A DNA stretch of 64,000 nt from Lingula anatina (lineage: Eukaryota > Animalia > Brachiopoda), in the NCBI GenBank assembly GCA_051362555.1, contig CM120645.1, positions 1,240,001-1,304,000 on the forward strand, written 5' to 3'. This document shows, in pieces, positions 1 through 64,000 of the stretch. The position numbers and the translations under genes are program-made. The notes under the pieces were generated by a model. It was not told the DNA's origin. It searched no databases and was given only the letters and a program-made list of their open reading frames with translations. How positions within the stretch are numbered: the stretch's first letter is position 1; each line of letters opens with the position of its first letter.

Positions 1-242
1 ACCTCCTTTTGTCTAAAAAAATTTTTTAAAAACTTAAGATATTTAGAGCTTAAAATCTGCTGTGTTTTAAGTACAGGTCATGATCAAAAACACCAAATTT
101 TGTATCAATATAAGTGAGGGATGCATGAAGCATGGGTCAGTTTAGTGTGTTGTTTCATCTAACCATTTTCTTGTGTAATCTTCCAATCACTCTGTGTGTG
201 TCTTTCCTGTGTGATTGCAGTGCTTTCTCTTTCAAATTGCAG

Positions 243-344
243 GCAGTTATCGAATCTCCAGAAAAACAGCTAACTTTAAATGAAATCTACAACTGGTTCC
301 AAAACACTTTTGCATTCTTCCGGAAAAATGCTGCCACCTGGAAG
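243..344 (+). CDS. FoxP: FoxP forkhead exon A1 ([34 protein letters not shown])
   Basis: ttgcag acceptor at 241-242, AAG|gtttgt donor at 345; 102 nt, phase 0/0, no stops. Confidence 0.93.
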
Positions 345-974
345 GTTTGTATGGTGACATAGCTAGGGAATGTGACACAACATCATGGTGGCAAGCCATG
401 GACAGCAGCGCAATCACAAATCTCAGCTACTGCAATGCAGATTGTATCCTGTTGAGCATATTTGATCAGTTAACCCCCACCCCCCACCCTCATCTCCCAC
501 CCCAACACATCTCCATGACCCTCATTTTTCAGAGGAGGGGCATGGTTGGAAACTTTGAATGAAATTGGGAAGAAAGGTGATTGTATGCTGTACTGAACTG
601 CCACCTTGATGAGTTATTAACTGTATATTACATGTGGGTTTTATTATTACTTTAATTCAGGCCATAATAGACTCTCCTAACAAACAGTTAACCCTAAATG
701 AAATATACCAGTGGTTCACAAACACATTTTCTTACTTTAGAAGAAATGAGGCCACATGGAAGGTAAAACAAATTCTCATTGTAGATGTGTTCTTGAGTTT
801 ATTTGCTTATATTTGCCCATGAATTAATATATCGCATTGTAATTTTTGGAAAAATTACAAATTAGGAAAAATTGTTGTGCTAATCAGAAAGATTTCATTT
901 TCTTAAAATTTGAGTCAAAAGAGGAATATTTATTGATATGTTATATGGTGTATGTATAGAAATAATTACACTGC

Positions 975-1014
<40 letters not shown>

Positions 1015-4000
1015 ATCACTAGAAATTTGATAATTCTAAGTGCATATTAAAAGCGAAAAAAAATTAGTGCACATTTTAATTTTTGAAAGTAAAATTAATT
1101 GACTGACTTTATCAGGTAATCTTATGAAATTGAATATCTTGCCTTGAAAAAAAAGGAAAATACATAATTATATGTTACTGTTTGAAATATATATCACAGT
1201 ACAGTTTTAATTACTTATCTGAAACAAGTAACTTGGGGTTTAAGGGAAGACCATAAAACAGTGAAGGTACCTTAAAGAGAAACATATCTGCTGTTTATGA
1301 AATTATGTTTATGAGTGTGTCATATTGTGTAGGTATATCAGTCATTTCTCAGCTGTGGTTCACCACTAGTGCCCTCTAGTGGTAGGTAATAGCTGAGCTG
1401 TCTCCACTGTTACTCCCCCTTGCTGCAGTATCCTCATAGCCATGAGGAATGGAGGGTAAGGCTACATACCATAACATACACAGCAGATATTTTTCCTTAA
1501 GGTACCTTTATTGTATGTTTATCATTATATGGTCAACCAAAATCAATGATTTTCCGGTATCAAATAAGATTGAAATGTTGATGATTGTATCGCTGTTTCA
1601 CTGTTGACCTTATTTTCCTCTCAACCAATCAGAATGCAGTACGACACAACCTCAGTCTACATAAGTGCTTCATGCGGGTCGAGAATGTCAAAGGCGCCGT
1701 CTGGACTGTCGACGAAATTGAATTCTACAAACGCAGACCACAAAAAATGAGTGGGTACGTCAGGCCATGGTGTGGTGAACATGCTTCTATGACATCATTG
1801 CTGTGTCTTTTTTTTTCTAGGGACCCTGGCAAAATGGCTTATTAGATGACAGATACTCTGATTTATTTATTTTTTTTTTGTTCAAAAGATGAATTTGAAA
1901 TTTATTATAACATGCACTTTTGGATAGGTTGCTTTAAGCAATTGGCGGAAATTTAAGACATTGCAGTTGTGATACGATTCTTGATAAAAAAACATTTTTC
2001 AAAAACACATGTGATCCAGATTATGTGTCATCTAATCAGTGTATGTTGCAGACTGGTGTTACTCTGTCCACCCCCTGCTCTGCTGTCTAGACCAGGGGAG
2101 GGGGTGGGAACTGCTATTTAAGCTGATCACACTGATGATGTGTTGTTGTTTATTTTTTATATTTCCTCACACTGCACAGAATGCTATACGCACCAATCTG
2201 TCTCTGCATAAATGTTTCGTACGGTACGAGGATGATTTCGGCTCCTTTTGGATGGTGGATGATATAGAATTTATCAGGCGCCGTCACCTTACCAGGGGGA
2301 GGCCCCGAAAATCACATGACTCCAGCGATTTCACTTACGCACAGTAAGGCCCTTTTCTCCACTAACATACTCTTACTACTCTAGCCTGGCTGTAGATATA
2401 CTAGTCTAGACTCTGTGCACCATCACCAAAAATATTACTTCCTCCAGACCCTGGAGAGCTTTGCCCAAACCATGGTTTTGATAATATCCCCTCCCCCCTC
2501 CTCCCCTTCAGCACCCACCCCCCTCATTTTAACCCTTTGAGTTCCAAACACCATGTTGGGAATCTGGTTTTGTAAATCCCCGCTACTTTGCAGCTTCAGT
2601 TTTGTTTTAGAATGAAGAAAAAGTTGTTTTGCCTTTTTTTTCTGCGGTATCTTGATGTTGTTGTTGTTGTTGCCAACTTGCTTGCTCAGCCTGATGGGAT
2701 TTCACCCAGTCCCCCAACCCACAAGCTTTCTATCTCTAATTTCATTAACATTGGAGTTTTTTCAGTGGATTGAAGATGCATGTTTAATTTTCGTATATTT
2801 TATTTTTGCAAAGATCTTTATTTTGGCTGTTTTGTATACTCTTTTAACCTTCATTCCTTTGCTTGATGGCTCTAATTTTATAATAAATGATCATGTGAAA
2901 ATCTGGGCTTCCTCCTAGAAATGATGGGGCATGCCAACGAACAGAGAAATCTCCACAGATACAATTGAAAGCGGAACTTTTATGCTTGACAGTCAGTGTT
3001 TTTTCTGTAGGAATTCATGTTTTTGTTTATCAGTCCAAATAGTTTTCATATAGGTTAATAGGCTGGAAAAGTCTGCTGATGGTTTAGTAGGTGCATGCCT
3101 TTTATTTATTTATTTAAAAAATTAAGAAATGATTTTGCCATTATTCCTATAAGCCATCAGCCAATGGCAGAGCCTCTCATTACCATATTACCATGGTAAC
3201 GCCATCCCTGGCACATTATTGGTTACCTTCCGTCACATGACATGTTTGGTGGTGGTGGACTTTGTAGTGCATAGCAGTAGCATAGAAAGTTGTTTTAGGT
3301 AGACAATAGAGATGAAGTCAACAAGTCCATGGAAAAATGTTGTTAAATTCTTGAAGGAAAATTGTGTTGTATTATGATCAAAATACTATAAGAACATTTA
3401 TAGGTACTGAGTGTAGGTCATTGTAGTGAAGCTGATGTTGTCTTGTGGTTATATTCAATAAAAGATTGGATTCAAGTATGTTTATTAAAATTATAAATGA
3501 TGTTTGAGAATGACATGAGATTAGTATTGAGTGGCATTGACAAGCACTACAAGTTTCACCACCTGATTTTATTTATATGCCCTAGCATCAAAATCTACTT
3601 AATGTGATATGTACCTTGTTCATCTTGTTTAGAAACTGTTACTTTTGGATTTAAGATACGTACTGAAAATTTTTATAGGAAGAGTTTGAGACAGAATCAA
3701 TATCTGTAATGATGAATTTGAAGGTTATGATGCTAGGACAATTTATGTAGTAATATAGCAGTTAGTCACCATGTTAGATGTAGGAAGGTGTAATTAGAAC
3801 TGGGACAACTTTAACTGAAAATAATCAGTGCTCATCTGGCAACCAGTGGGTCACCTGTGACCTCATTTAGACAATTTGTGGTTTAAATTAGCTCTGTTCT
3901 GAATGCGCTGTCAGTGGTAGATGTTGATTGGAAAGCAGTTGTACTAGAAATACTGCTAATGAAAGAAAATAAGAAATCAAAATCAACGGCTTTGAATGCA

Positions 4001-6787
4001 GATTTACGATGTTAAAAGATTATGATTCTGTGGGAAAAATAATATTGGTGTGGCAGAAATATTTAATTGTTTTTCTTCAGTACAAAGACATCAGATTTTT
4101 TTTTTTTTTTGTCCAATAGATGGAGGAAATTCTAGAACAGTTCCAGTTTCTAATTTTACATCTCTGTCATGACTTATGAATCGAGGAAAGACTGAAATAT
4201 GCGATTGATTCATATATTAAAGGTTACTTAGTTACTGTAGTTTTTAAGACTAGTGCTTTTATATGTTATTGAGTCTCTATGTTTTGAAACATGAAGTCAG
4301 TGAATTTTGAAAGTACATCCAAAGGTTAGTTTGCCAGATGAGCACTGTTTGCCATCTTATGTTGTCAACAGTTTCAACTTCCTTGAAAGTAAAAAACTTT
4401 TTTGTCACGGAAATTTTTACTCAGTAGATGTTTAATTTGATAAAGTATGTTACTATTTCCCCCATACCACAACATTTACAATTTTATAACTTTGAAGACA
4501 TTTGGCTACAGATAGATTCAAAAACCTGAAGTGTGATATTTGACAGAATCTTAACTTGTTGACAGCATAACAGCCAGCCAGTTGTGTGTTATAGATAGAT
4601 TTTAATTGAAGAATATGTCTTGAACGATTTTGAAGTAGAGGAACATCACCCAATATTTCATTGATCAGGATACCTTTGAAATAATCCAATGTTGTGAACA
4701 GTGCTCAGTTGCTGTACAATGGTCAGTGTTTGTTCCTGGAAACATGACCAGAAGCATGACATGAGAAACATGACAGAAAACATGACATGGGAAACATGTC
4801 ATGGGAAACATCATGGGAAACATGGTGTCCATGAGCTAATATCATCACTAGTCAAGTATATTATGTATATTATATGAACAGTCTTGAAATGGCACTAGAT
4901 TCTTTGTACCCAAGTGGTCCAAAACATTCTTTGAATAATGACACTTTTCGTGAAATGAAGTATAGGCAGCTCTTCTGGTCATGTTTTCAGGTGAACAATA
5001 TTTTAGTAAACACTGATGATAAACAGAGTTCTTATTGACTTAGAGACTTAATGAGAAGAGTTATGTGCTGCATTTTTATCCACCAACTGTGGGCCTTGAT
5101 CACTTGAATGGGGATTTCATGCTTGTATGTGACTCCAAGGAAACAGGACAATATTGTAATTCTTCGGAATCATAGTGTGTGGCTCTTGTTATTTAGTCTT
5201 TAAGTCAGAAACAACTCTGTTTTATCGTCTTATCTAGAGACATAGGCATTTGTTGATGTTGTGTACATGTTGTTATTTTATCATCAAAGTGATGTATGGT
5301 GTATGTTACTCTTTCAGCAATATCCAGATCAAGAGTCCATCATTACAAAATCATCCTCAGTTATATGGCGAGAGCCTGAACGCCAGTCTTAGGGTGAGTT
5401 TTCACACACACGCACTAGCATGCATCTTTTAAAAAAAAGTTACATGAATAAAATCTATTACTGGACTTAACAATCTTACTCTGATTTATGATGTCACATC
5501 TCATGATGTCATGTCAGTGACTTATGTCAGTCTGGAACTATTCTCGTCCTTGTTAAATAATCTGTACAGGACATGGGACAGTGTGATCAGATATGGTCCA
5601 CACATGTTGTTTCTCGATAATGAGGCAATGCACTGCGTGTCGTAATTGTGGATCATACTACACAGTTATGTGTTGTCGCAGTTGAAAATTAATGTCCACA
5701 GTTTCAGCATAACATTTCTCTCCAAAAAAAAAAAAACTCCATAAATACAGTTGCTCATATTTATTATCCATAGTCTTGGCATCACATATCAGTATGTCAA
5801 AGCCAGAGGCCAGTACCTAACAGAAAAGTGACCTGAGATTTGATTTAGACAACAAACTTGAATGGTAATAATTGTGTTTACAGGCTGCTCTTGCAGAGAG
5901 CAATTTCCCATTGTTAAGTAATTCTGGCAGCAGTATGGATGAAGTGGAGGATCTGTCCATATCTCGTCAGACCAGCCAGAACGTAGACGACACTGAGGGC
6001 TTGGCCACAGAACCCTTAAGGTAAAGTGGATATCTTTAATTAACAGCTGTCCTGGATTATTTCCTGAAACGGGATATTAAGGTGTAATATTTGTGTCCCC
6101 ATAGCCCCCCCCCCCCCCCCCCCCATACAGAGCTGGGTACCTTCAGTCTTGCAATTTTTGAGAATTTTATTAAAAGGTCCTCTTTCATCTCTTGTCATTC
6201 TGCAAAATATTTTTAATTCTTCTTTTGATTTGCACTGATGAACTGATTGTTTTTGTGCAATTTTTCCCCAATTGTCATTTTGATTTCTTAAAGTAATACT
6301 TTATCTTTTTCTTGATAACAGTGAATCAGAAGACAGTAAAAAATCAGAAGACAAGCGTCCAGAATACATGGCTGGAAACTCTCCCAATGATGTCAGCATG
6401 GAACAGGCTGTTTACCATGGCAACGCTGTATACAGCCAGCACGGGGAATCCATATACCACCATGGTGAGCCAGAGGATGCCGGGCTGGGGAAACCCTTAC
6501 TAGCCTCTCCTATCAGACCCAAGGAAGAGGACGGCAGTGAGAGATGCGGGCAATACAATGGCGAGAGTTCTCCTCCGCCCAGAGTCAGTGTGGAAGGGAC
6601 AACTGTATGTCATGGGAGCACTATGTATACACATCACAGAGAGGCTGGCTATCACCATGGTGATGCTGAGGATGCTGGGATGGGGAAGCCTCTGATGGTT
6701 TCCATGGCAACGCCAGATGAGGCAGACATGATGAGGCCCCTGTCGAACCCCAGCATCAATTCACATTCCATAAGTGGAGACACCTAA
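243..6787 (+). CDS. FoxP: FoxP forkhead transcription factor, 5'-partial. Exons: [243-344 or 661-762], [1633-1754 or 2180-2343], 5318-5393, 5884-6020, 6322-6787
   Basis: FoxP-diagnostic peptides [26 protein letters not shown], [28 protein letters not shown] and LNASLRAALAES. All introns are GT-AG with consistent phases (0,2,0,2), ending in TAA at 6785-6787. Upstream exons lie outside the window. Confidence 0.97.
661..762 (+). CDS. FoxP: FoxP forkhead exon A2, duplicate of A1 ([34 protein letters not shown])
   Basis: ttcag acceptor at 659-660, AAG|gtaaaa donor at 763; 102 nt, phase 0/0; 25 of 34 residues identical to A1, with many synonymous differences. Confidence 0.92.
1264..1508. mobile_element. 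MITE-like foldback element in the FoxP intron between the A and B exon pairs
   Basis: Imperfect terminal inverted repeats of about 35 bp: aaggtaccttaaagagaaacatatctgctgtttatg versus the reverse complement of catacacagcagatatttttccttaaggtacctt. No clean TSD. Confidence 0.65.
1366..1384 (-). promoter_or_regulatory. CTCF-consensus-like site
   Basis: The minus strand reads taCCACTAGAGGGCACTag, close to the CTCF core CCAC(C/T)AG(A/G)GGGC(G/A)CTA. Motif match only. Confidence 0.45.
1633..1754 (+). CDS. FoxP: FoxP forkhead exon B1, canonical ([41 protein letters not shown])
   Basis: atcag acceptor, GG|gtacgt donor; 122 nt, phase 0/2; splices in frame to the exon at 5318. Confidence 0.95.
2180..2343 (+). 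CDS. FoxP: FoxP alternative forkhead exon B2, FOXP1-18b / Drosophila isoform-B type ([44 protein letters not shown]...)
   Basis: gcacag acceptor at 2178-2179. The CA|gtaagg donor at 2344 gives 164 nt, phase 0/2, the same as B1. Read-through instead meets TAA at 2345-2347. Confidence 0.93.
3826..4347. mobile_element. Non-autonomous DNA element (MITE) in a FoxP intron
   Basis: Perfect 17-bp inverted repeat cagtgctcatctggcaa (3826-3842) / ttgccagatgagcactg (4331-4347). No TSD seen. Confidence 0.6.
4739..4825. repeat. Short degenerate tandem repeat (gaaacatgac / catgggaaacatg units)
   Basis: Six to seven copies of a 12-15 bp unit containing gaaacat. Confidence 0.7.
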
Positions 6788-9700
6788 GTTGTTGAAAACT
6801 GTGCAGAAGACAGAACTTTTTACGATATCACCAACTGGGCTGTCTTCTTCAAGAATAGAGAAAAGCAGATTTTAATCAGAAGAGAAGTTGCCATCTTTGC
6901 AATGCTGTTAAAAAACTGCGTCACACAAATATCAGGGAGCGACTCCCCAATCGTACTTTATGTATTGATAAATGTGAAAGTGCATTGAGTAGCAGAGGAA
7001 AATTTGACATTCAAAGACACTCAGCAATGAGAGGATTTATTTAACACACACTGTCATTGTTTCAGTCTCATTCTTAGCAATAACCAATTGTATTGAACAA
7101 TTCTGACAGGGAAGCCAGTATTGTATAGACAAGCAAAGGCGAACATTTTCTCATGAGGGGCAACAAAAAATTATATTGACAGAAATCTGGAGCCACAATT
7201 GATGCCTGTCTGGAAACACTGGATTTACCATCAACATTTTGTTTCAGCAGGCATAAAAACCCAGATTAGGTAGCATTGCAAGGCAAAATCCCATACCTGC
7301 TCCAATATAATGCAATGCAACTCTGTCATAGATGGCAGCACAAGCTGTCAAGATACCCCCCAGCAATACTTGATATACAGAAAAAGGTAGCATAAGATAA
7401 TACCACATGGTCACAATGGAAGATGCTGGTATATTTCAGTGTGTACTTATATTAAAGTTACAGGAAAAAAAGACAGGACTTATTAGATAGTGAAAAAAAT
7501 ATCATATCATTATCTGGTAATACATACAGGTAATATCAGACCCCATTTTAATTGGTTGTTTTGTACAGTTCTATCGTACTCTGTATTGTGTAAGTGACGT
7601 CGGCTTCTGTAGTCCTTAGCAATATTGACTTGGTTTACCAGAGCTGCATTTACTGCTTTTATTTCCAGAATTATTTCATCAACTGGCACAGCAATATGGG
7701 ATGTTTTTAGGAGGGGACATAAGGTGTAATTTTAAAATGAGGAAATGTGTATTTTCTAAGATTTATGATTTTGATAAAACTAGGGAAGAAGGACTTCTGC
7801 TTTAATCTGCCTATGATGTCCTGGCGTAGATAAAGGGTCCTGTAAGCATATATGTAGTAGACAGTAAATATTGGAACGCTTTCTCAGGGTAGCACAATGG
7901 CAAAACACAGCAGTGAGACCACATTGTTTCCAATGGTCCATGTCCTCTGAAGGACAAACAAAAATTATTTAGGTTTCTATGAATATGAACGGCCTGATTT
8001 AATAATGTTTGTTATGAATTGTTTTTTGTTTTTTTTTTTGTTTTTTTTTACTTTTATTTACTTCTTTTATGTAATTGATGGAATTTTAAGGTCAAGAAAT
8101 CTGACAGAAGTGCAACAGAAAAGGCCAGTCTTTGACCTCGCTGCTGGAAGTGTTTTGTTATTGTTTCACAGTTGCCATACCATTTCTATTATACACACAC
8201 ATATATAAGCATACACACAATATATATATAATTATTTATCAGTTGAGGTCCATGGATTAGCACTCCTGGTAATTTAGTTACATCGAAGATTGATATCGTG
8301 TATGTAAAACACTATATAGATTCTTCTCCCAGAGGTTCCCCATGTTTGTGTGTGTTTATGTGTGTGCAGAGGTTAGAAACAATGTGTAATATATCCTACA
8401 TATCTCAGTATTTATATTTATTCATCAGTATTTTACAACTCTGCGAGGTTAACAGCTTTAAATGTGCTTTGCTTATAATCGGATACATTTTTTTCATGCC
8501 AAAAAATCCAGATTTTGAGACTTCCATTTGCACTTCTTGGTGAAAAGGCAGACCACTTTCCAGTATTACTTAACAGATAAACTTTTGGCATTTGGTTATA
8601 TTTTCACTAGCTGCCTGGATATCTTTATTGTACATATTAACAGGAATGTAGGAGGATATTCACACTTGCTGGCCTGATAAGACATATTTGTCAGTTTTAC
8701 GAGAAAAATATATATTGGGATTCCCCAGAGGCAGCAAAGTAATCCCCCAGCCGAACATGTGCCATGATTTGAAGAAAAGCTTTACAATATTCCATACTGT
8801 ATATGCACTTCAATGTTATGTCTGAACGTGTTGTATTTATGTTAGTTGTAAATGAAATAGAGTCAGGGACAGGTGTGTCTTGAAAGTATGCCTCCCTCTA
8901 GTGTAAAGATAGTAGACTATTATGAGATGTCCTATTCGACATGACATCCAAACTGAATATTTAAATTATGCTACTGAGGACCAATGATGGATGAAATATG
9001 GGCGTGGCAGCGGCGTATGGCGCCAAACGGGTCTCCACGACCTAAGTGTGACGTCTACGTCACGTGCCCTACACGTGGCGCGAGACGTCATGGCGCTGTT
9101 TTGAATGGCGCTATTTTAGATTCTATGTCAACATAAGCGTGATGTCAATATGAAGTAAAGTAGGTGCTTTAACATAGTGGCAATTAGAGTAATTTTAAAG
9201 ACAATTCATTTACCTGGCGGAGTCGGGTAAATCAAAGTGCCTTTTAGACTGCTGTTAGAACTGGAGGTTTTTATTGCACAAGCACGCTTTAGTAGATGGT
9301 AGTTATTTTTTTCCAAGTGACTATTGGGTAAATACGTTGTTTGTACAGACTCTTGGCAATGAATATTATATAGGAAATGCTGTCTCAGTCAAGGGCATGG
9401 GGGCCCCAGCGGGGTTTTCACTTCTTTTACGGCAATGCCAAACCATCACGTGGGCTCTCTTGAGTTTAGGAATTATAAGTAATGATTGCTAAGCGCTTTG
9501 TATAGTTTCCACGATTGTTTCCTATGCCCTCCAGTCTCGCCTTACCATGTAGCTGACTAATAAATGAATGTTATTTAATGGAGACTATTCCTAGCCGTAT
9601 GACAATAGATCAGGTGACCAGTCCAACCAGGTCACTTACCTTTTGAAAGGTCTCAGTTTTAGACTGCAACGTTGCTAAATGTAAGTTTCGGTATCAGTTA

Positions 9701-12700
9701 TACATATTTCTCATGTAGTTGACTGTTAGCACAAATATTTATGTTAAAGACAGCGATAGATGTACATTCGACATTTGATATCTTGTTAATGATATTTGTG
9801 GAGCAACAGATTGTTATGCTAGCGTTTTGTTGGGCGTCCGAGTTGGATGGGTTAATTCAGATCACTCCCGAGTTAAGAGTGGGCGAGAGAAAGTGGACAG
9901 TTACAGAGTTATTACCTCGAGTATCTGAAATCTTGACATCACAATTTGTTTTGTAAAAGACTGAGCATCTTAGTCTTGAGTTGGTATCTATACGTGTAGA
10001 ATTTTCAGAAATTGCTTTTTTTTCCACCTGGGAGGAGCGATCTGTGCCCATTGCCTAGAAGGCATTTGTACACGTAGCTGGTATTTCGTGGATGGTATCA
10101 TTTATAAACGGAACATCCCCGTAGAAATTGCATCTTGTACTTGTTATTTATTTCATTCCTGCTTCTAGTGTCAAGGTAGCGTGTTTGTCACTGTATTGTA
10201 ACATTCGAAACGCCTCGGTCGATTCCTTGACTCCCGATTTGGAGACGAAATTGACCGAGGCTGGCTGAGTGTTTGATGTAATTTCTAGAGGACCAATCAG
10301 GTAGCAGCAATATGGTTGCTAGCGTAATGACGTTGGTAGTCGTATGTAGACAATAAAAACAAAATAGAAATACAAAATCGAGCGTGTTTGTTGTTGACAT
10401 ACCCACTTTTTTTATCTGGTAAAACACGGTATAAAGCCGTGTAAAAACTAATAATTTTATTTACAAGTTTAAATACAAATTTTGATAATACTCTAGCCGA
10501 TCAAAATTGATTTCTCAATAAAATTTTATTATACAGAGAGAAAGAATATAATTTTGTCTCGAAATACGCCACCAACCTGGTATTGAAACAATTTCATTCT
10601 TTCCTAAATACAATATACTAATGACGCTTCTCATTAATTCAAAACTATCCAATTGCGTTTCCAGCTTGGGATGGTCAAAACTTAACGCAAAGTAGTGTTC
10701 CTAAATTATAAATATCAAATAATTATTCCTATATGTACCTTTAAATGTTGATCTCATTAATTTTATATCCGTATCTCAAGGTTTAACTATATCTAATCAA
10801 ACAATTTTATTATCACATTTTTTATCGGCGAATTGGAGCTCAATTTCAAGCTACGTTTTGTTTTGTTTTTTTTTGTTTTGTTTTTTTTTCTCCAACAATC
10901 TAGCCTTAATGTATAGATTTTACATGCATATTTTAGACAATTATTGAACATTATGGAATGGAGTTTTACCATACAAAAGGTGACTTGGATAGATATATCT
11001 CTTTTAAGTTTCATTTCAATGCTAAAAGAGAACTTTTTCTATCAACATTAACCCTCTCCTCTCCCTGTCACCGCCACGTCTTCCCGTAGAGTTCAGAAGA
11101 AAATATAGACGTCCAGATCTTTAATTAGATTTATTTTATTTTTTCGTTTTTTAAAGTCCAAAAGAGGAAAGTTAAGTAGTTTTGAAGTTTACGTAGACAT
11201 GGAAAATATATATTTTGGGACATTTTAAAGCATTATCAGTACAGTATATCTTTGTGTTATCTGAACCAATCAATATACGTGTACATGTATCCAGATCAAT
11301 TGTTGTATTAGATTATCATTTGCATCCACCAGCCCGTCTTTCCAAAACTTTAAGTATAACTCTGATTCTTTTGATTATCTTTTCCTCACAAGTATATGTT
11401 AATACTGTGTCAATTTTGAAAAACTGCCAAAATCTCCTTAATGCTTGAATAAAATGGTTCAGAGTCCAGTTTGACGTAAAATTTGCCTTGACACGAGGCA
11501 AACATTGCTCTTCTCAGTCTTGATGAAACTATTCAAGATGTTTGATAAGACAAAAGAATATTTTCAAGGTGGGTTTTCTTCCCCTGTGATCATATTTTTG
11601 AGTATATAGGACTCAGTGAAGCACACAGGAGTCGCTGACCAGTGGTCTTGCACGTGTTTGACCAGGGAAGGCTCTCCGTCACACTGTAAACTGGAGCCTG
11701 GCTGTCTGAAGAACTTTACAGGTTATTCATTTGAATATTTCGTATAATATTTGAGAGTTGAAATTCCATTTATAAATATGATTTATTTATTTATTTAATT
11801 TTTTGTTTAATTATTTCATGAATGTAGCATTATCAACAAAAACATTCAAGGCCGATGTTTTAGATCTTTGTGCATGGTTTTTAAATTTCTGTTAAAATTG
11901 TTTTGCATTGCAGCATGAACAGCATGCGCTGTGGCAGCTATGGGGATAGTTTCTAATAAAGAGGAGAGGATTTCAGATGTCAAAGAAGGTCTACTTTTAC
12001 TGTTCTTGCGTCAGTATCAGCCTTCTTAGCTGAAGGTTAAGGGGTTTGTAGATAAAAAATCACTCTCAGCTGGAGCGAACCTCAGGATAGCAATACTAAA
12101 AGTATCGCAAGACCGAATTTTCATTATTTTTCCAGATAATGGCAGCGTTAGCAGCAATGTTAGAAAACGTGCGTTTCACTGTGCTATCGAAACCGTGTAC
12201 CGAGATGGCAGTAGACAACTAGGGTCATCTTTTTCAGAACGAAATTAAAGCTGCATGGCACTGGTAGAGAAAACCGACTTTTCAGTATTTCAGATATTCA
12301 TAATAGTCTTTATTGGCACTGGCACAAGATTACAGAGGCTGTGACTTGACGACGAGTACGATTTTACAAAGTACTTTAACACGAGTACCCCTCTGTCACT
12401 TTGATTCTAGAATATTGATTTACATACAATTTACTATTTGTAAGATTTGAGTCCTTTTTTTCTCTGTATAAATTTTAATCTCCACCCTTTCTCACAGTAG
12501 AAGAACATAAGTGACGTATGAAATTATAAAAATATCAGAAAGACCTGCATTAAGCCTTCAAGTTGGTTCTGTAAACTTTGTGATTTGAGGGAAAGTTGAA
12601 TAAACATAATTAAGGCACATCATAAGTTTGTCAAAATAGTCACAAAACATGGAGCAAACGTGATTTGTGGATCTAAAAGTGTACTCCCGTATCATCTGTT

Positions 12701-15700
12701 ATGGAAAATCACACGATAAGACTGTATACTTGGTAATTAGAATTCATAAATGCTTAATCCTCACACGCAAGTTGCGGTACCTTTAGAGATTGGGAAAGCG
12801 GCACCGCCTTGTTCAATTGCAGATAAAAACAAAATTAGAAAATCTTATTTGATCGTTAGGATGAAGGTGCAGCTAGACACTTTTCGTGATGACGGGATTA
12901 TCTTGAGACAAAAAAATCAGCAATGATGACAGTTTAGTCATGTGTTGTTATTTAATTATTTTTTTTTTACAATAAGTTTATGCGAACTTTTAAAAGCAAG
13001 TTACCAAATGCACTAATGCTTTTATTGTCTCCCCTCAGTACTTTAGTTTGAGGCTTTTTTTTTTTCGGGCAATGAAAATATGAAAAACTCTGAAGTTAAA
13101 TTTTGCCATAAACAAATAAGGTATGTTTTCTTTCTCAGTATGTCGCTAGGATTGAATGACTTATCCAATTTCTTTGTTTTTTCATAAGTTGAATGCTGAG
13201 ATGTTTTTAGTGCAGTCGACTTCGAAATATTTGGAATATTTGGAAACAAGACTCTTACCCTGACACAAATAGTGTGCGTTGTTGTGTAGTGATTGACCGC
13301 GAGTCGAAATGAGACTCTCGTGCTTAGAAAAATATTGAGGAAAAAAAGCCACACGGACATTGAACTTCCATAATAATTATTCAAATTCAAGGATTTTGGG
13401 GAACAAATTCTCGAAGAAATCAGTTAGTAGTTTATCGTCGTTTATGAAGAACTTGGTGCTTTGTTTTGCTACCAATCTGTATTGACTTTAAGTTGATGTC
13501 AATTGTTTTCGTGTTTGTTCGGATGAAATCGGTATTGATCATAGTTTCTGTATACATGGCGGTTTTGACGAAACGCTTGCAGTAGCTTTTAAATCGCTCT
13601 ATTTAAGCAGTTTAATACATTTATTAATACTATTTTCAGCCAGATATAATTTATCTATTTTTTGCCATATTCTAAATTTTCAATCAATCGCAGGTGTGTG
13701 TTGCCAGTGAAATGGTAACTTCCCACTCAAGGGAGAATATTAATATTGAGGGCGATATGAAACAATTAAGATGGACAAATAACTAAGAAGACAAAAGTAT
13801 TCGTGTTGCGGCATCTTCTGAAGGGACTTGGCCGTCCTTAACACGGGGGATGTCTTTATGGCAACCCTTGACCGTCTTCCAAAATAACTCAGTTGTATGT
13901 TCCTAAATACATGCTGGCTGAAAACCGCAGAGATAACGAATTGCGTTCCACCAAAAGGTTCAAATCCCGAGACGCGCGCCCAGGGAATTAACTTAGGATT
14001 TCTATTAAAACTTGCATATTAAAAGTGCAGAAATCATATACTTAATCTTCTAGTTGTTGAATTTTGATGAATCTTCTTACTCTTCTTGCGTAATAGTTTT
14101 GTTTTTGTGTGAGTTAAGGAGTGACAATGGTAGATTTCAGTTAAAACAAGTGTTCGGTTTATGGCAAGCGTTATGGGCTCATCTGTTTGGAGGAATATTA
14201 ATAATGAAGTTTTGATACTCGCACGTGCGGAAGTTGAGTTGTTAATTCTGAAAAGTAACGATTAACTTAATCTCTCTCTCTCTCTCTCTCTTTCTTTCTC
14301 TCTCTCAGTTCATTTCATTTCTAACCAGTGTTACTCCCATTCTTTTTTTTATGATTTTTGTATTTACGTCCCGCTCATTATCTATCTTCTGTAACAACAC
14401 TTAGTCTAATTCCGTTTGTCGTCCCTTTTCCATCGCTCCTTCCTGACTGAAGCCGTGTGAAGTGCCTGGAGACCTTAGAGACGTCTTCCGGTTGTTTACA
14501 ACAAACATCAACACTACTCAGAAATCATCGCCATCATCTTGCATCAGCTCCGCATCAAAAGATCGTTGAAAATCATCAAATTGTCATTTGTTCTGCATTT
14601 GGTCGTTCAGTGTTTTGTCACCGCTAAGGCGCATGCCGGGGTCGCTGACGACGCCACAATGCCGTTATCTTTTTCGCGGAGTCTTAACTTCTGGCGACTC
14701 CTTAAGACGGCGGATAGGGAACATAGATGTTGTGGCCCTAATTCTGTCAATTACAAAGAATTGGATTGATCTTTGGGTGCTTTCGATTGACATTCAAATG
14801 ATTCTTTTGTATATGACGTGACGTGCAACTTACAGGAATTTTCAAGATTACAGACGTTTTGCTATGAAAAGTTTATTTGTTTTTAAAAGCTTGATTTCTA
14901 GATGCAAATCCATCTATTACAGCAGTGTGTCACTGTGTAGTTTCTTTCTTTCTTTTTGATGAAATGGTCTATTTATTATTGAAAGCAACAAGTTTTGGCA
15001 CGAAAAAAAAAGAAAGATAGAAAGAAATGTGCTCTCCCACAAAAATTATTTTTTGCCCAAAATGGAACAAGTTTAGCATCCCCAATTTTCATTGAATTCA
15101 ATATATCTCTGTTTGTCTCCCCCCCCCCCCCCCCCCCCCCCCCCCCGCCCACTCTCTCATCAAGCTAGGTCTTGGTGAACTGTCAGGTTGTTTGACTGCC
15201 ACTAGGTGTGAAGTTATTGGCTTGCGTTTTTCTCACGTACGTTTTCCCCTATTCTAAACCACAAATCTCACGCACTCAACAGTGACCCTTGAAGTGCGAT
15301 TTGAGCAGCGTTCAATCAAGGTAAATGCTATATCTGTTATTGATACATAGTCCCACAATACTTGCACACAACTTTAATGTCCTGCAACTGATTTGGGCAG
15401 ATTACGATCACCATTATTATTTTCAGTTGTGCAATATTTTACGATGGCCATTTATAAATGATGACTTTGACCCAACCAGATTAACCCAACCAGATTTATA
15501 GAATCAGAATTGACTCCTGATTGTCACGTTAGTCTCAAACGTCATAAAAAGCTATGCTCTATACCCCCCTTCTTGCTAACCCCCGTCCCTCCAACATTCA
15601 CACTCTCGCGCACACGCACGCGCGCACAAGCATTGTCAATGTGTCATCGTCTGTTGTTATTTCCCCGGGAAGGAGGAGCAGTCTCCCACATCATGGGGAA

Positions 15701-18700
15701 GTTTACCATGCTTTCCCACCGTCTTTATTGACGCATGACCGGATAGCTAAGGCCGTAAAACCTCTGAGTAAATAACGTATTTACAGCCTGTCTATTACTT
15801 AGGTATTTATCTGTCTCTTGTGTTAAAGACCATCGATTTACGTGCCCAGTGACTGACGCCGCAGATGTAAGGGAATGCCAGGTATTCTGCCGAGATTGTC
15901 AACGTGAGGGATGAGCTGGATTCGTCGATATTGTCACTAAGATTGATAAAGAGGTGACCCCGCCCCTCCTCCTCCTCCTGTGCAAGTCTTATACCAGTCT
16001 TATCGGCTGTTGGATTCGCTCTAAGTTGTCCCGAATTCCTAAGTAATGACTAACTATTCACTCAATGAATGTGAAATGAGCCGTTAAATGACAACTAGTT
16101 ATGTGACGCATAATAAAGGTCAGATTTTAAGCAACATTTTATATTTTGTTGAAATTATTAATATGCTATATTTATATGCTAATAAATTCTCCTAATCATC
16201 AAGAATATATTGACGGATTTTCCCCTTCGTTCATTGTCTTCGATCATTTATAATGTCAATTCTATAAAGAAATTGGAGTATGATTAATAATATTTATTGC
16301 AAAAAGTACAGTATCGAGAATTTTTTTCACTTTCTCGTTGAGACCTTACTTCTTTGGGTTCTATAATGAAAAAATGCAAAACAACATATATAAGGATTAC
16401 GTGTCATGAAAATTAGAAATAAAATAAACAAATAAATATTCAGACGTTCAACCAAATTGTCATTTGTCATTTCATTAATTTTCACTTTTTTAATTGTTAT
16501 TATGTGAATGAAATCATGACAGCTGAACATGGCCCCCTACCCTGCCTTTTTTCAATAGATTGTTCTTGAAGACCTTTATCAACTTCTACCTACCGAATTT
16601 CATAAAGGAAATGGTACGTAAAACTTATTTTATTTAAAAGAAAGGGTACTTTTTTCGACGTTTATTTTCTTAATTTTAAATATTAACGATCATTTGTTTA
16701 TTTATTTATTTATTTATTTTACAAAAATTTACGTCGCCCTGCTGCTTAAGGAAGTAGCAATATTTCGGAAAACACAGCTATTTAAATGCGGCATCACATT
16801 CCGTTACAGAAGCTTTCATATTTTCAATAATGCATATTTCCCATGCGTTATCTCATTACAAATGTATTATTTCACCTTTAACTTTACATATGGCTCAATG
16901 AAGTGTCGTCGCATTTTACAAAAAAAAAAAAGGCCGTTCAGCCTTAACAAATGCATTATGCTTACTGACATTGAAAAATAAAATTAAAAGTATTTCTCCA
17001 CCTATCTTGCCAATTATCATTAGATCTTTTTCTTGGGATTCCTTTGTTTGAAGTCTGTTTATATGCCAACTTGGATTTCTGTGCATTAATTTAAAACAAA
17101 CAGGTCAGCATTTATTTCGGCCCGAGTACAAAGATCGTCTGCTCATGTCCTATCAGTTGTCGTGGTCAAACATCTCCATTGTCCACAATGTGTCCGCGTA
17201 ATGATTGCGGTATAATATCCCTCTAAACACCGATTTGTTGACAAAGGGGGGTTGTTTACCTCCCCTCCAGCCACCTCCAGACAACTCTATCATTGCAACC
17301 ACCGCGTAGTATTGGTATATGATTAACTGTTCAAGATAGGAACTTCATTAAGTAATCTCTTCCAGATCATCCGCGTCCCGGGATGGGATAAGGAGGCTCT
17401 GCGTTCGATAACCGTCTTAAGTCAGACGTCTTTAAACAACTTGTATTGGGTAATGCCGAGCTTATATTTTGACTCCCGTAAACTTTGTACTTGACTTGGA
17501 CTAGATACATGCTCATATACAATGTTTTAGGATATTATGTTAATCGTGGAATTTACCCGGTGAAAAAATAACATGGCGGCCTCTTTAGAAGTTGGAGGTG
17601 TTTGCGAGAATTCCGCTCCCTTTGGCTGTGAAACGTGGGTGGAGTGGACCGAATGAGATTTTAGGATATTAAAAGAACTCTCATGATGCATGGAAATTAT
17701 ACAAAGACGTAAAAAGAAAATAACGGCATTTACCTTGATAATGAATCCATGTTATATTTTATATTATGTAAATATAAAATCCAATATTTCATGAAAAAAA
17801 AAAAGAATCTGAAGTCTTTCGCGAGAGAATTATGTTTGATGGCATTTGAAATTAACAATTAGAGTACTAATTCTAGAAAACTACATGATATACTTGTATT
17901 GATTTGCAATAAAAGTTTAGTCCATATGCAACGTGTATTTTATGTCTAATCGTTCAGCAATTTTGTTTGTAGGTTTGAGAAGTATAAACATCTAACAAAA
18001 TAAATAGCCCTTTACTTTTACCCCCTGCAAAATATTTTTCTTCAACATTCAAAATTTAAAACACACAAAACAACTGAACACACACATTGACATTCACATT
18101 ACTAATTCTTGAGATATTACCTATAACAATAATACTGTCACCAAAATGTCATAAAAATGTCAAGGCAGACAGGTCAACGTTGTCAGGAGAGAAAGAATTG
18201 ACAGGTATTCCTTCTCAATGATTGCCTCTTTCCTTGACGGAGGTCGGTGTCTTTGGTGCACTCACTGGTTTTTCTAGTTTTATCAAGTCTACATTTTATT
18301 ACTGATATTTATAAATATTTATTTAGTAGACGTGAATGGATGGGAACAAGAGACAAAGTGTTCTGCAGCAATATTTATTATAGAAAAATAAATACGATGT
18401 TTTCATATAGACGTGTATATTCAACGCGAATTACAGCAAGAAGAAATAAATAAAGTCAAATGGCAAAGGTTTAGAAGAACGTGGGTGAGATAAACCAGTA
18501 TAATTACATACATTATAACACAAATAAACGTGAAAAAAATATAGTTAGCCCAATTATGCAATGTAAAATGAACATTAGGAACCTGGGTAAACGCCCCAAA
18601 ATCAACTTTATCATTGATTCAGTGCTACTCCTTGCACCAAATCATGTCACAAAATTCCTTGTTTATCCTCGGCCTATCCACTCGAGTAGGAAGTTGTTCT

Positions 18701-19944
18701 TATCATTATGTTACAAATTAATTAATTGCAAAATAATAGGCGTTATATTTCCCACGAGTAATCATTCTGATGCACCCATTTTCAACGTCGGTGACTTCAA
18801 ACGCGGGGTTAAGTCCATCAGGTATCGTCTCTTTGTCTTAGCGGTCTCACTTAGAGTGGGGAGTTGTCCTAACTGTTCGTTGAGGGGGTTCAAAGAGACT
18901 GATCGCCCGAAGTGCGCTTAATCTCGCAGTTTATATCTCTTTAAAGCTAGACAAGGTATATTACACGCAGATTTGGGGCTTGTAGAGTCGTTTGATTAAA
19001 CACAAGTCGACTGACTGAAGTTGGTGAAGTTCTATTGTAGGTGAAGTGATGCTTTGCTGTTAAATGTTTTAGTTTTAAACTTTCTAAGATTTCATTTTCA
19101 AAAACAGCTCAACACAAAACTTTATATATGACAAGTTTTGGTAATTCTTTAACTTATGATGATTATAAATTAAAATTTGACAAAATTATGGAGGAAGTAC
19201 CTCAGGAGTATGTTAAAAATAGAAGGGCAGTAGTAGGGGGCCTAAATGTGAAATTATCTAGGACTTGCACTTTTCGAAAAAGCAGCTAGAAACTTTCCTC
19301 AAATCTGTATTTGCAGAGCGTTCGCCTTCCATACGTCTTAATTCGTAGTCGGATTAACCCTGTCAGTATTTATCATTTCCTATCATTTGACCATCCGAAC
19401 TTCCAACAAACTGGTACAAGACAATCTGTCACATTATCTCTGTTATAGATAGACCCAGTGTCAACAGCAACCTGCCAGAACAAACACACTGCATCTCATT
19501 ATGGTTGTAATCTTACTTCTGTTGTTTTCAAGGACAGGAATGCTTGTCAGTGTGCGTGTGTGCGCGTACTTGCGTGCGTACGTGTATGTCAGGTATGCTC
19601 ATGGTTGTTTTAGTTCTAACTGGTCACGGTAGAACAGTGAATAATTGTATGAATGAAATTTCATTGTGAAGATACAAATCAACATATAACCTTCTTTTTC
19701 AAAAAAGAGAAAATACGTAGTATGCTTTGATTGCTAAATAAAGAATACTAACAAAGGGAAGAAAACGAAAATAAAAAAGTCCCGGGTAGCGATATGGGAA
19801 TCACGGAGAAAAAAGAAAAGAAAATTTCTCAGCGCTGCCACCTTCTTCGCTTCCGACTATGTGTTTGTTGCCCCAGACTTCGGCACATCTTAGCAATTAT
19901 CGTAATCAAACACTTTTAAACACGAATTTAGGAGGACATATCCC

Positions 19945-20150
19945 TCTTGATTGACGTGTCAAGTGCGGGATAGGCGACCAACTTTCGGCCAATCAGAGGA
20001 CGGAATTCCATCAATGCCAAAGCCCAAGAGGAGAGATCAAATATTTAAAATCGTTGAGATTATTAGCTGGTTAATTCTCAATCTAATCCAATGTTTAGGT
20101 AGCACACGCAGAGCGATTCAGTAGCAAAGGTGTGCACACATATATATCCC
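19945..20150 (+). promoter_or_regulatory. Putative FoxQ2 proximal promoter
   Basis: GGCCAATCAG CCAAT box at about 19987-19996, a TGACGT half-CRE at about 19952 and a TATA-like atatatat at about 20140, upstream of the ATG at 20288. Confidence 0.45.
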
Positions 20151-20287
20151 ATCTCTAGTCGCCATCATTGGAGCAGTTCTAGAGGAGAACTTGAGCAGAC
20201 GGCTACTTTCATTGAACGTTTCAGCTCGAAAAACAGAAATGAACGCTGTCTGACACTTCTGCTTTAACTCCAGGTTCGTGGACAACA

Positions 20288-21631
20288 ATGCAGTTTACGA
20301 CGATGCAAGGTTCGTGCTTCCAGGCCGCTCCCCCAGCACAGTACCAGTCCTCCCTCTACCGCCCGACGGACATGTTTGATTCCGCCATGAAGCTCCCACA
20401 CAGCCCCGAGCTCGGCGACGCATTCAGCAGCTGTCTCGGAATGAGCCGAGCTCCTCCGAGTTACTCGGAGTCCACGATGATCTGTGCTGCCTCCCCGCCA
20501 TTGCAGCCCATTCCAAACTCTAGCACGTCTTACTATAAGCTGGGAGGAGGCGGCGGCTGGAACGACTTCAACGTGTTCGGGACAAATTCTCCAGTGCTTG
20601 CAGATCAAAAACAGTCCTATTATGCAGACTCGAAACCTGTGTCGGGAATACAGGGCTACGGGAGTGAGGTCTCTGTCGAACAGACACATATCCTCAGCAA
20701 TCCTGCACCGCCAGAAATGAAGACAGAAGACTGCAAGCACGAGACTTCCACCGCAGACGAACAGAACAGCGTAGCAGACGACACCCCGCAAGTGACGTCG
20801 ACTGAGAAAAATGGAGGCGACATTGCGTCTTCTGCTGTGGTTTCCAACGAAGGGAACGCGGGTAACGCCGAAGAGGAAGCTCTGCAATCTCTGGACAAAC
20901 CAGAGGAGAAGACTAAAGAACAACCCTCAGACCAAAAACCGCCCTTGTCTTACATCGCCCTCATTGCCAAATCAATTTTAGAAAGCGCGGAAAAGAGGCT
21001 GAGCCTGGGCTCCATTTATAACTGGATAGAGAAACATTTCCCTTATTTTAAAAACCGGGGCCAAGGGTGGAGAAACAGCGTCCGCCATAACCTCTCTTTA
21101 AATGACTGTTTTATTAAGGCGGGACGCTGTGAGGATGGCAAAGGCAACTACTGGAGCATCCACCCGGCCAACCTCCAGGACTTCATGCGCGGAGACTTTC
21201 GTCAGAGGCGCCGTTCCCGTCGCCGTGGGAGAAAGAAGGACTGCGAATTCGCCATGCATAATGGTTACATGGGCGGTCCAGGCGCTCCCCTCTCTCCGTC
21301 CGTCTCCTTCAACCCGGCAGCCGCCCTCAGCTCTATCTACTCCCCGTACACGGAGGCCGAGCGGCGTGCCTACCGGCTGGACGAGGTCCTCTTAAGGCAA
21401 AGTATGAACAACCCTTTCATGAAGTGGTACCACAACGGCGTCAACAACACAGGGTATTCCAACACGTGCTCTTTGAACAACGCGCCCCCTCCGCCGCCTC
21501 CCTCGTGTAACTCCGGGATGTACAACCCTCCGCCACCGTGTAATAACCAGTGGCAGACCCCCAGCTACGCAGACACCAACTCCCAGTCGCTCTACCCCCT
21601 GGGGTCGTCATTCTCCAGGTTTGTTAAATAA
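20288..21631 (+). CDS. FoxQ2: FoxQ2-class forkhead transcription factor, intronless CDS, 447 aa
   Basis: Forkhead domain KPPLSYIALIAKSIL...RGQGWRNSVRHNLSLNDCFIKAGRCEDGKGNYWSIHPANLQDFMRGDFRQRRR. The LSLNDCFIKAGR, GKGxYWxIHPAN and DFxRGDFRxRR motifs are characteristic of FoxQ2. The paralog subgroup cannot be fixed by eye. Confidence 0.9.
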   Translation: MQFTTMQGSCFQAAPPAQYQSSLYRPTDMFDSAMKLPHSPELGDAFSSCLGMSRAPPSYSESTMICAASPPLQPIPNSSTSYYKLGGGGGWNDFNVFGTNSPVLADQKQSYYADSKPVSGIQGYGSEVSVEQTHILSNPAPPEMKTEDCKHETSTADEQNSVADDTPQVTSTEKNGGDIASSAVVSNEGNAGNAEEEALQSLDKPEEKTKEQPSDQKPPLSYIALIAKSILESAEKRLSLGSIYNWIEKHFPYFKNRGQGWRNSVRHNLSLNDCFIKAGRCEDGKGNYWSIHPANLQDFMRGDFRQRRRSRRRGRKKDCEFAMHNGYMGGPGAPLSPSVSFNPAAALSSIYSPYTEAERRAYRLDEVLLRQSMNNPFMKWYHNGVNNTGYSNTCSLNNAPPPPPPSCNSGMYNPPPPCNNQWQTPSYADTNSQSLYPLGSSFSRFVK

Positions 21632-22717
21632 AGCTGTCTCAGGCTGCCGCTCTTACATGTACTTTGTTGAGTGTTCAGAACTGTTGCTCTTTAAAGAAGA
21701 CTCACATCTTGTTATTTACCTATTTTCTAACATATATTGTATGATAAAATAGGTGTTTTGTGCTTCTAGGGACTGCTTTGCAAATGATATTCAGTCATAA
21801 AATCTTAAAACCGTAAAATATGGGCGAATCGAATCTATTTGTAGGAGGACATTTTGATAAAAATAGAGAATATTCAATTTAATTATAATTGATTTAATGT
21901 AAGGCATGAATTTGCCTTATTTTAGTTGGTTTGACCGAGGAGTTTGAATATTCTAGGTTAGGCCGGTGCCTAATCTTGACTTGATTTTTTTTTTCTTTTA
22001 TAAAATTGTCTCTTCTCAATGTGCTTTCAGTCAGGGACGACATTTGTCTGTTAGATCTGTCAAATATGTGTGTTGAAAGTGATTTTGTTGTCTGTTCGTT
22101 CTGTGAGTCTGAGTCGTTTGCTTTGTTCAGAAATAAGCGTTTTGCATGTTATAAAAGGCGATGTAGTGCGACTACTCTTTAAAACATTACAAAACGTGCA
22201 TCAAGTGACTGAAAATGAATTAAATTTTTTTATTTGGATTATTTTTGCCGAAATAGTTCGACGGATCATTTGATAAAAAATGTCAAAACGTAGACACAAA
22301 GTTTTTCTGATAAAAAAGATATGTTTTCAAAAGACATAGTAACTTTGTACCTCACATTCTCTGTAATAATTTCTTATTTTGGCAATGCATTCTACAACTG
22401 ATCATTTATATCAATTCAAAAAAAGTATTTTTAGAAATTATTAGCTTGTCATTTGCAGAACGGCAAAGATTTTAGTTTCTAGTCATCTAAAAACGTGTAA
22501 CTTACAATGTCTCACTATTGTCCAAACATAAGTAGTAAGGTGTACTTATAGCCCATGTGAACTCAGAGCTCGATATAAATAATCTGCATTACCAGTGCCT
22601 TGAGTGGACGTGTCTTAATTACTGAAGTGAATTGTTTGTTGTATATTTTTAAAATTTTATTTAAGAGAACGCCTTATCATTCTCCGTCCTTTAAACATTT
22701 TCCTAAGTTTGTAAAGA

Positions 22718-22718
22718 A

Positions 22719-22760
<42 letters not shown>
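22718..22760. repeat. (ATT)n microsatellite
   Basis: About 14 perfect units. Confidence 0.95.
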
Positions 22761-22761
<1 letters not shown>

Positions 22762-23086
22762 GCTGTATGACGAAAACGAAACATTGTCACAAAGAAATGT
22801 TGAACAAATCAAACTGTCAGAGACACGGTGGCAAATATTGATGTGAATCTAAATTGATACCGTATTAATGAACGCAGGTGTATTTGATTGCACCACAGAT
22901 AATTCTTGTAAATTTTTTACATAAATGATTTTATTGATTTACTATCTGTAGACATTATATCTTGGTTTTTTGTTGGCAAAATTGCTTTCTTGTCTATTTT
23001 AAAACTTGTAGTTTAATTGGGTAACTAACAGGGTTAATTTTTAGTTTTCTTTCTGAGAAGTAGTAACCTTCAGTAACAATGACGTT

Positions 23087-23172
23087 CCCAGTAAACACAT
23101 AACGTTACCATGGCGTCAATATAACAATAAAACGTTATAGTAGCGTTATAATAACGCTCTGTGTTTCCTGGG
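23087..23172. mobile_element. 86-bp MITE with CCCAG...CTGGG ends
   Basis: cccagtaaacacataacgtta versus the reverse complement of taacgctctgtgtttcctggg; flanked by tt on both sides (possible 2-bp TSD). Confidence 0.7.
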
Positions 23173-24783
23173 TTACCAAGTCGTCCCGGGAGGTCGTGCA
23201 ATACGCGTATAACAAATTATAACTTGATAAACATTATTATTATATGAGAGCCATTTTACTTGGATGATTCAAATTCTATTGTTCCGTAAATGTCGATTTG
23301 ATTTTCCAAAAAAATGTATATGATTACGTTTGTGATTTTGTAATTATGCACAGCTTAGTTGTAGATCTGTAAGTCAACTGTTAAGTTACGTTTGATTAGA
23401 ATTAAAAAAGAATGAGTATCGTGGAAACTTAATTTTAACGTAATGTTTTAGAAAGGTTCTGAATTCGATCTATTGAAGAGTGGTATTTTATAAAAATATT
23501 ATTTTCTTTTTATACTTGCCTGTATGAAAATACCGCTAAAATCGGCGCTAGCCGCTCTAGTGCATACTTGTACATCAATGCAAACATGCATATGTTTTAT
23601 TATATTGGAAACAATAAAGTTGCATGTGCATTTCTGTTCCATTTGCTGTTATTTATTTCAAGCATTTCACAAATGTAAAATTGTCTCAGTAAGAATGGGA
23701 ACAAAACTGTGCAGCGTGTTTGTGAGTGCTATTTATATTGATAATGTATTTATTAACGTTGAAAAATGAAGATGGGGAGGCTTTTGCCCCATCCCAACTC
23801 TGACGAAATAAGGCCTAAGGAATCAATATAACTACGCCATTGTCAGCAGAAAACCAAATCAATGAAGAAAATGGAAATTGTTGCATAACGACCCGCAGGG
23901 ATTCACAACTTTGAGCCAAAATTCCCTGATTATTTCCTATTAATAGCATTGTTTTTCTGACTTAGAAGTGCTTTTGCGTGTGGCGCTGGACAAGATTATC
24001 CGCCAATACTGTGACTAATATTAACCCTGTCTGGTGGCTAGGAAAAATGGAAGTTTAAAGAAAGTTTTAGAATGAATTTCACAAGAATAAAAAAAGATAT
24101 TCAAAATAATGAACAGAACCGACTTAAAGGATTCACCTCTTTGAATTCTAATTTCTGTGCAAACTACTTGGATCCCTACTCCCCAAAACTAATACATGTC
24201 ACCTGCAAAATGGATATATCAAAGTAAAATATAAATATACAAAAATATTTATAAGAAAATAACGCAGATTGCAAATCGTTTTAGAAATCCGATTAAAATA
24301 TCTGAAGGGTCTTCCCTGTGGCACAAAATTCCCGCCTATTTTGTGTATTTATAACATCAAATTTAATGCAAAATATGAAGGCAAAATAGATTACTCTGCG
24401 GAGCAGAACCTAAAAATGGAAACTGGTGACAATTGTTATTGAAAGAATGTAAGAGCTAACAAATTAGAGAGAAGCATCTTTTTAAAAGAAAAATAAATAA
24501 AATTAAAAAAATGGAAAAAAAATTAAAAAAAAAAAAAAAAGAAAAAATGTGCCCTTCTTATATTCTCAATAATGGTTCTCGTTTTCGTTAACTTATCCCT
24601 GCATTAACTGCTACCCAGCTACAGTTATTTTACCCACATTTTCATGAATCACTTTAAATTATATTGTGCTTTACTCATTTTGCTGCAAAATGTCTTTAAG
24701 TTCTTATAGTTTAAGAAATGTTTCCCACCCTCCAGTAGAGGCTCTACAAGTCGGATTTGTCTCCATGTGTAGTATTACTCTCC

Positions 24784-24819
<36 letters not shown>

Positions 24820-27800
24820 GTCATGCCAGCAGTCAGAAGCTGTCACATGTCCCGTGTTATCTGACTGTTTGCTCTCTATTGGTGCTATCACGGTGTAATC
24901 TCTACAAGGTGACAGGGGCTATCGGTGACACGGAGAGAGCGTGTTGCCGGCTTGTCATTCAATATTTGGTGAGAAACATGACAAATTCTCAACCGATGAG
25001 AGAGTATGTGAGGCCAGCTATGAGCTTGGAGTGGGAACGGGTTCAGTGAAGGAAGAAAATGTTGAGCAATTTATTTCTTGGGGTTTTAAATTGTCTTCGT
25101 CACTTAGTGATTGGTTTGGGCTAGAAAGGTTTCAAGCGTTCGACACACTATTTTTGTGGTAGTTTTTTCGGATTAACTGGTTATTTTATGAAAAAATGAA
25201 AGTAGTAATAATTCCAATATCAAAGTTGAAAGCATACACTTTTTGTCAAAGTTGAGAACAAATCTCAAGTACCACTCAGAACGCGTTTTATTGTAAATTA
25301 AACGAGAAGAAATGTTCTTGTAAAGTCCTGTACAAACATTAACACGCGGTCGCGGTCTTTACACACAATTATCTCCGACTCCTTTCACGGCCTATCAGAA
25401 CACATACAAACAAATAGATAACAGACCAATCAACAGAAGAAACAAACACATAAACATGTCCAAAGAGCGTGTGTTTACTGATTTTGAAGTTTGATGTCGC
25501 AAAAACGATCGGATGTGGCCCGTTGTTTCAGTGTGAATTGCAAACAAACCACATAAAAGGACCGCGTTGAACATAATCCAGCAAAAAAAATTTCGACCAC
25601 TTATTCTGGTCAAAGATTTACTTTTTCTTCAAATCCGGGTTCAGATGCAATTAAAGTATCCTTTTTACCATTTTATTAACCCGAGATATAATTGTTAAGA
25701 CTTTTTCAATCTGAAGAATGTACAGATTATCACCATTAAAAAAAGCCTTGTAGTCTGTAGTGACATTTGGGATAAGAGAGTGGCACTGTTCGTGTAGTCA
25801 GTTGTAGGATAAATCGCAATAAATTTTATTTAAATGTATATATATCTATGTAAATATATATCATATAGGATCCATCATACAACAAGTCCCAGATATCAAG
25901 AAACAATCCACACGCCTCTGGAAAAGGAACCGAATTGTTTTAGTTGAGAAGATATTGCAAATGCGACAGCGAAGAGGACTTGGGATTGCGCTGCACCTCT
26001 GTCGCATTCAATCGGTTGTGTCTCACTGCATTATATAGTTGAGATGATCGGCGCAATTCCAAATCTAAAATTCAAACAGTTTGAAGCTTTACATGATATT
26101 ACTTTGTCTGAGTCGCAGTGGGTATTGTTCCTCTACAGAAGAAGTTTCAGATAATTTAATAAAACCACTGATAAATTATTTTTGTAACCTGTTTTACGAA
26201 CGGACCAGTTTCAATTTGAGTTCAAGGGCATCAGCTGTCACGGTGTCGATGAAAGCGGGACGTAAAGCACGCAGGTATTTTTACGGTATTGTGACGGGAT
26301 ATTGAGAGGTCCTACTTTTTTGTGTCAGTGAATTCAGTTTATAAGTAAATGGAATGCTACAAAATCATATTTTCAGTAACATTCGCTCGTCAGTTCCCCC
26401 AAAAGTATGTTTTAATAACCACTTGTAAAGACCGGCTGCAGTTTTGGTTAACTTGAATATATATTAAAAACGAAATACATGTATAACTTCCTGTAGTTGC
26501 AATGATTTATAGCTTTCAGTTTGTTTGGACAATTGCGGTTTTCCGTTCCATTTTGTTGATGATAAAATCGAATAATTAAGATTCAAGTTTTAACACTCAC
26601 AACACAAATAGTGCACAAAGCGTTTTGTAAATGCGACTATCCTGTACCAGGGCTTTAATTGCGTAAAAAAGTGTGCATTCCAGCTTCGACTTGACACATT
26701 TGGAGCATCTCGTAATACGATGATGATCTATGAAATCACCCTATCTTGGCCAAAAGTTTCTGATCATTGATAAGTATGATCCTTCTTTCGAATAATCGTC
26801 AATCGGAGTGATCTGATGCATCAAATCATCAATTTGTAAAGGGAAATGTAGGAACCAAAATGTAATATTAAAAAAAAAAAGAATTTCATTTGTTCGTACC
26901 ACCAGGAAGTATACGTTGTACCCCAGAGAATGCAGTACGGGGAGTGTGTGTGTGTGTGTGGGGGGGGGGGGGGGGTAGGCTTATGTGCCGTATTCACAAG
27001 TGTGTTTGCTAGCACGTCTGTACTCGTACATCACAGGTCCAGGCTTGCCGCCCAGGCTCACCCAAACCTCCACGCCTTCATTAACACCTTCTGATTCTTA
27101 GAGGTGTCGCCGCCCCGCTGTGGTCTAGTATACTACACCGTCCCTTCACCTCAACAACATCCTCGTGCTCTCGAGCGTGCCCTCTTTCAATTAACCCACC
27201 CCGGAGTACTTAATTAAACAGGTATTCTGGCGTTTAATGGATCGGATGCCTTTAATTCCCTCGCTTCCTCTTCAAGGAACTTTAAGTCGGAATAGATTAC
27301 AAAGCTGGCCGTCAATTTCAATAGTTTAGGTTTAACAAAGCGTACTATCTGTGTCTCACCGCGGGCTGATACCTTGACTCTTATATCACTCTGCGTCATC
27401 TGCTTGGGTTATGCTACCCTGTATTACACCCTATATTATACTGCACTTAACAGGATACATATCCGATACACGAAAATAGCTCACGACTAAGCTAAGGTAA
27501 TTTAGTGAAATTAATATTTGGGGAAAAAAAAAGAAAAACAGAAAGTCCACATCGGCCTATGTGATGTAGGGTTTGCTGAGTCAAGCGGAGATTAAGCAAG
27601 GCGTATTTGTAAATATTTTCGAAAGAAGTCCGCGCCGAGTGACAAATATATGTCGGCATTTGTTTAAGGTTAGAAGACTGCAATTTATTGTGCTATAGGG
27701 GATTAGGGCGGGAAATGTTTTACCAGAAGATGGAGTGTAGAGATTGTGATAAACTGGGCCTTTTAAAAAAGTCAGCGTCAAATAACGAACTTAGAGCTGC

Positions 27801-28019
27801 GTCTGCATATCTTATCTGAAAAGTAGCTTTTATTCAGTGAATATTTGTTTTGTGTCTTGGTGAGGTAGTCTGAGAGGTTAATATTGCCGACAGCCTTAAT
27901 TGCAATTTGATTTATACAATTCACACTCTTCACACTGTCACAGCGCAAAGATTTACAGCGTATTAAGGTGAAATTTCAATAATTTTCTTCGCATGCCCTC
28001 CGCGAGTCATGTGACCGGT

Positions 28020-28130
28020 GTATTATCCAATCAAACGGAATATTTTATTCACCTGTTGACATCATTGGTCTTATCGGCCAATCAGCAAACAGCCTGAGGC
28101 AGGGGGGCCGTGAATAATTTAACCATCAAA
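28020..28130 (+). promoter_or_regulatory. Putative Wnt16 promoter with clustered CCAAT boxes
   Basis: tCCAATca at about 28027, ATTGG at about 28064 and gCCAATcagc at about 28078, roughly 400 bp upstream of the ATG. Confidence 0.5.
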
Positions 28131-28492
28131 AGAAGAGAGTCCAGAAGCTTAAGCAGCGTCTGCACGAGGTGCGGGGGAGTTAACAGCCAAGCCAACATGG
28201 AGTAGATCTATACGTCACTATCATTGACAACATCGTAGACAGTTAAAGACCGCCTTGTTACGGAGGTGCATTTTAATCCTGGCCTGCTGAACGCTCCATC
28301 TCTAGCCTTCAATTACTGGAAAAAGTGTGCAATTTTCTGCCGCAGTAAGATCTCTACGGATAAAAATACTATTCGGTGCCTGTTTGCGGTGCAGACGCGT
28401 TGCTTACTGTTAACGTGTTCATCTCGTCTTCTCCTAAGTTTTCCTGTAAGAACAAGACATGCGAGCAGCGTAGCCGGCGCCTTGGGGAGACA

Positions 28493-28701
28493 ATGGCGCA
28501 GTCAAGGTGGGGAGAAGTAGTACTAATATTAGGACTTTACCTGTGTGGGACGCACGGCCTGGCCAAGTGGATGTAAGTTAAAAGTATACTTTTGGTTTCG
28601 TGTCCAAGTCAAGTTAGATAGTCATTCCTGCTAGGGTTCTCAAGGTTTGAATATTGTCTGAGGCAGTGTAGGAAGTAAAACTCATTCCCCCCTCCACTCC
28701 C

Positions 28702-28752
<51 letters not shown>

Positions 28753-31700
28753 GAGTTTTAAAAAGGGAAAGAAAAGTTCACGAAAGGTAGAATCATGCTA
28801 AGGCCATAACCGAGTCAAATTCGTCTTTCTACACGCAGAAATAACGCTGCAGCTTGAGCATCGTTTGAAGTCTTCTCACAACTCATCCCCAAGAGATTTG
28901 TAGTTGGCCACGTGCGGCAACTTAACGCTTTCTACATGCAGTTAACACCACGTCCGCCTTATCGAGGGTATTAGGTTAAAACGCGACCTGGCTTTCCCTC
29001 GTTTCTTTATTTCACTTTAGGAATTCAACTTGTCAATCGGACAAACACTCGCAAAAGTTTCCCCTTTTCTTCCAAAATAACAGCTGATCTTGGTAAATGA
29101 CGTTTTGGATTAATTTCAATTCAGTTCAATTCATTTCTGTACTGGTACATAGATTATCATGACCTTGTACAATATGATATACTGATGACAATGCAATTGG
29201 TGTGTTACCATTTTCTAGTTGGTAATTGTGTTGCCTGTTTGTGAATGAAAAAATATATATCTTGATATAATGAACAGATGTACTAGTTAAATTAATGTGT
29301 ATGGTAACACCTCTCCCCTCTCTCCTGTAAGGTCTCTACAATACCACTGTTTATACCAGGTACCACAGCACTATTTCTCTTCCTTTGCGGTCAACTTAAT
29401 TTGCAATTAGAATGAAGTGGTGGGAAACTATTAATATGCATTTTTAGGAAATAAATAAGAGGACGTGACAGCGCCGAGAAGGTATGCGTGTAATTATTGC
29501 GAGAATGATGTTGTTGGATCTGATCTACAGGAAGTTGAAGAAATGCGGGAGCTGTCACCAGATGCCCCATACCCAGTCACTCTGTGTCACCGAGACTGTC
29601 GTTGGAAATAATAATGTCATTGCTAGGGTGCAAATTGTCTCCATGGCACGTTTATTCCGAGATATTTTATCTTGTTTTCTTGTGTAATTAGGTGGGGCTG
29701 GTTTTTGGTTTGCGGAGTAGAGATATACCAAGCAGCAATACCTGTTATGATTTTTTTTGTGTCTCTAAGGGTGTTTAGATTGCATGGCGTTACTCTCTGA
29801 ACAGACTTTCTCTTATTCTTCAAATATCCGTCATCAAGCTGGTAAAAGTTGCACGTTTGTCGTGTTCGTTAACAGTACACACCAACAGTGCATCAAAACT
29901 GCATATAATTTAATTCTGATAGTCTAGTGTGTTAAATATAGAATAACACTAGCACTTGAAAACTCCTGTCAACAACAACAACAACAAAAATTATAACAAC
30001 AACAACAATTACAACAACAATAACAATAACAATAACAATTTTAACAACAACAGTGTCATTGTTCGGCGAATCCTAGCGGAAAATAAGCTCTGTTCCTGTG
30101 TTTCTACGTACGATGTGTTTGAACGCACTGTACAGTTAACACTGAAACTCTCCAGTTAAAGTTTGTTCAGACCATGGCTTTTCTGGACCTAACATCGGGT
30201 GAAATTGCGTTCTCGGACGAGCAAATCCACAGTGACTCCAAAATTTCAGGCGTTTTCAAATCGAAGGATAAACATACTAATGGTTTGGTAACGCAGAACG
30301 CAGTATTACAAACTGTCCGCTTTGAGATGACGTTTGTTTTTAACGCTGCGTATGAAAACGCAAGCAGGAGTCGCGTGCAGACATTTGGCTTGCTATGGAG
30401 TTAAGGTAATATACCGGGTCCACGGGGGCGGCTTTAGATGATGCTCCTAACTTAATAACGCATAGGTCGCGTAAGCTGATGCTAAAGTGAGAGAGAGAGG
30501 GGCGATGTTATCTACGGCGTGGAGAAGATTGAGGTGACGACTCGGCATTCCTCGACTCTGCACACGTCTTGTGGGCTTTAACTGCACTCAATCAGAGACG
30601 AGCTACCTTTTTCTTCTGGTAGAACAGAGAAGTACGCTGTACCCTCAAACCTATCAAAGAACAGAAATTAACCGCGTAGAAAAAACAGAGCTACCTCTTC
30701 TTGTACGCTGTCATCTTGATTTGACCTTGATTGAAGAATAATTTTGCGAAATTCTTGCCATGTTTATTTTAACCGATTTTGTGTGAAAATTAACATTTTT
30801 AATCGCGAAAGAGATAATGATTTTGTACATATTTTCTGATGTCTACCGGTTCCTCACGGTGAGAGTTTAATTATTTGCTTCTTCAATATCACCAAGTGCG
30901 AGTTTCGATTGAAGAGAAAATACCGCTTCGTACTGTATATTTTTTCCTTTAAAAATTAATTTCAAAAATTAAAAATAACAATTGTGAGATTATATACGGG
31001 TATCAGTTTAAGTACTTGCTGTTCGACAACGGTAGTTGTGGTACGAGAAGCCTTTGGAGGTGGATTTTTTTTTTCTTCTTTTTATTTTTTTCGACGCACA
31101 TGCAAGTAATATGTGTTAACAGGGTAGAAGGTTACGTGCCTCTCTGTCTAAATATATTTCACTCAAACGTGCCACTGTTTCGCATAACAGAGTAGAGAGA
31201 AGGATGGACCACTACAATGTAGAGGCTGAGGTCTCATTCCCAATGAAATTAGCGTTCTACGTATAGTCTCCAACTCCGCAGAGACGCTCGCTGAAAGCAA
31301 TCAGATTGGCAGATTAACATGCCTCCTCCTGACGTTGAATAGCATTCAGAAAAGATGATTATACGAGTACGCTGAAAACGAGAGGAGGAGTGTCATTCAG
31401 TTAGGTGGACTGCATTCAGCGAGAATCCCTGCAGATTTGGATCGATCTATGTAGGCCGATAGTTCCATTGGGAATGAACCCTAAAAATAATTTTAAGGAG
31501 TGCGGGTTATAGAGAGATGGACAGAAATGGAGTCAATAGTGTCCGCAGTTGCAATTCCATGACTCAGAATTCAAGAGCAGATAGGTGATTCTGATAGACC
31601 TTAACCCACACCCCACCCACCCACCCACGATTTCTTTAGGGTGCGCAGATACTTTTATCATAGAAGAAAGTGTATTGAACTCATCCCCACATACGACCAT

Positions 31701-33791
31701 CAAAGTCACCGTTTTTCAATGCTCTTAGACTTCAGGACATTTTTGCAGTGTCTTTAATTATCTTCTCTATATCTTTTCTCAAGCTATCCATCCATGGTGA
31801 CTCCATATTTGTCCAACGAAAAACCACCACGGTTCCTATTATATATTTCATTATATGTAATAATTATAAAGATACAGTATAACATACGGGTCAACTGTTT
31901 TAGGTACCTGGGCGTCTCTTCCATCGCAACAAGCCACGACAAGATAGAAAACAAGAACACCTGTAAGGGGTTACCTCTGGACACCCAGCAAGTACAGGTG
32001 TGTAAAAAACACCCAGATTCCATCCTGTGTATCAGCACTGGGGCTCGTCAGGGGATTTACGAGTGTCAGTACCAGTTTCAACACGAGAGGTGGAACTGTA
32101 CTACAACCAAGAACCAGACCGTCTTCGGAACGTTGCTCGATAGAGGTAGGACAAATGATTGTTTAATCTGCATATCAGTTAATCAATCAGTTATATTGTA
32201 AACCAATCACATAACCGATCAATAAACAAATCAATCACTCAATCAATCAATTAAGAAAATTTCAATTAATCAATTATTTGTCGCCCGCCGTGCTTACGAT
32301 TAATCATACAAATACCGTCAATAATTTAAACAGCGATTCAGTGACATCACCTCTTTGATTTTTTTCGACTTGAGATAGAAATAATGAGAAATGTGCCAAG
32401 GAAGATGAAGCAGGTTGCTGTTAAGTTGATGTTGTTTTGTTAAGTGAAGGAACGAGACCAGCTACACATACTATAGGTGTATGGTGACGCGTTCATTACA
32501 GACAAATTAATTGTCTATTTTATTATTATTTGAGATTCAAGTAGCAATTGGCCTCGTTGGCAAATAATTTCTTCTTTAAGAAACTATGCATTTCCATTTA
32601 TATTTTATCTGTTATCAGGATAATATTTAACTTAAGCATTTTTTGGCAAACTGATCTTATTTTACCCCTGATTTTTTTCACACTGACTAAAATTCCAACT
32701 CATCCATCTGTTCGAAGCCTTTGAAACTTTCAAGATGGCGGTCATTGTTTCCGCGTGCCCTTTTTGACAGAGAATTCTACAGAAATACCTTAACATCACT
32801 GATTTGTTATACAGCGTCTTTTATTATCTTTTCAACCCTAGCCGGCGCGGGCTTTGGTACGGCAAGTGCGAGAGAACGGCGCCGCCTTTCATCTGAAACA
32901 TAAAAAGACGACGAATGTTTGTGTGAATTAGACCCTAAACATGTGTGTTTTCTTCTGTCTGTTTTGCTTCAGTGTGTTTGTGTATGAGTGCTGTACCCGC
33001 GGTATACGAGATACGCCGTACGTAGCATGGGACACCATCATCAAAGGGTTGTTATATAAGTTATATGGCGCTTAAACGTTAAAAACACGCTGGGATGAAG
33101 TGATAGTTTCTTTGAGAAACGGGTGAAAGTTAATACCCAGCTTTGAAAACATACTCCTTTTACCACAGGAACTTTTTTTCATATAAATTGCTGGAAGTGG
33201 CGTAACTCTACCCCCACACAAAGATATCTTAGAAATAGAGACATGTTGGAAATTAAATAGCAATTAAGATATTGGCGTAAAGCAGCAAGTGAAACATTGC
33301 ATTATCTTGTAATTATATTAAGCAATTTCATTACGGGTACTCGCGAAACGCTTTCGTGACGGGACTTTTTTGAAGATAATTAACCCGTGATGTCGAATGC
33401 TAAGTGTTCATTAACGGAGTGAAATGACGGTCAAGACGTTCTTTTAACACGTAACTCAATGTATGATTACGTAAAGGCGCTAACGTGTTCGGTAAGAGGC
33501 ATTTCATTTAGTTAAATGTTAATAAATAGATCAATATGCATTTTTACTTCGAAGAAGATATTCTCAGGAGCCAGCACAATGACTTAAACAATCAGTATAT
33601 TTTATAGGGTAGTTTCACATTTGTAGGTTATGAAAGGATGGTTGGTAAGCATTACAGGCAGATGCTCTAAATTTCGTGAAAGCGTTTCCCCTTGATTTGT
33701 CTTTTGAGAATATTCAGTGCATTTCATTTATCATGAAATCATACCATTTCTGTAATTTTCACACACACACTGTCTCTCTCCCTCTCTCTTA

Positions 33792-33832
<41 letters not shown>

Positions 33833-36716
33833 TCACGGAAAATCCAATTTCAATAATCCGACTATTGTCCACTATCTGATATCTTTAACTTGGCGTGGTC
33901 CAACAGGAGTATGGCCAAACATTGCGAAACCGTTCTAATAGGATATTCACGTTTTTCAACTTGCCGCTAGTTGGTTTCTAGGGTGTATTTGAAGCAGCGA
34001 TGTCCCTGGGGGTTTTGTTACCTTCACCAATACCAGATTAGGATTAGCTTAAACGATGAGAGACATGAGAAGGATAGGTGTAATATCAACAAGATAATCC
34101 CGTTAATCCCTCGCGTGATAGGATAAGCTTTTAATTGTTTTATGAATCCCGGGTAGTTAATTAATTCAAGATATCTGAAACAGTTGCGTTGTTAAACGCG
34201 ATCTGTTGCCAGCATTGAAATTGTAACAAGTTAATCTGGTTGCTTTATGTTCAGCAGATAAATTATGGCGTTACACGACGTTTTGACACATCTTTCTTTG
34301 ATAACAACGTCTTAGAGTAAACTTGTTGGGCGAAATTAAAGCGGTGACTCTCGGATTCTACCTTTGGAGGTGACTTGATAGAATAAATAGACAAGAACCC
34401 GGCCAAAATAAACCCACGAACACTATATGGGTTAAAAAGGGGCTCTATATAATCAATTATACCAATCTTATTGTGACTCCGGGTTTTGGTTTTAAACCTT
34501 ACAATTTCCCACTCTTCCCATTTCAAAAACTCAACGAAACTCATCAAATGATTCATCGATTTAATTGGTCATTTCAAGACGCGATCCTTTCAACATCATC
34601 AGTAGCGCCACGCTTGCCTTGTTAGCTCCTGAAACCAAATGCCCCGCTTTTCAATTAAATTTAATTCAATTTCGAGATCTGGCGACCGCTCATTAACTCA
34701 GCGTAGTGATAGTCATTCAGGCCTCGCAGACATTTGGCTGATGACCGTGAAATAATTACGATGTGTGTGTTTCCCCCCAGAAACGCCCCACCGAGCGTTT
34801 TAGGACCATAAATTATAGCAGTGCGGAATTAATAAACGTGCAGGTCGTCAGGGGTCGAAGCAGTGTAAACACGAACGCTCATTTAAAGGTGTAATATTCG
34901 TATTTAAACACGGGTTCGGGTTACTGCAAGGTGTCATTGTTGCTACAGTGTCGACGTGGTAGACGCAAACATGAAAGTGGGGGTTTTGTCGTTCCCATAT
35001 TATAAACATGCTGGTAGTACCCTCTACCAAGGTGGCAGATTATATGGGAAAAAACGGGAAAATCCACATAGCCAAATGACTGTCTATTTATCTAGAGAAA
35101 TATCTGTGAATATCTGTGAAAAATCAATCTGTCGCCCTGGTAGAGGGTATGTTGGTAGTAATACGGTTTGAAGGGGAAGACGTCTCGCAGGAAAAGTTTT
35201 CTCTGTAAACAGCTTGCAGTAGTTTAAGAACGCGCCATAGATTTTCATCTATTATTAAAAAGAAAACTCTGTCATTTCTTTTTTAATGCCCAGTTTGTCT
35301 CTCAGGGAATTAAAAAATAGAATAGAACATCTTAGTAATTTCTGTTAGAATGTGATAGACGTTGTAAATGACAAATATTTCATTTATTTCGCAAGAGAAA
35401 TGCGTACAAATATATAACAGAACTTTGTGAATTATTAACCAGTAAACGAGGCGATAAAACTGGCATATCTTCGGCTATTCACTTGTAAATTTGGAAACAT
35501 TATAATTGACAGTTTTATATCTTCTTTTGGTATGTGATGGCGTAGCCAAGCAGAGGGAAAGTGTCTTATTTTTCAACATTATGTGTATTGTGCTTCAGTA
35601 CTTTAGTGCTAAATAGACGATTTGGCTTTTTAGACAACTGACGCCCTGTAGTATAAAACGGTATTTTGTCACATGAAGTCTGTTTTTTGGCGGTTCAAAC
35701 ATCAGTCAAGTACCTTGTTAAACCTGTTGGGTACATTTAGTTTTGTGCATTGTAACTTGTGGGTCACCAGAGCCGTTCAAGTTATGTATTTCAAGTTGGA
35801 ATCCTTTTAGGATAACTGAATTAAATTCAGTAAGTCCAAGAGTCAGTAAATGTTTAGAGGCCATGGAGTAAACAGGCAATAAAATGTTTCTCATCAAATC
35901 GCCCCCATTATCATTTACGGTCGTCATGATTGTGTGTCGTCGGTGGATTACACCCCACCTCTTCATTACACAACCAAGAACTCGATATCCTGTCACTGTC
36001 ACAGCACTGGAGTCACGGTAGAAATAGCCGCTACTCAACTCAGTTAAAAACTTTTTGAAAAGGCATTTTTTAAAAATTGACTCAGCTTTTAATTTTTACA
36101 TGCACCAAGTATGGCGGTGTTTCTACAAGGGCGGAAGGGTTGCAGTCATCAGTAAATTATATCGATAGCTATCTTTGGTGTTGTGTCACTCTTAAATTAG
36201 CGTCCGGTTTTTAATGTGGTATATTCAGTTGCCGCGTCGGCAACATCAAACAGGACGCGCAAGCCACCGTTTATTATAAGTGGACATCTTTTAAAGATTT
36301 TATCAAAGCGTTCGACACTAATTGTCCGTATCGCCGATCTTAATCTTTATGGTGGATGTAATTTTAGTGGTTCTGGGCATCCCTTACACGAGATGCCTTT
36401 AGGCGCAGAGACCAAGAACGCCGAGATAGGTGGCCTCAGGACTGTCACGTGGGTTGTCACGTGGTACACTTACAGCGACCACCGACGGTCCAACGCCCAT
36501 GAAGACTATAGGCCTATCATTTCCAAGGTGTGGTCGCCATTTAATGCTCGGTCATATCGTAGCCGCTAAACACGGGGAGATCTGCACCTAGGTTTGGTGT
36601 CTGTCCCCTGTTTGATGCTTGTTTCATGTGCCGCTTTGAAAGTTGAATCTTTACACTTTCTGTTTGTTTTAAAAAGCGATTTTATAAATACTACGTTTTA
36701 ACACAGAAATAAGTAA

Positions 36717-36774
<58 letters not shown>

Positions 36775-36842
36775 ATGAGAGGGACAGAGAAAGAAAGGGA
36801 TAAAATGTCTTGATGTTAAACCGCAATTCGACTAGTCGTCGA

Positions 36843-36916
<74 letters not shown>

Positions 36917-39900
36917 ATAGAAATGCACATTGCAGTAATAATAAAAAGAACAGGTGCAGTGTGACAATAGGTTATCTGTCTTCTAGTTTATCTTTCCACC
37001 GCTACATATTTGTCGCAAATTATTTTTACATGTCAGCTCTGTTTCTTATCTTTCCCCGACATTTGTGAAAGGACGATTCCTGTAAATGAGACGCTATTTT
37101 ACGTGTCATCGTGCAGTTATACACAATATCGTTTAAGTACGAATATCAAAATAACATGTCTCGAAAGGAGGTCAAAATATGACGAAGAAAACAAAATATA
37201 GCATGGGGATCAATCATTAAAAATTTAATGTCATAACACAAGGGACAAATATGCAAAATGGCATGTTCATTTAATTTTCATCCGTCAAAGTAAAATCTGA
37301 AAGAGTCGAGAGGCGTTACACGAGGTCATATCCCATGTGTAAATATCAGACAAGTCGCCAGTACAGCAACATGCCACCTGAGTCAATGCAGTGTAGGTGT
37401 GCAGAGACGATTTGCTTCTAGGAAGATGGCAATCTGTTTACATGGTGCTACTATGATGCTAAACAAAATTCTCTCAATCCCATTTTACTTGTGTGGTTGC
37501 ATTCTGTGTCATAATCCCCAATACCAAGTTGTAAAGCAGAAAAAAAACTGAAGGACATTAAGGTCTCACTAATAGATAATAAAAACACAGGAGGCAAGTT
37601 TTATAGCCAGTCAGACAAACATATTTTGCTGTACAAAAAGAGTCATTTTCTTGTACCTTCAAACCGCGACACTTTTTATCGTTATTGGAAATTATCAACG
37701 TGCTAATCAGGTGTCAAGCGTTTGTCGTCTGCCAAGTCTGTGTCGTCTGCTGCCAATATACCAGATCTCTTCCATCTTGAATTATACATTTCAAATGGAG
37801 GTTACAAGTTGCTCCCTCTTTGGGCGTGTTTTCCAGCTAAGTCGTAATTACTAAGGCTCCTCCTATGATAAGTAAGCCTAAACATGGCTGGGCGGGGTAG
37901 ACCAGGACAGCTGATAGCTAAATGCCGTACAACCGATTGATGTTCGTGATAAGTCACTGCCACGTATAAAAAATACATATACAGGACGAAATATTGAGAG
38001 TACATGACATGTTGTCGTTATTAGAAATGTGAAGTTCTTCTTTACGATAGTTGGTGCATATGACAAGTTATTTGTTAAAGATGTGACATGTGTCAAGTTG
38101 TGTTATTTGAGAGCGACATCTGGTGGCCCACAGTCTTTTTAGTATTCGAAGTTCTATTTTCTGAGTTATTTTCTGTCTGTAAACCTGTCAGCCTGCCTGT
38201 CCTTCTGTCTGTTTCTCTGAGTGACTTCATAACGTTCTTTCCCTCTTTCCGTCTGTCTGTCTGTCTGTCTGTCTGTCTAAAGCACTGCACGTGCATGTTT
38301 GCTAGTATGGCCGCCGCACAATTTAAACATTTTCTCCTGTACTACAGGCACGAAGGAGACAGCCTTCATCTACGCCATCTTGAGCGCAGGTGTCGTCCAC
38401 GCCGTGACGCAGGCGTGCAGCGCAGGTAACCTGACGGAGTGCAGCTGCGACCTGCGCCTCCAGGGCCAGAAGACGGAGGACGGCTGGACGTGGGGCGGTT
38501 GTAGCGATAACGTGGACTACGGCGTCTGGTTCGGGAAGACGTTCGTGGACGCTCCGGACACTTCCTCGCACAAGTCCGGGAGGAACGTCAGGATGCTGAT
38601 GAACCTGCACAATAATGAGGTCGGCAGAAAGGTATGTGGGGCTATCTATTTATTTATTTATTAATTTGTGTAGGACCGCTAAAATATTTTGATCACATTT
38701 AAATAATGTTTATTGGCTGTACACGTAGCGACCACTGTGTTACAGTCCGCAGTAGCCTATAGAAGTCCAGACATTGTTCTTTTGCTAATAAAATGCAACT
38801 TTTACCTTAAACAATATCAAAAGAAAGAACTGGGTATTGCAAAAAATGATAATAAAATAAAATAAAATAAAATAAAATAAAATAATATTCCACTTGCAGC
38901 ATGTTATGTGTACATATGTCGTTCAGATCACAGCTCAGGTGCCCGACAGGTGTGCATCTGTCTGTGTCCTTGGCGTGGCTCACTGGCCGTGAAAACTGAC
39001 GTCCACTGACACAGGTCACTCACCGCTCTGTCTGACCACTACTGATGTGATAACATTACTCACGGACATTGTGGTGACATTATATTTTAACGTGGACATG
39101 TCGGATATTATATTTTAACGTGGACATGTCCGATATTATATTTTAACGTGGATGTTGTCGGATATTGTTCTGAGACGTTTCGAATGACGTCATTTGTAAA
39201 CTGAAGCAGTGAGATAGTAGTCAGTACAGCAGGGTTCAGTTGAAAGAGACATAAAAATCTTAAGAAGTTTCAAAAAGTCGAAATTTAGATCCCTTATACA
39301 TTTAAATGCTTCAGTGAAACGCTGCCCTTCCTCTAAAAAACCTTTTTAAAGACTTTCGTAGTGCAAAGCAAGAAAATACGTTAAATACAAAATAATATTA
39401 ATAATAATGATAACAAACGAGGACGAACGAGTCGTGCATCTGAAAAAGAAAATAAATAAATAAATGTATTCATCAATTAATAAAAAGATAAACAAACGAA
39501 AGAAAAATACATCTGAAACTAAATGTCATTTTCTAGTCACCGTCGGACAACAAAAAATAAAAACGTATGGAATATTGTTGAATGAGGGCACTTGGACTGA
39601 TACACACTTGTCGTTCTGTTGTCTGTTATCATTTTAGACGTTTTCAGTGATTTCGACACATGACAATCGGTATTTTATCACTCAGCTGATGTGAAAAAGC
39701 GTGATAAAATTGACATGAACATCAGCACACGGCGTCATACGTTCCTGTCAGTTCATTGCAGATGAGACGGGTAACAGTACCGGGCAGCCATCTCGGCTTA
39801 ACGCCGTCAAAAGCGTGGAGAAAATTCCGGACGTGGTTCTACCACGCTTCACTTGACGAGATCGACGTTAACAACGTCTCAGCACAGCGACGCCGTGCGT

Positions 39901-40585
39901 CTTAATTAGTGCGTATTTGGAGCCCTGTGTTTTAGAGCATCGGAATGAATTATCGCTGGCATCGGTGTGGCTTAGAATGCAGCGTGAATTGTCTTGTTAC
40001 GCAGGGTATGCCGGATACGGCGCACGGACGCTGTCGGGGTTTGAAATGGTCTAGATCAACACAGCTATTAAAAAAGTGATCTTGTTTCAACACTGGATTT
40101 CTATCTATTTCTCATATTTTTGTTCTGGTCGTTTTTGGTATGATCTGGTATGACTCCTTGGTTTGAGAAACCATGGCACTTGTTGCGCCAAAATTTCACG
40201 GAGTTAAAATTAAAAAAAAAAAAAAACTTTATTGTGACACGGTATAAGACAACTACATGTATACCTTTTTCAAAGGCTGGTTTTAGAAGAAAAAAAGTCG
40301 CTGAGAACTGTTAGCCTGTTCAATGTCAGTATCTGTGCATGCAGTGATTAGTCGACTCTTCTCTTGGTATGCATTCACTTCTTAGTTCTTTCAAGAACTG
40401 ATGGGCTCGAGTTCTTTTGAATAGAGAGTACTTAAAACGATAATTGTGTTTTAATAGCACTTAGTTTCAGCTTTCCAGCCATTGGGTAGCTTCTATTTCT
40501 ATTTCCCCAGCAGCGGTCGCGAGAAACAGGTGACGATGAAGTTTTGTTTACTGATGTAACCACGCGCACACACACACACACACAA

Positions 40586-40626
<41 letters not shown>

Positions 40627-40955
40627 TACAAAACTACATAATCGGACGCATAATAGCCACAAATTAATCGTTTCAATGTTCTTTCTCCGTCATGTCTTTA
40701 AAGTGTCATCTATCATGTGTCCTCCTCTGACATACCGCGTCTTTTCCACGTTTGGAGGATAATAACTGTGAAGATTTTATTGACCTTTGGGTTGGTAGAC
40801 TGTCATTTTTGAAAACCTGTTTTGCTTTTTTTCTTTAAAGTAAAGGGAGGGATGGGAATGTTGGAGGTGAGTCATGCTTTAAATCTACAGGACACCTGCG
40901 ACGAGGGGATCCGTGTGAGAAGTATCATGTTTAAGGTGTGTGCGTGTGTGCGTGC

Positions 40956-40998
<43 letters not shown>

Positions 40999-43365
40999 CC
41001 TTATATTAGTTCATCAATTTGTGGCAAATAGTAAAACGTTTAACATGTTACTCTTTAAATAATCATAACGGAACTAACAGATGAGGTAAATAGTTCTATT
41101 TAGCTAAGTGAACTTGCAGTAGCTGGATAATTAATGGTTCAGTATTTTTTCCTCTCTGGTTGATTTGTCACTTTGCCGCTTTTCTTGCTCTTAGTACATT
41201 TTGGTAAGTTAGGACAATTTTATAGAAGTCCTTGTAATAAGATAATCTAAATAAAGTTTTAGTCTATCAATCTAAAAAAACCAATATAATCCAATATAAT
41301 CTATAAAAATTCACCACGTGTTATTACAATGTAGAGCATGTAGAGCGTCTGCTATGTATATAATTTTGAACTCAATAATTTTAGTATTTAAACCGTGCTG
41401 CTTAATATGAGGACTAACAGTACATCTAAATGAAAAAGAAGTAAATTTAAATGAAGAAAAAAGAGAAAATGTCAGTTGTTGATAATTCAGACCTCTCCCC
41501 CCCCCCCCCCAAAAAAAAAGGGGTCCTCCTCGAGTCTCCAGGTGGTATAGAAGTGGGTAGCAGGATAGGTTACAATGACCAGGTGAGCGCGAACGATGAC
41601 ACTTGATTTCTGACCAAGTTCGTTTGTTTTTCTTCGGTTGTGTAAATATTCTTTAGAGCGAAAGATACCTCCTCGAACTACACTCAAGGTGTCGGACTTA
41701 CGGAAGACAAATAACCTTTGAAGTGAAGAAGCTTTTATCACAAAGTTTAAGTTTTTTGCCAGAGCTGTGTTGAAAAAGTTGTGTTTTTGCGCGTGAAAAA
41801 AGTCTTGCAAACCTCTTTCGTCGTTTGTCACTTTGGCTGGGGTTTTTCTTAACAAATAAGCCAAGATGAAATTAGTTAACATATATAAATAACGATAGAC
41901 TCAACCTACTTTAGAAAAGTAAGAAAGTTTCTGTTTAATGACAGTGAAATGAACGCACTTCATGAGGTTTACCGGCTAAATTAGATTTCCCCCGGAAAAT
42001 AAGAAATTTCACGTATCATCTATCTATCCCTCTCTGCACTTGGATTCGACCTTTGGTAAAATTCATAAAGGTTGATTTTAGCTTAAAATGACTGGCTAGT
42101 CATAATAACAGCGATCATTTTCCTATAAGCTCAACATCAGAAAAAAAATTTTAAGGGATTTTAATAATTTGTGTAAATTTTTATAAGAAGCATCAGGAAC
42201 GCTCGTGAAAAATATTTAAGGGGTTTAATCATGTTAAAGCTGTATGTAAGGTTTTATAAGATGCTGTGGATGGCAAAAATAAGCACATTAAAAAAATCAC
42301 CCATGTGACCATGGGGTAAATAGCTAATAGTTCAGTAATACTGAAAAGTGTTGTGTTCTCACATCACACAATATAGGCCTACAAATAAAACCTACGTGAT
42401 CAAAATTCATCTTTTCATCTCAAAGTTTTTAGGGAGGTGGCGGGGGGTGGGGGATAAGGCTGCCCTTGCACTAATCCTTAAAAAATGAAGACGGGGGTAG
42501 GGGTAAGGGTGAAGATCGCCGTAGAACCCCCTGTAGGCCTATCAATGAGTGATTACCGTTACCACAACACCAACAGCCGATGTTGACACGAAGTCAACTC
42601 ATTTCGCGCCCTGTGCGATAAACTGAAATAATCTATTACTACAATCAGCGGTAATTTTGTTTACTCTCGTTTAGAAACTGCGGTTTATTATTTGGAAGCA
42701 AAATCGCCTCGAGCTGAGAAAAAACAACACTCGGATGGAAGGGCCTCTAACGTCCTCCAGGCGTTACGGAATTGAAGGATAAAAAGGGGAAGCCGTTCGT
42801 TGTGGGGTGAAGAAAGTTTTTCTAAACATATCCGTTTTGTATTAGAATATTGAAAGCCGTCTAGGTAGTGTCTGTGTCCGTACGAGTACTATGATTGTTA
42901 TGAATGTTGGTATTATAAGATGTCTGTCACATCAGGACCGATCTTCTCTTATGTGCATGTTCTAATATACCAACTTACGTGGAATTCATAGGACTGTGGC
43001 CAACACGCTCTATGATTTTGTATAAATTCGGAAGTCAAATTAAAGAAAGCGTCTGAAAACCACCCAATGTTTTTCTTTAATTCAGATTACTAGACTACAA
43101 GATACAGCTCTTTCTTGATTTTTTTGCGGATCAAATTGTGATGTCAATCTACGATACAGACTATGCAAGAGAACTCTCGACATACTAATGATTTTACCTC
43201 CTTTGCTCAATAAATAAATAAATAAATAAATAAATAAAACTGTAGTTATTAGTTTTAATATAAAGCGCCAATGATTAAACATTAGCCCACTCTCTCCAAA
43301 CTATTTCCTTTGAAAAACCGAGAAATTGTATATTTACTCCACCAACAATAAATTAAATTTTTATG

Positions 43366-43405
<40 letters not shown>

Positions 43406-45495
43406 GTATCACTCACTTACTTTGAAATAAGCCCGCAGGTGGACTTCGTGCCTTCCGCAGCTCGCAAAAATGTAACCGACAACAAATGAGGTGAAATCAA
43501 CTAAGAAACTGACAAGGGCGCGTGAATGTTTTTGGCGCATCTCTCAGAGTTCTTGCATTTTCGTTTGCCTGGTTAATCAGAGAAAGATTGATCTAGACTT
43601 CAAGTTAGTTAAGACCTTTTGGTGTTAAGAATTGTGTAGACTTTCTTGACTTGCCAAGATAATTTCCACCAGGTACAGTGAACAGAGCTAAACCGTAGAC
43701 AAAACTATTCGAGAAATAGGAAGTATAATTTTATTGGCACGTTCATCAGTTCATCTGAAATGGATACAACTGTGTGTGATGAATCACTAATAAACAGTAG
43801 ATTCTTGTTATTTGAGGAAAACCTGTCATTATTTCTGAGGGTATGTTGGTTATTTGTAGCTAAGTGATGCGGAAAAAATGTCTTCAAAAAAGACCCCGAA
43901 GTGGACAAAACCCACAGTTGTAATGATACCGTTTTGCGGTGGTTACGTAGACATACTATTGCCATCGGTCGTCGGAATGCGGCCTTGGAGATCGAAGGCA
44001 CGTAGAAAATACGATAAACAAAAGCATCTTTCGCGCGCATCGGTACGAAGTCAGGCTTACTGATCGTATCGTGTGAAATATTTCAATCGATTTCAAAGTG
44101 AAGAAACTATCCCTAAACCATTCGAGACTAACGTCTCATCTAACTCTGATAGCTTCTCTTCCTTCGATTACTTCCTCCTCGATTGCTCTTTTCAAATGGT
44201 AAAAGACAGACAATCTAATCGAGTAATAATAGATTGAAAGGTAGCGTTTAATAATTTCTTGACCAGGAGCTGCCTCCAGGCACCATTGTCGCAATGGGCC
44301 GACCATCTAGATGCTTCCTAATTAAACATCAACAGAAGCTGCGCCATTCCGTTTATTCCTTGTAATAAGAAAAGCTTAACTTTCCTTTGTGCTCTTGATT
44401 GACAGTTTGGTCTGCCATTGTTGCGCAGTTTTCATCAATTAAATCGTGGGGAATTTAATGCAGTCTATACTAAATGGAATAAATAACGCAGAGGCAGTGT
44501 ATCGGATACTACGTAGGTATTTAGTGCTGGGGGCGGGGGCGGGGGGGGGGGGAGACGGTGTGAAATTAGCAGTAAAATACAGTCATATGTGACAACGTCG
44601 CATACCTGGAGTACTTACCTATGTAACAGTTACACATTAAATGTGTGTATGTTTATGATAGATCACACTGATGATCACTTGATATTATTTCTGTAAATAT
44701 GCCTATGGGTGATCAGCTGTTGTGGTATGTGCGGGCAGAATTGGCTTGAGAATGGCTACTTTTAATTGTCAGTAAAGACAAAGTTTTTTATCATCTGCAG
44801 ACATTTTCGTTTCCGCACGAAACTCCTTTAAACTCGTTACACAACTGGTTGAAGTACCAAATGTTAAAGCGATATCGAATCCGGAGAGCTAGGAGATTAC
44901 ACGAAATCTTATCCTTTTTATTACTAGACTTAAAAAACCGACAAACAAACGGATAACTAAGATAAAAATCCACATTGCAATCTTAGACGAGGGATAGGTC
45001 CTGTAGTTCGGTGCAGGTAAATATTGTAGAGTTCAAAATTGACAGCCAACCTACCCTGAAAAAAATGAATGAAAAAATAATGAAACCATATATAAATGTC
45101 AGGATGATACCATATTTCATTTTTTTGAGCGCTCAGATATTTGTTTATTTTGTACATTTTGATTAAAAAGTATTTTTTGGTCACGAGGGGGCAACTTTTA
45201 GTGAAATTTAACAGAGCTAGCATTTTTGGCCGCTGATAATATCATTAGTTTCTGAAGTTAAAGAGTTCAGTACCTTAACTTAAAACGAGTTTTGGAAAAA
45301 AAAAAACGTTGTCATAGTGTTAATAGTTTCAAAATATTTTCTTATTTTCTTATGTAGATATTCGCCTAAAGTAAACACTATTTTCTCCAGTCGATATTTG
45401 TTGTTTTGTGTAATTCATTATCATTTCTTCGTGATCGGTTGTTTTCGGAGATTACAGATAAAAAATCACTAACTATTATAACGATTGATAATTTC

Positions 45496-45527
<32 letters not shown>

Positions 45528-47251
45528 ATCGTCCTCGTGTACCTCGACCATTGCCGAGTTCAAGCAAACGCCCTGTTATTTCGCCATTCTTTGTTGCTGG
45601 CATCCGTCATCCCCAGCCCAAGTTCCCCAGTAACCGGAGAGGTGCCGAGAACTGTCAAGTGTCGTATTGAAGAAGACACCAACTCTTGACGCCATTGTTC
45701 GGACTCGTCCCGGTGAAAAATTCCATCACCCGTTCCCCTCAGTCCTGTGGAGTGACGTCTATATCCGTGGATCATCTTAATCAAAAGGCAGAGATAGCTA
45801 AGACCGGGGAACAATTAGGCGGGTGAAATTTAATGGAAATATGGAGTAAACACGACTCCTCAACCCCGACCGCTGAAGGTGTCGGTTTAAATGAGATAAT
45901 ATGCCTGCTGGCGACAGCCACCGCGTGTTGTAACTGTTATATATAAAAACAGATCTGGTTTCTGAACCAAACAGATCGGAAGAAAGTTTTCAGTGTTGCA
46001 AGAAATTTTCCCACAGGTCCGTAAAAAAACACACACAAACTTCTAAAGAAAATGTTTTGGAAACAGCAACAAATGGTAAAGAAGATACCAACATACTGTA
46101 ATGTACGGAACGCGGGAGAGACGCGTTCCTCGCAGTCCAAATCGTCAAAAATGTTAACTTAGGTATCAGTTTTAGGTGAACGCGTGTTTGTATCTTAGTT
46201 GCTGCCTGCCAGAACGTTAGGTTGTGTATTAAAGCTGAGGTGTTAACGTGTGTATAATACTTGCTCGTATCGCCAAAGCAAAGGCATACGCTTAAGTATT
46301 CGGGAGCTCGTGCGTCTTCTCTTGATGTTTGATTCCTTTCAAACATTTGCCAAAAATGGGTTTAGACATTTGTACTGATCAATTTGATTGTGTTATTTTC
46401 TCTCTTATAAGTGAGTAAGACAAAATAAAAATAGACAAAAAGAGCTACCTCAGTTTAACTACGTGGTTTATCTATTATTCATTCATTGGTTTATTTATCT
46501 GACAATAAGATACAATTCCATTGTGCTATGATACAGAGATGGCAAGTAACCGATAAGTCCAATAAAATACAGTATTTTAGCGAATACGGCCTCTTGGTGC
46601 AACAGAAATCATTTTACAACCGATCAATGATATTTTCATCCACTAATAAATAAAAGTTGGTAAAATAATTGGTCGATGCAGACGAATTTTCAACATCCTT
46701 TTGTAGTAAAACTTTATATTCTCTTCGGAAATCATTCATCATTCTTGATGTAAAATATGAGATTTCTTTTCTTTTTTTCATTGCAGGCTATAGTGAAGCA
46801 GATGAGGAGACAGTGCCGTTGCCATGGAGTTTCAGGCTCATGCGCAGTAAAGACATGTTGGAAAGGACTGCCACCTTTCCGCCAAATCGGAAACTATCTC
46901 AAAACCAAGTACGAACACTCGGTGCAGGTGGCGCCACGATCAAAACGCAAACTGCGCAGGCGCGAGCGCGTCAAAAGGAAAGTGCCTATTCCTGTGGACA
47001 TTCTGGTGCATTTGCACCGGTCGCCGAACTTTTGCAGGGCAGACGCGAAGCAGGGGATTCCCGGTACAAGAGGGAGGATGTGTAACAAAAACTCCCGGTC
47101 ACAAGACAGCTGCGACCTGTTGTGCTGCGGTAGAGGTTACAACACCCAAGTGAAGCGCCATTCAGAAAGGTGTCACTGTAAATTCGTATGGTGCTGTTAC
47201 GTTAAATGTCAGACGTGCGTTTCTCAAGTGGACATTCACACGTGTAAGTGA
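28493..47251 (+). CDS. Wnt16: Wnt16, 4 exons: 28493-28572, 31904-32145, 38348-38631, 46787-47251 (356 aa)
   Basis: Signal-peptide exon ending in WM; Wnt cysteine pattern [23 protein letters not shown] (acylation serine), [20 protein letters not shown]. The segment [35 protein letters not shown] matches the Wnt16 subfamily. Introns are GT-AG in phases 2,1,0; total 1071 nt. Confidence 0.93.
28702..28750. repeat. (AAT)n microsatellite, Wnt16 intron 1
   Basis: About 16 units. Confidence 0.95.
29971..30052. repeat. Imperfect (AAC/AAT)n microsatellite
   Basis: Directly visible; it generates the spurious poly-Asn ORF at 29956. Confidence 0.9.
31230..31481. mobile_element. About 250-bp MITE, possibly PIF/Harbinger-like, in Wnt16 intron 1
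   Basis: Imperfect TIRs ggtctcattcccaatgaaatta / tagttccattgggaatgaaccc; flanks tga / taa resemble a decayed 3-bp TSD. Confidence 0.6.
33791..33831. repeat. (CA)n(GA)n compound microsatellite
   Basis: Directly visible. Confidence 0.9.
36721..36913. repeat. (CT)n(GT)n ... (CA)n-poly(A) microsatellite cluster
   Basis: Directly visible. Confidence 0.9.
39077..39166. repeat. 28-bp minisatellite, about 3 copies (atattatattttaacgtggacatgtcgg)
   Basis: Tandem copies visible in Wnt16 intron 3. Confidence 0.85.
40567..40624. repeat. (CA)n microsatellite
   Basis: Directly visible. Confidence 0.9.
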
Positions 47252-48780
47252 GGACAGTACTTGGGGCACGGTCAGGAAGTTTCCCAACAGAGACTTCAAG
47301 TAGACAGAAGTGTTGTTATAAACGCAGTCATTGCAGATGTACATTAACGTTTTTTCATGATATATATAAATTGTACAGGATGTATTTATGAGGACATCTT
47401 TCAGTGTATCGGGTACACGCGAGGGGAAAATTTTATCCGCTTTATTTCCTCAACTTCACCCGTTTTACAAGCCAATCAAATGTTTTTTCGTCATCAGCAA
47501 CTTGCACGTTCGTCAGTGGAATATCTTCATTAGATGCGACGAGATTTCTACTTTTAACGTGCTGGGCGAAATAAAAGCCACCGACACTTCATTCAGTGCA
47601 CATATTTCATTTGTGATGTCAGTAAGTGCATTTATGACGTTAGAAATTGTTTCTGTGATGTCACTGTGTCAACCATACGCGTTCCAGTTGCACCCTGGGA
47701 TTGTACATATCCGACGATTACAGTAAAGATGTTTAGGCGCAAACTTCCAAGAGTCTCACAGTCGGTTAACTTTCCTGACCGTGATTCAACGGCGTTTGTG
47801 TACGTAAGTGCATGAACAGAGGTTTTACATGTACTGGTTTTCTCGAAACCAAATTGTAATGAGAAATGTTATCATTTGTCTAGACTTAACCAGACCGCTA
47901 CTAGTACATGAGTGATGTCAGCAAGGCTGGTGCATGCACTGACTAGATCAACTGAGATGATATGCCAAGGACTTATATAGGTGTGGTTTTAACTGTAGCA
48001 AAATTATGACTCTATCAGCCATAATCAACGGAGCAGCACACGGAGAACTTAACTACAGCTTTATTATCACTTTAGATGGTGACACGACTCCGACTGTGTT
48101 TGACAGTCTTGTGTAAAGATACGTCTATCTATCTATATGTAAATTAATATTAATATGTTTATCTCACGTTAAGTCAAATCAAGAACAGCGTCATCTGTTA
48201 CCGGCGAGGCACAATAACAGATTGGGTCACAATCGCATTTGTATCAACCGGCACACCTATCGCATTACGCCATTCCTAGACGTCTCGCCTCAACTATCAC
48301 AATACAGCTTTATTTATATACAAATCTCTTTGGCGGGAACCTAGTATGCAATGACACTGCCTGTACATAACAGAGCTAACAGTTTTGATCAGTTACTGGA
48401 CCAGTATTTGCCATATGAACATCATACTGTAATGTTTTTTTATTTGCACGGTTGCCAACCACAGCATAAAAGACTCACTGACCACGAGCGACCGCCTTTT
48501 ATACAAAAAGTCATAGCTATTTTCCGTAGATATTTATAATGATTAAGTTTAATAAAATATCATTAAATCATATTTGATTATATCCATATCTTTGTTTATA
48601 AATGATATATTTCGGCAATTTTACAACCAAACCTTTGTTATTATAAATCATGTAAACAAAAGGGATGATTTTCCTGCTTAAATTAATTACACTTCACAGT
48701 AAACAAAAATGAACAAAAATAAGAGTAGAATTCAATGTATATACGAAGCTTTCCGTGTTTTACGCCTTCTGACCAAACCT

Positions 48781-49214
48781 TTAGGAGGACTGTAGACATT
48801 GCACTATCTTATCCCAATCCTCCATTTCAGTTCCAATACTATCGGTCGTCTGCTTGAGAGAGGAACAGCCGATAGATGGCGTTGCGCGGGCAAGTCTTGG
48901 GACAGGAATGGCAGTAATTTGGCACTTATTCTCTTCGTCAATTTTAGTAATGAATCGATATGCACTTATCCGTTTATTTTCGATAAATTCTTCCACAATG
49001 CGGTGATACGATTCCCAACAGTCCGTTTCATTCTGTAAATAATTATATATACAGGATGATATAATAGTTTAAGTTTCGTGGAAGTTTTATGGTGATCAGT
49101 GTGTGAAGAAACGCTTTTCTACATAAACATTCTAGACTAGGAATCGAAGATACACGGATATCCCATTTATTGCTAAAATAAACGTTGCTGGTGGGCGTAC
49201 TTGTATCTCACATG

Positions 49215-49245
<31 letters not shown>

Positions 49246-49254
49246 CAAAGAAAT

Positions 49255-49293
<39 letters not shown>

Positions 49294-52051
49294 GTTTTAC
49301 CCTGTTGGATGCAAGGCGTCGGATCCATCCAGGTATATTCTTGTTCCTTTTCTTTGACACCTTTGGAGGTTGCAGGACCGTCGGTATTCCAAAGCATTCT
49401 ACGGCAACTTTAGATCGGTGATGGTGCGAAGAACTTACCGAATTTATTCTCTTAGGTAAGACCCCTTCTACTTCAGTGTAAATTCTATTATCACCCTTTT
49501 CAATGCAAGTCCTGTTTGGTCCGTAAACTGTTTTTCTTATTAAGGCAGTCTTTATAGGTTCGTATGAAATCAACATCAGAGAGGGAAACCCTTTATTTGA
49601 AAAGGCCTTGGGTCTCTGCCTTTGACGTTTCGCACCTTTTCTTTTCACTTTCCTATTTTTCATGACAGTGTGTGCAATTTTAGCACCGCCAACTTTGCTG
49701 TCATTGTTTACAAGCCTGGCACACCTGGGAGACGACACACGGAGGCCGTGATCACAATCGGATGACGACGGTTCTGCTACGTGTAAATCATCGGTTATTC
49801 TGTACTTTTCATGTGTCTCCCGAGGCCTCTGATCTCCAGTCAGGGATCGTTCACATATATTTGGCACTGAAGGCTCGTCCACGTTCCCTTCACCGGCTGT
49901 CAGCGGTGCTTTCCGTTTGTCGTCGTCCACTCGGTGACAAACCACCACCTCGTCATGGCAGTCTACACCTACGACATCGACAAACGTGTTGTCCTGTTGG
50001 TGCGCTGTAGGCGCTTCCAGACAGGGTTTCTGCTTCGAGGACGATTCTTCCTCGTGAAAAACACTAACATTCGGTAATCTCTGTTCCTCCCCACGTTTTT
50101 CACCCAATTCGTCAAAACTGTCGAATTTAATCTGAAAGCAATCATTTGATGTAACAGAACCATGAGACCAGTAAAAGGACAACTGTTTTAACCAAAATAT
50201 GTAGTTCTTTAGAATTTGTGTCAAAAGCCACACAATTACTAATAAAGAGAGTGAACGACAAAGAACAATTGATAGTATTAAGGCAGTAATAAATACAGGC
50301 ACTATACGTACATATTTTAGCCTCCTCACCTGAGCATGTTCGCGTTTTCCAACTTTCAGTGTCCGGCAATAATTACCGACTTTGTTGTTGTTGTTGTTGC
50401 TGTTGTTGTTATTGCTGTTGTTGTTGCTGTTGTTCATGTCATAGTCCTCCTCGTCATCATCACCATAACCGGTGTTGTCATACGCATGCGCTGTGGAGGA
50501 ATGGCATTCCCCACAGACCTCACAGTACACAGTGCACTCGCGCATGCGTTGCATGGACAAGTTACCTGCATGTGAGTACTGTCGTGGCAACACAGGGACC
50601 GAGTGGTATGACCGCGAGCCAGCAGAATCCGTTTGGAAATGATGCAGTGGAAGATCTGGATGTAGTGGTGGCGGCGGTGATAACAGAGAATTTTGCAGAT
50701 TTGGAATTGCTGAAGTCTGGGAATTGGAACTTGCTGAGGCTTCCATTGAGATTGGACCGTGACCCTGAGGCATCTTAGAGCACGTGCGCTCTTCGTCTTT
50801 CTGCCACTTATCTAAAGTCAATGGCGCTGCACTGAGATGGTTAAGGTTTGGGACTGGCGCCGTTAGTGAAAATAGGCTGCTTTGCTGAGACTCATGTGGC
50901 AGCCTTCTGCGCACGTCTTCTTTGTCCCGCTGCCGCGTGCGGCACAACTTACGGAGCTTTTCTTTAACATCCACTCTCTTGCTAAACTCTGAAGGAGATG
51001 TTGGTCTCGTAGCCCTCTTCCGTGAACCCGGAATCAATTTTCTAGAATAATGAAGGAATCGTAAACACAGGGCCTCATCTACCGCTCCCTGTAGCTGTTC
51101 TTTGTTGTCATCATACTCAGTTAAGAGACGGTCGACCTCTGCCACATTGTGTTGTGTATTCCCACTCGTATGTTGTATTGCTGTATGCTTTGGGGAAACG
51201 CTTTGGGAGTATTTTCCAGGCGACACCAACTCCCCCTGAGACGCTTTTTTACCATGGGGACACATCGGCTTTATTCGGGTGAGTTCGTGCTCTGGGAAAC
51301 CCAAACTGTGCGCATCATTGGAATCCGACGGCAACAACAATGGCAGACCTTGTTTCACAGTATACAACGTTGATGGAAACCCGTAATTAACTTTTTCACT
51401 GTCGCTATGCTTAAATTGCGAAATGTGTTGGTCACAGCCTAGGCGGGGTTCGCCGACTTCTTTTCGCTGTAGATTATTTGTGATGTGCTGTGTTTCTTGG
51501 CAGAATCTTTTAGCTGCATCTGCTGGCGTCTCTTTCAGTAACATTTGCGGCCTCGGCTCTTGATCCACATTACGGTCTTCAGCAGAGAGAGTACGGTCTT
51601 CAGCAGAGAGAGGTAGAGCAGAATATCCGGTAGGTCGGTCGGGATTGGCTAAGAAATCAACCGACATACCCTCAGACTTGGATGTATTGTATTTATTGTA
51701 ATGAAGTGACATTTGTGACTGCGTTGTCACTACCTCTTCGGCGTCGAAGTTCTTGACATTCGACTGTGTCATTGACAAGTGCTTTCGAGATTCCGTGCTG
51801 TAACCAGAATGTACACCTGTGCTGGTTTGCAATACGGACCTGCTCATATATGCTGGAGAGATAATGTCAGTAGACGTGTGGTTGAGAGACGGTAAAATTT
51901 CTGCTGTATCTAGAGGCCAGAGTGGCCAGGGGGCGTTGGGGACGCCAGAGGAAAGATTGGAAGATAAGAGAGTCCAAGCGCTTGGGTTGCTCTTTGAGAG
52001 AAGGGGATCTACAGCAGACTTTGTCTTGCTAACGTTGCGATTACTGTCCAT
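48781..52051 (-). CDS. Uncharacterised protein of about 934 aa. Coding exons 52051-50330, 50131-49301, 49032-48781
   Basis: A 948-codon open frame in AT-rich DNA, with CAG|gtgagg (50329) to tttcag| (50132) and AGG|gtaaaa (49300) to ttacag| (49033), both phase 0, joining the 48781-48996 ORF. Low-complexity N-terminus, a CxxxCxxCxxCH cluster, poly-Asn and a basic NLS-like stretch. No family recognised. An acceptor at 52080 implies an upstream exon. Confidence 0.75.
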
Positions 52052-52860
52052 CACCTTTGAATTCCCCTCGCTCCTCTGTCTGAAGTTTTAAGTCGGTATT
52101 GGTTATATGTTAATTGTTTGATCGTCATCTATGCGGTAATATGTATATATATATTACAAACGAAAGAAATGGCCCAAGAAACAGCGGGAAGAGAGTGGTA
52201 CGGGTTGTGAAATGCAACAAACGGATATGACATTTTGATATTAAAGTTTTTTAAAGTTGTTATTAAGTTTTTAAATAAAGTTTATCGCCAACTTTTGAAA
52301 GTGTTCTGTAGATTTCATTTCAAATGGTCAAATTCACGGTACGGAACAGGTTGGCGGTGTCCCTAGCAGGGTGGTAAGATAAAAGTTGATAAGGATGTTT
52401 CAGTATTAAAAACTATACACAAACTTAAATGCCACAAATCTACAGTGAATTCTTTCCAATTATTTCGCAACTAAAAGTTGGATGCCCCAGTTGGTATTAG
52501 AAAAGAATTAATATTAGTTATTATTCTAAAAGAGATCTAGATATAAAGAACATTCACTACATACTAATTAGCTACACATCTACATGTGTACATGTGCAGG
52601 CCTACGAGCTTTCTAGACAATAATTTAGAAATAACTGTTTATCTTAACAATATAGGGCTACAAAAGCATGTTTTATCTGCGTAATGCGAGTAATATTTAC
52701 CTCATTCAAACCGACGATCCAATGTCTGTCTTCAGAATTGACGACACAAGTTGACAACAGTAAGGCCATGAGTTTATAACAAGTAGTCTATAGAGCTAGA
52801 TTTCTTTTTATACGCGGAAACTGAAACTTCACGATTGCCATTAGAAACGCAAGTCATAAT

Positions 52861-52950
52861 AATACGTCATAGGTGGCTGGTGACGTCTGCGTGTGCACGT
52901 CATCAATTGACGTCACAAAAACGTCGCAACTTTTAAACACGTAACGTCAT
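52861..52950 (-). promoter_or_regulatory. CRE/ATF site cluster, putative promoter of the minus-strand gene
   Basis: Six ACGTC cores in 90 bp, including a full TGACGTCA at 52908-52915. It lies just upstream of a candidate first exon with a GAG|gtaaat donor at about 52700. Confidence 0.55.
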
Positions 52951-55900
52951 AAAACCAAATAACAGAGCAATCGGATTTTAAAAACTTCTATCCAGCATTA
53001 AGCCATACGACTAACAGCTAAAAAACTTAAAAAATTACACCAACCAAAGCCCAGAAATCATATTGTGAAACCGCACCTTGGGATAAATAAAAGTGACTGT
53101 ACTGCACAAAATGCTTTTAGATTTTTAATGTTTGTTGGGACATTACGAAATTCAAATATTCCGATTCTTGCAATGCAGTATTATGTCTTATTTTATCACA
53201 ATAAAGACTAGGTTTAAAGTCGAGGCTTCTGCGCGGAAAGTGAGTGAACTGTATCACGATGTGAATCAGGTGAGCGTTTTCGTGAGAGGTGCTAAGATAG
53301 GACTAAGCGGGACTTCATCTGGCGCCTCGAGAAAAAGAAAAAATCTATAATAGTAAAGCTGGTGACTTTGTTATCCCATAGGGCTGAATCGATATTTGTA
53401 TGTATTCTGTACTGTCACAGTTATAATTGAATCTGTTAAACTAACTAAACCTGTCAAAGAAAGAACAGAATTACGTTCGCTTAAATGTTTGTTACCGATG
53501 CTCTTTTATGAACGTTTTAAAGATAAGAAAAGCTTTAAAAGGTGACAGCGTATGTGTAATGCAAACTGTGAGTGTCTTCTGAAATGACAAGTTTCGGTTT
53601 TTATCGACATTCACTTGATTTCCAGACGCTTTTAACGACTCTTTCCGTGAAAAAAAAAAAAATGGTAGACTAAAGTGAACCGGCCCAGAGGCAGATGGGG
53701 AACTGGGAACAGGGTTGAAATAAACTGATGATAGGCAATTTTATATTTAAAGTTCTTGAACAATTAGCATCTAAAAATCTTTCTTTCTATTCTGTCAACT
53801 TAAACACTCATTTCCTTGCAACTGTTTCACGCTTTATCAGACTAAATTGCCCATCAAAAATGTATTTTTCCCCTTCTCTCAGTACTTCAATTAATGAAAT
53901 AAAATGACGAACGCAATATAAGGTTAATTGGTTGAAGGCCAGTTACATGTAAAACCGATTGTTATTTTTTTATTTTTGCCAAACCCAACATGAGATGAAT
54001 AACAATTTTTTGGATAGACCATGAATTCAAAATTGTAAGCGTCCATGCCAGAGTATAGGTATTTTAAATAAAAAACTTACCCAATACTTGAGACAATCAT
54101 TTCCAAAATACAATTTTTGTACAACAGGAGATTATTTACTTCCTAACAAAATTATTTATATAGTTGCATTTAATAACTTTTAAAATTCTACTTAATTAAA
54201 TTTTGATTCTTCTGTCTTTGCGATTTATAAAAAATGGAAATCGATTTCTTTCTTTTGTTTTGCACTGCAATATGACAGATTTACAAAATAATTCATTCAC
54301 AACATTAACAATTTAGTTCCGAATTCTAGGATATAAAATATAGAATATAATAAGAATATAAAATGACATGTGAAATTGCGTGAATTACTAATTTTAAGCC
54401 TAGATTACATTAGCCATGCGGTGTCCGTACATTACATATACCCCCGTACTTCTCGTAAATCCCTTTTCGTGCCGCGTCTGGGCGGAGTCAGTTGCTGGCC
54501 GTGCGAAATAGTGCGGATTCATGGTCACCGTGGGCTCTCCGATTTTGTCAAGCTAAAACTTTCGACAAATTGTAAAAATAATAAGCCCCTTGGCCGTAAC
54601 ATTATCGTAGATGGTATTGTGCAGTTCCCGTATGGGCAATGTTCGGTGGACTTGCAGTGATCGTCATAATGGTTGAGCCTGTTGTTGAACCCGTTTCCCT
54701 TCCACCTTGGGTGGTTTTAGAAGGCTTTACAATAATAAAGATATGTAAAACTCAGTGTTATTCACTTGCGTTAATATGCAGTTTTGTGTCGTTTCACAAC
54801 AGTTCCGTAATTGCGAGCGTAATTTCTGTTTATAGATTTTGTTAATAATTGTCTAAATTAATAAATATTGAACACTGCTTACCACACTAAATGTACCAAT
54901 TTTTCGTAAGTCGTCAGTAAAAAAAAACATAATTTTTTTGTCCTTTTGGAACAATTTATACATTCTGACCAATAGGAAGGCCTATATTGCCGGTTGTAAG
55001 GCTAATTTGACCTTGACGTTTTTTATAAGACGGGCTTGGTTTCTGGTCAGCTCACCACATTGTTAGGAAAAAAGTCCCAGTCTAAGCGTTCAAATCGTGA
55101 CATAACGGAAAAGAATACGAGTTAGCGGACCTATAAGTAATAACCTTGAGACACTTGGGTCTATAAGATTCCAAATATTTACACTCGCAAAAACAGAATG
55201 GCAAGTTCAGTTCTAAGCGTATTTTCCGGACAGACCTTATGGGCTGCTGCGCCGACAACGTATCGCTCTTCAAGAAACCGCACGGAAGGCGAAAAGGCTT
55301 CCGTGGTCCCATTTTTTAACAAAAAAGAAGAAAGAAAAGGGTATTTCCTACTTGATTTCAAAATCATGTCGGAGAAATGACACTGACGGCCGCAAGTAAT
55401 GTAAAAATATTCGCCGAAGCCCGAAGTCACGAGCGATGTCAATGAAAAAAAAATCGCACTGAATATCGTGTACGATTTAATCGTAGACTCTACGTACGGC
55501 GCCCGTGGCAAAAATGTAATATAGGCTTTTACATCGACAAACAATAAATCATTTAAAGCATTGTGTGTAATAATATAATGTTTAACTCTTACTATAATTT
55601 ATCTTGAATTTAGTGAAAGTTATGTAATCTAGATAGCCTACTGGCAACTTGAACTTTACCTGACACCATAGAAGTAGAGAAAATGGAATGCCAACTTCAA
55701 ATCTCGCAGGCCGAGCTTGTGACCACGAGAGTTGGGCGAGAGTTGGGGAGGTCGTCTTCCGGTTTCCATACCGCTGCATTCAACTTACGCTTTAACACGG
55801 TGTAAAACTACTATATATAGCGACTAAAGCTAGTTTTTACGATTATGCTATTTGGCATGGCGTAAACGGGAGTCGACACATTCTAACTGCAGTTTTGTTG

Positions 55901-55951
55901 GTGTGAAAACGGAATTATTAAAAACCAAATCGCTTTTTTGGTGCGTGTGAC

Positions 55952-58900
55952 CAAGGAGTTATAACAGAAGGAGATTAGACGCAAGCCTCTCTATTGTCCG
56001 ATGTCTGTTACGGTGGGCGGAGCTAGCTACGGGGGGCCTCCTGTCTCAAGGTTTCGTCTGGGTCGCTCTCCTCCGCTCGGAGATTGATTTTATATGCGTT
56101 ATTTCGCGTTAGAATTCGAAATCAGTAGTGTCAAAGCGGCGCTGTATGCTGACGATTTTTTTCACAGGTAGTTATTTGGACGATGTGCTGGGAGGGAACG
56201 ATATCATAGAAAGCGATTTTAAGGTGGTGACTGAGGATGGTCGCCATGAGTTTTTTTGAGTCGGTGATAGATGGCTTTTCTTTTGCACAACACAGTGAAA
56301 AAATCACCAAGGATAAGTCAAAAGAAAACGTCCCAACTGTGGTTTGTGAAAATGACATTCAAGTGAACGTCTGTCCTCACTGCCAAAGAACATAATATTA
56401 ATACATAAACGTTTGGACCCTCCTGCCCTTGGGTCCCATAAACATATACATTGAGACAGTGCCTAAGCTTTGTGACTGCATGGTTTTAAATTTCTTTAAG
56501 TATTTTTTCTCTCACTCGGTATAATTTTAATATCCTAATGCATTGAAGTGAAATTTTAATCAAAGGTTGAAGCAATGCCACGACATGTCAATTTACTAAA
56601 TACTCGTTATAAATTTCTTTATCTTGGAAATCTCCCTTTTTTTAGGATTATTTTGACACATACTAACACTTCATATTTGTCGGTAAACAAGTACACAGTG
56701 CTAAACATTAAGAATATTCATTCATAAATATATTTATGTACAAAATATATCAGAAATTTTAGTATTAATTGAGCTTTTTAAAGTGAAACAAATAAAGATG
56801 AGAATTTTTAATTTCAAACTATTATTTACTATATTAACTTAAAATATCTTTTAAGTCAACTTTATACTCAAGCATCATGATAGTAGCATCTGTGAGTAAA
56901 ACCATTTTGTTATATCAATAGAAGAACAAAAACAAAATTTTACACATAAGCAGTAATTAATGAAGTCATAAGAATGATTAAGTTGCTATAGTTTTCCAGT
57001 TTTATGCAGTCTATGTTGGCATTTTTTTCAACCGTGCAAATAGAAATAATTATATTCTTTTTTATCTGACTTGCTGATACCAGTCTGTGCCAGATACTAT
57101 TCCACTCACAGGCCAGCAAGGTCTGAGAATCTAATGGGCTGGATGAAAAAAAAAACCCTAGAAGTTAAAGTGGCTAATTCTTACAAATAGGATAAAAAAC
57201 ATGGGATTTTCAAAAGGTAATTATAAGTAAAGACAACACTTAGTAAGAACATTTATAAAATGAACTGGAGTACATGTTACAGCTGAAAAAATTAACTGCT
57301 TTAAAGAAATTTCACTGAAACAGTCCAAATTTTACTTGCAATCAAGTAGACTGTTATACCATGGCACTCAACAAATTATATATAGGTTTTGAATTTTTTT
57401 CCACGTGACAGTAACATAAAATTTATGTCAACTTTTGAAATGTATAGAATCAGTAAGGTGACTGAAAATATTTTAAAATGTCATGAAGGAGCACTATTAA
57501 TTTAATGCAATCTCTGTTGGCCAGTCTTATCCAGTTTCTTCTCTAAAAAGGACAACTCAAGTGAGAATTTCTTCAGGACCTTTTCTTCTGCTTGCCAATG
57601 CCATGCCACTCAGAAAAGAGAGAAACCTGTAGGTTAGAAAAAACAAACATTATAATAGCATTATGAACTACTAGTATCCATGTAGACATTATGGAATTAC
57701 GCAGTGAAGTTTAATGTATCTTGTTATGACTTGACTGAAATAATGTTCACCACATAAATGAACAATTTACAACTAAATTTATATAGAATATCAAGATTCA
57801 TGATCACAAGCTAATAACTCCAAGAAATTGAAAGAAATTGTACTTTTTACAAGAAATTATTTAAATCCGCCCTGGTTCCTACTCTTCTGACAGGACAAAA
57901 AGAGGATTTCAGAGAGGCCGGTTGCTAAAAGGAAAATGCCCAAGGTTGTTGTATTTTGAAAAAAAATTAAAAAAAGGGTACTGTTGTTAGTGAATGTTTA
58001 ATGCATCGTAGGCATTATGAGAAAAGTAACTTACCCCAGACACGCTGACCTCCTTTTTTCATTGACATTTTTTAATTTTTTCCAGCCTGACCATAATTCA
58101 TACATTCAATGCAGCCTTCTCCCATATCTATAATAGAAGGGAAAAAAAACTTGAGCAGTGTTAAGATAAGCATGTAAAATTCATTATCAATTTTGAGAGA
58201 ATTTCTGTTTCAACACTGCAAGATGAAATATTTACTTTCAAGTAATGAATAAACCTTAATAGAGTTCTATTCTTTTGTAACCACTAAGGCAAAGCTTCTT
58301 TCTTAAAATGAACTGAAACATCCAAGCTAGCCACCTAACATGCCAAAGTAGTGAAGTATAATTAAAGTAGAGAAGCAAGTACCCTTAATTATAGAGGTGT
58401 CTTACACAATAAGGTGTGTCTTACACACCTTGACCCAAAGGGAGATGTGTAGTGAGATAACAGGTAGAGTAATTGGTGGAGCCTAGGTGAACTTAAAACC
58501 TTAAGACTTTAAATTAAGACAGCACCAGGATTCATGTGTTCTTTTTTCAAAGGTTTAATATGAATTAAAACATATATATGTAAAAGGAAGACTAAATAAG
58601 TTTAAAATAACTATACCAAAGATACTGGACCGCCATGATGGAAAATGCTGGGTGGAGGCAAAACTTTTCCAGTCAAAATAACTGAGCACCTGACTTTAAC
58701 AACAAAGTTACCACTCCAAAGCCACCCATCATGGTGAGAAGAAAAATGATGACCAACTGTCATGATAAGTCTTTTTAGTTTTAAACACGAAAAAGGTAAA
58801 GGCCAAAATGGTACATTTACCCATAACACTAGAGTAAAAAATTGATATTCTGAACAAATCAGGTTATTTTTTTCAAGAAATATTGGAGCAATACCCATGC

Positions 58901-59798
58901 AATATATACATCGCCACGACCAAGATGTTCAAGAATCTAAACACACCAAATGTTTTTATAATCTTGCATTTGAAAAGTACAAAAAGCGGTAAGGCTTTTG
59001 GCCGTAACAAGCGTAACACTTTTTGATCGGAACTCATGAAAATTGTCAATTGTCGTATCCAAGCTAGACCACATGTAAAATCGCAAAAAAAAAACCAATA
59101 CTGCTCAAGCAAGTGTGTTGCACACATAACAATTAGTTAAATTTTATGACTGTCATGTGACACAAGTTTCAAAAAGTAGGAGGAAAATGTCTTTTGGAGT
59201 AATTTTTTTTTGAAATATTAACAAGATGGCGGCTTAAGCATCTGCTTGTTATTCGGCTACTGAAAGTGCACCTAAGTTTTATTCTTTGCTATTGCCACAA
59301 ATTACTTAACAATTGCAACTGTATAAAGACCAAACTTTCTTCATCTGATACTATATTTATAGGCACTTGTTATGAGTGGGAAATATTTTTCGTGCAATAT
59401 TTATGCTCCACACACCACCTCGCGAGATCAACGTGTAGCTGGACACTTACACAGTGAGACCCTACGACATAAAAGTTGCAATTTATCTTCATATTTCGTG
59501 TAGTTATGCATTTAAAAGCACTTACCTGTTTTTTGAAAACCTTGTCCAACGTAATATCATATAAATTCTGTATTTCTCTCATTTTTTAGAAACTTGGGAC
59601 TCCGTTTCTGTGTCTGTCCTCAAAAATCAACAGACGAAGGCACAGATACTAACAAACGAGATTTAAACGAGAGTAGCAATTAAGCGTAACAGAGATAGGC
59701 ATCTATTGTTCTCTGGGTTCTATTCATTCCGACCAATGAGAGACCGTAATACGGGCTCCGCCCCCATGCGTGTAATCTCCTTCTGTTATAACTCCTTG
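55952..59798. mobile_element. Nested P-superfamily-like DNA transposon (inner element), non-autonomous
   Basis: 32-bp TIRs caaggagttataacagaaggagatta(g/c)acgca with 1 mismatch (55952-55983; 59767-59798). Perfect 7-bp TSD gtgtgac at 55945-55951 and 59799-59805. Confidence 0.88.
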
Positions 59799-60590
59799 GT
59801 GTGACAGAGTGTATACCGAAGATAACACCGAAGATAATTAGCAATGTAAGTAATAACTTTTGTATTTTAATACAATATTGTGTTCTTTAAGCGTAAATTT
59901 TAGGAGTGAGAGGCTCATTCATGATATGATATGTCCTTGAATACAATGGTCGTCTGACGCCGATTGTTTTTCCGTTTATCCCTCAATGTCTACGTACGGT
60001 TTTCGAGAAATCTGTGAACTAAATGTCGTTATCCAAGCTGTTAAATAAAATAATAGAATATTCATATATATAAATATTACATACTTAGTTATCCCCTTTT
60101 CATTTTATGCATTTGTACATGCAAAATAGGAACATGTTTAATAGAAAAAAATGGAAATATCAAAGTCATACTTGGAGTTGTGCCATACCACCAGAGGATC
60201 ATTGCAACACTAAACTAGATCAGTTATAGCTGGTTATTACTCCTGGAGATATAGCTTCAACATATAATTAAGATATACCTGACTATGTAGGACTGATAAT
60301 AATAATTTATTAGAAATGTAAATATCTATTCTGTTCTTTTCAAGGGTGTCAGGAAGGAGTTTCTGTTGTGTTGTTCTATGCAGTGCCTCTTCACAGAAGT
60401 GCAAGGGTCTTTCTTTCCACAGCTTGCCTAAGGTAAAATTGAAGCAACACAAAATAATGATCAAGCAAACCATTTTATTATTACCTCTCTTCCACCTTTC
60501 CCCAAGTGAATAACTATCTTCTTTCACAATAATTATAAATAAAACGACAATTCATGATATCTCATAATGTTCAATATTTTACACCTTCAT

Positions 60591-60812
60591 ATGCCTATAT
60601 GCTAGCTTTTTGATTCCACAAAGAAACTCCCATTTCCAAGGCAAGTACAAGAATTAAGATGGTACATGTATCTTTTCATATCCACTGGGGTGTCTGAGGT
60701 TTCAGACAAATGGAGAAGTCAGCTGATACACTGCATCAACAGATGTGACGGCTACTTCAATCCAGAGAAAGTCAAGATCTGTTCCAGGTATTTTGAAGCA
60801 CTGTTTCATTAA
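60591..60812 (+). pseudogene. Decayed THAP zinc-finger domain inside the outer transposon
   Basis: Reads MPIC*LFDST...WRSQLIHCINRCDGYFNPEKVKICSRYFE, matching the THAP pattern MPxC...WxxxINR...FxP...ICSxHF with a stop and substituted ligands. Confidence 0.55.
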
Positions 60813-62692
60813 ATGTATGTGTACATTCAGGCTGTATAATTGAGGGCTGAATATTATCCCATGAAAGTTTATTGAAGCTGATTGAATTGAATTAACATCC
60901 CTTTCACCCCCTTATTACAACTTCAATTCAACATTGCTGTTTGCTGAACAAATGAGGACTTATGTCTCTGTTTCATAGCTTTATTTTTTACATCAGACAT
61001 TTAGCAGTGCACACATGTATGGTGAAACTGATTGCAGTTACATACACACTGAGACTATCCTTACTTTAAAATAGAAACTAAGGATTAAAGAAATGTGTAC
61101 AAAAACGGCTGAATTTGTACATTTAGCATGATATGTAGAACTAAAATGGCAATCTGGAATAACAGAATTAGAGCAACATGCATTGGAAAAAAATGTATCT
61201 GTATTGGAAAGGTGTCCCTAATATTGTTCCATTTCCACTAACATAGACTTTGCATTTGTAGTGATAGGTGCAAGTCTGCCTTGTGACTTAGCAACCTGTT
61301 GTGTCTGCTTCTGGCTGTGTACTGTTATCTCTGGGTTGACTCTGTTCTTTATGCTTATCACTTCCTCTACATATATGTTTCAGTTTGCTGACTACAAAAA
61401 CCACCATGCACTATTTGGGCTGATGACATGTGCATCCAGGACTTTACTGAAGATATCAAGTGTCAACCACACTGAGTTAGTGATCTTCTGTGACTGCTAT
61501 AATGGCTGTCATTCTGGTTGTAGCAGTGAAGAAAGCTGACTGGAATGCCTCTCTGTTCAGCCTGGAGACCTTGGGACTTCTTTACCAAACAGGGAGATAT
61601 GCATTGTCCCAAAAGTTTGCAGATATCTGAAACTAAATTAGAACTGTGTGTTAGTCATGCACATTTCTAAAGTACTAATGGCAGAGTACAACTAATTCTG
61701 TCTGACTCCAGCTTTTGATGTATCCAAGAATATTGCTGTTTGAGAAATCAGTATCAATACTACGTCTTTATTTTTAACTATGACTATGTGAAACATTGGT
61801 TTTTAAATATTATAGAATAACCCATGGCATAACATGAACAAGAGCTGTTAATAAATCGAGTATGTAGGCAAGGAAAAGTTACCATCATTATAAACAAGTT
61901 GAAATACTGTTGTGATAATGTTCAACCCCATCTTGCATTTATACGTTTTAATAAAATTATTGCACCAATAGTATTCTATGGGTCACATGTATGAGGCTTC
62001 AAACTGTGTGAACCGGTGCTGATATTATTTTGAAGGAAAATTTAAGGTGTAAAATCAAGCACTTCCAAATTAGCTAACTTAGGTGATTGCATCAAATAAC
62101 CCATGGTTTGCAGCTAGGAGTAAAAAAAAAAAAATAATAATAATTAAATAAATAAAAAAACTGAAAAATAATAAAATAAAAAAATATGGAATAAACTGAG
62201 GAAAATATAACAAACTATTAAATGCTCTTGAAGTTAGATGAGGTATGATGTATTACATTGAAAACAAGCAAAAACATTTTTATATAGTTTTGGAAGTGTG
62301 TGGTATAATTAAGGCACAGGAAATGGATTCCTTGAACATTAGACTGAAAGATACCATGTTCAAAAGTGTATTAAATAATTGCAAAATACCTCTAAACTGA
62401 ATTATTGCATTTTCTAAATGTTTCAGCAGAAGATGCTTTACGTATTTGTATCTGATTTCTCTAAATTTCACCATTCTAATCATATACTGATGATTGATAA
62501 AGGTACACACGAAAATATTTCATACAAATATAAAACTATTTTATATGCAGATCAAGAGTAATCATTTGCTATTGTTATTATGTATGCAGTAACAGCTGTT
62601 ATTGCTACTATAACTGATACATAATTGGTACTTTGTAATTTTGATAAAAGCCTTGAAATACTGAAATAAATATATGTTCTTTAACAATGTAC

Positions 62693-63582
62693 CTTTTGAA
62701 GTGTCCTTTTGCATATTTATAGCTGCTGTATGTCAACAAAATGCTGGATGCAGCTTTTCCAGGGATTGCTCCACTAATTGTGAGAATTCAGTCACCTGAA
62801 GTAGTAAATTTACAAAAGCACTGTCAACAAATTATTTTTGTATTTAGATCATGTTTCTTTATTAATGTAAATGCATAATATTAATGAAAAGGAATGTACT
62901 GTACCAATTTCCATGTAACTATACAATGTTTAAGCCATATAAAAATGTTCTCAAACAAAAAAAAAATGTTAAGAAAGATGATTATTTTTATTTATTGCAA
63001 CATACCAGGGTGATGCTACTGGTTGTGTGGTGCTCTGTACGGCGAATTGCAGCATACTGAATCTCTCTTCAAAATCATTCTGTAAACAGAAAATTTACTT
63101 AAAAATTTGGAAAAAATAACTTACAACAAATCCTAAATTTTAATGACAATGAATGTGAGTAGGATTTAACTTAATGAGGTGATTTAATATCGGTAGAAAA
63201 AATTATTGGGTCGCCTTTTCCTTGGCAGGAAAATTGCTGGCAGGCTTGTATTAGTTGTAAACAAAAGCATTAAAATAAATATCAAATTCCCTAGTTAAGG
63301 GACAGAATTCTATTCTAGCTTTTTTCAAGTATGATGTGCAGTCAAACTACAGTTCACGGCTGGTTGTAGACTATTCGGACTAATATTCCCTTGCTGTGGT
63401 ACTAAAATATCATAACTTGATCACGACATGGAAAGTAAAACTCTGCCGCCTGTCCACCGTCTCCACGTGCTTTGTGTGAGATCGCTCGATTATCGTCGAT
63501 TTTATCCACATGCTGCAATCCAGCTTCGTTTAATCAAGCTAAGAGACAGACTTACCTCCAATAATGTCAACTTCGAGGCCAT
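62693..63582 (-). pseudogene. Degenerate spliced gene inside the outer transposon (exons 63582-63556, 63079-63006, 62795-62693, possibly more downstream)
   Basis: MASKLTLLE|gtaagt, then ttacag|NDFEERFSMLQFAVQ...|gtatg, then ttcag|VTEFSQLVEQSLEKL... with a phase mismatch and an in-frame stop. Confidence 0.4.
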
Positions 63583-64000
63583 TATTAATCAAATTGAACC
63601 AAAAATCTGTCAAAATGACGCTCAATTGTCTTAGCACGCCTGCTCCCCATTCACATGTAGTGCAACGAAAGTTGACCGGAAGTAAAACTACCCAACTCTC
63701 GCCCAACTCTTGTGGTCACAAGCTCATAACACAGAGGGCAATACAAATCTCGCGGGAGGTTGCATTCCATTTCTCTACTTCTATGCTGACACCAAGCGTC
63801 AAACAGTCGACTAATCATATATCGACGCTCAACATAATTTGGATGGTATGATCCGTAAAAATTGTCAGTTTTAGAGAAAATAACATGCATTCATGAACAT
63901 TAAATAAATGCATAGCCCTTTTCAAATTGTCGACCTTTGCACAAATACAACGTCAAATTTTTATTTATCATATTGATTACGATATCACGATTAAGAAAAT

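Follow-up and report, generated by a model that had tools for sequence, protein, structure and literature searches.

Mutually exclusive duplicate exons in the first half of the FoxP forkhead domain of the brachiopod Lingula anatina

The question raised by this locus is whether the forkhead domain of a single FoxP gene is put together from two pairs of duplicate exons, and how many versions of the domain the gene then makes. The window analysed was a stretch of 64,000 nt from Lingula anatina (contig CM120645.1, positions 1,240,001 to 1,304,000), and FoxP exons 5' of those described here fall outside it. Four forkhead exons with intact splice sites and open frames, reported in an earlier note, were all found on the forward strand. 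Exon A1 (243–344) codes for the end of helix 1 through the start of helix 3 and its duplicate, exon A2 (661–762), has the same length and phase (102 nt, phase 0/0). Exon B1 (1633–1754, 122 nt, phase 0/2) codes for the recognition helix and wing in canonical form, with His554, and exon B2 (2180–2347) for an alternative recognition helix with Thr554. Each exon is bounded by AG and GT, and all A and B introns are of the GT-AG type. The earlier description of B2 as an intact exon of 164 nt (2180–2343, phase 0/2) also stood, with the refinement that the reading frame continues past the donor to a stop codon at 2345–2347, so that B2 may end at either place. All four exons matched the Pfam Forkhead profile at the expected positions (14–48 for A, 49–82 for B), and the domain was nearest to FOXP1-4, with FOXP1, 2, 4 and 3 as top PDB matches and FoxP as the name of all named protein matches. 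Downstream, B1 was joined to a common coding exon at 5318–5393 (joint from 1754 to 5318 in 4/4 runs), then to a second at 5884–6020 (joints, including that from 5393, in 4/4 runs) and finally to the last exon, which is coding from 6322 to the stop at 6787 and in which read depth extended into the 3' UTR. This last exon (6400–6700, + strand) contains an internal peptide repeat of two HHG..EDAG.GKPL units, and reads of study P3 diverged from the window at many sites in the same region.

Other genes were also noted in the window. Three Wnt exons (Pfam wnt) lie at 31758–47251 on the + strand and may be Wnt16-like, and a 959-residue open frame without a Pfam match lies at 49208–52087 on the − strand. 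An intronless forkhead gene at 20243–21631 (+ strand, Pfam Forkhead 1e-33), 13 kb downstream of FoxP, had relatives with mixed database names and is possibly FoxQ2III. In the available part of Gattoni et al. (PMC12828049), FoxQ2III adjoins FoxP in chordates, and brachiopods and molluscs are the only protostomes in which it was found.

Use of the A exons was determined from raw RNA reads of the same species, of which seven of nine runs were mapped (X5 and X6 were left out) at 6–30% of each run; the listing of splice joints left out those with fewer than 3 reads a run, and the two mates from a single fragment could each be counted. Joints between A1 and B1 were present in all seven runs (X1 8, X2 9, X3 2, X4 4, X7 8, X8 3 and X9 4; 38 reads in total) and joints between A2 and B1 in four (X4 4, X7 9, X8 12 and X9 2; 27 reads in total), with none in X1, X2 and X3. 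On the other side, an upstream exon whose end reads PPFTYASLIR was joined to A1 by 38 reads in 6 runs and to A2 by 13 reads in 3 runs (X4 rows not included), so that 38 reads skip A2 and 13 skip A1. Neither a joint between A1 and A2 nor a joint skipping both was present in the seven runs, joints with fewer than 3 reads a run being unlisted. Thus, both exons are spliced between the upstream exon and B1, each skipping the other, as claimed for a mutually exclusive cassette; the counter-cases, that only one A exon is ever spliced or that both are always included together, do not describe these reads. A1 and A2 are a real, expressed, mutually exclusive pair of homologous exons in the FoxP forkhead.

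Use of the two exons was strongly skewed between studies. The ratio of A1 to A2 was 19:0 in study P1 versus 19:27 in the others (Fisher p 3e-6), and 14:0 versus 16:21 when only distinct read starts were counted (p 2e-4). Regulation of the choice by tissue or stage is something that we only infer from this skew, which could also reflect population differences.

Exclusion of one A exon by the other does not depend on frame-shift decay, which was ruled out as a cause since inclusion of both adds 204 nt and keeps the frame. Inclusion of both B exons, at 286 nt, breaks it, so decay can police the B choice and cannot police the A choice. Steric exclusion is unlikely as well, given an intron of 316 nt between A1 and A2. 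From the lack of a frame constraint and the length of this intron, A exclusion likely rests on splicing factors, which would enforce the choice, perhaps helped by an RNA duplex that loops out A2. A candidate arm of such a duplex was predicted directly 3' of the A1 donor (351–389, + strand) and its partner in the intron between A2 and B1 (1308–1366, + strand). The energy of this pairing, −35.0 kcal/mol, was matched by 0 of 200 shuffles, the pairing having been selected once 15 region pairs had been scanned. No matching selector was found 3' of A2, where 77 of 200 shuffles were as good, nor a similar duplex in three loci of other animals described below (L039, L045 and L046; 62, 56 and 66 of 100 shuffles as good, respectively), and overall RNA structure across 200–900 was no better than that of shuffles (z −0.43). 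The predicted loop-out duplex is therefore put forward as a candidate, a lead only. Pairings of a G-rich tract at about 2090–2120 also beat 10 of 10 shuffles, yet this tract is of low complexity and belonged to one of the 15 region pairs, and it was set aside.

As had been claimed, the B exons correspond to the bilaterian FoxP switch already described (A/B isoforms of Drosophila; vertebrate FOXP1 exons 18/18b, Gabut et al. 2011 as covered in PMC11701043). Lying in tandem and each coding for the second half of the forkhead, they occupy the position of that pair and show its change of His554 to Thr, and B2 is near-identical to the B2 exons of insects and molluscs. In the accessible text of Santos et al. 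2011 (PMC3002244), the B pair is traced across Bilateria, with prediction in annelids and molluscs, and the preceding exon is treated as constant; in contrast, that exon is here a mutually exclusive pair that alters the hinge and not the recognition helix.

The claim that two choices at each of two positions give four forkhead domains held in part. In the seven runs, B2 had no listed joint at either end (joints with fewer than 3 reads being unlisted) as opposed to 65 joints between an A exon and B1, so two of the four combinations, A1-B1 and A2-B1, are shown and those with B2 are without joints. Evidence for B2 came from read depth. In run X2, a discrete block on the sense strand started in the B2 acceptor bin, with a depth of about 4 over the exon, none in 1901–2100 and zero over A2, and extended beyond the B2 donor as far as about 2500 without a joint to 5318. 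The presence of B2 depth without A2 depth in this one run implies the combination A1-B2, with B2 serving as last exon and ending at the stop described above. Depth in run X8, on the other hand, spanned the intron before B2 and resembled that of unspliced RNA. A real A pair might exist without a free two-by-two choice: if B2 is rare, serves as a last exon or goes with only one of the A exons, this gene would yield two main forkhead domains and, at most, a third in a minor role. We give this reading almost, but not quite, an even chance. The lack of B2 joints, the depth in X2 running past the donor and the pattern in X8 all argue for it; against it are the small fraction of each run that was read, with its threshold for joints, the discrete X2 block pointing to A1-B2, and annotated isoforms of Lineus, Liolophura, Octopus, Biomphalaria and Haliotis, in which an A2-type exon is joined to B2.

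What the A choice might change in the protein was considered from the nine residues that differ between A1 and A2, which correspond in FOXP2 numbering (2a07 alignment) to 517, 519, 522, 532, 535, 539, 540, 543 and 545. A1 has Ala539, Phe540, Lys543 and Ala545, an annelid-like type, and A2 has Ser539, Tyr540, Arg543 and Glu545, the type of molluscs, nemerteans and bryozoans. Two of these positions, 539 and 540, form the hinge, at which Ala-Phe of A1 is as in human FOXP3 (PDB 3qrf) and Tyr of the A2 Ser-Tyr is as in FOXP1/2. In the portions of Santos et al. 2011 available, residues 550, 553, 554, 557 and 573 are the base-reading ones, and a requirement for domain swapping is placed at 539; the base-reading residues sit in the B exons, outside A. 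According to the available sections of PMC8508939, Pro at 39 (Ala39Pro) abolishes the swapped FOXP dimer, and Tyr40, which is Phe in FoxP3, when changed to Phe lowers the dissociation constant of FoxP2 about tenfold. By analogy with this effect, the A1 form is predicted to be more dimer-prone than the A2 form, a tentative prediction that we rate somewhat below even. The A pair would then tune forkhead dimerisation, and the B pair likely sets DNA preference, an altered DNA motif being known, according to a review, for the human FOXP1-ES form. In the FOXP proteins covered by that portion of PMC8508939, such hinge variants distinguish paralogous genes of vertebrates, whereas here they would be splice-switched within one gene.

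The hinge difference may nevertheless be small, since Phe540 also occurs in Glu545-type exons (Macrostomum, Babylonia) and Tyr in one FoxP3 entry (7tdw). Both A exons could also be kept while their proteins are functionally near-equal and the nine changes are tolerated drift. We regard this as unlikely, although the base-reading residues all lie in the B exons, several of the nine changes are conservative and a single copy suffices in many lineages. Each A type holds its residues across phyla, use of A1 and A2 differs sharply between studies, and two of the changes are at hinge positions known to set dimerisation, all of which speak against near-equality.

The distribution of the two A types among other animals was examined from proteins, annotated isoforms and genomic loci. 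Searches with the A2 protein gave molluscs and nemerteans at the top, all with Glu545, and those with A1 gave mostly arthropods; no match to either query exceeded 89% identity. A search with the nearest relative, P0050, recovered FoxPs with a different A exon, marked by Phe540-Lys543, two of them from Owenia and Capitella, and these two residues are common to A1 and the Owenia and Capitella models. With the FoxP exons 3' of the forkhead, P0050 scored best, followed by Lineus, Tubulanus, a chiton and octopus, with Owenia and Capitella lower, and the exon at 5884–6018 as query found no relative. The 18 isoform clusters that were read had one A type each (Glu545 in molluscs, Lineus and Watersipora; a deuterostome type in Lytechinus), and none held both types within one annotated isoform set. 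Three models with repeats of the A exon were also seen. The FoxP model of the copepod Eurytemora carolleeae (P0121) has two tandem A-like exons, the first divergent, which may reflect a duplication of its own or a gene model that has been fused. In P0223 (Armadillidium) and P0122 (Odontomachus isoform X22), the stretch between A and B1 contains short, incomplete copies of the end of the A exon.

Comparison with genomic loci, suggested earlier as a check, revealed the pair in a second lineage. Among the best 80 of 221 loci, from metagenome contigs, three (L039, L045 and L046) contained two A exons in the same order as in Lingula anatina, with a Lys543-type exon first (two residues from that of Capitella) and a Glu545-type exon 630–780 bases on, both flanked by AG and GT. 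These loci reach neither the upstream exon nor B1, are closely related and were therefore counted as one lineage, which by likeness is annelid-like. Each of the 27 of 80 loci that span from the upstream exon to B1 had a single A exon, of the Lys543 type in 6 (clitellate-like), the Glu545 type in 4 (bryozoan-like) and other types in 17. Some features of individual loci were noted in passing. The second exons of the three paired loci (L039 2968–3069, L045 1215–1316 and L046 1125–1226) have Glu-His at 542–543, with loss of both basic residues, and Lys539, changes that may weaken DNA binding. Clitellate-like loci (L019, L040, L057, L065, L067, L069, L072-L074 and L077-L079) have two divergent kinds of B1, likely paralogues, one with Cys replaced by Phe in a wing strand. 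In bryozoan-like loci L006, L042, L043, L048 and L068, the A exon is not preceded by its intron, which could be one way in which the first copy is lost.

The age of the duplication was addressed with trees of A exons, all of which rest on 34 columns. Without constraint, a tree of 46 exon rows put A2, together with the second exons of L039 and L045, among exons of molluscs, nemerteans, bryozoans and Macrostomum (93/90, bootstrap unsettled), and A1 and annelid first exons fell outside that group in an open fork with ecdysozoans. Single tests with four long rows removed rejected neither a clade of A1 with A2 (p-AU 0.19) nor one of the L039 pair (p-AU 0.25). When spiralian rows were held together, in a constrained tree that leaves out 16 of the 46 rows as long or near-duplicate, the best tree had one old duplication, and two independent duplications lost 13.7 log units (p-KH and p-SH 0.005); three of the four trees tied, which makes the AU value of this comparison unreliable. 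These trees favour, though without proof, a history in which the A exon duplicated once, ahead of the divergence of these phyla, after which different copies were reciprocally lost or went under-annotated. The A pair thus likely arose once, in an early spiralian, with later loss of one copy in many lineages; we infer that clitellate-like loci have retained only the first copy, and that bryozoan-like loci, together with every annotated isoform examined from molluscs and nemerteans, have only the second.

Independent duplications here and in the annelid-like lineage, with convergence of residues, are improbable by comparison. They are allowed by the unconstrained AU tests, the copepod model suggests that the A exon may duplicate repeatedly, and A1 keeps Asn at 532 and Ala at 545, positions mostly occupied by Gln in annelid first exons. 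However, the order of the exons is identical in both lineages and so are their diagnostic residues (Asp/Glu522, Phe540 and Lys543 in the first exon; Asn522, Tyr540 and Glu545 in the second), the joint constraint is costly, and the synonymous sites of A1 and A2 are near saturation.

Divergence between A1 and A2 likewise fits an old duplication under selection. The exons are identical at 75 of 102 nt and 25 of 34 residues (pS 0.725, pN 0.152, dN/dS about 0.07), the repeat is limited to 240–346 and 658–764, with likeness ending at the splice sites, and no alignment was obtained between the introns beside A1 and those beside A2. Variants among the reads of A1, A2 and B1 were synonymous in 3 of 3 cases, and the second exons of L039 and L045 differ by 10 synonymous codons and 1 replacement codon. 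The claim of an old duplication under purifying selection is borne out by the saturated synonymous sites, the low dN/dS and this 10:1 ratio. That the pair is an assembly artefact, a second haplotype or a decayed copy can be dismissed, since even in a highly polymorphic animal with many synonymous differences in reads a nucleotide identity of only 74%, flanks that do not align, splicing of A1 and A2 within the same runs (including X4, in which 47 of 48 reads match the window at >=99%) and occurrence of the pair in other animals are not what these explanations predict.

In its general features, the A pair resembles the mutually exclusive homologous exons catalogued in PMC8373072, which in the available part arise by tandem duplication and include one FOXP1 event; the A exons are likewise tandem, equal in length, of the same phase, old, under purifying selection and spliced one or the other. 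It differs in that two adjacent pairs here lie within one DNA-binding domain of 88 residues, and no such case in a Fox gene was found in the literature searched. The novelty claimed for the A pair also held, within limits: no description of a duplicated first-half forkhead exon in FoxP was found in openly accessible literature, absence from print not being proven, and the accessible portions of PMC11998571, PMC9539403, PMC4077281, PMC8373072 and PMC11701043 do not mention it. As a whole, we consider it probable that A1 and A2 are a mutually exclusive pair of single early-spiralian origin with a predicted role in tuning forkhead dimerisation, alongside a B pair that likely determines DNA preference. 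A further-reaching history is possible but more doubtful than not, in which the spiralian ancestor had two independent forkhead splice switches, one between monomer and swapped dimer and the other between DNA motifs, that gave four regulators, and annelids and molluscs each lost the copy that is annotated in the other.

Research on FoxP genes, from flies to humans, concerns neural development and learning, and stem-cell targets are rewired by the single splice switch known in the DNA-binding domain. A second switch, in the adjoining exon and at the domain-swapping hinge, offers a natural pair of variants for study of the role of FoxP dimerisation in vivo, and would allow up to four DNA-binding domains from one gene. 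If the duplication is old, trees built with FoxP forkhead sequences of annelids and molluscs partly compare paralogous exons, and work on spiralian models that relies on a single isoform for its gene models, probes or knockouts may miss half of the proteins.
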